From NCBI GenBank assembly GCA_964057225.1, contig OZ059896.1, positions 12,028,001 to 12,092,000 on the forward strand: a DNA stretch of 64,000 bases, read 5' to 3'. Positions 1 through 64,000 of the stretch are shown piece by piece. Position numbers and translations under genes: made by a program. Numbering within the stretch: position 1 is the first letter of the stretch; every line of letters starts with the position of its first letter. The notes below the pieces were generated by a model, which made no database searches, was not told the origin of the DNA, and saw only the letters and a program-made list of their open reading frames with translations. This DNA comes from Auanema rhodensis (taxonomy: Eukaryota > Animalia > Nematoda).

Positions 1-2896
1 ACATTAAAATATTTTGTATTTTCTAAACCATTTCACTCCATCTCTTTCATTTAATTCCATATTTTAAACAATTTTATATTTCTACCACGAATTCATAACT
101 TCATTTTTTAAATTTTTAATCATTAAAAAACATTTAAATTTCAATATTGTGGTGCTCAAAAACTGAAACAGTTGAATATTTTGTAATTTCTAAACCATTT
201 TACTCCATCTATTTTCTTTAATCCCATATTTTAAACAATTTTATATTTCTACCGCTATTTCATAATTTCATTTTTTAAATTTTTAATCATTAAAAAACAT
301 TCAAATTTCAATATTGTGATGCTCAAAAACTGAAACATTAAAATATTTTGTATTTTCTAAACCATTTCACTCCATCTCTTTCATTTAATTCCATATTTTA
401 AACAATTTTATATTTCTACCACGAATTCATAACTTCATTTTTTAAATTTTTAATCATTAAAAAACATTTAAATTTCAATATTGTGATGCTCAAAAACTGA
501 AACAGTTGAATATTTTGTATTTTCTAAACCATTTTACTCCATCGCTTTTATTTAATTCCTTATTTTGAACAATTTTATATTTCTACCACGAATTCATAAC
601 TTCATTTTTTAAATTTTTGATCATTAAAAAATATTTGAATTTCAATATTGTGATGCTCAAAAACTGAAACAGTTGAATATTTTGTATTTTCTAAACCATT
701 TTACTCCATCTATTTCATTTAATCCCACATTTTAAACAATTTTATATTTCTACCACGAATTCATAACTTCACTTTTTAAATTTTTGATCATTAAAAAATA
801 TTTAAATTTCAATATTGTGATGCTCAAAAACTGAAACAGTTGAATATTTCGTATTTTCTAAACCATTTCACTCCATCTCTTTCATTCAATTCCATATTTT
901 AAACAATTTTATATTTCTACCGCTATTTCATAATTTCATTTTTTAAATTTTTAATCATTAAAAAACATTTAAATTTCAATATTGTGATGCTCAAAAACTG
1001 AAACATTAAAATATTTTGTATTTTCTAAACCATTTCACTCCATCTCTTTCATTTAATTCCATATTTTAAACAATTTTATATTTCTACCACGAATTCATAA
1101 CTTCATTTTTTAAATTTTTAATCATTAAAAAACATTTAAATTTCAATATTGTGATGCTCAAAAACTGAAACATTTAAATATTTTGTATTTTCTAAACCAT
1201 TTTACTCCATCTCTTTCATTTAATCCCACATTTTAAACAATTTTATATTTCTACCGCTATTTCATAATTTCATTTTTTAAATTTTTAATCATTAAAAAAC
1301 ATTCAAATTTCAATATTGTGATGCTCAAAAACTGAAACATTAAAATATTTTGTATTTTCTAAACCATTTCACTCCATCTCTTTCATTTAATTCCATATTT
1401 TAAACAATTTTATATTTCTACCGCTATTTCATAATTTCATTTTTTAAATTTTTAATCATTAAAAAACATTTAAATTTCAATATTGTGATGCTCAAAAACT
1501 GAAACAGTTGAATATTTTGTATTTTCTAAACCATTTCACTCCATCTCTTTCATTCAATTCCATATTTTAAACAATTTTATATTTCTACCGCTATTTCATA
1601 ATTTCATTTTTTAAATTTTTAATCATTAAAAAACATTTAAATTTCAATATTGTGATGCTCAAAACCTGAAACATTTAAATATTTTGTATTTTCTAAACCA
1701 TTTCACTCCATCTCTTTCATTTAATTCCATATTTTAAACAGTTTTATATTTCTACCACGAATTCATAACTTCAATTTTTAAATTTTTAATCATTAAAAAA
1801 CATTTAAATTTCAATATTGTGATGCTCAAAAACTGAAACAGTTGAATATTTTGTATTTTCTAAACCATTTTACTCCATCTATTTCATTTAATCCCACATT
1901 TTAAACAATTTTATATTTCTACCGCTATTTCATAATTTCATTTTTTAAATTTTTAATCATTAAAAAACATTCAAATTTCAATATTGTGATGCTCAAAAAC
2001 TGAAACATTAAAATATTTTGTATTTTCTAAACCATTTCACTCCATCTCTTTCATTTAATTCCATATTTTAAACAATTTTATATTTCTACCACGAATTCAT
2101 AACTTCATTTTTTAAATTTTTAATCATTAAAAAACATTTAAATTTCAATATTGTGATGCTCAAAAACTGAAACATTTAAATATTTTGTATTTTCTAAACC
2201 ATTTCACTCCATCTCTTTCATTTAATTCCATATTTTAAACAATTTTATATTTCTACCACGAATTCATAACTTCATTTTTTTAATTTTTGATCATTAAAAA
2301 ACATTTAAATTTCAATATTGTGATGCTCAAAAACTGAAACAGTTGAATATTTTGTATTTTCTAAACCATTTTACTCCATCTCTTTCATTTAATTCCATAT
2401 TTTAAACAATTTTATATTTCTACCACGAATTCATAACTTCATTTTTTAAATTTTTGATCATTAAAAAACATTTAAATTTCAATATTGTGATGCTCAAAAA
2501 CTGAAACAGTTGAATATTTTGTATTTTCTAAACCATTTTACTCCATCGCTTTTATTTAATCCCATATTTTAAACAATTTTATATTTCTACCGCTATTTCA
2601 TAATTTCATTTTTCAAATTTTTAATCATCGAAAAACATTTAAATTTCAATATTGTGATGCTCAAAAACTGAAACATTTAAATATTTTGTATTTTCTAAAC
2701 CATTTCACTCCATCTCTTTCATTTGATTCCATATTTTAAACAATTTTATATTTCTACCACGAATTCATAACTTCACTTTTTAAATTTTTGATCATTAAAA
2801 AATATTTAAATTTCAATATTGTGATGCTCAAAAACTGAAACAGTTGAATATTTTGTATTTTCTAAACCATTTTACTCCATCTCTTTCATTTAATTC
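1..2896 (+). repeat. 167-bp AT-rich tandem satellite, segment 1 (~17 monomers)
   Basis: GCTCAAAAACTGAAACA landmark recurs at 154, 321, 488... (period 167). First monomer has 34 G+C in 167 bp (~20% GC). Monomers are highly similar. Confidence 0.98.
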
Positions 2897-3429
2897 TGTG
2901 CTGAAGCACTCTCATCCCGTGATAATAGTGTTCCTCCTTAGTTTAAGTTCAATTGTACTTCTTTATTGTCCTCTCTTTGTACTATCAATTATCCTCAACT
3001 ATCTAATCGATAATCCTGTAAGTTGTCACCAACGGCCGATTTGCCGATGAATCACCTATCGCTCTTTGCCATCTGATCCATTAGGCAAGATCTTAGGCGC
3101 GATAGCCGTCGCCCACTTGCAAGGGGGATGAATCACATAGGATTTAGACCCCTCCTCTCGCTTTCTACAATTAATACATTATCTATCACTACCGGGGACC
3201 TAGTATATAAACCCGCAATAATTCTTCTAAATCATGTCTCAATATCATTCTGCCACCGCTATCATCTTCCCGTCAATTTATTTCTGTTTTACTCGTATTG
3301 TATTCGTATCGCCGATAATAAACTCTTCTCTTGTACTCGCGTCTATTGCCTATTACTTGGACTAATATTCCACTACCACTGAACCACAAATGCCCGTTAT
3401 TCGCTCTCCAACTAGAGGACAAAACGACA
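2897..3429 (+). repeat. 5' LTR of BEL copy 1 (533 bp)
   Basis: TGTGCTGAAG...AAAACGACA; direct repeat of 11667-12199 with 3 substitutions (2987, 3063, 3191). Confidence 0.97.
3204..3211 (+). promoter_or_regulatory. Candidate LTR TATA box (TATATAAA)
   Basis: Canonical TATA in mid-LTR, ~110 bp upstream of AATAAA, the usual U3/R layout; present in all four LTRs. Confidence 0.65.
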
Positions 3430-6400
3430 TGGTGCATCAAGCCGAGTCCAACGAAGAAACTCGCGCCGAACAATGGAACAGCAGCTGCTCATTATTACTC
3501 GCTAAGCTCAAGGACAACGACGCAAGGAGGAAATCATATGCGGTACGTCAAGTTACTAATACCTCCAACAAAACCCCAAGCATGATTGACACCCGTGAAA
3601 GGGAGATTTCAAACATCAATGGGGACATCCTCGCCATCAACAAACTGATGGACGAGATGAAACACATCCCAACCGACCTACGCCCCGAGGACCAAAGTCG
3701 GATCACGAAGAACGAAGAAACTCTGCGGAAACACATCTCTACCCTACTGTCATACAGTAACGACATACAAGAACAAGTCAACTACCTGAAGGGTCTCAAC
3801 CACACTGAGAACAGCCCTGACCCAACACACACAGACAGTTCACAGCCTTCTGAGCACCACCTCATTGGAACTGCTGAACTCACACACGCCACACAACCTC
3901 GAAGCTGGGAAACATATCGATCACGGCCAACACTCAAACCTGTCGATATCCCACGCTTCGATGGCAACGTGAAAAGCTGGAAAAACTTTTGGTGCTTGTT
4001 CCACACACTGATACACTCATCGAACATGCCCACCATAGAAAAGTTTAACTACCTTCGCCAGTCATTAACAGGAGAAGCAGCTTCACAAATAGCTTCATTC
4101 CCAACGGATGAAGACTACTACTTCAGCGCAGTACATCACCTGCAGGATCTATATGATGATAACGACAACATCACACAACATCTCATGCTGGAATTTCTCC
4201 AGATACAAGCGAGAACATCCAACCAGCATGACCTCCTCTCCATGATGGACAAGATCGCAGGCATTTTTCGCCAAACTGAAGGAAACAGGAACGCCGAACT
4301 CAACTCCCTCGCTGTAGTTATCTTACACAAGAAACTACCAGGGAACCTTCTCCAAGAGATCTACAAATCATTCCCCTCGGAAAAAACACCTGACATCAGA
4401 GACCTAGTAGACATCACAAGGCGACATATCCGATGCCAAAACAAGGTGAAAATTTTCGCAGCAGATCGGTTCGAGAAACCAATCACACGAGTCTACAACT
4501 CACCACCAGGGAACACCTACAATTCCCAACGCAACAAACCAGAAGCTAAAAAACTAGCAAAAACATCCAGTTGCATCTTCTGCCAGAAACCTCACGCCCC
4601 ATGGGACTGTGACACAACAAAGTCGAGGAAGGAGCGTCTAACCATTCTCAACCAGGAAAAGAGATGCATCAACTGTCTCCGCAAAACACACAACACGGAG
4701 TCATGTCCAAGCAAACGAACATGCTCCAAATGCGGAGAAAAACACATCGACATCTTATGCGCTAATAAAAAGAAGACGACCAAAGTCAACTTAATTGAGA
4801 GCACACCCTACAATGACGAGGAAACCGAAGAACACACGGTTCAATTTTCCTCCCAGTTCTCTACCAATCAATTCAAAAGCGCCCTCCTTCCAATAGGAGA
4901 AATCAAGATAATGACGAATGGAAAATTTTCCACAATCCCTGCCATCTTGGACTCTGGATCGGACACATCTTTCATCGAAGAAGAACTTGCCAAAAAACTT
5001 CAACTACCCGTTATAGAATCTAAACGCGTAAAAATCAAGACTTTCGGCAACACAAAAAGCGTTGAACACCTCACAAAGGTGAAAGCAACAATCAAAGGAA
5101 CAGTCTCCAACATCACTGCACACCTTTGGACAAAAAAGACCTTGACGGGTCCCATCAAAACAGTCCGAATTCCAAAATCAGACAACTCCACCTTCAAATT
5201 AAATCAAGGAACCTACGTCAATCCACGCATACTCATAGGCTCCGATTTAATGTGGCAAGCTCTGACAGCCATTATACCAATCTCTGACGACCACATACAA
5301 GTCAAGACACAATTTGGAGACTTCATAACAGGAAAAGCAAGCGACCAACCATCCATCAACGCCTTCTCAGTTATAACTGGAAACACCTCTATCCCGATAG
5401 ACACATGGAACAAAAACTTCATCGAGGAGCAGCAAGAATTTACGGGAACCGAACAAGAAGAAAAACAAGCACGAGACAAACTAGTATTGGAACAATTCCA
5501 ATCCACCATCCAAAAAAGAGACGATGGTTATTACGTCTCCTTCCCATGGAAAGACAACATCAATCTTCTCCCCGACAACAAATCACTTGCTCACAGACGC
5601 CTCATAAGTCTAGTCGTAAAATTATCTCAACAACCAGATTCACTAGCAGCATACGACAAAATCATTCAAGAACAACTAGACAATGGAATAATCGAACCAG
5701 CAGAAGAACCATACCCTGACGCTCAAACGATACACTACATTGCTCATCAAGCAGTTCTGACCCCACAAAAGGAAACAACCAAACTAAGGATAGTATACGA
5801 CGCTTCCAGACACTACCAGAACAGACCCAGTCTGAACGACGTCATCCATCAAGGACCACTAATCCTACCATCACTAGTAGGAATGATTTTACGCTTCCGC
5901 TGCGGGAAAATGGCACTGATAGCAGACGTAAAGAAAGCATTTCTTCAAATAAGACTCCACGAGTCAGAACGTGACGCTACAAGATTCTTTTGGCTGAGAG
6001 ATATCTCCAAACCAATGAGCACCGAAAATACAAGAACCCTACGCTTCTGTAGAGTTCCCTTTGGAATCAATGCCTCGCCATTTCTCCTCGCAGCCACAAT
6101 TCGTCATCATCTGGAACAAAGAAGCAACGAAAACTTCCTAGCCCACCAAATTAAAGAGAACCTTTACGTGGACAACCTATTACTTGCCACAAACTCAGAA
6201 GAAGACCTCAAACTGGGATACCAAGAAACAAAGGACATATTCGCAGAAATGAACATGACACTACAAGAATTCATAACGAACAGTCCGGACTTCAACAAAA
6301 ACCTACTACTAGAGGAGAAAAACACCTCAGCAAAACCAAAAGTTCTTGGATTACCATGGGACACAGAAACGGACCAATGGATCATCCAAACCAAGCTTCC

Positions 6401-9400
6401 AGAAACAAAACTGACCAAACGTGGTATTACACAAGCCATTGCATCGATCTTTGACCCCATGGGTTTGATAAGTCCATGCCTACACCCACTACGACTCTTC
6501 CTACAGAATCTATGGACAGAGAATTACGACTGGGACACTACGTTGCCTGAAGAACACCAAAAAACATGGCATACACTAGCCGAAAACTTCAACTTCAACA
6601 AAACTCAGCAACGAGCCCTACCAGAAGATCCGAATCAACAGTACCACTTAGTTACCTGCACAGATTCTAGCGGATCAGCCCTAGGATTCTGCACATACCT
6701 CCTGGCAGCCACATCACGCATACCTACCTTGATCTTCGCTAAATCCAAGCTACACTCAAAGAACTCCAACATCACCATCCCGAAAGCAGAAATATCAGCT
6801 CTCACAGTAGGTGTCACAAACACCAACAAAATCATCAAAGAAATGAAAGACAACATCAAAATCTTGTCTACAACATTTTTATCGGACTCAGAAATAACGT
6901 TAGCATGGATAAGACGAAAACCTGATCAGAAGACAACAGGAGTCTTAGTACAAAACAGAATCAAGGAAATCTACGACCACATCGACCAAATCGAAGATAT
7001 GGATATCAAGACATACTTTGGTTACATCAACACCAAAGACAACCCAGCCGACATTGCCACAAGAGGTTGCACAACAGACGAGCTACTAAATCATTTCTGG
7101 TGGAATCCCAAAGCACAAATTGACAAAGCCATTAATGGTCCGCTCTTCTCATTACCTCAACCAGAAATCACAGTGAATACAGCTAGGACATCTGAAGAAT
7201 ACGAAGAATCCTGGCTAGAACACTGCAACACATGGATCCAAGCACAAGAAAAATGGATCGCAGAGAATTATTCGCTGTTAGAGAAACGACTACCGACACA
7301 TTACGAAGAAGCCGAACTGAACCTTCCCCATCTGCATCAACACAACCTACTCGTACGTCTTACAGCAGCACAACGAAACGACTTAAGACCACTGTTGAAA
7401 GATCATCTTTGGCACAGCCGCGGACGAATGCAGAATAGTGAACTAGATGAGAGTGCAAAACTTCCTATCATCGTCTTACCCAAAACAAGGACAGCCACCT
7501 TAATTATCGAACACGTCCACAACCAATTTCACAAAAGCACGTCACACACCATGGCCGAAGTTCGACAGAAATTCTGGATACCACAACTTCGCTCACAAAC
7601 CATCTCAGTCATACGAAGATGCGTAGAGTGCCAACGAATGAACAACCGACCATTCACGTACCCCCCCCCCTCTGGCGACATACCCAGCAGAAGACTCAAC
7701 CGAAGCCGACCATTCCAACACATAGGCCTCGACTACTTCGGACCGCTGACGGTAAAGGACAAACCTCACAAAGTATGGGGTTGCATCTATACCTGCACAG
7801 TCACACGCCTACTACACTTAGAAGTTATAGAAGACCTTACCACAAAAGCATTTCTTAACTGTCTAAGGAAGATATGGGCACGTAGAGGATATCCGGAAAG
7901 CATCACTTGCGATAACGCCACCACATTCGAACTAGGACAGAAAGTGGCGAACAGACTGTTCAGCATCGCCAACACGACACAAACAGGTGACAGCCATAAG
8001 ATAAAATGGCACAACATAACACCTTACGCCCCCTGGCAAGGAGGATTCTACGAACGCCTTATCCGATCAGTAAAAGACTCTCTTCACAAAACCATGAAGA
8101 ACATACCAACAAGCGAAGAACTGTCAATCACCTTAGCTGAATGTGAAGCAACACTCAACACTCGCCCACTCACATACATCGGATCCGACACAGGAACAGA
8201 TGAAATAATCAGACCATGTGACTTTATTCACAAAGACTTGGACCTTAACATTTCATTCCACTCGGACGATGACGACGAAGAATACCTCGACAACCCTGCC
8301 TTACAAACAAGAGCAGACACAGAAAAAGCCATCCATTCCTCCAGACAACGCACAAACAAATTCTGGGAGTTATGGATCGAACTCTACCTCAAAGAGTTAA
8401 GAGAACACCACAAGAACAACATCTCGGTGAAGAAAGCTGGTTCCAATCAACAGCCAAGAATCGACCAATACGTACTCATCAACGAGAGTCCGATACCTCG
8501 GTACAAATGGCCGATTGGAAAAATCACACATATCTCACCAGACAAGAACGGACAGACCAGAGAAGTCACGCTTCTTTCAGAATCAGGCAGAGAACTCAAA
8601 CGACCAGTGAACCTTCTACATCCGCTGGAACTCTCAGACGACGACATTCCTGAAAGACTACGAAACACCAATCCTTCGAGAGATGTCCCACCAATAAGGC
8701 AGTCTAATCCAAGGAACGTACCTAGATTATGGTACGGAGAACAAAGAACAAACCTATTCACCTTTCTATCAATATTCTCAATACTTCTACCCATCATCTC
8801 TGCCACACCAACAATATCTTGCAACTACCAAGGAGTTCAAATTCAAGGAATCTCGACAAACAATCAACAAGTATGCATCCACAACACATGCTATAACAAC
8901 AGCCACGATGGAAACCTTATATTTCCCCCAGCGGACATCCTAACCAACTACGACGTAAGCTGGACCTTCCAACACAATTCCAGAATTCATCACATGATGA
9001 TCACATGCCCAGCGGTACATTTCTGCTCCACTGTCACATGCACCTTCTGCACTGCTACACTTTTCAATCCATCTTGCTGGCCATGGACATCAATGCTACT
9101 TCTCACATTTCTTACATACATGCTCACAGCCTTATGCTACGGCATTCTATACACACCATGGGTCATAGGAAAACCAATCCGACTTTGGATACGATTATGC
9201 ACCACCATCATAATGACCATAATCAAGACGATCCGACACACACGTCAACCGAGGCCGCACAAATCAGCCATACCACTCCTAGCTCTGATGAGTTTGATAC
9301 AAGTCACCTTCTCATGCCAAGAACTCGCGATCACATCCTCCGAACAGTCCACTTGCATCCAAGAGAAATGCCACATACAAACCACGCATAATCTCAACAT

Positions 9401-11642
9401 CAGTCCATACACTCAAGAAGCCTGCCTCACATTATCAAACAATCAAGACAATATCTCTTTCTTGAGAATACAGTGGATCAAAACCAACTACAAGTGTGAG
9501 ACTCGGTCCCTTTACTTCACAAGAGAATCAAAGACTCACGTACAAGACAGCAAAAGATGCCCACACACTGGATCATGCCAAGAAGAAAAATGCAGCAACA
9601 TCACCCCAAACTCAACTGTCAGCGAACTTCACATAGCTAACCAGTACCCAGGAACAACACACTGCACAGAATCCTGTGGTGGCATAGGATGCGGATGTTT
9701 TTACCCTTCATCAGGATGTCTTTTCTACAGGACCTACCAGAAGCCGACTGATACCTCGATATATGAAGTATACGACTGCAACTCTTGGACACCTACAACG
9801 GACCTCAGCCTAACATACCGAAACGGATCAACCACCATCTCCAAAAACGTCACTCTATACTCTGACGTTCCGAAGCACATATATCCATTCACGCTAACTA
9901 TTACAAGTCTCTCACCGCCAGTCATACCTGCGATGCAATACAAATTCATCCGCAACCTTACAAGAACAGCTATATGGAATCAACAACCCATGCTCTCATG
10001 CCCGAGCAGAAGAGACGCTATAAACATGAACTGTAACGCCACACCCACCTGCGTTTGCACACCGGCAGAAGACCAGGTCAACTGCCAGTGTCACGAAACA
10101 TCCATCACCTCAGCCTTTACCAACGTACAATCAGCTATTCCAATGCTAACACCCTCTTACATGATCATGAACGAGGAAAGAAACTTACGGATCAACATTA
10201 ACAGCAACATGTTAACTGTAATCCACATCAAAATCGACGGGGAATTCCACACTTCCTCATCTCAAGACTCCACACATTGCAACATTCAGGATTCACCATT
10301 AACCGGATGTTACAACTGCAACCGAGGAGCCCAAGCAAGTATCACATGTACTTCACCTCAACCAACTTTGGCAGCTATACAATGTGGTGAATCCGCATTC
10401 ATGACACAATGCAGTCCACAAGGAACAACCAACTCCATCCAGCTGCCTATCACCTCAGCCTCACCTAGGATCACATGCACATACACCTGCGGAACACAAG
10501 AAAACACATTCCTCCTCTCAGGAATGCTGTACTACGTCAACACACTTCAAGACCTACGCTCTCATTACATACTCGGGAATCACTCGTCTCTCCAAGAAAC
10601 AGCCTTCACCTTTTCTTGGCCCGACATTACTCACTTTTACAACATCTATCAGGAATGGTACAAAGCATTAGCAACCTGTCTACTCATTGCCATAATCGCT
10701 TTTACCTTTTCCTATTACATCATTACAACATACGCTACCAGACTAGCACTAGGCACCGCCCACTACATGGCTGCCGCAACATGTTACATCTTCCTCATTC
10801 CCCTCCGCGTCTTTATCATTTTTTGGCGCCAGCTCCTTCTCCTAAAGTCAAGGAAAACTCACATCCTAGTAGTATTCATTCTATTCACTATGTCACTCGC
10901 CAACACTAGAGCCTGCGAAATCAACCTAGTCTTGCAAAGATCACAAGAAAGATGCGACTCGTTTCTGAAGCTCACAAGAGAGAAACGGATTGAATGCTTG
11001 AAGGAACTCACCCAGCACATGGATCAATCACTTAGGGATTTTTACAAAACTGAGGCAAGTGAACTCTCTGACAAATCCAATCTCATCAACAGCGCCGCCA
11101 CTGCCTTAAAAAACTTCATAAGACTCAAAGATTTCCTTAACACCGCAAGAACACACCACGTGTTCCAAAATGAGCAAGACAAGCTCAAACCTTTTGGAAA
11201 CGAGAGAAGACTAAACGAGTTGATGAAGAGTATCCAAAGGGAACACATCCCAGCGATAAACGGAGACAAAATGCCGTACAACTCCTCTACCATCAAAAGG
11301 GACGGAGAAGCGCCAGGATGTCCTCAACCCAAGGGAAACATCATCGTCGTAGAAGCGCAGCCGGAGCTCAAAGAAATATTGGAAGAACTAAAACAGATGA
11401 GATCGGAGAACAAAAGGATGACCTCAGTACTAATCGAACAGCTCGACCAACAAAGGAAAATCGACTCGCTAAAGAAAGAACTGAAAGAGATCAAGGAACT
11501 ACTAGCGAAAGGGATCCAAGCCAAGCCTAGAGTGTCTAAGGAAACGCAGACTACCGGTAGGATCAAGACTAGAAAAGAAATGGAACAAGAAATTCTACCC
11601 ACTAAGAGGAACAAGACTCAGGCGGCGATCATCACCATATAG
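3390..11642 (+). CDS. Gag-Pol-Env polyprotein, 2750 aa
   Basis: Gag DIPRFDG..W..FW (3945); three Cys/His knuckles (4572-4760); aspartic protease ILDSGS (4950); RT RIVYDAS, DVKKAFLQ, PFG, YVDN (6165); RNase H TDSS/SDSE/NPAD; integrase HHCC, GLDYFGP, CDNA, GGFYERL (~7510-8060); Env from ~8751. Confidence 0.96.
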   Translation: MPVIRSPTRGQNDMVHQAESNEETRAEQWNSSCSLLLAKLKDNDARRKSYAVRQVTNTSNKTPSMIDTREREISNINGDILAINKLMDEMKHIPTDLRPEDQSRITKNEETLRKHISTLLSYSNDIQEQVNYLKGLNHTENSPDPTHTDSSQPSEHHLIGTAELTHATQPRSWETYRSRPTLKPVDIPRFDGNVKSWKNFWCLFHTLIHSSNMPTIEKFNYLRQSLTGEAASQIASFPTDEDYYFSAVHHLQDLYDDNDNITQHLMLEFLQIQARTSNQHDLLSMMDKIAGIFRQTEGNRNAELNSLAVVILHKKLPGNLLQEIYKSFPSEKTPDIRDLVDITRRHIRCQNKVKIFAADRFEKPITRVYNSPPGNTYNSQRNKPEAKKLAKTSSCIFCQKPHAPWDCDTTKSRKERLTILNQEKRCINCLRKTHNTESCPSKRTCSKCGEKHIDILCANKKKTTKVNLIESTPYNDEETEEHTVQFSSQFSTNQFKSALLPIGEIKIMTNGKFSTIPAILDSGSDTSFIEEELAKKLQLPVIESKRVKIKTFGNTKSVEHLTKVKATIKGTVSNITAHLWTKKTLTGPIKTVRIPKSDNSTFKLNQGTYVNPRILIGSDLMWQALTAIIPISDDHIQVKTQFGDFITGKASDQPSINAFSVITGNTSIPIDTWNKNFIEEQQEFTGTEQEEKQARDKLVLEQFQSTIQKRDDGYYVSFPWKDNINLLPDNKSLAHRRLISLVVKLSQQPDSLAAYDKIIQEQLDNGIIEPAEEPYPDAQTIHYIAHQAVLTPQKETTKLRIVYDASRHYQNRPSLNDVIHQGPLILPSLVGMILRFRCGKMALIADVKKAFLQIRLHESERDATRFFWLRDISKPMSTENTRTLRFCRVPFGINASPFLLAATIRHHLEQRSNENFLAHQIKENLYVDNLLLATNSEEDLKLGYQETKDIFAEMNMTLQEFITNSPDFNKNLLLEEKNTSAKPKVLGLPWDTETDQWIIQTKLPETKLTKRGITQAIASIFDPMGLISPCLHPLRLFLQNLWTENYDWDTTLPEEHQKTWHTLAENFNFNKTQQRALPEDPNQQYHLVTCTDSSGSALGFCTYLLAATSRIPTLIFAKSKLHSKNSNITIPKAEISALTVGVTNTNKIIKEMKDNIKILSTTFLSDSEITLAWIRRKPDQKTTGVLVQNRIKEIYDHIDQIEDMDIKTYFGYINTKDNPADIATRGCTTDELLNHFWWNPKAQIDKAINGPLFSLPQPEITVNTARTSEEYEESWLEHCNTWIQAQEKWIAENYSLLEKRLPTHYEEAELNLPHLHQHNLLVRLTAAQRNDLRPLLKDHLWHSRGRMQNSELDESAKLPIIVLPKTRTATLIIEHVHNQFHKSTSHTMAEVRQKFWIPQLRSQTISVIRRCVECQRMNNRPFTYPPPSGDIPSRRLNRSRPFQHIGLDYFGPLTVKDKPHKVWGCIYTCTVTRLLHLEVIEDLTTKAFLNCLRKIWARRGYPESITCDNATTFELGQKVANRLFSIANTTQTGDSHKIKWHNITPYAPWQGGFYERLIRSVKDSLHKTMKNIPTSEELSITLAECEATLNTRPLTYIGSDTGTDEIIRPCDFIHKDLDLNISFHSDDDDEEYLDNPALQTRADTEKAIHSSRQRTNKFWELWIELYLKELREHHKNNISVKKAGSNQQPRIDQYVLINESPIPRYKWPIGKITHISPDKNGQTREVTLLSESGRELKRPVNLLHPLELSDDDIPERLRNTNPSRDVPPIRQSNPRNVPRLWYGEQRTNLFTFLSIFSILLPIISATPTISCNYQGVQIQGISTNNQQVCIHNTCYNNSHDGNLIFPPADILTNYDVSWTFQHNSRIHHMMITCPAVHFCSTVTCTFCTATLFNPSCWPWTSMLLLTFLTYMLTALCYGILYTPWVIGKPIRLWIRLCTTIIMTIIKTIRHTRQPRPHKSAIPLLALMSLIQVTFSCQELAITSSEQSTCIQEKCHIQTTHNLNISPYTQEACLTLSNNQDNISFLRIQWIKTNYKCETRSLYFTRESKTHVQDSKRCPHTGSCQEEKCSNITPNSTVSELHIANQYPGTTHCTESCGGIGCGCFYPSSGCLFYRTYQKPTDTSIYEVYDCNSWTPTTDLSLTYRNGSTTISKNVTLYSDVPKHIYPFTLTITSLSPPVIPAMQYKFIRNLTRTAIWNQQPMLSCPSRRDAINMNCNATPTCVCTPAEDQVNCQCHETSITSAFTNVQSAIPMLTPSYMIMNEERNLRININSNMLTVIHIKIDGEFHTSSSQDSTHCNIQDSPLTGCYNCNRGAQASITCTSPQPTLAAIQCGESAFMTQCSPQGTTNSIQLPITSASPRITCTYTCGTQENTFLLSGMLYYVNTLQDLRSHYILGNHSSLQETAFTFSWPDITHFYNIYQEWYKALATCLLIAIIAFTFSYYIITTYATRLALGTAHYMAAATCYIFLIPLRVFIIFWRQLLLLKSRKTHILVVFILFTMSLANTRACEINLVLQRSQERCDSFLKLTREKRIECLKELTQHMDQSLRDFYKTEASELSDKSNLINSAATALKNFIRLKDFLNTARTHHVFQNEQDKLKPFGNERRLNELMKSIQREHIPAINGDKMPYNSSTIKRDGEAPGCPQPKGNIIVVEAQPELKEILEELKQMRSENKRMTSVLIEQLDQQRKIDSLKKELKEIKELLAKGIQAKPRVSKETQTTGRIKTRKEMEQEILPTKRNKTQAAIITI
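3430..3446 (+). promoter_or_regulatory. Primer binding site, probably for tRNA-Gly
   Basis: TGGTGCATCAAGCCGAG abuts the LTR. TGGTGCATC complements the ...GATGCACCA 3' end typical of tRNA-Gly(GCC); the tRNA assignment is from memory. Confidence 0.75.
8751..10830 (+). other. Env region: signal peptide, Gn-like segment, phlebovirus Gc-like class II fusion glycoprotein, TM anchor
   Basis: Hydrophobic NLFTFLSIFSILLPIISA; Cys-rich Gn with TM; internal signal ...QVTFS|CQEL (Gc starts ~9315); RCPHTGSC and fusion-loop-like CTESCGGIGCGCFYPSSGCLF (~9660-9725); GCYNCNRGA; TM ~10665-10730. Same pattern as nematode Cer13/Atlas-type env. Confidence 0.9.
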
Positions 11643-11655
11643 ATGTTCTCTTCTC

Positions 11656-11666
11656 GACGGCCGGAG
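11656..11666 (+). promoter_or_regulatory. Plus-strand priming (PPT-position) sequence GACGGCCGGAG
   Basis: Directly precedes the 3' LTR; only weakly purine-rich; identical in copy 2. Confidence 0.5.
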
Positions 11667-12199
11667 TGTGCTGAAGCACTCTCATCCCGTGATAATAGTG
11701 TTCCTCCTTAGTTTAAGTTCAATTGTACTTCTTTATTGTCCTCTCTTTGTACTATCCATTATCCTCAACTATCTAATCGATAATCCTGTAAGTTGTCACC
11801 AACGGCCGATTTGCCGATGAATCACCTATCGCCCTTTGCCATCTGATCCATTAGGCAAGATCTTAGGCGCGATAGCCGTCGCCCACTTGCAAGGGGGATG
11901 AATCACATAGGATTTAGACCCCTCCTCTCGCTTTCTACAATTAATACATTATCTATCACTTCCGGGGACCTAGTATATAAACCCGCAATAATTCTTCTAA
12001 ATCATGTCTCAATATCATTCTGCCACCGCTATCATCTTCCCGTCAATTTATTTCTGTTTTACTCGTATTGTATTCGTATCGCCGATAATAAACTCTTCTC
12101 TTGTACTCGCGTCTATTGCCTATTACTTGGACTAATATTCCACTACCACTGAACCACAAATGCCCGTTATTCGCTCTCCAACTAGAGGACAAAACGACA
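11667..12199 (+). repeat. 3' LTR of BEL copy 1 (533 bp)
   Basis: Direct repeat of 2897-3429, followed by TSD AATTC. Confidence 0.97.
12087..12092 (+). terminator. Candidate polyadenylation signal AATAAA in the 3' LTR
   Basis: AATAAA ~110 bp downstream of the TATA, followed by a T-rich tract; equivalent to 3317-3322 in the 5' LTR. Confidence 0.6.
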
Positions 12200-15100
12200 A
12201 ATTCCATATTTTAAACAATTTTATATTTCTACCACGAATTCATAACTTCATTTTTTAAATTTTTGATCATTAAAAAACATTTAAATTTCAATATTGTGAT
12301 GCTCAAAAACTGAAACATTTAAATATTTTGTATTTTCTAAACCATTTCACTCCATCTCTTTCATTTAATCCCACATTTTAAACAATTTTATATTTCTACC
12401 GCTATTTCATAATTTCATTTTTTAAATTTTTAATCATTAAAAAACATTCAAATTTCAATATTGTGATGCTCAAAAACTGAAACAGTTGAATATTTTGTAA
12501 TTTCTTAACCATTTTACTCTATCGCTTTTATTTAATCCCATATTTTAAACAATTTTATATTTCTACCGCTATTTCATAATTTCATTTTTTAAATTTTTAA
12601 TCATTAAAAAACATTTAAATTTCAATATTGTGATGCTCAAAAACTGAAACAGTTGAATATTTTGTATTTTCTAAACCATTTCACTCCATCTCTTTCATTT
12701 AATTCCATATTTTAAACAATTTTATATTTCTACCACGAATTCATAACTTCATTTTTTAAATTTTTGATCATTAAAAAACATTTAAATTTCAATATTGTGA
12801 TGCTCAAAAACTGAAACATTTAAATATTTTGTATTTTCTAAACCATTTCACTCCATCTCTTTCATTTAATTCCATATTTTAAACAATTTTATATTTCTAC
12901 CACGAATTCATAACTTCATTTTTTAAATTTTTGATCATTAAAAAACATTTAAATTTCAATATTGTGATGCTCAAAAACTGAAACAGTTGATTATTTTGTA
13001 ATTTCTAAACCATTTTACTCCATCTCTTTCATTTGATTCCATATTTTAAACAATTTTATATTTCTACCACGAATTCATAACTTCATTTTTCAAATTTTTG
13101 ATCATTAAAAAATATTTAAATTTCAATATTGTGATGCTTAAAAACTGAAACATTTAAATATTTTGTATTTTCTAAACCATTTCACTCCATCTCTTTCATT
13201 TAATTCCATATTTTAAACAATTTTATATTTCTACCACGAATTCATAACTTCATTTTTTTAATTTTTGATCATTAAAAAACATTTAAATTTCAATATTGTG
13301 ATGCTCAAAAACTGAAACAGTTGAATATTTTGTATTTTCTAAACCATTTTACTCCATCTCTTTCATTTAATTCCATATTTTAAACAATTTTATATTTCTA
13401 CCACGAATTCATAACTTCATTTTTTAAATTTTTGATCATTAAAAAACATTTAAATTTCAATATTGTGATGCTCAAAAACTGAAACAGTTGAATATTTTGT
13501 ATTTTCTAAACCATTTTACTCCATCGCTTTTATTTAATCCCATATTTTAAACAATTTTATATTTCTACCGCTATTTCATAATTTCATTTTTCAAATTTTT
13601 AATCATCGAAAAACATTTAAATTTCAATATTGTGATGCTCAAAAACTGAAACATTTAAATATTTTGTATTTTCTAAACCATTTCACTCCATCTCTTTCAT
13701 TTGATTCCATATTTTAAACAATTTTATATTTCTACCACGAATTCATAACTTCACTTTTTAAATTTTTGATCATTAAAAAATATTTAAATTTCAATATTGT
13801 GATGCTCAAAAACTGAAACATTTAAATATTTTGTATTTTCTAAACCATTTTACTCCATCTCTTTCATTTAATCCCACATTTTAAACAATTTTATATTTCT
13901 ACCGCTATTTCATAATTTCATTTTTTAAATTTTTAATCATTAAAAAACATTCAAATTTCAATATTGTGATGCTCAAAAACTGAAACATTAAAATATTTTG
14001 TATTTTCTAAACCATTTCACTCCATCTCTTTCATTTAATTCCATATTTTAAACAATTTTATATTTCTACCGCTATTTCATAATTTCATTTTTTAAATTTT
14101 TAATCATTAAAAAACATTTAAATTTCAATATTGTGATGCTCAAAAACTGAAACAGTTGAATATTTTGTATTTTCTAAACCATTTCACTCCATCTCTTTCA
14201 TTCAATTCCATATTTTAAACAATTTTATATTTCTACCGCTATTTCATAATTTCATTTTTTAAATTTTTAATCATTAAAAAACATTTAAATTTCAATATTG
14301 TGATGCTCAAAAACTGAAACATTTAAATATTTTGTATTTTCTAAACCATTTCACTCCATCTCTTTCATTTAATTCCATATTTTAAACAATTTTATATTTC
14401 TACCACGAATTCATAACTTCATTTTTTAAATTTTTGATCATTAAAAAACATTTAAATTTCAATATTGTGATGCTCAAAAACTGAAACAGTTGAATATTTT
14501 GTATTTTCTAAACCATTTTACTCCATCTATTTTATTTAATCCCACATTTTAAACAATTTTATATTTCTACCGCTATTTCATAATTTCATTTTTTAAATTT
14601 TTAATCATTAAAAAACATTCAAATTTCAATATTGTGATGCTCAAAAACTGAAACATTAAAATATTTTGTATTTTCTAAACCATTTCACTCCACCTCTTTC
14701 ATTTAATTCCATATTTTAAACAATTTTATATTTCTACCACGAATTCAGAACTTCATTTTTTAAATTTTTAATCATTAAAAAACATTTAAATTTCAATATT
14801 GTGATGCTCAAAAACTGAAACATTTAAATATTTTGTATTTTCTAAACCATTTCACTCCATCTCTTTCATTTAATTCCATATTTTAAACAATTTTATATTT
14901 CTACCACGAATTCATAACTTCATTTTTCAAATTTTTAATCATTAAAAAACATTTAAATTTCAATATTGTGATGCTCAAAAACTGAAACAGTTGAATATTT
15001 TGTAATTTCTAAACCATTTTACTCCATCGCTTTTATTTAATCCCATATTTTAAACAATTTTATATTTCTACCGCTATTTCATAATTTCATTTTTTAAATT

Positions 15101-18100
15101 TTTGATCATTAAAAAATATTCAAATTTCAATATTGTGATGCTCAAAAACTGAAACATTTAAATATTTTGTATTTTCTAAACCATTTCACTCCATCTCTTT
15201 CATTTAATTCCATATTTTAAACAATTTTATATTTCTACCACGAATTCATAACTTCATTTTTTAAATTTTTGATCATTAAAAAACATTTAAATTTCAATAT
15301 TGTGATGCTCAAAAACTGAAACATTTAAATATTTTGTATTTTCTAAACCATTTCACTCCATCTCTTTCATTTAATTCCATATTTTAAACAATTTTATATT
15401 TCTACCACGATTTCATAACTTCATTTTTTAAATTTTTAATCATTAAAAAACATTTAAATTTCAATATTGTGATGCTCAAAAACTGAAACATTTAAATATT
15501 TTGTATTTTCTAAACCATTTCACTCCATCTCTTTCATTTAATTCCATATTTTAAACAATTTTATATTTCTACCACGAATTCATAATTTCATTTTTTAAAT
15601 TTTTAATCATTAAAAAACATTTAAATTTCAATATTGTGATGCTCAAAAACTGAAACATTTAAATATTTTGTATTTTCTAAACCATTTCACTCCATCTCTT
15701 TCATTTAATTCCATATTTTAAACAATTTTATATTTCTACCACGAATTCATAACTTCATTTTTTAAATTTTTAATCATTAAAAAACATTTAAATTTCAATA
15801 TTGTGATGCTCAAAAACTGAAACAGTTGAATATTTTGTATTTTCTAAACCATTTTACTCCATATATTTTCTTTAATCCCATATTTTAAACCATTTTATAT
15901 TTCTACCGCTATTTCATAACTTCATTTTTTAAATTTTTGATCATTAAAAAACATTTAAATTTCAATATTGTGATGCTCAAAAACTGAAACAGTTGAATAT
16001 TTTGTATTTTCTAAACCATTTTACTCCATCTCTTTCATTTAATTCCATATTTTAAACAATTTTATATTTCTACCACGAATTCATAACTTCATTTTTTAAA
16101 TTTTTAATCATTAAAAAACATTTAAATTTCAATATTGTGATGCTCAAAAACTGAAACAGTTGAATATTTTGTATTTTCTAAACCATTTTACTCCATCTAT
16201 TTCATTTAATCCCATATTTTAAACAATTTTATATTTCTACCACGAATTCATAACTTCATTTTTTAAATTTTTGATCATTAAAAAACATTTAAATTTCAAT
16301 ATTGTGATGCTCAAAAACTGAAACAGTTGAATATTTTGTATTTTCTAAACCATTTTACTCCATCGCTTTTATTTAATTCCTTATTTTGAACAATTTTATA
16401 TTTCTACCACGAATTCATAACTTCATTTTTTAAATTTTTAATCATTAAAAAACATTTAAATTTCAATATTGTGATGCTCAAAAACTGAAACATTTAAATA
16501 TTTTGTATTTTCTAAACCATTTCACTCCATCTCTCTCATTTAATTCCATGTTTTAAACAATTTTATATTTCTACCGCTATTTCATAATTTCATTTTTTAA
16601 ATTCTTAATCATTAAAAAACATTTAAATTTCAATATTGTGATGCTCAAAAACTGAAACAGTTGAATATTTTGTATTTTCTAAACCATTTTACTCCATCTA
16701 TTTCATTTAATCTCTTATTTTAAACAATTTTATATTTCTACCGCTATTTCATAATTTCATTTTTTAAATTTTTAATCATTAAAAAACATTTAAATTTCAA
16801 TATTGTGATGCTCAAAAACTGAAACATTTAAATATTTTGTATTTTCTAAACCATTTCACTCCATCTCTTTCATTTAATTCCATATTTTAAACAATTTTAT
16901 ATTTCTACCGCTATTTCATAATTTCATTTTTTAAATTTTTAATCATTAAAAAACATTTAAATTTCAATATTGTGATGCTCAAAAACTGAAACATTTAAAT
17001 ATTTTGTATTTTCTAAACCATTTCACTCCATCTCTTTCATTTAATTCCATATTTTAAACAATTTTATATTTCTACCGCTTTTTCATAATTTCATTTTTTA
17101 AATTCTTAATCATTAAAAAACATTTAAATTTCAATATTGTGATGCTCAAAAACTGAAACAGTTGAATATTTTGTATTTTCTAAACCATTTTACTCCATCT
17201 ATTTCATTTAATCCCACATTTTAAACAATTTTATATTTCTACCGCTATTTCATAATTTCATTTTTTAAATTTTTAATCATTAAAAAACATTTAAATTTCA
17301 ATATTGTGATGCTCAAAAACTGAAACATTTAAATATTTTGTATTTTCTAAACCATTTCACTCCATCTCTTTCATTTAATTCTATATTTTAAACAATTTTA
17401 TATTTCTACCACGAATTCATAACTTCATTTTTTAAATTTTTAATCATTAAAAAACATTTAAATTTCAATATTGTGATGCTCAAAAACTGAAACAGTTGAA
17501 TATTTTGTATTTTCTAAACCATTTCACTCCATCTCTTTCATTTAATTCCATATTTTAAACAATTTTATATTTCTACCACGAATTCATAACTTCATTTTTT
17601 AAATTTTTGATCATTAAAAAACATTTAAATTTCAATATTGTGATGCTCAAAAACTGAAACATTTAAATATTTTGTATTTTCTAAACCATTTCACTCCATC
17701 TCTTTCATTTAATTCCATATTTTAAACAATTTTATATTTCTACCACGAATTCATAACTTCATTTTTTAAATTTTTGATCATTAAAAAACATTTAAATTTC
17801 AATATTGTGATGCTCAAAAACTGAAACAGTTGAATATTTTGTAATTTCTAAACCATTTTACTCCATCGCTTTTATTTAATCCCATATTTTAAACAATTTT
17901 ATATTTCTACCGCTATTTCATAATTTCATTTTTTAAATTTTTAATCATTAAAAAACATTTAAATTTCAATATTGTGATGCTCAAAAACTGAAACAGTTGA
18001 ATATTTTGTATTTTCTAAACCATTTTACTCCATCTATTTTATTTAATTCCATATTTTAAACAATTTTATATTTCTACCACGAATTCATAACTTCATTTTT

Positions 18101-21100
18101 TAAATTTTTAATCATTAAAAAACATTTGAATTTCAATATTGTGATGCTCAAAAACTGAAACAGTTGAATATTTTGTATTTTCTAAACCATTTTACTCCAT
18201 CTATTTTATTTAATCCCATATTTTAAACAATTTTAAATTTCTACCGCTATTTCATAATTTCATTTTTTAAATTTTTAATCATTAAAAAACATTTAAATTT
18301 CAATATTGTGATGCTCAAAAACTGAAACATTTAAATATTTTGTATTTTCTAAACCATTTCACTCCATCTCTTTCATTTAATTCCATATTTTAAACAATTT
18401 TATATTTCTACCACGAATTCATAACTTCATTTTTCAAATTTTTAATCATTAAAAAACATTTAAATTTCAATATTGTGATGCTCAAAAACTGAAACAGTTG
18501 AATATTTTGTATTTTCTAAACCATTTTACTCCATCGATTTTATTTAATTCCATATTTTAAACAATTTTATATTTCTACCACGAATTCATAACTTCATTTT
18601 TTAAATTTTTGATCATTAAAAAACATTTAAATTTCAATATTGTGATGCTCAAAAACTGAAACAGTTGAATATTTTGTATTTTCTAAACCATTTTACTCCA
18701 TCTCTTTCATTTAATCCCACATTTTAAACAATTTTATATTTCTACCGCTATTTCATAATTTCATTTTTTAAATTTTTAATCATTAAAAAACATTTAAATT
18801 TCAATATTGTGATGCTCAAAAACTGAAACAGTTGAATATTTTGTATTTTCTAAACCATTTTACTCCATCTATTTCATTAAATCCCACATTTTAAACAATT
18901 TTATATTTCTACCGCTATTTCATAATTTCATTTTTTAAATTTTTAATCATTAAAAAACATTTAAATTTCAATATTGTGATGCTCAAAAACTGAAACATTT
19001 AAATATTTTGTATTTTCTAAACCATTTCACTCCATCTCTTTCATTTAATTCCATATTTTAAACAATTTTATATTTCTACCACGAATTCATAACTTCATTT
19101 TTTAAATTTTTAATCATTAAAAAACATTTAAATTTCAATATTGTGATGCTCAAAAACTGAAACATTTAAATATTTTGTATTTTCTAAACCATTTCACTCC
19201 ATCTCTTTCATTTAATTCCATATTTTAAACAATTTTATATTTCTACCACGAATTCGTAACTTCATTTTTCAAATTTTTAATCATTAAAAAACATTTAAAT
19301 TTCAATATTGTGATGCTCAAAAACTGAAACAGTTGAATATTTTGTATTTTCTAAACCATTTTACTCCATCGATTTTATTTAATCCCATATTTTGAACAAT
19401 TTTATATTTCTACCGCTATTTCATAATTTCATTTTTTAAATTTTAATCATTAAAAAACATTTAAATTTCAATATTGTGATGCTCAAAAACTGAAACATTT
19501 AAATATTTTGTATTTTCTAAACCATTTCACTCCATCTCTTTCATTTAATTCCATATTTTAAACAATTTTATATTTCTACCACGAATTCATAACTTCATTT
19601 TTTAAATTTTTGATCATTAAAAAACATTTAAATTTCAATATTGTGATGCTCAAAAACTGAAACATTTAAATATTTTGTATTTTCTAAACCATTTCACTCC
19701 ATCTCTTTCATTTAATTCCATATTTTAAACAATTTTATATTTCTACCACGAATTCATAACTTCATTTTTTTAATTTTTGATCATTAAAAAACATTTAAAT
19801 TTCAATATTGTGATGCTCAAAAACTGAAACAGTTGAATATTTTGTATTTTCTAAACCATTTTACTCCATCTCTTTCATTTAATTCCATATTTTAAACAAT
19901 TTTATATTTCTACCACGAATTCATAACTTCATTTTTTAAATTTTTGATCATTAAAAAACATTTAAATTTCAATATTGTGATGCTCAAAAACTGAAACAGT
20001 TGAATATTTTGTATTTTCTAAACCATTTTACTCCATCGCTTTTATTTAATCCCATATTTTAAACAATTTTATATTTCTACCGCTATTTCATAATTTCATT
20101 TTTCAAATTTTTAATCATCGAAAAACATTTAAATTTCAATATTGTGATGCTCAAAAACTGAAACATTTAAATATTTTGTATTTTCTAAACCATTTCACTC
20201 CATCTCTTTCATTTGATTCCATATTTTAAACAATTTTATATTTCTACCACGAATTCATAACTTCACTTTTTAAATTTTTGATCATTAAAAAATATTTAAA
20301 TTTCAATATTGTGATGCTCAAAAACTGAAACATTTAAATATTTTGTATTTTCTAAACCATTTTACTCCATCTCTTTCATTTAATCCCACATTTTAAACAA
20401 TTTTATATTTCTACCGCTATTTCATAATTTCATTTTTTAAATTTTTAATCATTAAAAAACATTCAAATTTCAATATTGTGATGCTCAAAAACTGAAACAT
20501 TAAAATATTTTGTATTTTCTAAACCATTTCACTCCATCTCTTTCATTTAATTCCATATTTTAAACAATTTTATATTTCTACCGCTATTTCATAATTTCAT
20601 TTTTTAAATTTTTAATCATTAAAAAACATTTAAATTTCAATATTGTGATGCTCAAAAACTGAAACAGTTGAATATTTTGTATTTTCTAAACCATTTCACT
20701 CCATCTCTTTCATTCAATTCCATATTTTAAACAATTTTATATTTCTACCGCTATTTCATAATTTCATTTTTTAAATTTTTAATCATTAAAAAACATTTAA
20801 ATTTCAATATTGTGATGCTCAAAAACTGAAACATTTAAATATTTTGTATTTTCTAAACCATTTCACTCCATCTCTTTCATTTAATTCCATATTTTAAACA
20901 ATTTTATATTTCTACCACGAATTCATAACTTCATTTTTTAAATTTTTGATCATTAAAAAACATTTAAATTTCAATATTGTGATGCTCAAAAACTGAAACA
21001 GTTGAATATTTTGTATTTTCTAAACCATTTTACTCCATCTATTTTATTTAATCCCACATTTTAAACAATTTTATATTTCTACCGCTATTTCATAATTTCA

Positions 21101-24100
21101 TTTTTTAAATTTTTAATCATTAAAAAACATTCAAATTTCAATATTGTGATGCTCAAAAACTGAAACATTAAAATATTTTGTATTTTCTAAACCATTTCAC
21201 TCCACCTCTTTCATTTAATTCCATATTTTAAACAATTTTATATTTCTACCACGAATTCATAACTTCATTTTTTAAATTTTTAATCATTAAAAAACATTTA
21301 AATTTCAATATTGTGATGCTCAAAAACTGAAACATTTAAATATTTTGTATTTTCTAAACCATTTCACTCCATCTCTTTCATTTAATTCCATATTTTAAAC
21401 AATTTTATATTTCTACCACGAATTCATAACTTCATTTTTCAAATTTTTAATCATTAAAAAACATTTAAATTTCAATATTGTGATGCTCAAAAACTGAAAC
21501 AGTTGAATATTTTGTAATTTCTAAACCATTTTACTCCATCGCTTTTATTTAATCCCATATTTTAAACAATTTTATATTTCTACCGCTATTTCATAATTTC
21601 ATTTTTTAAATTTTTGATCATTAAAAAATATTCAAATTTCAATATTGTGATGCTCAAAAACTGAAACATTTAAATATTTTGTATTTTCTAAACCATTTCA
21701 CTCCATCTCTTTCATTTAATTCCATATTTTAAACAATTTTATATTTCTACCACGAATTCATAACTTCATTTTTTAAATTTTTGATCATTAAAAAACATTT
21801 AAATTTCAATATTGTGATGCTCAAAAACTGAAACATTTAAATATTTTGTATTTTCTAAACCATTTCACTCCATCTCTTTCATTTAATTCCATATTTTAAA
21901 CAATTTTATATTTCTACCACGATTTCATAACTTCATTTTTTAAATTTTTAATCATTAAAAAACATTTAAATTTCAATATTGTGATGCTCAAAAACTGAAA
22001 CATTTAAATATTTTGTATTTTCTAAACCATTTCACTCCATCTCTTTCATTTAATTCCATATTTTAAACAATTTTATATTTCTACCACGAATTCATAATTT
22101 CATTTTTTAAATTTTTAATCATTAAAAAACATTTAAATTTCAATATTGTGATGCTCAAAAACTGAAACATTTAAATATTTTGTATTTTCTAAACCATTTC
22201 ACTCCATCTCTTTCATTTAATTCCATATTTTAAACAATTTTATATTTCTACCACGAATTCATAACTTCATTTTTTAAATTTTTAATCATTAAAAAACATT
22301 TAAATTTCAATATTGTGATGCTCTATTTTGTAATTTCTAAACCATTTTACTCCATCGCTTTTATTTAATCCCATATTTTAAACAATTTTATATTTCTACC
22401 GCTATTTCATAATTTCATAATTTCATTTTTTAAATTTTTAATCATTAAAAAACATTTAAATTTCAATATTGTGATGCTCAAAAACTGAAACAGTTGAATA
22501 TTTTGTATTTTCTAAACCATTTTACTCCATATCTTTCATTTAATTCCATATTTTAAACAATTTTATATTTCTACCACGAATTCATAACTTCATTTTTTGA
22601 ATTTTTAATCATTAAAAAACATTTAAATTTCAATATTGTGATGCTCAAAAACTGATACATTTAAATATTTTGTATTTTCTAAACCTTTTCACTCCATCTC
22701 TTTCATTTAATTCCATATTTTAAACATTTTTATATTTCTACCACGAATTCATAACTTCATTTTTTAAATTTTTGATCATTAAAAAACATTTAAATTTCAA
22801 TATTGTGATGCTCAAAAACTGAAACAGTTGAATATTTTGTAATTTCTAAACCATTTTACTCCATCGCTTTTATTTAATTCCATATTTTAAACAATTTTAT
22901 ATTTCTACCGCTATTTCATAATTTCATTTTTTAAATTTTTAATCATTAAAACATTTAAATTTCAATATTGTGATGCTCAAAAACTGAAACAGTTGAATAT
23001 TTTGTATTTTCTAAACCATTTTACTCCATCTCTTTCATTTAATTCCATATTTTAAACAATTTTATATTTCTACCACGAATTCATAACTTCATTTTTTAAA
23101 TTTTTGATCATTAAAAAACATTTAAATTTCAATATTGTGATGCTCAAAAACTGAAACATTTAAATATTTTGTATTTTCTAAACCATTTCACTCCATCTCT
23201 TTCATTTAATTCCATATTTTAAACAATTTTATATTTCTACCACGAATTCATAACTTCATTTTTTAAATTTTTGATCATTAAAAAACATTTAAATTTCAAT
23301 ATTGTGATGCTCAAAAACTGAAACAGTTGAATATTTTGTAATTTCTAAACCATTTTACTCCATCGCTTTTATTTAATCCCATATTTTAAACAATTTTATA
23401 TTTCTACCGCTATTTCATAATTTCATTTTTTAAATTTTTAATCATTAAAAAACATTTAAATTTCAATATTGTGATGCTCAAAAACTGAAACAGTTGAATA
23501 TTTTGTATTTTCTAAACCATTTTACTCCATCTCTTTCATTTAATTCCATATTTTAAACAATTTTATATTTCTACCACGAATTCATAACTTCATTTTTTAA
23601 ATTTTTAATCATTAAAAAACATTTAAGTTTCAATATTGTGATGCTCAAAAACTGAAACATTTAAATATTTTGTATTTTCTAAACCATTTCACTCCATCTC
23701 TTTCATTTAATTCCATATTTTAAACAATTTTATATTTCTACCACGAATTCATAACTTCATTTTTTAAATTTTTGATCATTAAAAAACATTTAAATTTCAA
23801 TATTGTGATGCTCAAAAACTGAAACATTTAAATATTTTGTATTTTCTAAACCATTTCACTCCATCTCTTTCATTTAATTCCATATCTTAAACAATTTTAT
23901 ATTTCTACCACGAAGTCATAACTTCATTTTTTAAATTTTTGATCATTAAAAAACATTTAAATTTCAATATTGTGATGCTCAAAAACTGATACATTTAAAT
24001 ATTTTGTATTTTCTAAACCTTTTCACTACATCTTTTTCATTTAATTCCATATTTTAAACATTTTTATATTTCTACCACGAATTCATAACTTCATTTTTTA

Positions 24101-25613
24101 AATTTTTGATCATTAAAAAACATTTAAATTTCAATATTGTGATGCTCAAAAACTGAAACAGTTGAATATTTTGTATTTTCTAAACCATTTCACTCCATCT
24201 CTTTCATTTAATTCCATATTTTAAACAATTTTATATTTCTACCACGAATTCATAACTTCATTTTTTAAATTTTTGATCATTAAAAAACATTTAAATTTCA
24301 ATATTGTGATGCTCAAAAACTGAAACAGTTGAATATTTTGTATTTTCTAAACCATTTTACTCCATCTATTTTATTTAATCCCATATTTTAAACAATTTTA
24401 TATTTCTACCGCTATTTCATAATTTCATTTTTTAAATTTTTAATCATTAAAAAACATTTAAGTTTCAATATTGTGATGCTCAAAAACTGAAACAGTTGAA
24501 TATTTTGTATTTTCTAAACCATTTCACTCCATCTCTTTCATTTAATTACATATGTTAAACAATTTTATATTTCTACCACGAATTCATAACTTCATTTTTT
24601 GAATTTTTGATCATTAAAAAACATTTAAATTTCAATATTGTGATGCTCAAAAACTAAAACAGTTGAATATTTTGTATTTTCTAAACCATTTTACTCCATC
24701 GCTTTTATTTAATTCCATATTTTAAACAATTTTATATTTCTACCACGAATTCATAATTTCACTTTTTAAATTTTTAATCATTAAAAAACATTTAAATTTC
24801 AATATTGTGATGCTCAAAAACTGAAACAGTTGAATATTTTGTAAATTCTAAACCATTTTACTCCATCGCTTATATTTAATCCCATATTTTAAACAATTTT
24901 ATATTTCTACCGCTATTTCATAATTTCATAATTTCATTTTTTAAATTTTTAATCATTAAAAAACATTTAAGTTTCAATATTGTGATGCTCAAAAACTGAA
25001 ACAGTTGAATATTTTGTATTTTCTAAACCATTTTACTCCATATCTTTCATTTAATTCCATATTTTGAACAATTTTATATTTCTACCGCTATTTCATAATT
25101 TCATTTTTTAAATTTTTAATCATTAAAAAACATTTAAATTTCAATATTGTGATGCTCAAAAACTGATACATTTAAATATTTTGTATTTTCTAAACCTTTT
25201 CACTCCATCTCTTTCATTTAATTCCATATTTTAAACATTTTTATATTTCTACCACGAATTCATAACTTCATTTTTTAAATTTTTGATCATTAAAAAACAT
25301 TTAAATTTCAATATTGTGATGCTCAAAAACTGAAACAGTTGAATATTTTGTAATTTCTAAACCATTTTACTCCATCGCTTTTATTTAATTCCATATTTTA
25401 AACAATTTTATATTTCTACCGCTATTTCATAATTTCATTTTTTAAATTTTTAATCATTAAAACATTTAAATTTCAATATTGTGATGCTCAAAAACTGAAA
25501 CAGTTGAATATTTTGTATTTTCTAAACCATTTCACTCCATCTCTTTCATTTAATTACATATGTTAAACAATTTTATATTTCTACCACGAAGTCATAACTT
25601 CATTTTTTAAATT
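12200..25613 (+). repeat. 167-bp satellite, segment 2 (~80 monomers)
   Basis: Same monomer, resuming in phase after the TSD. Confidence 0.98.
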
Positions 25614-25786
25614 ATATCCCATGTCTTAAGCTATTTATTTTCCAAATAACATATCTTCTCGGTAATCAATAAAACAAAAATTAACAGAAATCAACAGTAT
25701 TTCGTAACACATTGTAAAATGAGCGTATCATTACCCGTGGTGCTAACCAGTAATGACACGCCCCCTAACTAACACATAAACATCAG
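25610..25786 (+). repeat. DIRS left inverted terminal repeat (177 bp)
   Basis: AATTATATCCCATG...AAACATCAG is the reverse complement of 29848-30024 with one mismatch (25645). Confidence 0.95.
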
Positions 25787-25818
25787 TTTTATTTTCCGAC
25801 ATACGCTGATCGGTCGCT

Positions 25819-26544
25819 ATGCCGTCTTCACGGGAACCTTCAACTCCCCGTGATTTGGATTCTTCGTCTCATTATTCGCGTTCGCCTTCGCGAGAGCAAG
25901 ATATTCGACGTTCACGTTCTAGATCCGTTTCGTCATCTAGATCCTGTTCACTATCTCTCAGGCCTTTCAAGCGCCAGAGGCCTTGTCCTCAACCTAGCTC
26001 TGTTCCTCTACCTCCTTCAACTCCAGCCTCCAAGGAACGACCGGTTATCTCGCTTGCGGAAGATCTTCTTACTAACTTTGAACATCTCGCAGCTGGTATT
26101 ACTCTCCTTCCTTCGGACCGCTCATCACTAATTCAAGAACTCCCTCGCCCGGAATCCATCTTAGCAGATCTCCCGGTGTTGGACTCTAAACTTCAAAATC
26201 TTTTGGATGGCTCAACGAGATCATTTCATAAAGTATCAGAACAGGAGTTACGAGGACTTTACGAAAACGAGTTACAAGTTCTGAATATCGTTACTATTAT
26301 CCGTTTTCTCGGATCCAATGATGAAGGTGGCCCACTTTCTCCGAAAGTTGCTGGTTATCTCTCAATTCTGGAACGCTTTGTCAGTGCAAATCTGCGCACT
26401 TTCTTAGGAGCAACTCGAGAGCTTGCCCTTCTCAGAATGGGATTCTCTCGCCCTTCACAGAGCATGCCGAACTATCGTAAAGTTGGCCTTAGTTCGTCTT
26501 CCTCCTTTGATACGGTACTAGGAGTAAGTCACTCCGCCTTTTAA
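25819..26544 (+). CDS. DIRS ORF1, Gag-like (241 aa unspliced; probably exon 1, 25819-26523, of a spliced Gag-Pol)
   Basis: ATG-initiated ORF just inside the left ITR; Ser/Arg-rich N-terminus followed by a helical-looking region; positional homology to DIRS gag. Confidence 0.8.
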   Translation: MPSSREPSTPRDLDSSSHYSRSPSREQDIRRSRSRSVSSSRSCSLSLRPFKRQRPCPQPSSVPLPPSTPASKERPVISLAEDLLTNFEHLAAGITLLPSDRSSLIQELPRPESILADLPVLDSKLQNLLDGSTRSFHKVSEQELRGLYENELQVLNIVTIIRFLGSNDEGGPLSPKVAGYLSILERFVSANLRTFLGATRELALLRMGFSRPSQSMPNYRKVGLSSSSSFDTVLGVSHSAF

Positions 26545-26566
26545 CCTTATATTATTTGTTTTACAG
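26524..26566 (+). other. Predicted 43-nt spliceosomal intron joining ORF1 to ORF2
   Basis: GGA|GTAAGT...TTTGTTTTACAG|GCT; phase 0; contains the ORF1 stop; removal gives ...VLG-AQAVELFG... in the ORF2 frame. Confidence 0.75.
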
Positions 26567-28630
26567 GCTCAGGCCGTGGAACTGTTTGGGCGAGCACTGC
26601 GAGCCGAACTGAGAAAACCTAACGAGGTTATGAAACACCGCTCGGAGCAATCTCAACGTCGTGTGGTACCATCGGACCGTAGACACACTGTTAATAGGAA
26701 AACTACTTCCCGCTCTGTTGCTCAACGTACGAAGTTAGTTCCCTCCTTTTCTGCACGTTCATTAGCCAATCATTGTTCATTTTGGTTTTCTATTTCGTCT
26801 GATTTGTTCATTTTGCAATCAGTTATTAATTATCGTTTACCATTTAACGGTTATCTACCTCCTTTGAGTAATTTTGATTCCTCGCTTAATAACTCGGTCT
26901 CTTCAAGAAACCTTGACTTATTGATAGTGGATATGCTGTCAGAAGGCACCATTAGACCTATTCAAAAAAATGAAAAGGTATTCTTATCCCCTGCTTTTGT
27001 TGTGCCCAAGAAAGATGGAGAGTTTCGCTTTATTTTGAATCTGAGACGACTCAATTCATATCTGCAGGACCTTCCCTTCAAGCTAGAATCAATTAAAGAT
27101 GTATCACTATTGATACAACCATCGGATTGGTTAGCTAAAATAGATTTTTCGTCTGCATATCATGCTGTTCCTATTGATCCAGAACATCAACCTTTCCTAG
27201 CTTTTCGAGCTGGAGGTTCTGGTTATGTTTTTCAAGCCATGCCATTTGGCCTTAGTTCAGCTCCATTCACCTTTCATAAGATCGTTAGAGTCCTTGCTTC
27301 GTATTTACGAAGTAAAGGAGTTCGCATTATTAACTATCTAGACGATTGGCTGTTTATTGGGTCATCTGTCACTCAAGTACAAGAGCATATTCAGTTAGCC
27401 TTGTGTTTATTCAAGCAATCTGGTTTCTCAGTTAACCACACTAAATCCATTTTAATCCCTACTCAAAGAATAGAATTTCTGGGAATCAATCTAAATGCCC
27501 AGGAAGGTACATGGTCAATACCAGTATCAAAGTTAGATCGCATTCAAAATGCATTAGATCGGGTAAATAAACCAGACGCCACATTAAGATGTTTTGCATC
27601 CCTGTTGGGCTTATTGAACTTTACTGCTATTGTTCATCCCGAAATCAGTTTTTTCGTTCACTCTCTCCAACGTGCGCTAGGTGTGGTATCCTTGAAAGCT
27701 CTCTCTTCTTCCTTACACATTAACGAAAAGTTAAATAGATCGCGAGATTTGGACATAATCTTTCCTCAAGTTAAATTTATCTTGGAAACTGTAATGCATC
27801 TGCCTGTTTCGTTTTGTCCGTTTTCACCTTCGATAACTATAACATCCGACGCTTCCTTGCGAGGATATGGAGGTTGTATGGACGGTCAACAAATTTCCGG
27901 AATCTGGTCTATTGAAGAAAAGAAACTTCATATTAACTGGAGAGAACTGAGCGCTGCTTATAAAGCGGTTTCATTCTTCCTCAAATCTAAAAGTTACGTA
28001 GACGTGACCTTACTTCTTGATAACATGTCGGCTATTGCTTATATTAACAAACGAGGAGGCACTCGTTCGGCTGAAGGCTCAGATATAGCCTTAAAGTTAT
28101 GGGAATTTTGCACTGTCCGCGGTATCAGAATAAAAGCTTCTCATATTCCGGGACGACAAAATATTTCCGCCGACAAGTTATCGAGAGGACAGTTCTTAGA
28201 TAGTGAGGAGTGGTCCTTACATGATGAAATCATTAAAGAAATATTCCTTGAATGGGGAACACCTAACATTGATCTGTTTGCTTCTTCAAATAATTTCAAA
28301 TTAGATAGATATATTTCATACCTTCCAGACCCGGGAGCTTGCTTTATCAACTCCTTTGCCGTAAATTGGGCAGAAGTATCACAAGGATACGCTTACATTT
28401 TCCCTCCATTTTCAATGGTGGGGAAAGCAATAGCAAAGATTGTTCGAGATCGATGCAAAGCAATCTTAATAGCTCCGAACTGGACAAGTCAATATTGGTT
28501 CCCTACATTAAAGAAAATTCACAAGGAAGTACGGGTATTACAACACCCTTACCTCTTACGGAACCCAGTGGGAGAAGTTCACCCACTGTTGAAGAGCCAC
28601 AACTTCCAGCTCTTAGCATGGAGAATTTGA
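26567..28630 (+). CDS. DIRS ORF2: reverse transcriptase, RNase H, N6-adenine methyltransferase-like domain (ORF track starts at GTG 26576)
   Basis: FVVPKKDGEFRFILNL, KIDFSSAY, MPFGL, YLDDWL (27335); RNase H TSDAS, HINWREL, DNMSA, NISADKLSR; MT-like IDLFAS and YIFPPF. Confidence 0.95.
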   Translation, partial: AQAVELFGRALRAELRKPNEVMKHRSEQSQRRVVPSDRRHTVNRKTTSRSVAQRTKLVPSFSARSLANHCSFWFSISSDLFILQSVINYRLPFNGYLPPLSNFDSSLNNSVSSRNLDLLIVDMLSEGTIRPIQKNEKVFLSPAFVVPKKDGEFRFILNLRRLNSYLQDLPFKLESIKDVSLLIQPSDWLAKIDFSSAYHAVPIDPEHQPFLAFRAGGSGYVFQAMPFGLSSAPFTFHKIVRVLASYLRSKGVRIINYLDDWLFIGSSVTQVQEHIQLALCLFKQSGFSVNHTKSILIPTQRIEFLGINLNAQEGTWSIPVSKLDRIQNALDRVNKPDATLRCFASLLGLLNFTAIVHPEISFFVHSLQRALGVVSLKALSSSLHINEKLNRSRDLDIIFPQVKFILETVMHLPVSFCPFSPSITITSDASLRGYGGCMDGQQISGIWSIEEKKLHINWRELSAAYKAVSFFLKSKSYVDVTLLLDNMSAIAYINKRGGTRSAEGSDIALKLWEFCTVRGIRIKASHIPGRQNISADKLSRGQFLDSEEWSLHDEIIKEIFLEWGTPNIDLFASSNNFKLDRYISYLPDPGACFINSFAVNWAEVSQGYAYIFPPFSMVGKAIAKIVRDRCKAILIAPNWTSQYWFPTLKKIHKEVRVLQHPYLLRNPVGEVHPLLKSHNFQLLAWRI

Positions 28631-29550
28631 CTGGCCTAATTCCTGATATATCTAATGATACCATGTCTCTATTCTTAAACTCCTGGGCTGCAGGAACTCG
28701 TAAGCAATATAATACAGCTCTTAAAAAGTGGGAAATTTATTGTGCTTCTCACAAAATTTCTATTACTCCCTCTCCTTCAACCGCTGCAGATTTTTTGTCA
28801 TCTATGTTTAACGACAAAGCCGTTTCAACAGTTTTGGGCTATAAATCCGCACTTTGTGCTTTAGCTGACTTTCTGAAAATTAGTCCCCCTCTTCGGGATA
28901 ACCCTTTACTTAGTAGAATATCTAGGGGAGCGTTCAGATTAAAACCTCCACAACCTAAATATATAGATTCTTGGGAACCTTCCATTGTTCTTTCATATTT
29001 AGAAAGTCTGGGGCCCAACAACGAATTATCGTTGGAACTACTAACCAAAAAATTAGCAATGCTATTAGCTTTATGCTCCCCAAAACGAGTGTCAGAAATA
29101 GCGCAGTTCTCTATAGACCATGTTCAATTCAATGATAACGGTGTTACGTTTTTCATAAATTATAGAAATAAAAATAGAAAAGCGGGAATACCTCATAAAG
29201 CTACCTATGAGATTTCTTTAGACAGACCGTTACTCTGTCCGGTAGCATGTATCAAAGCATATTTAGACAAAACTGAGTCTAAACGGCTTTCAAATAATTT
29301 ACTGATATCCATCTCACAAGGAACGAGTATTACAAGTACAACAGTAGCTCGGTGGATAAGGGATATTTTATCGTTGGCAAAAATACCGCATAGATTTTCT
29401 GCGCACTCTACCCGTCACGCTTCTACTTCGTCAGCTTTTAAAAAAGGGGTTCCATTGAAAACTATAATGAGTGCCGCAAATTGGAAATCCGACACTTCAT
29501 TTTTCAAACACTACTGCAGAACCAGATCCTTTCAAGCTGCAATTTTTTGA
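28618..29550 (+). CDS. DIRS ORF3 tyrosine recombinase (frame open from 28339; likely ATG at 28618, overlapping the end of ORF2)
   Basis: Catalytic set R (PKRVSEI), HxxR (HSTRHAS), W (AANW), Y (FFKHY); N-terminal T..QY...W binding domain; LCPV motif. Confidence 0.93.
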   Translation: MENLTGLIPDISNDTMSLFLNSWAAGTRKQYNTALKKWEIYCASHKISITPSPSTAADFLSSMFNDKAVSTVLGYKSALCALADFLKISPPLRDNPLLSRISRGAFRLKPPQPKYIDSWEPSIVLSYLESLGPNNELSLELLTKKLAMLLALCSPKRVSEIAQFSIDHVQFNDNGVTFFINYRNKNRKAGIPHKATYEISLDRPLLCPVACIKAYLDKTESKRLSNNLLISISQGTSITSTTVARWIRDILSLAKIPHRFSAHSTRHASTSSAFKKGVPLKTIMSAANWKSDTSFFKHYCRTRSFQAAIF

Positions 29551-29553
29551 AAG

Positions 29554-29629
29554 ATAGCTTAAGACATGGGATATAATTTCTTAAATTTTCCTATTTTATG
29601 AAGTAAAATTTTAATTATATCCCATGTCT
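29554..29629 (-). repeat. DIRS internal complementary region (ICR, 76 bp)
   Basis: Exact reverse complement of the element's right end (30008-30062) joined through AAATT to its left start (to 25634), i.e. the circle junction. Confidence 0.95.
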
Positions 29630-29847
29630 GACTTCCCTCCACCATCCCCTGTGTGTGTTCACCATCCCTCTTTTATATTCAGCTTGAAAAAAATGTTTAT
29701 GTTATTGCAGTAGATGGTCGTCTTCGAACTCAATACCTGTAAAACCTTTTAATAGAAACAACAGTAAAATGAAGAAGTGATTTTATTGTTTCTTTTGTTT
29801 TGATGTATTATACCTTGTTACATTGTGAAGTTTATATTTTTTTGACT

Positions 29848-30062
29848 CTGATGTTTATGTGTTAGTTAGGGGGCGTGTCATTACTGGTTAGCACCACGGG
29901 TAATGATACGCTCATTTTACAATGTGTTACGAAATACTGTTGATTTCTGTTAATTTTTGTTTTATTGATTACCGAGAAGATATGTTATCTGGAAAATAAA
30001 TAGCTTAAGACATGGGATATAATTAAAATTTTACTTCATAAAATAGGAAAATTTAAGAAATT
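29848..30062 (-). repeat. DIRS right ITR (29848-30024) plus right extension (30025-30062)
   Basis: Reverse complement of the left ITR, followed by 38 bp that are otherwise found only in the ICR. Confidence 0.95.
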
Positions 30063-33000
30063 TTTGATCATTAAAAAACATTTAAATTTCAATATTGTGA
30101 TGCTCAAAAACTGATACATTTAAATATTTTGTATTTTCTAAACCTTTTCACTACATCTTTTTCATTTAATTCCATATTTTAAACATTTTTATATTTCTAC
30201 CACGAATTCATAACTTCATTTTTTAAATTTTTGATCATTAAAAAACATTTAAATTTCAATATTGTGATGCTCAAAAACTGAAACAGTTGAATATTTTGTA
30301 TTTTCTAAACCATTTCACTCCATCTCTTTCATTTAATTCCATATTTTAAACAATTTTATATTTCTACCACGAATTCATAACTTCATTTTTTAAATTTTTG
30401 ATCATTAAAAAACATTTAAATTTCAATATTGTGATGCTCAAAAACTGAAACAGTTGAATATTTTGTATTTTCTAAACCATTTTACTCCATCTATTTTATT
30501 TAATCCCATATTTTAAACAATTTTATATTTCTACCGCTATTTCATAATTTCATTTTTTAAATTTTTAATCATTAAAAAACATTTAAATTTCAATATTGTG
30601 ATGCTCAAAAACTGAAACAGTTGAATATTTTGTATTTTCGAAACCATTTTACTCCATCGCTTTTATTCAATCCCATATTTTAAACAATTTTATATTTCTA
30701 CCACGAATTCATAACTTCATTTTTTAAATTTTTAATCATTAAAAAACATTTAAATTTCAATATTGTGATGCTCAAAAACTGAAACAGTTGAATATTTTGT
30801 ATTTTCTAAACCATTTTACTCCATCGCTTTTATTTAATTCCATATTTTAAACAATTTTATACTTCTACCACGAATTCATAACTTCATTTTTTAAATTTTT
30901 AATCATTAAAAAACATTTAAATTTCAATATTGTGATGCTCAAAAACTGAAACATTTAAATATTTTGTATTTTCTAAACCATTTCACTCCATCTCTTTCAT
31001 TTAATTCCATATTTTAAACAATTTTATATTTCTACCGCTATTTCATAATTTCATTTTTTAAATTTTTAATCATTAAAAAACATTTAAATTTCAATATTGT
31101 GATGCTCAAAAACTGAAACATTTAAATATTTTGTATTTTCTAAACCATTTCACTCCATCTCTTTCATTTAATTCCATATTTTAAACAATTTTATATTTCT
31201 ACCACAAATTCATAACTTCATTTTTTAAATTTTTGATCATTAAAAAACATTTAAATTTCAATATTGTGATGCTCAAAAACTGAAACAGTTGAATATTTTG
31301 TAATTTCTAAACCATTTTACTCCATCGCTTTTATTTAATCCCATATTTTAAACAATTTTATATTTCTACCGCTATTTCATAATTTCATTTTTTAAATTTT
31401 TAATCATTAAAAAACATTTAAATTTCAATATTGTGATGCTCAAAAACTGAAACATTTAAATATTTTGTATTTTCTAAACCATTTCACTCCATCTCTTTCA
31501 TTTAATTCCATATTTTAAACAATTTTATATTTCTACCACGAATTCATAACTTCATTTTTTAAATTTTTGATCATTAAAAAACATTTAAATTTCAATATTG
31601 TGATGCTCAAAAACTGAAACAGTTGAATATTTTGTAATTTCTAAACCATTTTACTCCATCGCTTTTATTTAATCCCATATTTTAAACAATTTTATATTTC
31701 TACCGCTATTTCATAATTTCATTTTTTAAATTTTTAATCATTAAAAAACATTTAAATTTCAATATTGTGATGCTCAAAAACTGAAACATTTAAATATTTT
31801 GTATTTTCTAAACCATTTCACTCCATCTCTTTCATTTAATTCCATATTTTAAACAATTTTATATTTCTACCACGAATTCATAACTTCATTTTTTAAATTT
31901 TTGATCATTAAAAAACATTTAAATTTCAATATTGTGATGCTCAAAAACTGAAACAGTTGAATATTTTGTAATTTCTAAACCATTTTACTCCATCGCTTTT
32001 ATTTAATTCCATATTTTAAACAATTTTATATTTCTACCGCTATTTCATAATTTCATTTTTTAAATTTTTAATCATTAAAACATTTAAATTTCAATATTGT
32101 GATGCTCAAAAACTGAAACAGTTGAATATTTTGTATTTTCTAAACCATTTTACTCCATCTCTTTCATTTAATTCCATATTTTAAACAATTTTATATTTCT
32201 ACCACGAATTCATAACTTCATTTTTTAAATTTTTGATCATTAAAAAACATTTAAATTTCAATATTGTGATGCTCAAAAACTGAAACAGTTGAATATTTTG
32301 TAATTTCTAAACCATTTTACTCCATCGCTTTTATTTAATCCCATATTTTAAACAATTTTATATTTCTACCGCTATTTCATAATTTCATTTTTTAAATTTT
32401 TAATCATTAAAAAACATTTAAATTTCAATATTGTGATGCTCAAAAACTGAAACAGTTGAATATTTTGTATTTTCTAAACCATTTTACTCCACCTCTTTCA
32501 TTTAATTCCATATTTTAAACAATTTTATATTTCTACCACGAATTCATAACTTCATTTTTTAAATTTTTAATCATTAAAAAACATTTAAGTTTCAATATTG
32601 TGATGCTCAAAAACTGAAACATTTAAATATTTTGTATTTTCTAAACCATTTCACTCCATCTCTTTCATTTAATTCCATATTTTAAACAATTTTATATTTC
32701 TACCACGAATTCATAACTTCATTTTTTAAATTTTTGATCATTAAAAAACATTTAAATTTCAATATTGTGATGCTCAAAAACTGAAACATTTAAATATTTT
32801 GTATTTTCTAAACCATTTCACTCCATCTCTTTCATTTAATTCCATATCTTAAACAATTTTATATTTCTACCACGAAGTCATAACTTCATTTTTTAAATTT
32901 TTGATCATTAAAAAACATTTAAATTTCAATATTGTGATGCTCAAAAACTGAAACAGTTGAATATTTTGTATTTTCTAAACCATTTCACTCCATCTCTTTC

Positions 33001-36000
33001 ATTTAATTCCATATTTTAAACAATTTTATATTTCTACCACGAATTCATAACTTCATTTTTTAAATTTTTAATCATTAAAAAACATTTAAGTTTCAATATT
33101 GTGATGCTCAAAAACTGAAACATTTAAATATTTTGTATTTTCTAAACTATTTCACTCCATCTCTTTCATTTAATTCCATATTTTAAACAATTTTATATTT
33201 CTACCACGAATTCATAACTTCATTTTTTAAATTTTTGATCATTAAAAAACATTTAAATTTCAATATTGTGATGCTCAAAAACTGAAACATTTAAATATTT
33301 TGTATTTTCTAAACCATTTCACTCCATCTCTTTCATTTAATTCCATATCTTAAACAATTTTATATTTCTACCACGAAGTCATAACTTCATTTTTTAAATT
33401 TTTGATCATTAAAAAACATTTAAATTTCAATATTGTGATGCTCAAAAACTGAAACAGTTGAATATTTTGTATTTTCTAAACCATTTCACTCCATCTCTTT
33501 CATTTAATTCCATATTTTAAACAATTTTATATTTCTACCACGAATTCATAACTTCATTTTTTAAATTTTTGATCATTAAAAAACATTTAAATTTCAATAT
33601 TGTGATGCTCAAAAACTGAAACAGTTGAATATTTTGTATTTTCTAAACCATTTTACTCCATCTATTTTATTTAATCCCATATTTTAAACAATTTTATATT
33701 TCTACCGCTATTTCATAATTTCATTTTTTAAATTTTTAATCATTAAAAAACATTTAAGTTTCAATATTGTGATGCTCAAAAACTGAAACAGTTGAATATT
33801 TTGTATTTTCTAAACCATTTCACTCCATCTCTTTCATTTAATTACATATGTTAAACAATTTTATATTTCTACCACGAATTCATAACTTCATTTTTTGAAT
33901 TTTTGATCATTAAAAAACATTTAAATTTCAATATTGTGATGCTCAAAAACTAAAACAGTTGAATATTTTGTATTTTCTAAACCATTTTACTCCATCGCTT
34001 TTATTTAATTCCATATTTTAAACAATTTTATATTTCTACCACGAATTCATAATTTCACTTTTTAAATTTTTAATCATTAAAAAACATTTAAATTTCAATA
34101 TTGTGATGCTCAAAAACTGAAACAGTTGAATATTTTGTAAATTCTAAACCATTTTACTCCATCGCTTTTATTTAATCCCATATTTTAAACAATTTTATAT
34201 TTCTACCGCTATTTCATAATTTCATAATTTCATTTTTTAAATTTTTAATCATTAAAAAACATTTAAGTTTCAATATTGTGATGCTCAAAAACTGAAACAG
34301 TTGAATATTTTGTATTTTCTAAACCATTTTACTCCATATCTTTCATTTAATTCCATATTTTGAACAATTTTATATTTCTACCGCTATTTCATAATTTCAT
34401 TTTTTAAATTTTTAATCATTAAAAAACATTTAAATTTCAATATTGTGATGCTCAAAAACTGATACATTTAAATATTTTGTATTTTCTAAACCTTTTCACT
34501 CCATCTCTTTCATTTAATTCCATATTTTAAACATTTTTATATTTCTACCACGAATTCATAACTTCATTTTTTAAATTTTTGATCATTAAAAAACATTTAA
34601 ATTTCAATATTGTGATGCTCAAAAACTGAAACAGTTGAATATTTTGTAATTTCTAAACCATTTTACTCCATCGCTTTTATTTAATTCCATATTTTAAACA
34701 ATTTTATATTTCTACCGCTATTTCATAATTTCATTTTTTAAATTTTTAATCATTAAAACATTTAAATTTCAATATTGTGATGCTCAAAAACTGAAACAGT
34801 TGAATATTTTGTATTTTCTAAACCATTTTACTCCATATCTTTCATTTAATTCCATATTTTGAACAATTTTATATTTCTACCGCTATTTCATAATTTCATT
34901 TTTTAAATTTTTAATCATTAAAAAACATTTAAATTTCAATATTGTGATGCTCAAAAACTGATACATTTAAATATTTTGTATTTTCTAAACCTTTTCACTC
35001 CATCTCTTTCATTTAATTCCATATTTTAAACATTTTTATATTTCTACCACGAATTCATAACTTCATTTTTTAAATTTTTGATCATTAAAAAACATTTAAA
35101 TTTCAATATTGTGATGCTCAAAAACTGAAACAGTTGAATATTTTGTAATTTCTAAACCATTTTACTCCATCGCTTTTATTTAATTCCATATTTTAAACAA
35201 TTTTATATTTCTACCGCTATTTCATAATTTCATTTTTTAAATTTTTAATCATTAAAACATTTAAATTTCAATATTGTGATGCTCAAAAACTGAAACAGTT
35301 GAATATTTTGTATTTTCTAAACCATTTCACTCCATCTCTTTCATTTAATTACATATGTTAAACAATTTTATATTTCTACCACGAAGTCATAACTTCATTT
35401 TTTAAATTTTTGATCATTAAAAAACATTTAAATTTCAATATTGTGATGCTCAAAAACTGATACATTTAAATATTTTGTATTTTCTAAACCTTTTCACTAC
35501 ATCTTTTTCATTTAATTCCATATTTTAAACATTTTTATATTTCTACCACGAATTCATAACTTCATTTTTTAAATTTTTGATCATTAAAAAACATTTAAAT
35601 TTCAATATTGTGATGCTCAAAAACTGAAACAGTTGAATATTTTGTATTTTCTAAACCATTTCACTCCATCTCTTTCATTTAATTCCATATTTTAAACAAT
35701 TTTATATTTCTACCACGAATTCATAACTTCATTTTTTAAATTTTTGATCATTAAAAAACATTTAAATTTCAATATTGTGATGCTCAAAAACTGAAACAGT
35801 TGAATATTTTGTATTTTCTAAACCATTTTACTCCATCTATTTTATTTAATCCCATATTTTAAACAATTTTATATTTCTACCGCTATTTCATAATTTCATT
35901 TTTTAAATTTTTAATCATTAAAAAACATTTAAATTTCAATATTGTGATGCTCAAAAACTGAAACAGTTGAATATTTTGTATTTTCGAAACCATTTTACTC

Positions 36001-39000
36001 CATCGCTTTTATTCAATCCCATATTTTAAACAAATTTATATTTCTACCACGAATTCATAACTTCATTTTTTAAATTTTTAATCATTAAAAAACATTTAAA
36101 TTTCAATATTGTGATGCTCAAAAACTGAAACAGTTGAATATTTTGTATTTTCTAAACCATTTTACTCCATCGCTTTTATTTAATTCCATATTTTAAACAA
36201 TTTTATACTTCTACCACGGATTCATAACTTCATTTTTTAAATTTTTAATCATTAAAAAACATTTAAATTTCAATATTGTGATGCTCAAAAACTGAAACAT
36301 TTAAATATTTTGTATTTTCTAAACCATTTCACTCCATCTCTTTCATTTAATTCCATATTTTAAACAATTTTATATTTCTACCGCTATTTCATAATTTCAT
36401 TTTTTAAATTTTTAATCATTAAAAAACATTTAAATTTCAATATTGTGATGCTCAAAAACTGAAACATTTAAATATTTTGTATTTTCTAAACCATTTCACT
36501 CCATCTCTTTCATTTAATTCCATATTTTAAACAATTTTATATTTCTACCACAAATTCATAACTTCATTTTTTAAATTTTTGATCATTAAAAAACATTTAA
36601 ATTTCAATATTGTGATGCTCAAAAACTGAAACAGTTGAATATTTTGTAATTTCTAAACCATTTTACTCCATCGCTTTTATTTAATCCCATATTTTAAACA
36701 ATTTTATATTTCTACCGCTATTTCATAATTTCATTTTTTAAATTTTTAATCATTAAAAAACATTTAAATTTCAATATTGTGATGCTCAAAAACTGAAACA
36801 TTTAAATATTTTGTATTTTCTAAACCATTTCACTCCATCTCTTTCATTTAATTCCATATTTTAAACAATTTTATATTTCTACCACGAATTCATAACTTCA
36901 TTTTTTAAATTTTTGATCATTAAAAAACATTTAAATTTCAATATTGTGATGCTCAAAAACTGAAACAGTTGAATATTTTGTAATTTCTAAACCATTTTAC
37001 TCCATCGCTTTTATTTAATCCCATATTTTAAACAATTTTATATTTCTACCGCTATTTCATAATTTCATTTTTTAAATTTTTAATCATTAAAAAACATTTA
37101 AATTTCAATATTGTGATGCTCAAAAACTGAAACATTTAAATATTTTGTATTTTCTAAACCATTTCACTCCATCTCTTTCATTTAATTCCATATTTTAAAC
37201 AATTTTATATTTCTACCACGAATTCATAACTTCATTTTTTAAATTTTTGATCATTAAAAAACATTTAAATTTCAATATTGTGATGCTCAAAAACTGAAAC
37301 AGTTGAATATTTTGTAATTTCTAAACCATTTTACTCCATCGCTTTTATTTAATTCCAAATTTTAAACAATTTTATATTTCTACCGCTATTTCATAATTTC
37401 ATTTTTTAAATTTTTAATCATTAAAACATTTAAATTTCAATTATGTGATGCTCAAAAACTGAAACAGTTGAATATTTTGTATTTTCTAAACCATTTTACT
37501 CCATCTCTTTCATTTAATTCCATATTTTAAACAATTTTATATTTCTACCACGAATTCATAACTTCATTTTTTAAATTTTTGATCATTAAAAAACATTTAA
37601 ATTTCAATATTGTGATGCTCAAAAACTGAAACAGTTGAATATTTTGTAATTTCTAAACCATTTTACTCCATCGCTTTTATTTAATCCCATATTTTAAACA
37701 ATTTTATATTTCTACCGCTATTTCATAATTTCATTTTTTAAATTTTTAATCATTAAAAAACATTTAAATTTCAATATTGTGATGCTCAAAAACTGAAACA
37801 GTTGAATATTTTGTAATTTCTAAACCATTTCACTCCATCTCTTTCATTTAATTCCATATTTTAAACAATTTTAAATTTCTACCGCTATTTCATAATTTCA
37901 TTTTTTAAATTTTTAATCATTAAAAAACATTTAAATTTCAATATTGTGATGCTCAAAAACTGAAACAGTTGAATATTTTGTAATTTCTAAACCATTTTAC
38001 TCCATCTATTTTATTTAATCCCATATTTTAAACAATTTTATATTTCTACCGCTATTTCATAATTTCATTTTTTAAATTTTTAATCATTAAAAAACATTTA
38101 AATTTCAATATTGTGATGCTCAAAAACTGAAACATTTAAATATTTTGTATTTTCTAAACCATTTCACTCCATCTTTTTCATTTAATTCCATATTTTAAAC
38201 ATTTTTATATTTCTACCACGAATTCATAACTTCATTTTTTAAATTTTTGATCATTAAAAAACATTTAAATTTCAATATTGTGATGCTCAAAAACTGAAAC
38301 AGTTGAATATTTTGTATTTTCTAAACCATTTCACTCCATCTCTTTCATTTAATTCCATATTTTAAACAATTTTATATTTCTACCACGAATTCATAACTTC
38401 ATTTTTTAAATTTTTGATCATTAAAAAACATTTAAATTTCAATATTGTGATGCTCAAAAACTGAAACAGTTGAATATTTTGTAATTTCTAAACCATTTTA
38501 CTCCATCGCTTTTATTTAATCCCATATTTTAAACAATTTTATATTTCTACCGCTATTTCATAATTTCATTTTTTAAATTTTTAATCATTAAAAAACATTT
38601 AAATTTCAATATTGTGATGCTCAAAAACTGAAACAGTTGAATATTTTGTAATTTCTAAACCATTTCACTCCATCTCTTTCATTTAATTCCATATTTTAAA
38701 CAATTTTAAATTTCTACCGCTATTTCATAATTTCATTTTTTAAATTTTTAATCATTAAAAAACATTTAAATTTCAATATTGTGATGCTCAAAAACTGAAA
38801 CAGTTGAATATTTTGTAATTTCTAAACCATTTTACTCCATCTATTTTATTTAATCCCATATTTTAAACAATTTTATATTTCTACCGCTATTTCATAATTT
38901 CATTTTTTAAATTTTTAATCATTAAAAAACATTTAAATTTCAATATTGTGATGCTCAAAAACTGAAACATTTAAATATTTTGTATTTTCTAAACCATTTC

Positions 39001-42000
39001 ACTCCATCTTTTTCATTTAATTCCATATTTTAAACATTTTTATATTTCTACCACGAATTCATAACTTCATTTTTTAAATTTTTGATCATTAAAAAACATT
39101 TAAATTTCAATATTGTGATGCTCAAAAACTGAAACAGTTGAATATTTTGTATTTTCTAAACCATTTCACTCCATCTCTTTCATTTAATTCCATATTTTAA
39201 ACAATTTTATATTTCTACCACGAATTCATAACTTCATTTTTTAAATTTTTGATCATTAAAAAACATTTAAATTTCAATATTGTGATGCTCAAAAACTGAA
39301 ACAGTTGAATATTTTGTATTTTCTAAACCATTTTACTCCATCTATTTTATTTAATCCCATATTTTAAACAATTTTATATTTCTACCGCTATTTCATAATT
39401 TCATTTTTTAAATTTTTAATCATTAAAAAACATTTAAATTTCAATATTGTGATGCTCAAAAACTGAAACAGTTGAATATTTTGTATTTTCGAAACCATTT
39501 TACTCCATCGCTTTTATTCAATCCCATATTTTAAAGAATTTTATTATTCTACCACGAATTCATAACTTCATTTTTTAAATTTTTAATCATTAAAAAACAT
39601 TTAAATTTCAATATTGTGATGCTCAAAAACTGAAACAGTTGAATATTTTGTATTTTCTAAACCATTTTACTCCATCGCTTTTATTTAATTCCATATTTTA
39701 AACAATTTTATACTTCTACCACGAATTCATAACTTCATTTTTTAAATTTTTAATCATTAAAAAACATTTAAATTTCAATATTGTGATGCTCAAAAACTGA
39801 AACATTTAAATATTTTGTATTTTCTAAACCATTTCACTCCATCTCTTTCATTTAATTCCATATTTTAAACAATTTTATATTTCTACCGCTATTTCATAAT
39901 TTCATTTTTTAAATTTTTAATCATTAAAAAACATTTAAATTTCAATATTGTGATGCTCAAAAACTGAAACATTTAAATATTTTGTATTTTCTAAACCATT
40001 TCACTCCATCTCTTTCATTTAATTCCATATTTTAAACAATTTTATATTTCTACCACAAATTCATAACTTCATTTTTTAAATTTTTGATCATTAAAAAACA
40101 TTTAAATTTCAATATTGTGATGCTCAAAAACTGAAACAGTTGAATATTTTGTAATTTCTAAACCATTTTACTCCATCGCTTTTATTTAATCCCATATTTT
40201 AAACAATTTTATATTTCTACCGCTATTTCATAATTTCATTTTTTAAATTTTTAATCATTAAAAAACATTTAAATTTCAATATTGTGATGCTCAAAAACTG
40301 AAACATTTAAATATTTTGTATTTTCTAAACCATTTCACTCCATCTCTTTCATTTAATTCCATATTTTAAACAATTTTATATTTCTACCACGAATTCATAA
40401 CTTCATTTTTTAAATTTTTGATCATTAAAAAACATTTAAATTTCAATATTGTGATGCTCAAAAACTGAAACAGTTGAATATTTTGTAATTTCTAAACCAT
40501 TTTACTCCATCGCTTTTATTTAATCCCATATTTTAAACAATTTTATATTTCTACCGCTATTTCATAATTTCATTTTTTAAATTTTTAATCATTAAAAAAC
40601 ATTTAAATTTCAATATTGTGATGCTCAAAAACTGAAACAGTTGAATATTTTGTATTTTCTAAACCATTTTACTCCATCTCTTTCATTTAATTCCATATTT
40701 TAAACAATTTTATATTTCTACCACGAATTCATAACTTCATTTTTTAAATTTTTGATCATTAAAAAACATTTAAATTTCAATATTGTGATGCTCAAAAACT
40801 GAAACAGTTGAATATTTTGTAATTTCTAAACCATTTTACTCCATCGCTTTTATTTAATCCCATATTTTAAACAATTTTATATTTCTACCGCTATTTCATA
40901 ATTTCATTTTTTAAATTTTTAATCATTAAAAAACATTTAAATTTCAATATTGTGATGCTCAAAAACTGAAACAGTTGAATATTTTGTATTTTCTAAACCA
41001 TTTTACTCCATCTCTTTCATTTAATTCCATATTTTAAACAATTTTATATTTCTACCACGAATTCATAACTTCATTTTTTAAATTTTTAATCATTAAAAAA
41101 CATTTAAATTTCAATATTGTGATGCTCAAAAACTGAAACATTTAAATATTTTGTATTTTCTAAACCATTTCACTCCATCTCTTTCATTTAATTCCATATT
41201 TTAAACAATTTTATATTTCTACCGCTATTTCATAATTTCATTTTTTAAATTTTTAATCATTAAAAAACATTTAAATTTCAATATTGTGATGCTCAAAAAC
41301 TGAAACATTTAAATATTTTGTATTTTCTAAACCATTTCACTCCATCTCTTTCATTTAATTCCATATTTTAAACAATTTTATATTTCTACCACAAATTCAT
41401 AACTTCATTTTTTAAATTTTTGATCATTAAAAAACATTTAAATTTCAATATTGTGATGCTCAAAAACTGAAACAGTTGAATATTTTGTAATTTCTAAACC
41501 ATTTTACTCCATCGCTTTTATTTAATCCCATATTTTAAACAATTTTATATTTCTACCGCTATTTCATAATTTCATTTTTTAAATTTTTAATCATTAAAAA
41601 ACATTTAAATTTCAATATTGTGATGCTCAAAAACTGAAACATTTAAATATTTTGTATTTTCTAAACCATTTCACTCCATCTCTTTCATTTAATTCCATAT
41701 TTTAAACAATTTTATATTTCTACCACGAATTCATAACTTCATTTTTTAAATTTTTGATCATTAAAAAACATTTAAATTTCAATATTGTGATGCTCAAAAA
41801 CTGAAACAGTTGAATATTTTGTAATTTCTAAACCATTTTACTCCATCGCTTTTATTTAATCCCATATTTTAAACAATTTTATATTTCTACCGCTATTTCA
41901 TAATTTCATTTTTTAAATTTTTAATCATTAAAAAACATTTAAATTTCAATATTGTGATGCTCAAAAACTGAAACAGTTGAATATTTTGTATTTTCTAAAC

Positions 42001-45000
42001 CATTTTACTCCATCTCTTTCATTTAATTCCATATTTTAAACAATTTTATATTTCTACCACGAATTCATAACTTCATTTTTTAAATTTTTGATCATTAAAA
42101 AACATTTAAATTTCAATATTGTGATGCTCAAAAACTGAAACAGTTGAATATTTTGTAATTTCTAAACCATTTTACTCCATCGCTTTTATTTAATCCCATA
42201 TTTTAAACAATTTTATATTTCTACCGCTATTTCATAATTTCATTTTTTAAATTTTTAATCATTAAAAAACATTTAAATTTCAATATTGTGATGCTCAAAA
42301 ACTGAAACAGTTGAATATTTTGTATTTTCTAAACCATTTTACTCCATCTCTTTCATTTAATTCCATATTTTAAACAATTTTATATTTCTACCACGAATTC
42401 ATAACTTCATTTTTTAAATTTTTAATCATTAAAAAACATTTAAGTTTCAATATTGTGATGCTCAAAAACTGAAACATTTAAATATTTTGTATTTTCTAAA
42501 CCATTTCACTCCATCTCTTTCATTTAATTCCATATTTTAAACAATTTTATATTTCTACCACGAATTCATAACTTCATTTTTTAAATTTTTGATCATTAAA
42601 AAACATTTAAATTTCAATATTGTGATGCTCAAAAACTGAAACATTTAAATATTTTGTATTTTCTAAACCATTTCACTCCATCTCTTTCATTTAATTCCAT
42701 ATCTTAAACAATTTTATATTTCTACCACGAAGTCATAACTTCATTTTTTAAATTTTTGATCATTAAAAAACATTTAAATTTCAATATTGTGATGCTCAAA
42801 AACTGAAACAGTTGAATATTTTGTATTTTCTAAACCATTTCACTCCATCTCTTTCATTTAATTCCATATTTTAAACAATTTTATATTTCTACCACGAATT
42901 CATAACTTCATTTTTTAAATTTTTGATCATTAAAAAACATTTAAATTTCAATATTGTGATGCTCAAAAACTGAAACAGTTGAATATTTTGTATTTTCTAA
43001 ACCATTTTACTCCATCTATTTTATTTAATCCCATATTTTAAACAATTTTATATTTCTACCGCTATTTCATAATTTCATTTTTAAAATTTTTAATCATTAA
43101 AAAACATTTAAGTTTCAATATTGTGATGCTCAAAAACTGAAACAGTTGAATATTTTGTATTTTCTAAACCATTTCACTCCATCTCTTTCATTTAATTACA
43201 TATGTTAAACAATTTTATATTTCTACCACGAATTCATAACTTCATTTTTTGAATTTTTGATCATTAAAAAACATTTAAATTTCAATATTGTGATGCTCAA
43301 AAACTAAAACAGTTGAATATTTTGTATTTTCTAAACCATTTTACTCCATCGCTTTTATTTAATTCCATATTTTAAACAATTTTATATTTCTACCACGAAT
43401 TCATAATTTCACTTTTTAAATTTTTAATCATTAAAAAACATTTAAATTTCAATATTGTGATGCTCAAAAACTGAAACAGTTGAATATTTTGTAAATTCTA
43501 AACCATTTTACTCCATCGCTTTTATTTAATCCCATATTTTAAACAATTTTATATTTCTACCGCTATTTCATAATTTCATAATTTCATTTTTTAAATTTTT
43601 AATCATTAAAAAACATTTAAGTTTCAATATTGTGATGCTCAAAAACTGAAACAGTTGAATATTTTGTATTTTCTAAACCATTTTACTCCATATCTTTCAT
43701 TTAATTCCATATTTTGAACAATTTTATATTTCTACCGCTATTTCATAATTTCATTTTTTAAATTTTTAATCATTAAAAAACATTTAAGTTTCAATATTGT
43801 GATGCTCAAAAACTGAAACAGTTGAATATTTTGTATTTTCTAAACCTTTTCACTCCATCTCTTTCATTTAATTCCATATTTTAAACATTTTTATATTTCT
43901 ACCACGAATTCATAACTTCATTTTTTAAATTTTTGATCATTAAAAAACATTTAAATTTCAATATTGTGATGCTCAAAAACTGAAACAGTTGAATATTTTG
44001 TAATTTCTAAACCATTTTACTCCATCGCTTTTATTTAATTCCATATTTTAAACAATTTTATATTTCTACCGCTATTTCATAATTTCATTTTTTAAATTTT
44101 TAATCATTAAAACATTTAAATTTCAATATTGTGATGCTCAAAAACTGAAACAGTTGAATATTTTGTATTTTCTAAACCATTTTACTCCATATCTTTCATT
44201 TAATTCCATATTTTGAACAATTTTATATTTCTACCGCTATTTCATAATTTCATTTTTTAAATTTTTAATCATTAAAAAACATTTAAATTTCAATATTGTG
44301 ATGCTCAAAAACTGATACATTTAAATATTTTGTATTTTCTAAACCTTTTCACTCCATCTCTTTCATTTAATTCCATATTTTAAACATTTTTATATTTCTA
44401 CCACGAATTCATAACTTCATTTTTTAAATTTTTGATCATTAAAAAACATTTAAATTTCAATATTGTGATGCTCAAAAACTGAAACAGTTGAATATTTTGT
44501 AATTTCTAAACCATTTTACTCCATCGCTTTTATTTAATTCCATATTTTAAACAATTTTATATTTCTACCGCTATTTCATAATTTCATTTTTTAAATTTTT
44601 AATCATTAAAACATTTAAATTTCAATATTGTGATGCTCAAAAACTGAAACAGTTGAATATTTTGTATTTTCTAAACCATTTCACTCCATCTCTTTCATTT
44701 AATTACATATGTTAAACAATTTTATATTTCTACCACGAAGTCATAACTTCATTTTTTAAATTTTTGATCATTAAAAAACATTTAAATTTCAATATTGTGA
44801 TGCTCAAAAACTGATACATTTAAATATTTTGTATTTTCTAAACCTTTTCACTACATCTTTTTCATTTAATTCCATATTTTAAACATTTTTATATTTCTAC
44901 CACGAATTCATAACTTCATTTTTTAAATTTTTGATCATTAAAAAACATTTAAATTTCAATATTGTGATGCTCAAAAACTGAAACAGTTGAATATTTTGTA

Positions 45001-48000
45001 TTTTCTAAACCATTTCACTCCATCTCTTTCATTTAATTCCATATTTTAAACAATTTTATATTTCTACCACGAATTCATAACTTCATTTTTTAAATTTTTG
45101 ATCATTAAAAAACATTTAAATTTCAATATTGTGATGCTCAAAAACTGAAACAGTTGAATATTTTGTATTTTCTAAACCATTTTACTCCATCTATTTTATT
45201 TAATCCCATATTTTAAACAATTTTATATTTCTACCGCTATTTCATAATTTCATTTTTTAAATTTTTAATCATTAAAAAACATTTAAATTTCAATATTGTG
45301 ATGCTCAAAAACTGAAACAGTTGAATATTTTGTATTTTCGAAACCATTTTACTCCATCGCTTTTATTCAATACCATATTTTAAACAAATTTATATTTCTA
45401 CCACGAATTCATAACTTCATTTTTTAAATTTTTAATCATTAAAAAACATTTAAATTTCAATATTGTGATGCTCAAAAACTGAAACAGTTGAATATTTTGT
45501 ATTTTCTAAACCATTTTACTCCATCGCTTTTATTTAATTCCATATTTTAAACAATTTTATACTTCTACCACGAATTCATAACTTCATTTTTTAAATTTTT
45601 GATCATTAAAAAACATTTAAATTTCAATATTGTGATGCTCAAAAACTGAAACAGTTGAATATTTTGTATTTTCTAAACCATTTTACTCCATCTATTTTAT
45701 TTAATCCCATATTTTAAACAATTTTATATTTCTACCGCTATTTCATAATTTCATTTTTTAAATTTTTAATCATTAAAAAACATTTAAATTTCAATATTGT
45801 GATGCTCAAAAACTGAAACAGTTGAATATTTTGTATTTTCGAAACCATTTTACTCCATCGCTTTTATTCAATCCCATATTTTAAACAAATTTATATTTCT
45901 ACCACGAATTCATAACTTCATTTTTTAAATTTTTAATCATTAAAAAACATTTAAATTTCAATATTGTGATGCTCAAAAACTGAAACAGTTGAATATTTTG
46001 TATTTTCTAAACCATTTTACTCCATCGCTTTTATTTAATTCCATATTTTAAACAATTTTATACTTCTACCACGAATTCATAACTTCATTTTTTAAATTTT
46101 TAATCATTAAAAAACATTTAAATTTCAATATTGTGATGCTCAAAAACTGAAACATTTAAATATTTTGTATTTTCTAAACCATTTCACTCCATCTCTTTCA
46201 TTTAATTCCATATTTTAAACAATTTTATATTTCTACCGCTATTTCATAATTTCATTTTTTAAATTTTTAATCATTAAAAAACATTTAAATTTCAATATTG
46301 TGATGCTCAAAAACTGAAACATTTAAATATTTTGTATTTTCTAAACCATTTCACTCCATCTCTTTCATTTAATTCCATATTTTAAACAATTTTATATTTC
46401 TACCACAAATTCATAACTTCATTTTTTAAATTTTTGATCATTAAAAAACATTTAAATTTCAATATTGTGATGCTCAAAAACTGAAACAGTTGAATATTTT
46501 GTAATTTCTAAACCATTTTACTCCATCGCTTTTATTTAATCCCATATTTTAAACAATTTTATATTTCTACCGCTATTTCATAATTTCATTTTTTAAATTT
46601 TTAATCATTAAAAAACATTTAAATTTCAATATTGTGATGCTCAAAAACTGAAACATTTAAATATTTTGTATTTTCTAAACCATTTCACTCCATCTCTTTC
46701 ATTTAATTCCATATTTTAAACAATTTTATATTTCTACCACGAATTCATAACTTCATTTTTTAAATTTTTGATCATTAAAAAACATTTAAATTTCAATATT
46801 GTGATGCTCAAAAACTGAAACAGTTGAATATTTTGTAATTTCTAAACCATTTTACTCCATCGCTTTTATTTAATCCCATATTTTAAACAATTTTATATTT
46901 CTACCGCTATTTCATAATTTCATTTTTTAAATTTTTAATCATTAAAAAACATTTAAATTTCAATATTGTGATGCTCAAAAACTGAAACATTTAAATATTT
47001 TGTATTTTCTAAACCATTTCACTCCATCTCTTTCATTTAATTCCATATTTTAAACAATTTTATATTTCTACCACGAATTCATAACTTCATTTTTTAAATT
47101 TTTGATCATTAAAAAACATTTAAATTTCAATATTGTGATGCTCAAAAACTGAAACAGTTGAATATTTTGTAATTTCTAAACCATTTTACTCCATCGCTTT
47201 TATTTAATTCCAAATTTTAAACAATTTTATATTTCTACCGCTATTTCATAATTTCATTTTTTAAATTTTTAATCATTAAAACATTTAAATTTCAATTATG
47301 TGATGCTCAAAAACTGAAACAGTTGAATATTTTGTATTTTCTAAACCATTTTACTCCATCTCTTTCATTTAATTCCATATTTTAAACAATTTTATATTTC
47401 TACCACGAATTCATAACTTCATTTTTTAAATTTTTGATCATTAAAAAACATTTAAATTTCAATATTGTGATGCTCAAAAACTGAAACAGTTGAATATTTT
47501 GTAATTTCTAAACCATTTTACTCCATCGCTTTTATTTAATCCCATATTTTAAACAATTTTATATTTCTACCGCTATTTCATAATTTCATTTTTTAAATTT
47601 TTAATCATTAAAAAACATTTAAATTTCAATATTGTGATGCTCAAAAACTGAAACAGTTGAATATTTTGTAATTTCTAAACCATTTCACTCCATCTCTTTC
47701 ATTTAATTCCATATTTTAAACAATTTTAAATTTCTACCGCTATTTCATAATTTCATTTTTTAAATTTTTAATCATTAAAAAACATTTAAATTTCAATATT
47801 GTGATGCTCAAAAACTGAAACAGTTGAATATTTTGTAATTTCTAAACCATTTTACTCCATCTATTTTATTTAATCCCATATTTTAAACAATTTTATATTT
47901 CTACCGCTATTTCATAATTTCATTTTTTAAATTTTTAATCATTAAAAAACATTTAAATTTCAATATTGTGATGCTCAAAAACTGAAACATTTAAATATTT

Positions 48001-51000
48001 TGTATTTTCTAAACCATTTCACTCCATCTCTTTCATTTAATTCCATATTTTAAACAATTTTATATTTCTACCGCTATTTCATAATTTCATTTTTTAAATT
48101 TTTAATCATTAAAAACATTTAAATTTCAATATTGTGATGCTCAAAAACTGAAACATTTAAATATTTTGTATTTTCTAAACCATTTCACTCCATCTCTTTC
48201 ATTTAATTCCATATTTTAAACAATTTTATATTTCTACCACAAATTCATAACTTCATTTTTTAAATTTTTGATCATTAAAAAACATTTAAATTTCAATATT
48301 GTGATGCTCAAAAACTGAAACAGTTGAATATTTTGTAATTTCTAAACCATTTTACTCCATCGCTTTTATTTAATCCCATATTTTAAACAATTTCATATTT
48401 CTACCGCTATTTCATAATTTCATTTTTTAAATTTTTAATCATTAAAAAACATTTAAATTTCAATATTGTGATGCTCAAAAACTGAAACATTTAAATATTT
48501 TGTATTTTCTAAACCATTTCACTCCATCTCTTTCATTTAATTCCATATTTTAAACAATTTTATATTTCTACCACGAATTCATAACTTCATTTTTTAAATT
48601 TTTGATCATTAAAAACATTTAAATTTCAATATTGTGATGCTCAAAAACTGAAACAGTTGAATATTTTGTAATTTCTAAACCATTTTACTCCATCGCTTTT
48701 ATTTAATCCCATATTTTAAACAATTTTATATTTCTACCGCTATTTCATAATTTCATTTTTTAAATTTTTAATCATTAAAAAACATTTAAATTTCAATATT
48801 TTGATGCTCAAAAACTGAAACATTTAAATATTTTGTATTTTCTAAACCATTTCACTCCATCTCTTTCATTTAATTCCATATTTTAAACAATTTTATATTT
48901 CTACCACGAATTCATAACTTCATTTTTTAAATTTTTAATCATTAAAAAACATTTAAATTTCAATATTGTGATGCTCAAAAACTGAAACAGTTGAATATTT
49001 TGTATTTTCTAAACCATTTTACTCCATCTATTTTATTCAATCCCATATTTTAAACAATTTTATATTTCTACCGCTATTTCATAATTTCATTTTTTAAATT
49101 TTTAATCATTAAAAAACATTTAAATTTCAATATTGTGATGCTCAAAAACTGAAACAGTTGAATATTTTGTAATTTCTAAACCATTTTACTCCATCGCTTT
49201 TATTTAATCCCATATTTTAAACAATTTTATATTTCTACCGCTATTTCATAATTTCATTTTTTAAATTTTTAATCATTAAAAAACATTTAAATTTCAATAT
49301 TTTGATGCTCAAAAACTGAAACATTTAAATATTTTGTATTTTCTAAACCATTTCACTCCATCTCTTTCATTTAATTCCATATTTTAAACAATTTTATATT
49401 TCTACCACGAATTCATAACTTCATTTTTTAAATTTTTAATCATTAAAAAACATTTAAATTTCAATATTGTGATGCTCAAAAACTGAAACAGTTGAATATT
49501 TTGTATTTTCTAAACCATTTTACTCCATCTATTTTATTTAATCCCATATTTTAAACAATTTTATATTTCTACCGCTATTTCATAATTTCATTTTTTAAAT
49601 TTTTAATCATTAAAAAACATTTAAATTTCAATATTGTGATGCTCAAAAACTGAAACATTTAAATATTTTGTATTTTCTAAACCATTTCACTCCATCTCTT
49701 TCATTTAATTCCATATTTTAAACAATTTTTTATTTCTACCACGAACTCATAACTTCATTTTTTAAATTTTTAATCATTAAAAAACATTTAAATTTCAATA
49801 TTGTGATGCTCAAAAACTGAAACAGTTGAATATTTTGTAATTTCTTAACCATTTTACTCCATCGCTTTTATTCAATCTCATATTTTAAACAATTTTATAT
49901 TTCTACCGCTATTTCATAATTTCATTTTTTAAATTTTTAATCATTAAAAAACATTTAAATTTCAATATTGTGATGCTCAAAAACTGAAACAGTTGAATAT
50001 TTTGTAATTTCTAAACCATTTTACTCCATCGCTTTTATTTAATTCCAAATTTTAAACAATTTTATATTTCTACCGCTATTTCATAATTTCATTTTTTAAA
50101 TTTTTAATCATTAAAACATTTAAATTTCAATATTGTGATGCTCAAAAACTGAAACAGTTGAATATTTTGTATTTTCTAAACCATTTTACTCCATCTCTTT
50201 CATTTAATTCCATATTTTAAACAATTTTATATTTCTACCACGAATTCATAACTTCATTTTTTAAATTTTTGATCATTAAAAAACATTTAAATTTCAATAT
50301 TGTGATGCTCAAAAACTGAAACAGTTGAATATTTTGTAATTTCTAAACCATTTTACTCCATCGCTTTTATTTAATCCCATATTTTAAACAATTTTATATT
50401 TCTACCGCTATTTCATAATTTCATTTTTTAAATTTTTAATCATTAAAAAACATTTAAATTTCAATATTGTGATGCTCAAAAACTGAAACAGTTGAATATT
50501 TTGTAATTTCTAAACCATTTCACTCCATCTCTTTCATTTAATTCCATATTTTAAACAATTTTATATTTCTACCGCTATTTCATAATTTCATTTTTTAAAT
50601 TTTTAATCATTAAAAAACATTTAAATTTCAATATTGTGATGCTCAAAAACTGAAACAGTTGAATATTTTGTATTTTCTAAACCATTTTACTCCATCTATT
50701 TTATTTAATCCCATATTTTAAACAATTTTATATTTCTACCGCTATTTCATAATTTCATTTTTTAAATTTTTAATCATTAAAAAACATTTAAATTTCAATA
50801 TTGTGATGCTCAAAAACTGAAACATTTAAATATTTTGTATTTTCTAAACCATTTCACTCCATCTCTTTCATTTAATTCCATATTTTAAACAATTTTATAT
50901 TTCTACCGCTATTTCATAATTTCATTTTTTAAATTTTTAATCATTAAAAAACATTTAAATTTCAATATTGTGATGCTCAAAAACTGAAACATTTAAATAT

Positions 51001-54000
51001 TTTGTATTTTCTAAACCATTTCACTCCATCTCTTTCATTTAATTCCATATTTTAAACAATTTTATATTTCTACCACAAATTCATAACTTCATTTTTTAAA
51101 TTTTTGATCATTAAAAAACATTTAAATTTCAATATTGTGATGCTCAAAAACTGAAACAGTTGAATATTTTGTAATTTCTAAACCATTTTACTCCATCGCT
51201 TTTATTTAATCCCATATTTTAAACAATTTCATATTTCTACCGCTATTTCATAATTTCATTTTTTAAATTTTTAATCATTAAAAAACATTTAAATTTCAAT
51301 ATTGTGATGCTCAAAAACTGAAACATTTAAATATTTTGTATTTTCTAAACCTTTTCACTCCATCTCTTTCATTTAATTCCATATTTTAAACAATTTTATA
51401 TTTCTACCACGAATTCATAACTTCATTTTTTAAATTTTTGATCATTAAAAAACATTTAAATTTCAATATTGTGATGCTCAAAAACTGAAACAGTTGAATA
51501 TTTTGTAATTTCTAAACCATTTTACTCCATCGCTTTTATTTAATCCCATATTTTAAACAATTTTATATTTCTACCGCTATTTCATAATTTCATTTTTTAA
51601 ATTTTTAATCATTAAAAAACATTTAAATTTCAATATTTTGATGCTCAAAAACTGAAACATTTAAATATTTTGTATTTTCTAAACCATTTCACTCCATCTC
51701 TTTCATTTAATTCCATATTTTAAACAATTTTATATTTCTACCACGAATTCATAACTTCATTTTTTAAATTTTTAATCATTAAAAAACATTTAAATTTCAA
51801 TATTGTGATGCTCAAAAACTGAAACAGTTGAATATTTTGTATTTTCTAAACCATTTTACTCCATCTATTTTATTTAATCCCATATTTTAAACAATTTTAT
51901 ATTTCTACCGCTATTTCATAATTTCATTTTTTAAATTTTTAATCATTAAAAAACATTTAAATTTCAATATTGTGATGCTCAAAAACTGAAACATTTAAAT
52001 ATTTTGTATTTTCTAAACCATTTCACTCCATCTCTTTCATTTAATTCCATATTTTAAACAATTTTTTATTTCTACCACGAACTCATAACTTCATTTTTTA
52101 AATTTTTAATCATTAAAAAACATTTAAATTTCAATATTGTGATGCTCAAAAACTGAAACAGTTGAATATTTTGTAATTTCTAAACCATTTTACTCCATCG
52201 CTTTTATTTAATTCCATATTTTAAACCATTTTATATTTCTACCGCTATTTCATAAATTCATTTTTTAAATTTTTAATCATTAAAAAACATATAAATTTCA
52301 ATATTGTGATGCTCAAAAACTGAAACATTTAAATATTTTGTATTTTCTAAACCATTTCACTCCATCTCTTTCATTTAATTCCATATTTTAAACAATTTTA
52401 TATTTCTACCACGAATTCATAATATCATTTTTTAAATTTTTGATCATTAAAAAACATTTAAATTTCAATATTGTGATGCTCAAAAACTGAAACAGTTAAA
52501 TATTTTGTATTTTCTAAACCATTTCACTCCATCTCTTTCATTTAATTCCATATTATAAACAATTTTATATTTCTACCACGAATTCATAACTTCATTTTTT
52601 AAATTTTTAATCATTAAAAAACATTCAAATTTCAATATTGTGATGCTCAAAAACTGAAACAGTTAAATATTTTGTATTTTCTAAACCATTTCACTCCATC
52701 GCTTTTATTTAATCCCATATTTTAAACAATTTTATATTTCTACCGCTATTTCATAATTTCATTTTTTAAATTTTTAATCATTAAAAAACATTTAAATTTC
52801 AATATTGTGATGCTCAAAAACTGAAACAGTTGAATATTTTGTATTTTCTAAACCATTTTACTTCATATCTTTCATTTAATTCCATATTTTAAACAATTTT
52901 ATATTTCTACCACGAATTCATAACTTCATTTTTTAAATTTTTAATCATTAAAAAACATTTAAATTTCAATATTGTGATGCTCAAAAACTGAAACAGTTGA
53001 ATATTTTGTATTTTCTAAACCATTTTACTCCATCTATTTTATTTAATCCCACATTTTAAACAATTTTATATTTCTACCGCTATTTCATAATTTCATTTTT
53101 TAAATTTTTAATCATTAAAAAACATTTAAATTTCAATATTGTGATGCTCAAAAACTGAAACATTTAAATATTTTGTATTTTCTAAACCATTTCACTCCAT
53201 CTCTTTCATTTAATTCCATATTTTAAACAATTTTATATTTCTACCACGAATTCATAACTTCATTTTTTAAATTTTTAATCATTAAAAAACATATAAATTT
53301 CAATATTGTGATGCTCAAAAACTGAAACATTTAAATATTTTGTATTTTCTAAACCATTTCACTCCATCTCTTTCATTTAATTCCATATTTTAAACAATTT
53401 TATATTTCTACCACGAATTCATAACTTCATTTTTTAAATTTTTAATCATTAAAAAACATTTAAATTTCAATATTGTGATGCTCAAAAACTGAAACATTTA
53501 AATAATTTGTATTTTCTAAACCATTTCACTCCATCTCTTTCATTTAATTCCATATTTTAAACCATTTTATATTTCTACCGCTATTTCATAAATTCATTTT
53601 TTAAATTTTTAATCATTAAAAAACATATAAATTTCAATATTGTGATGCTCAAAAACTGAAACATTTAAATATTTTGTATTTTCTAAACCATTTCACTCCA
53701 TCTCTTTCATTTAATTCCATATTTTAAACAATTTTATATTTCTACCACGAATTCATAACTTCATTTTTTAAATTTTTAATCATTAAAAAACATATAAATT
53801 TCAATATTGTGATGCTCAAAAACTGAAACATTTAAATATTTTGTATTTTCTAAACCATTTCACTCCATCTCTTTCATTTAATTCCATATTTTAAACAATT
53901 TTATATTTCTACCACGAATTCATAACTTCATTTTTTAAATTTTTAATCATTAAAAAACATTTAAATTTCAATATTGTGATGCTCAAAAACTGAAACATTT

Positions 54001-54575
54001 AAATAATTTGTATTTTCTAAACCATTTCACTCCATCTCTTTCATTTAATTCCATATTTTAAACCATTTTATATTTCTACCGCTATTTCATAAATTCATTT
54101 TTTAAATTTTTAATCATTAAAAAACATATAAATTTCAATATTGTGATGCTCAAAAACTGAAACATTTAAATATTTTGTATTTTCTAAACCATTTCACTCC
54201 ATCTCTTTCATTTAATTCCATATTTTAAACAATTTTATATTTCTACCACGAATTCATAACTTCATTTTTTAAATTTTTGATCATTAAAAAACATTTAAAT
54301 TTCAATATTGTGATGCTCAAAAACTGAAACAGTTAAATATTTTGTATTTTCTAAACCATTTCACTCCATCTCTTTCATTTAATTCCATATTATAAACAAT
54401 TTTATATTTCTACCACGAATTCATAACTTCATTTTTTAAATTTTTAATCATTAAAAAACATTTAAATTTCAATATTGTGATGCTCAAAAACTAAAACAGT
54501 TGAATATTTTGTAATTTCTAAACCATTTTACTCCATCGCTTTTATTTAATCCCATATTTTAAACAATTTTATATT
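30063..54575 (+). repeat. 167-bp satellite, segment 3 (~147 monomers) with multi-kb higher-order duplications
   Basis: Same monomer; rare variants recur at ~9354-bp spacing (e.g. 33950/43304, 35351/44705). Confidence 0.98.
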
Positions 54576-55108
54576 TGTCGTTTTGTCCTCTAGTTGGAGA
54601 GCGAATAACGGGCATTTGTGGTTCAGTGGTAGTGGAATATTAGTCCAAGTAATAGGCAATAGACGCGAGTACAAGAGAAGAGTTTATTATCGGCGATACG
54701 AATACAATACGAGTAAAATAGAAATAAATTGACGGGAAGATGATAGCGGTGGCAGAATGATATTGAGACATGATTTAGAAGAATTATTGCGGGTTTATAT
54801 ACTAGGTCCCCGGAAGTGATAGATAATGTATTAATTGTAGAAAGCGAGAGGAGGGGTCTAAATCCTATGTGATTCATCCCCCTTGCAAGTGGGCGACGGC
54901 TATCGCGCCTAAGATCTTGCCTAATGGATCAGATGGCAAAGGGCGATAGGTGATTCATCGGCAAATCGGCCGTTGGTGACAACTTACAGGATTATCGATT
55001 AGATAGTTGAGGATAATGGATAGTACAAAGAGAGGACAATAAAGAAGTACAATTGAACTTAAACTAAGGAGGAACACTATTATCACGGGATGAGAGTGCT
55101 TCAGCACA
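54576..55108 (-). repeat. 3' LTR of BEL copy 2 (533 bp)
   Basis: Matches 63343-63875 with no difference seen. Confidence 0.97.
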
Positions 55109-55132
55109 CTCCGGCCGTCGAGAAGAGAACAT

Positions 55133-58100
55133 CTATATGGTGATGATCGCCGCCTGAGTCTTGTTCCTCTTAGTGGGTAGAATTTCTTGTTCCATTTCTT
55201 TTCTAGTCTTGATCCTACCGGTAGTCTGCGTTTCCTTAGACACTCTAGGCTTGGCTTGGATCCCTTTCGCTAGTAGTTCCTTGATCTCTTTCAGTTCTTT
55301 CTTTAGCGAGTCGAATTTCTTTTGTTGGTCGAGCTGTTCGATTAGTACTGAGGTCATCCTTTTGTTCTCCGATCTCATGTGTTTTAGTTCTTCCAATATT
55401 TCTTTGAGCTCCGGCTGCGCTTCTACGACGATGATGTTTCCCTTGGGTTGAGGACATCCTGGCGCTTCTCCGTCCCTTTTGATGGTAGAGGAGTTGTACG
55501 GCATTTTGTCTCCGTTTATCGCTGGGATGTGTTCCCTTTGGATACTCTTCATCAACTCGTTCAGTCTTCTCTCGTTTCCAAAAGGTTTGAGCTTGTCTTG
55601 CTCATTTTGGAACACGTGGTGTGTTCTTGCGGTGTTAAGGAAATCTTTGAGTCTTATGAAGTTTTTTAAGGCAGTGGCGGCGCTGTTGATGAGATTGGAT
55701 TTGTCAGAGAGTTCACTTGCCTCAGTTTTGTAAAAATCCCTAAGTGATTGGTCCATGTGCTGGGTGAGTTCCTTCAAACATTCAATCCGTTTCTCTCTTG
55801 TGAGCTTCAGAAACGAGTCGCATCTTTCTTGTGATCTTTGCAAGACTAGGTTGATTTCGCAGGCTCTAGTGTTGGCGAGTGACATAGTGAATAGAATGAA
55901 TACTACTAGGATGTGAGTTTTCCTTGACTTTAGGAGAAGGAGCTGGCGCCAAAAAATGATAAAGACGCGGAGGGGAATGAGGAAGATGTAACATGTTGCG
56001 GCCGCCATGTAGTGGGCGGTGCCTAGTGCTAGTCTGGTAGCGTATGTTGTAATGATGTAATAGGAAAAGGTAAAAGCGATTATGGCAATGAGTAGACAGG
56101 TTGCTAATGCTTTGTACCATTCCTGATAGATGTTGTAGAAGTGAGTAATGTCGGGCCAAGAAAAGGTGAAGGCTGTTTCTTGGAGAGACGAGTGATTCCC
56201 GAGTATGTAATGAGAGCGTAGGTCTTGAAGTGTGTTGACGTAGTACAGCATTCCTGAGAGGAGGAATGTGTTTTCTTGTGTTCCGCAGGTGTATGTGCAT
56301 GTGATCCTAGGTGAGGCTGAGGTGATAGGCAGCTGGATGGAGTTGGTTGTTCCTTGTGGACTGCATTGTGTCATGAATGCGGATTCACCACATTGTATAG
56401 CTGCCAGAGTTGGTTGAGGTGAAGTACATGTGATACTTGCTTGGGCTCCTCGGTTGCAGTTGTAACATCCGGTTAATGGTGAATCCTGAATGTTGCAATG
56501 TGTGGAGTCTTGAGATGAGGAAGTGTGGAATTCCCCGTCGATTTTGATGTGGATTACAGTTAACATGTTGCTGTTAATGTTGATCCGTAAGTTTCTTTCC
56601 TCGTTCATGATCATGTAAGAGGGTGTTAGCATTGGAATAGCTGATTGTACGTTGGTAAAGGCTGAGGTGATGGATGTTTCGTGACACTGGCAGTTGACCT
56701 GGTCTTCTGCCGGTGTGCAAACGCAGGTGGGTGTGGCGTTACAGTTCATGTTTATAGCGTCTCTTCTGCTCGGGCATGAGAGCATGGGTTGTTGATTCCA
56801 TATAGCTGTTCTTGTAAGGTTGCGGATGAATTTGTATTGCATCGCAGGTATGACTGGCGGTGAGAGACTTGTAATAGTTAGCGTGAATGGATATATGTGC
56901 TTCGGAACGTCAGAGTATAGAGTGACGTTTTTGGAGATGGTGGTTGATCCGTTTCGGTATGTTAGGCTGAGGTCCGTTGTAGGTGTCCAAGAGTTGCAGT
57001 CGTATACTTCATATATCGAGGTATCAGTCGGCTTCTGGTAGGTTCTGTAGAAAAGACATCCTGATGAAGGGTAAAAACATCCGCATCCTATGCCACCACA
57101 GGATTCTGTGCAGTGTGTTGTTCCTGGGTACTGGTTAGCTATGTGAAGTTCGCTGACAGTTGAGTTTGGGGTGATGTTGCTGCATTTTTCTTCTTGGCAT
57201 GATCCAGTGTGTGGGCATCTTTTGCTGTCTTGTACGTGAGTCTTTGATTCTCTTGTGAAGTAAAGGGACCGAGTCTCACACTTGTAGTTGGTTTTAATCC
57301 ACTGTATTCTCAAGAAAGAGATATTGTCTTGATTGTTTGATAATGTGAGGCAGGCTTCTTGAGTGTATGGACTGATGTTGAGATTATGCGTGGTTTGTAT
57401 GTGGCATTTCTCTTGGATGCAAGTGGACTGTTCGGAGGATGTGATCGCGAGTTCTTGGCATGAGAAGGTGACTTGTATCAAACTCATCAGAGCTAGGAGT
57501 GGTATGGCTGATTTGTGCGGCCTCGGTTGACGTGTGTGTCGGATCGTCTTGATTATGGTCATTATGATGGTGGTGCATAATCGTATCCAAAGTCGGATTG
57601 GTTTTCCTATGACCCATGGTGTGTATAGAATGCCGTAGCATAAGGCTGTGAGCATGTATGTAAGAAATGTGAGAAGTAGCATTGATGTCCATGGCCAGCA
57701 AGATGGATTGAAAAGTGTAGCAGTGCAGAAGGTGCATGTGACAGTGGAGCAGAAATGTACCGCTGGGCAAGTGATCATCATGTGATGAATTCTGGAATTG
57801 TGTTGGAAGGTCCAGCTTACGTCGTAGTTGGTTAGGATGTCCGCTGGGGGAAATATAAGGTTTCCATCGTGGCTGTTGTTATAGCATGTGTTGTGGATGC
57901 ATACTTGTTGATTGTTTGTCGAGATTCCTTGAATTTGAACTCCTTGGTAGTTGCAAGATATTGTTGGTGTGGCAGAGATGATGGGTAGAAGTATTGAGAA
58001 TATTGATAGATAGGTGAATAGGTTTGTTCTTTGTTCTCCGTACCATAATCTAGGTACGTTCCTTGGATTAGACTGCCTTATTGGTGGGACATCTCTCGAA

Positions 58101-61100
58101 GGATTAGTGTTTCGTAGTCTTTCAGGAATGTCGTCGTCTGAGAGTTCCAGCGGATGTAGAAGGTTCACTGGTCGTTTGAGTTCTCTGCCTGATTCTGAAA
58201 GAAGCGTGACTTCTCTGGTCTGTCCGTTCTTGTCTGGTGAGATATGTGTGATTTTTCCAATCGGCCATTTGTACCGAGGTATCGGACTGTCGTTGATAAG
58301 TACGTATTGGTCGATTCTTGGCTGTTGATTGGAACCAGCTTTCTTCACCGAGATGTTGTTCTTGTGGTGTTCTCTTAACTCTTTGAGGTAGAGTTCGATC
58401 CATAACTCCCAGAATTTGTTTGTGCGTTGTCTGGAGGAATGGATGGCTTTTTCTGTGTCTGCTCTTGTTTGTAAGGCAGGGTTGTCGAGGTATTCTTCGT
58501 CGTCATCGTCCGAGTGGAATGAAATGTTAAGGTCCAAGTCTTTGTGAATAAAGTCACATGGTCTGATTATTTCATCTGTTCCTGTGTCGGATCCGATGTA
58601 TGTGAGTGGGCGAGTGTTGAGTGTTGCTTCACATTCAGCTAAGGTGATTGACAGTTCTTCGCTTGTTGGTATGTTCTTCATGGTTTTGTGAAGAGAGTCT
58701 TTTACTGATCGGATAAGGCGTTCGTAGAATCCTCCTTGCCAAGGGGCGTAAGGTGTTATGTTGTGCCATTTTATTTTATGGCTGTCACCTGTTTGTGTCG
58801 TGTTGGCGATGCTGAACAGTCTGTTTGCCACTTTCTGTCCTAGTTCGAATGTGGTGGCGTTGTCGCAAGTGATGCTTTCCGGATATCCTCTACGTGCCCA
58901 TATCTTCCTTAGACAGTTAAGAAATGCTTTTGTGGTAAGGTCTTCTATAACTTCTAAGTGTAGTAGGCGTGTGACTGTGCAGGTATAGATGCAACCCCAT
59001 ACTTTGTGAGGTTTGTCCTTTACCGTCAGCGGTCCGAAGTAGTCGAGGCCTATGTGTTGGAATGGTCGGCTTCGGTTGAGTCTTCTGCTGGGTATGTCGC
59101 CAGAGGGGGGGTACGTGAATGGTCGGTTGTTCATTCGTTGGCACTCTACGCATCTTCGTATGACTGAGATGGTTTGTGAGCGAAGTTGTGGTATCCAGAA
59201 TTTCTGTCGAACTTCGGCCATGGTGTGTGACGTGCTTTTGTGAAATTGGTTGTGGACGTGTTCGATAATTAAGGTGGCTGTCCTTGTTTTGGGTAAGACG
59301 ATGATAGGAAGTTTTGCACTCTCATCTAGTTCACTATTCTGCATTCGTCCGCGGCTGTGCCAAAGATGATCTTTCAACAGTGGTCTTAAGTCGTTTCGTT
59401 GTGCTGCTGTAAGACGTACGAGTAGGTTGTGTTGATGCAGATGGAGAAGGTTCAGTTCGGCTTCTTCGTAATGTGTCGGTAGTCGTTTCTCTAACAGCGA
59501 ATAATTCTCTGCGATCCATTTTTCTTGTGCTTGGATCCATGTGTTGCAGTGTTCTAGCCAGGATTCTTCGTATTCTTCAGATGTCCTAGCTGTATTCACT
59601 GTGATTTCTGGTTGAGGTAATGAGAAGAGCGGACCATTAATGGCTTTGTCAATTTGTGCTTTGGGATTCCACCAGAAATGATTTAGTAGCTCGTCTGTTG
59701 TGCAACCTCTTGTGGCAATGTCGGCTGGGTTGTCTTTGGTGTTGATGTAACCAAAGTATGTCTTGATATCCATATCTTCGATTTGGTCGATGTGGTCGTA
59801 GATTTCCTTGATTCTGTTTTGTACTAAGACTCCTGTTGTCTTCTGATCAGGTTTTCGTCTTATCCATGCTAACGTTATTTCTGAGTCCGATAAAAATGTT
59901 GTAGACAAGATTTTGATGTTGTCTTTCATTTCTTTGATGATTTTGTTGGTGTTTGTGACACCTACTGTGAGAGCTGATATTTCTGCTTTCGGGATGGTGA
60001 TGTTGGAGTTCTTTGAGTGTAGCTTGGATTTAGCGAAGATCAAGGTAGGTATGCGTGATGTGGCTGCCAGGAGGTATGTGCAGAATCCTAGGGCTGATCC
60101 GCTAGAATCTGTGCAGGTAACTAAGTGGTACTGCTGATTCGGATCTTCTGGTAGGGCTCGTTGCTGAGTTTTGTTGAAGTTGAAGTTTTCGGCTAGTGTA
60201 TGCCATGTTTTTTGGTGTTCTTCAGGCAACGTAGTGTCCCAGTCGTAATTCTCTGTCCATAGATTCTGTAGGAAGAGTCGTAGTGGGTGTAGGCATGGAC
60301 TTATCAAACCCATGGGGTCAAAGATCGATGCAATGGCTTGTGTAATACCACGTTTGGTCAGTTTTGTTTCTGGAAGCTTGGTTTGGATGATCCATTGGTC
60401 CGTTTCTGTGTCCCATGGTAATCCAAGAACTTTTGGTTTTGCTGAGGTGTTTTTCTCCTCTAGTAGTAGGTTTTTGTTGAAGTCCGGACTGTTCGTTATG
60501 AATTCTTGTAGTGTCATGTTCATTTCTGCGAATATGTCCTTTGTTTCTTGGTATCCCAGTTTGAGGTCTTCTTCTGAGTTTGTGGCAAGTAATAGGTTGT
60601 CCACGTAAAGGTTCTCTTTAATTTGGTGGGCTAGGAAGTTTTCGTTGCTTCTTTGTTCCAGATGATGACGAATTGTGGCTGCGAGGAGAAATGGCGAGGC
60701 ATTGATTCCAAAGGGAACTCTACAGAAGCGTAGGGTTCTTGTATTTTCGGTGCTCATTGGTTTGGAGATATCTCTCAGCCAAAAGAATCTTGTAGCGTCA
60801 CGTTCTGACTCGTGGAGTCTTATTTGAAGAAATGCTTTCTTTACGTCTGCTATCAGTGCCATTTTCCCGCAGCGGAAGCGTAAAATCATTCCTACTAGTG
60901 ATGGTAGGATTAGTGGTCCTTGATGGATGACGTCGTTCAGACTGGGTCTGTTCTGGTAGTGTCCGGAAGCGTCGTATACTATCCTTAGTTTGGTTGTTTC
61001 CTTTTGTGGGGTCAGAACTGCTTGATGAGCAATGTAGTGTATCGTTTGAGCGTCAGGGTATGGTTCTTCTGCTGGTTCGATTATTCCATTGTCTAGTTGT

Positions 61101-63382
61101 TCTTGAATGATTTTGTCGTATGCTGCTAGTGAATCTGGTTGTTGAGATAATTTTACGACTAGACTTATGAGGCGTCTGTGAGCAAGTGATTTGTTGTCGG
61201 GGAGAAGATTGATGTTGTCTTTCCATGGGAAGGAGACGTAATAACCATCGTCTCTTTTTTGGATGGTGGATTGGAATTGTTCCAATACTAGTTTGTCTCG
61301 TGCTTGTTTTTCTTCTTGTTCGGTTCCCGTAAATTCTTGCTGCTCCTCGATGAAGTTTTTGTTCCATGTGTCTATCGGGATAGAGGTGTTTCCAGTTATA
61401 ACTGAGAAGGCGTTGATGGATGGTTGGTCGCTTGCTTTTCCTGTTATGAAGTCTCCAAATTGTGTCTTGACTTGTATGTGGTCGTCAGAGATTGGTATAA
61501 TGGCTGTCAGAGCTTGCCACATTAAATCGGAGCCTATGAGTATGCGTGGATTGACGTAGGTTCCTTGATTTAATTTGAAGGTGGAGTTGTCTGATTTTGG
61601 AATTCGGACTGTTTTGATGGGACCCGTCAAGGTCTTTTTTGTCCAAAGGTGTGCAGTGATGTTGGAGACTGTTCCTTTGATTGTTGCTTTCACCTTTGTG
61701 AGGTGTTCAACGCTTTTTGTGTTGCCGAAAGTCTTGATTTTTACGCGTTTAGATTCTATAACGGGTAGTTGAAGTTCTTTGGCAAGTTCTTCTTCGATGA
61801 AAGATGTGTCCGATCCAGAGTCCAAGATGGCTGGGATTGTGGAAAATTTTCCATTCGTCATTATCTTGATTTCTCCTATTGGAAGGAGGGCGCTTTTGAA
61901 TTGATTGGTAGAGAACTGGGAGGAAAATTGAACCGTGTGTTCTTCGGTTTCCTCGTCATTGTAGGGTGTGCTCTCAATTAAGTTGACTTTGGTCGTCTTC
62001 TTTTTATTAGCGCATAAGATGTCGATGTGTTTTTCTCCGCATTTGGAGCATGTTCGTTTGCTTGGACATGACTCCGTGTTGTGTGTTTTGCGGAGACAGT
62101 TGATGCATCTCTTTTCCTGGTTGAGAATGGTTAGACGCTCCTTCCTCGACTTTGTTGTGTCACAGTCCCATGGGGCGTGAGGTTTCTGGCAGAAGATGCA
62201 ACTGGATGTTTTTGCTAGTTTTTTAGCTTCTGGTTTGTTGCGTTGGGAATTGTAGGTGTTCCCTGGTGGTGAGTTGTAGACTCGTGTGATTGGTTTCTCG
62301 AACCGATCTGCTGCGAAAATTTTCACCTTGTTTTGGCATCGGATATGTCGCCTTGTGATGTCTACTAGGTCTCTGATGTCAGGTGTTTTTCCCGAGGGGA
62401 ATGATTTGTAGATCTCTTGGAGAAGGTTCCCTGGTAGTTTCTTGTGTAAGATAACTACAGCGAGGGAGTTGAGTTCGGCGTTCCTGTTTCCTTCAGTTTG
62501 GCGAAAAATGCCTGCGATCTTGTCCATCATGGAGAGGAGGTCATGCTGGTTGGATGTTCTCGCTTGTATCTGGAGAAATTCCAGCATGAGATGTTGTGTG
62601 ATGTTGTCGTTATCATCATATAGATCCTGCAGGTGATGTACTGCGCTGAAGTAGTAGTCTTCATCCGTTGGGAATGAAGCTATTTGTGAAGCTGCTTCTC
62701 CTGTTAATGACTGGCGAAGGTAGTTAAACTTTTCTATGGTGGGCATGTTCGATGAGTGTATGAGTGTGTGGAACAAGCACCAAAAGTTTTTCCAGCTTTT
62801 CACGTTGCCATCGAAGCGTGGGATATCGACAGGTTTGAGTGTTGGCCGTGATCGATATGTTTCCCAGCTTCGAGGTTGTGTGGCGTGTGTGAGTTCAGCA
62901 GTTCCAATGAGGTGGTGCTCAGAGGGCTGTGAACTGTCTGTGTGTGTTGGGTCAGGGCTGTTCTCAGTGTGGTTGAGACCCTTCAGGTAGTTGACTTGTT
63001 CTTGTATGTCGTTACTGTATGACAGTAGGGTAGAGATGTGTTTCCGCAGAGTTTCTTCGTTCTTCGTGATCCGACTTTGGTCCTCGGGGCGTAGGTCGGT
63101 TGGGATGTGTTTCATCTCGTCCATCAGTTTGTTGATGGCGAGGATGTCCCCATTGATGTTTGAAATCTCCCTTTCACGGGTGTCAATCATGCTTGGGGTT
63201 TTGTTGGAGGTATTAGTAACTTGACGTACCGCATATGATTTCCTCCTTGCGTCGTTGTCCTTGAGCTTAGCGAGTAATAATGAGCAGCTGCTGTTCCATT
63301 GTTCGGCGCGAGTTTCTTCGTTGGACTCGGCTTGATGCACCATGTCGTTTTGTCCTCTAGTTGGAGAGCGAATAACGGGCAT
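55133..63382 (-). CDS. Gag-Pol-Env polyprotein, 2749 aa
   Basis: Same domains as copy 1; I count 9 amino-acid substitutions and one Pro indel between the two translations. Confidence 0.96.
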   Translation of the reverse strand: MPVIRSPTRGQNDMVHQAESNEETRAEQWNSSCSLLLAKLKDNDARRKSYAVRQVTNTSNKTPSMIDTREREISNINGDILAINKLMDEMKHIPTDLRPEDQSRITKNEETLRKHISTLLSYSNDIQEQVNYLKGLNHTENSPDPTHTDSSQPSEHHLIGTAELTHATQPRSWETYRSRPTLKPVDIPRFDGNVKSWKNFWCLFHTLIHSSNMPTIEKFNYLRQSLTGEAASQIASFPTDEDYYFSAVHHLQDLYDDNDNITQHLMLEFLQIQARTSNQHDLLSMMDKIAGIFRQTEGNRNAELNSLAVVILHKKLPGNLLQEIYKSFPSGKTPDIRDLVDITRRHIRCQNKVKIFAADRFEKPITRVYNSPPGNTYNSQRNKPEAKKLAKTSSCIFCQKPHAPWDCDTTKSRKERLTILNQEKRCINCLRKTHNTESCPSKRTCSKCGEKHIDILCANKKKTTKVNLIESTPYNDEETEEHTVQFSSQFSTNQFKSALLPIGEIKIMTNGKFSTIPAILDSGSDTSFIEEELAKELQLPVIESKRVKIKTFGNTKSVEHLTKVKATIKGTVSNITAHLWTKKTLTGPIKTVRIPKSDNSTFKLNQGTYVNPRILIGSDLMWQALTAIIPISDDHIQVKTQFGDFITGKASDQPSINAFSVITGNTSIPIDTWNKNFIEEQQEFTGTEQEEKQARDKLVLEQFQSTIQKRDDGYYVSFPWKDNINLLPDNKSLAHRRLISLVVKLSQQPDSLAAYDKIIQEQLDNGIIEPAEEPYPDAQTIHYIAHQAVLTPQKETTKLRIVYDASGHYQNRPSLNDVIHQGPLILPSLVGMILRFRCGKMALIADVKKAFLQIRLHESERDATRFFWLRDISKPMSTENTRTLRFCRVPFGINASPFLLAATIRHHLEQRSNENFLAHQIKENLYVDNLLLATNSEEDLKLGYQETKDIFAEMNMTLQEFITNSPDFNKNLLLEEKNTSAKPKVLGLPWDTETDQWIIQTKLPETKLTKRGITQAIASIFDPMGLISPCLHPLRLFLQNLWTENYDWDTTLPEEHQKTWHTLAENFNFNKTQQRALPEDPNQQYHLVTCTDSSGSALGFCTYLLAATSRIPTLIFAKSKLHSKNSNITIPKAEISALTVGVTNTNKIIKEMKDNIKILSTTFLSDSEITLAWIRRKPDQKTTGVLVQNRIKEIYDHIDQIEDMDIKTYFGYINTKDNPADIATRGCTTDELLNHFWWNPKAQIDKAINGPLFSLPQPEITVNTARTSEEYEESWLEHCNTWIQAQEKWIAENYSLLEKRLPTHYEEAELNLLHLHQHNLLVRLTAAQRNDLRPLLKDHLWHSRGRMQNSELDESAKLPIIVLPKTRTATLIIEHVHNQFHKSTSHTMAEVRQKFWIPQLRSQTISVIRRCVECQRMNNRPFTYPPSGDIPSRRLNRSRPFQHIGLDYFGPLTVKDKPHKVWGCIYTCTVTRLLHLEVIEDLTTKAFLNCLRKIWARRGYPESITCDNATTFELGQKVANRLFSIANTTQTGDSHKIKWHNITPYAPWQGGFYERLIRSVKDSLHKTMKNIPTSEELSITLAECEATLNTRPLTYIGSDTGTDEIIRPCDFIHKDLDLNISFHSDDDDEEYLDNPALQTRADTEKAIHSSRQRTNKFWELWIELYLKELREHHKNNISVKKAGSNQQPRIDQYVLINDSPIPRYKWPIGKITHISPDKNGQTREVTLLSESGRELKRPVNLLHPLELSDDDIPERLRNTNPSRDVPPIRQSNPRNVPRLWYGEQRTNLFTYLSIFSILLPIISATPTISCNYQGVQIQGISTNNQQVCIHNTCYNNSHDGNLIFPPADILTNYDVSWTFQHNSRIHHMMITCPAVHFCSTVTCTFCTATLFNPSCWPWTSMLLLTFLTYMLTALCYGILYTPWVIGKPIRLWIRLCTTIIMTIIKTIRHTRQPRPHKSAIPLLALMSLIQVTFSCQELAITSSEQSTCIQEKCHIQTTHNLNISPYTQEACLTLSNNQDNISFLRIQWIKTNYKCETRSLYFTRESKTHVQDSKRCPHTGSCQEEKCSNITPNSTVSELHIANQYPGTTHCTESCGGIGCGCFYPSSGCLFYRTYQKPTDTSIYEVYDCNSWTPTTDLSLTYRNGSTTISKNVTLYSDVPKHIYPFTLTITSLSPPVIPAMQYKFIRNLTRTAIWNQQPMLSCPSRRDAINMNCNATPTCVCTPAEDQVNCQCHETSITSAFTNVQSAIPMLTPSYMIMNEERNLRININSNMLTVIHIKIDGEFHTSSSQDSTHCNIQDSPLTGCYNCNRGAQASITCTSPQPTLAAIQCGESAFMTQCSPQGTTNSIQLPITSASPRITCTYTCGTQENTFLLSGMLYYVNTLQDLRSHYILGNHSSLQETAFTFSWPDITHFYNIYQEWYKALATCLLIAIIAFTFSYYIITTYATRLALGTAHYMAAATCYIFLIPLRVFIIFWRQLLLLKSRKTHILVVFILFTMSLANTRACEINLVLQRSQERCDSFLKLTREKRIECLKELTQHMDQSLRDFYKTEASELSDKSNLINSAATALKNFIRLKDFLNTARTHHVFQNEQDKLKPFGNERRLNELMKSIQREHIPAINGDKMPYNSSTIKRDGEAPGCPQPKGNIIVVEAQPELKEILEELKHMRSENKRMTSVLIEQLDQQKKFDSLKKELKEIKELLAKGIQAKPRVSKETQTTGRIKTRKEMEQEILPTKRNKTQAAIITI
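63326..63342 (-). promoter_or_regulatory. Primer binding site of copy 2
   Basis: Reverse complement is TGGTGCATCAAGCCGAG, abutting the 5' LTR. Confidence 0.75.
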
Positions 63383-63875
63383 TTGTGGTTCAGTGGTAGT
63401 GGAATATTAGTCCAAGTAATAGGCAATAGACGCGAGTACAAGAGAAGAGTTTATTATCGGCGATACGAATACAATACGAGTAAAATAGAAATAAATTGAC
63501 GGGAAGATGATAGCGGTGGCAGAATGATATTGAGACATGATTTAGAAGAATTATTGCGGGTTTATATACTAGGTCCCCGGAAGTGATAGATAATGTATTA
63601 ATTGTAGAAAGCGAGAGGAGGGGTCTAAATCCTATGTGATTCATCCCCCTTGCAAGTGGGCGACGGCTATCGCGCCTAAGATCTTGCCTAATGGATCAGA
63701 TGGCAAAGGGCGATAGGTGATTCATCGGCAAATCGGCCGTTGGTGACAACTTACAGGATTATCGATTAGATAGTTGAGGATAATGGATAGTACAAAGAGA
63801 GGACAATAAAGAAGTACAATTGAACTTAAACTAAGGAGGAACACTATTATCACGGGATGAGAGTGCTTCAGCACA
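63343..63875 (-). repeat. 5' LTR of BEL copy 2 (533 bp)
   Basis: TG...CA on the minus strand, flanked by TSD ATATT. Confidence 0.97.
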
Positions 63876-64000
63876 ATATTTCTACCGCTATTTCATAATT
63901 TCATTTTTTAAATTTTTAATCATTAAAAAACATTTAAATTTCAATATTGTGATGCTCAAAAACTGAAACAGTTGAATATTTTGTATTTTCTAAACCATTT
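63876..64000 (+). repeat. 167-bp satellite resumes (partial monomer)
   Basis: ATATTTCTACCGCTATTTCATAATTTC... continues the monomer interrupted at 54575. Confidence 0.95.

Follow-up and report, generated by a model that had tools for sequence, protein, structure and literature searches.

A candidate 43-nt spliceosomal intron in the gag-pol gene of a complete DIRS1-type retrotransposon from a rhabditid roundworm

The 64-kb stretch of DNA analysed here (the window) contains, at positions 25611-30062, a complete and young tyrosine-recombinase retrotransposon of the DIRS1 type from a rhabditid roundworm. Its gag and pol probably form one gene, interrupted by a single, genuine U2-type spliceosomal intron at 26524-26566, as judged from splice-site motifs and from alignment with related nematode proteins. 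According to this model, the host spliceosome would excise the 43-nt intron, and the spliced mRNA, translated from the ATG at 25819, would yield a predicted Gag-RT-(RNase H)-MT protein of 922 aa, an arrangement that relatives encode without a break, with the tyrosine recombinase presumably supplied by the overlapping ORF3.

Anatomy of the element

The element is 4.45 kb long and comprises, besides the gag-pol gene, the following parts:

25611-25786, plus strand: left inverted terminal repeat (ITR); the element begins with ATT at 25611
25606-25786 and 29848-30028: ITR arms, 181 nt each, 99% complementary
28339-29550, plus strand: ORF3, tyrosine recombinase (Pfam Phage_integrase, E 1.2e-13)
29554-29629, plus strand: internal complementary region (ICR), complementary to 25611-25634 and 30008-30062
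29848-30062, plus strand: right ITR and right extension, with the final ATT of the element at 30062

The true left end was set from the complement in the ICR and from a comparison with empty sites in the satellite into which the element is inserted. Empty satellite monomers read ...TTTTTTAA-ATT-TTTGATC... without interruption, and this comparison places the insertion at the ATT of the satellite, with the flank not duplicated and a target-site duplication (TSD) consequently absent. The left and right halves of the ICR share AAT at 29575-29577, which represents the circular junction and pairs with the ATT termini. The last 292 nt of exon 2 are shared with ORF3, in which the first ATG occurs at 28453; a matching overlap between ORF3 and the end of pol is present in the related locus L008. 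The assignment to the DIRS1-like elements is based on the reverse transcriptase (RT) domain, on a tyrosine recombinase instead of a DDE integrase, on ITRs together with an ICR featuring a 3-bp junction, and on the lack of a TSD. The element is intact, as all ORFs are open and the ITRs are almost perfectly complementary; further copies were found neither by blastn nor by tblastn within the 64-kb window.

A candidate intron within gag-pol

The gag-pol coding sequence is organised as follows:

25819-26523, plus strand: exon 1, Gag core of 235 codons, N-terminus rich in Ser and Arg
26524-26566, plus strand: candidate spliceosomal intron, 43 nt (3n+1), GTAAGT...TTTTACAG, 33% G+C
26539-26545, plus strand: TTT-TAA-C, containing the ORF1 stop within the candidate intron; formally possible +1 shifty-stop site
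26567-28630, plus strand: exon 2, encoding the ELFGxxLRxEL motif, a basic linker, the reverse transcriptase and a putative Dam-like methyltransferase (MT)

ORF1 extends from the ATG at 25819 to a TAA at 26542-26544 (241 aa). No Pfam family matched exon 1; an exhaustive phmmer search returned 12 relatives (best E 1.4e-26), the best Gag relative in public protein sets being 40% identical, and residues 4-233 match a profile of six relatives with E 1e-48. Exon 2 encodes 687 aa up to the stop at 28628-28630 and is in frame with a listed 684-aa ORF starting from GTG 26576. The earlier note took this GTG to be the opening of ORF2 in place of an ATG, which merely reflects the convention of the ORF list, since the frame is open from 26528, following the TAA within GTAAGT, and the earliest ATG of exon 2 is only reached at 26630. 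Pfam RVT_1 was detected in exon 2 with E 1.9e-22 (80.4 bits; cut-off, 29.6), and the Dam family with E 9.2e-6 and 25.9 bits, which is under the curated cut-off of 28.1; relatives carry PF05869. Relatives of exon 2 share 33-37% identity with it, in alignments that cover as much as 100% of its length (best RT relative, 37%). The ELFGxxLRxEL motif is located upstream of the first ORF2 ATG in the open frame, and it aligns inside the long single ORFs of the more distant relatives P0002, P0003, P0005 and P0008.

The candidate intron, the sole break in the gag-pol coding sequence, precedes by 10 codons the ELFG motif, which is located where the Gag core ends. Its donor GTAAGT occupies 26524-26529 and its acceptor TTTTACAG ends at 26566, and the coordinates reported in the earlier note, including the end of ORF1 at 26544 inside the 43-nt segment, proved exact. 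Removal of the segment is in phase 0, and the proposed lengths of 235 and 687 aa as well as the joint between ...FDTVLG and AQAVELFG... were reproduced from the sequence, with the two flanking peptides each read separately.

The motifs at the two ends hardly recur by chance: GTAAGT followed after 20-50 nt by TTTTNCAG has a single match in the 128 kb that the two window strands make up, as against 0.03 expected from shuffled sequence, GTAAGT and TTTTACAG are each present only once in the whole element, and just one of the 18 frame-compatible GT..AG pairs around the ORF1 stop, namely 26524-26566, has consensus-like sites at both ends. The splice-site consensus of rhabditid nematodes served as the host standard for donor and acceptor. 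The GT...AG ends agree with this consensus, which describes rhabditids in general, the window holding no host gene for comparison, and depart from it in exon base -1 (A instead of G) and acceptor base -4 (A instead of T). On its exon side, the donor reads GGA/GT instead of AG/GT. The 43-nt segment is poorer in G+C than the flanking 150 nt (49-53%), but 18% of the 43-nt windows of the coding region have a G+C content no higher than this, and the composition alone is therefore not significant.

Colinearity with intron-less relatives

The main argument for an intervening sequence comes from six related nematode Gag proteins, which are continuous through the site. On their profile, residue 235 of exon 1 falls on position 245 and residue 1 of exon 2 on position 246, so that Gag homology continues across the junction, as proposed for a check in the earlier note. 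Once the 43 nt are removed, the exons are contiguous in five of the six pairwise comparisons. The spacing from MP to LFG amounts to 28 residues in P0122, P0123, P0124 and P0126, and the window element has the same spacing only without the 43 nt. Likewise, FDNVTQEHTPEIFG of P0121 (Auanema melissensis) aligns with FDTVLG plus AQAVELFG, 14 residues against 14. Exact excision hence restores a protein colinear with the Gag and Gag-Pol of intron-less homologues, and the view of the 43 nt as an intervening sequence is supported by the alignments.

An alternative option could be a programmed +1 frameshift at TTT-TAA-C, by which ORF1 would be joined to the ORF2 frame, the GT..AG motifs being incidental. 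The two frames overlap only at 26528-26541, and with TTT before the ORF1 stop and C after it, a +1 slip of the Phe-tRNA would indeed enter the open ORF2 frame. However, the resulting protein would be longer by 14 residues (VSHSAF and NLILFVLQ) that are absent from all relatives, and on the profile neither VSHSAF of the ORF1 end nor the beginning of the open ORF2 frame is aligned, so that this product is not colinear with its homologues. Frameshifting would also leave unexplained why a perfect GTAAGT and a T-rich CAG delimit exactly 43 nt, and why the relatives possess introns of which none is a multiple of 3 in length. We therefore regard it as highly improbable.

Pol could also be made apart from Gag, by a start at ATG 26630 or a non-AUG codon, by reinitiation beyond the ORF1 stop, or by spliced-leader (SL) trans-splicing onto TTTTACAG, resulting in a separate Pol mRNA. 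Nematodes use acceptors of this kind for trans-splicing, and ATG 26630 is in frame. A separate gag ORF is also described for the classical DIRS-1 (PMC3266345). On the other hand, the conserved ELFGxxLRxEL precedes ATG 26630 in an open frame, trans-splicing would face competition from a strong cis donor located 43 nt upstream, and gag and pol are fused in the relatives. In P0002, P0004 and P0008, Gag-Pol is one uninterrupted ORF with no recoding site, and the same holds for L004 and L007 beyond the N-terminal intron. Independent production of Pol is accordingly improbable, and gag and pol in this nematode clade do not fit the general picture of DIRS ORFs as separate or overlapping units.

Finally, the 43 nt might be a chance insertion that broke a once-continuous gag-pol ORF in a dead copy, with no splicing involved. 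All public relatives are continuous at the site, and small duplications or indels are seen in decayed copies, e.g., a duplication of about 23 nt in L009 and frameshifts in L004 and L010. The insertion in the window, however, has consensus intron ends and would be the only defect of an otherwise intact element with ITRs of such high complementarity, which makes this option quite improbable. A spliced gag-pol gene is consequently the reading that we favour. None of the RNA runs listed in a search contained the element, and three runs labelled with the same species yielded no contig over 25790-27800, an outcome that counts neither for nor against the splice. If the DNA belongs to the Auanema species of preprint 10.64898/2026.08.27.747507, somatic cells may discard satellite arrays of the kind that surrounds the element, in which case RNA from whole worms could contain too little of its transcripts.

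Short introns in the gag of related elements

DIRS1-type relatives in strongylid nematodes likewise feature short GT..AG introns in gag, which measure 43-86 nt, are never a multiple of 3, and show a G+C content of 35-41% compared to 51-62% in their flanks. These introns were derived from the gene models of the annotators in combination with frame analysis:

L004 (Cooperia oncophora): gag intron of 70 nt (2003-2072) at a codon boundary common to L010
L010: gag intron of 86 nt at the codon boundary common to L004
L005 (Ancylostoma ceylanicum): gag intron of 59 nt (6639-6697), position and phase common to L008, no in-frame stop
L008: gag intron of 43 nt, position and phase as in L005; a second 43-nt intron is also present

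Two intron positions are hence each common to two diverged loci, the Gags of L005 and L008 being only 44% identical, and one position is empty in a relative with 79% identity. The introns of L004 and L010 are located early in gag and one of the L008 introns in mid-gag. A further intron, tentatively placed one codon from the L005/L008 position, is found in L006 (Cylicocyclus nassatus) and has weak sites (GTGCTT...TTTCAAG). Both L008 and L006 are complete in structure, their ITRs being 100% and 97% complementary, respectively. None of the public relatives compared has an intron at the exact site of the window element; L003-L008 and L010 are continuous there and have their introns elsewhere in gag, and conservation of the splice sites, which the earlier note had envisaged as a check, is not seen among these public relatives.

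Several candidates were discarded. An apparent read-through intron near the site in P0128 (Nippostrongylus brasiliensis, L009) turned out to be the tandem duplication of about 23 nt in this decayed copy, and three annotated introns, the first of P0126 (303 nt), the first of P0122 (1309 nt) and one of 58 nt in P0126, were excluded as likely gene-model artefacts.

Taken together, we tentatively propose that DIRS1-type elements of clade V/rhabditine nematodes might repeatedly gain short spliceosomal introns, all in 5' gag, and keep them through many rounds of retrotransposition. If so, these protease-less elements would, like retroviruses, keep a spliced RNA pool for translation apart from an unspliced one that serves as template, and an element with its own reverse transcriptase would record intron gains, e.g., by reverse splicing into element RNA. 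Intron gain would then be directly testable through host introns that match element introns.

Does splicing set the ratio of Gag to Gag-Pol?

The unspliced RNA, if translated, would only give the 241-aa Gag, ending before ELFG and the basic tail, and any role of this product is conjectural. The intron could nevertheless act as a regulated switch, in which retention provides functional Gag, removal provides Gag-Pol, and splicing efficiency sets the ratio in the way that frameshifting does in retroviruses. Consistently, the ORF1 stop follows six codons into the intron, the intron maps towards the C-terminus of the Gag core, at position 245 of the 303-position profile, and the late-gag intron of L008, and tentatively that of L006, brings a stop within 0-5 codons. 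Splicing between ORFs also has a precedent in the plant element Ogre, cited in PMC3735527. However, a switch of this kind is superfluous in relatives whose gag-pol is a single uninterrupted ORF, the early introns of L004 and L010 and the mid-gag intron of L008 would yield only a Gag fragment when retained, and the L005 intron has no in-frame stop. In addition, the retained-intron product would be devoid of the ELFG motif and the basic tail, both of which are present in the gene-model Gags P0123, P0125 and P0126. The comparative data therefore argue against a conserved need for splice-controlled expression of Gag and Gag-Pol, and the control of their ratio by retention and removal, as put forward in the earlier note, appears doubtful.

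Implications

Since retrotransposons copy via RNA, introns are expected to vanish fast, and the rare elements that keep them, such as Penelope and Ogre, have shed light on the partitioning of RNA between translation and replication. The genomic copy in the window retains its intron, which suggests that the unspliced form is normally the template of reverse transcription. Spliced DIRS-1 RNA is reverse-transcribed and integrated in Dictyostelium (PMC7192593), and persistence of the intron would accordingly need a bias or selection. Three open-access surveys of DIRS and other tyrosine-recombinase (YR) elements make no mention of natural introns. If the splice is real, nematode DIRS elements would need the host spliceosome for Gag-Pol and would have to copy unspliced RNA, offering a handle on the choice of template RNA, and the differing intron positions across several nematode species could serve as a natural system for intron gain and loss. 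From a practical point of view, ORF-based annotation splits or truncates such elements, and gene predictors render them as odd host "genes."

Comparison with known systems

The window element resembles the DIRS1-like elements (Piednoel et al., 2011, PMC3266345) in its Gag-like ORF, its RT followed by a putative Dam-like MT, the YR in an overlapping ORF, the ITRs, the ICR with a 3-bp AAT junction complementary to ATT termini, and the lack of a TSD. It differs from them in that gag and pol are a single gene with a candidate spliceosomal intron inside. In Dictyostelium, DIRS-1 RNA equipped with artificial introns was spliced by the host (Malicki et al., 2020, PMC7192593), and an artificial intron near the 5' end was partly unspliced in cDNA, comparable to the nematode introns, which are likewise in 5' gag. 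In contrast to these, however, the DIRS-1 intron was an engineered marker, the spliced RNA was readily copied and inserted, and natural DIRS-1 has no intron (PMC7192593).

Genomic copies of Penelope-like elements also retain spliceosomal introns (Arkhipova et al., 2003, cited in PMC8557442 and PMC4209133), but they belong to another RT clade, integrate by target priming with a GIY-YIG endonuclease, and have no gag. In Drosophila copia and barley BARE1 (PMC3735527), the set of proteins produced depends on splicing and replication proceeds from unspliced RNA, as proposed here; there, however, splicing generates a Gag-only mRNA, whereas in the window element it would lead to Gag-Pol and the unspliced RNA to a short product. 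The counterpart with regard to intron placement is Ogre, a plant Ty3/gypsy element for which splicing of an intron between the ORFs was shown experimentally (Steinbauerova et al., 2008, cited in PMC3735527). This element keeps its intron between gag-side and pol-side coding and requires splicing to join them, and it is a plant LTR element with a protease and a far longer intron, whereas the element described here is a protease-less nematode YR element with a candidate intron of only 43 nt, read from DNA.

The break between gag and pol

Features at the break:
25819 (ATG) to 26542-26544 (stop TAA), + strand: ORF1, 241 aa
25819-26523, + strand: exon 1, exactly 235 codons
26524-26529, + strand: donor GTAAGT
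last base 26566, + strand: acceptor TTTTACAG
from 26567, + strand: exon 2, 687 aa, sharing its frame with the 684-aa ORF whose listed start is GTG 26576

Inspection of the sequence bore out ORF1, both splice sites, the 43-nt length and the exon sizes proposed in an earlier note, and the 43 nt from donor to acceptor end (3n+1) are probably a genuine spliceosomal intron interrupting one gag-pol gene, a reading that is, at the level of sequence, well supported by comparison. The "GTG start" of ORF2 does coincide with the listed ORF at 26576, but this is a mere listing convention, as the frame is already open from 26528, directly after the TAA within GTAAGT.

The combination GTAAGT N20-50 TTTTNCAG occurs once in the 64-kb window (both strands), against 0.03 occurrences expected from shuffles, and GTAAGT and the acceptor motif are each found once in the whole element. 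Only one of the 18 frame-compatible GT..AG pairs around the ORF1 stop, namely 26524/26566, is consensus-like at both sites. The G+C content of the segment is 33% vs. 49–53% in the flanking exons, a dip not significant taken alone. A dead copy carrying the 43 nt as a chance insertion is hard to reconcile with such consensus ends, the rest of the element being intact. A second AG lies 6 nt past the acceptor (TTTTACAG GCTCAG; 26559-26572); its use would retain the frame at the loss of two residues (AQ).

Colinearity with relatives continuous at the site

Exon 1 and exon 2 were searched as separate queries. With exon 1 as query, an exhaustive phmmer search gave 12 Gag relatives, six of them continuous through the site. 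The conserved stretch from MP(S/N)Y to LFG spans 28 residues in four database proteins (P0122, P0123, P0124, and P0126), a spacing matched by the window's element only with the 43 nt removed. In P0121 of Auanema melissensis (GCA_943334845, PMC9984802), FDNVTQEHTPEIFG stands opposite FDTVLG + AQAVELFG, 14 vs. 14 residues. When the final 40 residues of exon 1 and the initial 40 of exon 2 were aligned locally, the exon ends fell on adjacent residues in 5/6 relatives, the remaining one being 2 residues shorter. Gag homology continues across the joint into VELFG, a point that the earlier note had proposed to check by profile: exon 1 runs up to position 245 of an HMM made from the six relatives, and exon 2 picks up at 246, while VSHSAF (the six ORF1 residues after the donor) and the open ORF2-frame residues before AQAVELFG stay unaligned.

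These data also bear on two other ways of joining or separating the frames. A +1 frameshift is formally conceivable, since TTT-TAA-C (26539-26545) qualifies as a shifty stop and the ORF1 and ORF2 frames overlap at 26528-26541; its product would, however, carry 14 extra residues where the relatives have 0, and the intron-like ends would go unaccounted for. Alternatively, Pol could start independently, at ATG 26630 or by SL trans-splicing onto the acceptor, but the conserved ELFG motif (ELFGxxLRxEL) would then stay untranslated. More distant RT relatives (33–37% identical) are single long ORFs of 850–970 aa; the motif is internal to those of P0002, P0003, P0005, and P0008, and at the corresponding place P0004 of Panagrolaimus superbus reads LF. 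The conserved ELFGxxLRxEL, located upstream of ORF2's first ATG (26630), thus belongs to a single translated Gag-Pol protein in the relatives.

Anatomy of the element

Features of the element:
25611-30062, + strand: whole element
25606-25786 and 29848-30028: ITRs, 181 nt, 99% complementary
29554-29629: ICR, pairing with both outer ends
28339-29550: ORF3, tyrosine recombinase

The element bounds follow from the ITRs, the pairing of the ICR with the outer ends and the AAT/ATT junction match: the ICR halves overlap on AAT 29575-29577 (the circular junction), complementary to the ATT termini. The insertion site is an ATT within a 167-nt satellite, and no target-site duplication accompanies it, as seen by comparing 25590-25613 and 30060-30092 with six uninterrupted monomers (...TTTTTTAA-ATT-TTTGATC...). 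ATT ends and an AAT circular junction are compatible with 3-bp crossover recombination. Exon 2 contains Pfam RVT_1 and, below threshold, a Dam-like methyltransferase, and no Pfam family matched exon 1. This is the textbook structure of DIRS1-type elements (PMC3266345), and the copy looks intact and young.

The first ATG of ORF3 is at 28453; this ORF shares 292 nt (28339-28630), in a different frame, with the end of the RT-MT ORF, and a similar overlap is present at the related locus L008. The Gag N-terminus (exon 1 residues 1–75; 25819-26050) carries RS-domain-like Ser/Arg repeats, e.g., SRSPSREQDIRRSRSRSVSSSRS, and is Ser/Arg-rich in all nematode relatives (P0002, P0004, P0121-P0127); this tail might bind nucleic acid or be regulated by phosphorylation, and any connection with splicing is pure speculation. 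The same satellite is broken by two more retroelements (2897-12199, + strand; about 54577-64000, - strand), each encoding a single ORF roughly 2750 aa long (3390-11642, +; 55133-63382, -). No obvious host gene is present in the window, which is made up of satellite and the three retroelements.

Introns in gag of related elements

DNA of relatives was mapped with database proteins and the window's exons to locate gag interruptions, and short translated windows over candidate joints were compared with existing database proteins.

Gag interruptions at related nematode loci:
L004, Cooperia oncophora, 2003-2072: 70 nt, between ...SISE and QARQRF...
L010, GCA_036418205, 6485-6570: 86 nt, codon boundary as in L004, sequence different
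L007, GCA_036373735: no intron, continuous at the L004 site (around 6292); Gag 79% identical to that of L004
L005, Ancylostoma ceylanicum, 6639-6697: 59 nt, phase 2, in an Arg codon after ...(A/V)L
L008, GCA_002287525, 7088-7130: 43 nt, position and phase as in L005; the two Gags 44% identical
L008, second intron, 6813-6855: 43 nt, mid-gag
L006, Cylicocyclus nassatus, 6660-6708: 49 nt, tentative, one codon off the L005/L008 position

Short GT..AG segments, none a multiple of 3, thus break gag in several species, with a G+C content of 35–41% vs. 51–62% in the flanks. Every intron found is located in gag, with pol and the recombinase free of them. The DIRS1-type structure is complete at L008 and L006, whose ITRs are 100% and 97% complementary, respectively. 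Splice sites shared between the window's element and related families, for which the earlier note had suggested looking, did not emerge: none of the public loci surveyed is interrupted where the window's element is, and that element in turn has no intron at their positions. The lack of an intron at L007 is compatible both with occasional loss via spliced templates and with a gain made later on the way to L004 and L010.

The closest Gag relative (40% identical; L003, Auanema melissensis CALQYR020003994.1, 878-1711) is a continuous ORF with an internally tandem-duplicated C-terminal part; pol and recombinase were not detectable on its 4.5-kb contig, and possibly this is a solo gag or a decayed one. 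In public annotation, the elements at L005, L007, L008, and L010 become chimeric host "genes"; the P0125 model joins gag by splicing to sequence 2.5 kb further downstream, and that of P0124 reads through a frameshifted RT, a practical annotation hazard.

Possible role of splicing and comparison with known systems

The earlier note had further proposed that intron retention versus removal sets the Gag to Gag-Pol ratio. Such a regulated switch appears unlikely and is unsupported, because several relatives have an uninterrupted Gag-Pol ORF, some other introns lie early or mid-gag, where retention would yield a fragment only, the L005 intron lacks an in-frame stop, and the 241-aa product of the unspliced RNA lacks the ELFG motif and the basic tail, both present in gene-model Gags of relatives. 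The simpler reading would be that the gag-pol gene has an intron of the ordinary sort, with spliced RNA serving as mRNA and unspliced RNA as template. Among the RNA runs listed, none contained the stretch, and three runs bearing the same species label gave no contig over 25790-27800, an outcome that counts neither for nor against splicing.

Dictyostelium DIRS-1 readily reverse-transcribes and integrates spliced RNA, but a marker intron near the 5' end is partly unspliced in cDNA (PMC7192593); the 5' placing of all nematode introns would fit the latter result. The word "intron" is absent from the open-access DIRS/YR surveys PMC3266345, PMC4157794, and PMC3783388, and mention elsewhere is possible. 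The nearest parallels are Ogre, with splicing between its ORFs (PMC3735527), copia and BARE1, where splicing yields a Gag-only RNA (PMC3735527), and Penelope-like elements, whose copies keep introns. Read in this way, the window's element would be a retroelement that keeps its intron and depends on splicing to connect gag with pol, here within the tyrosine-recombinase group.
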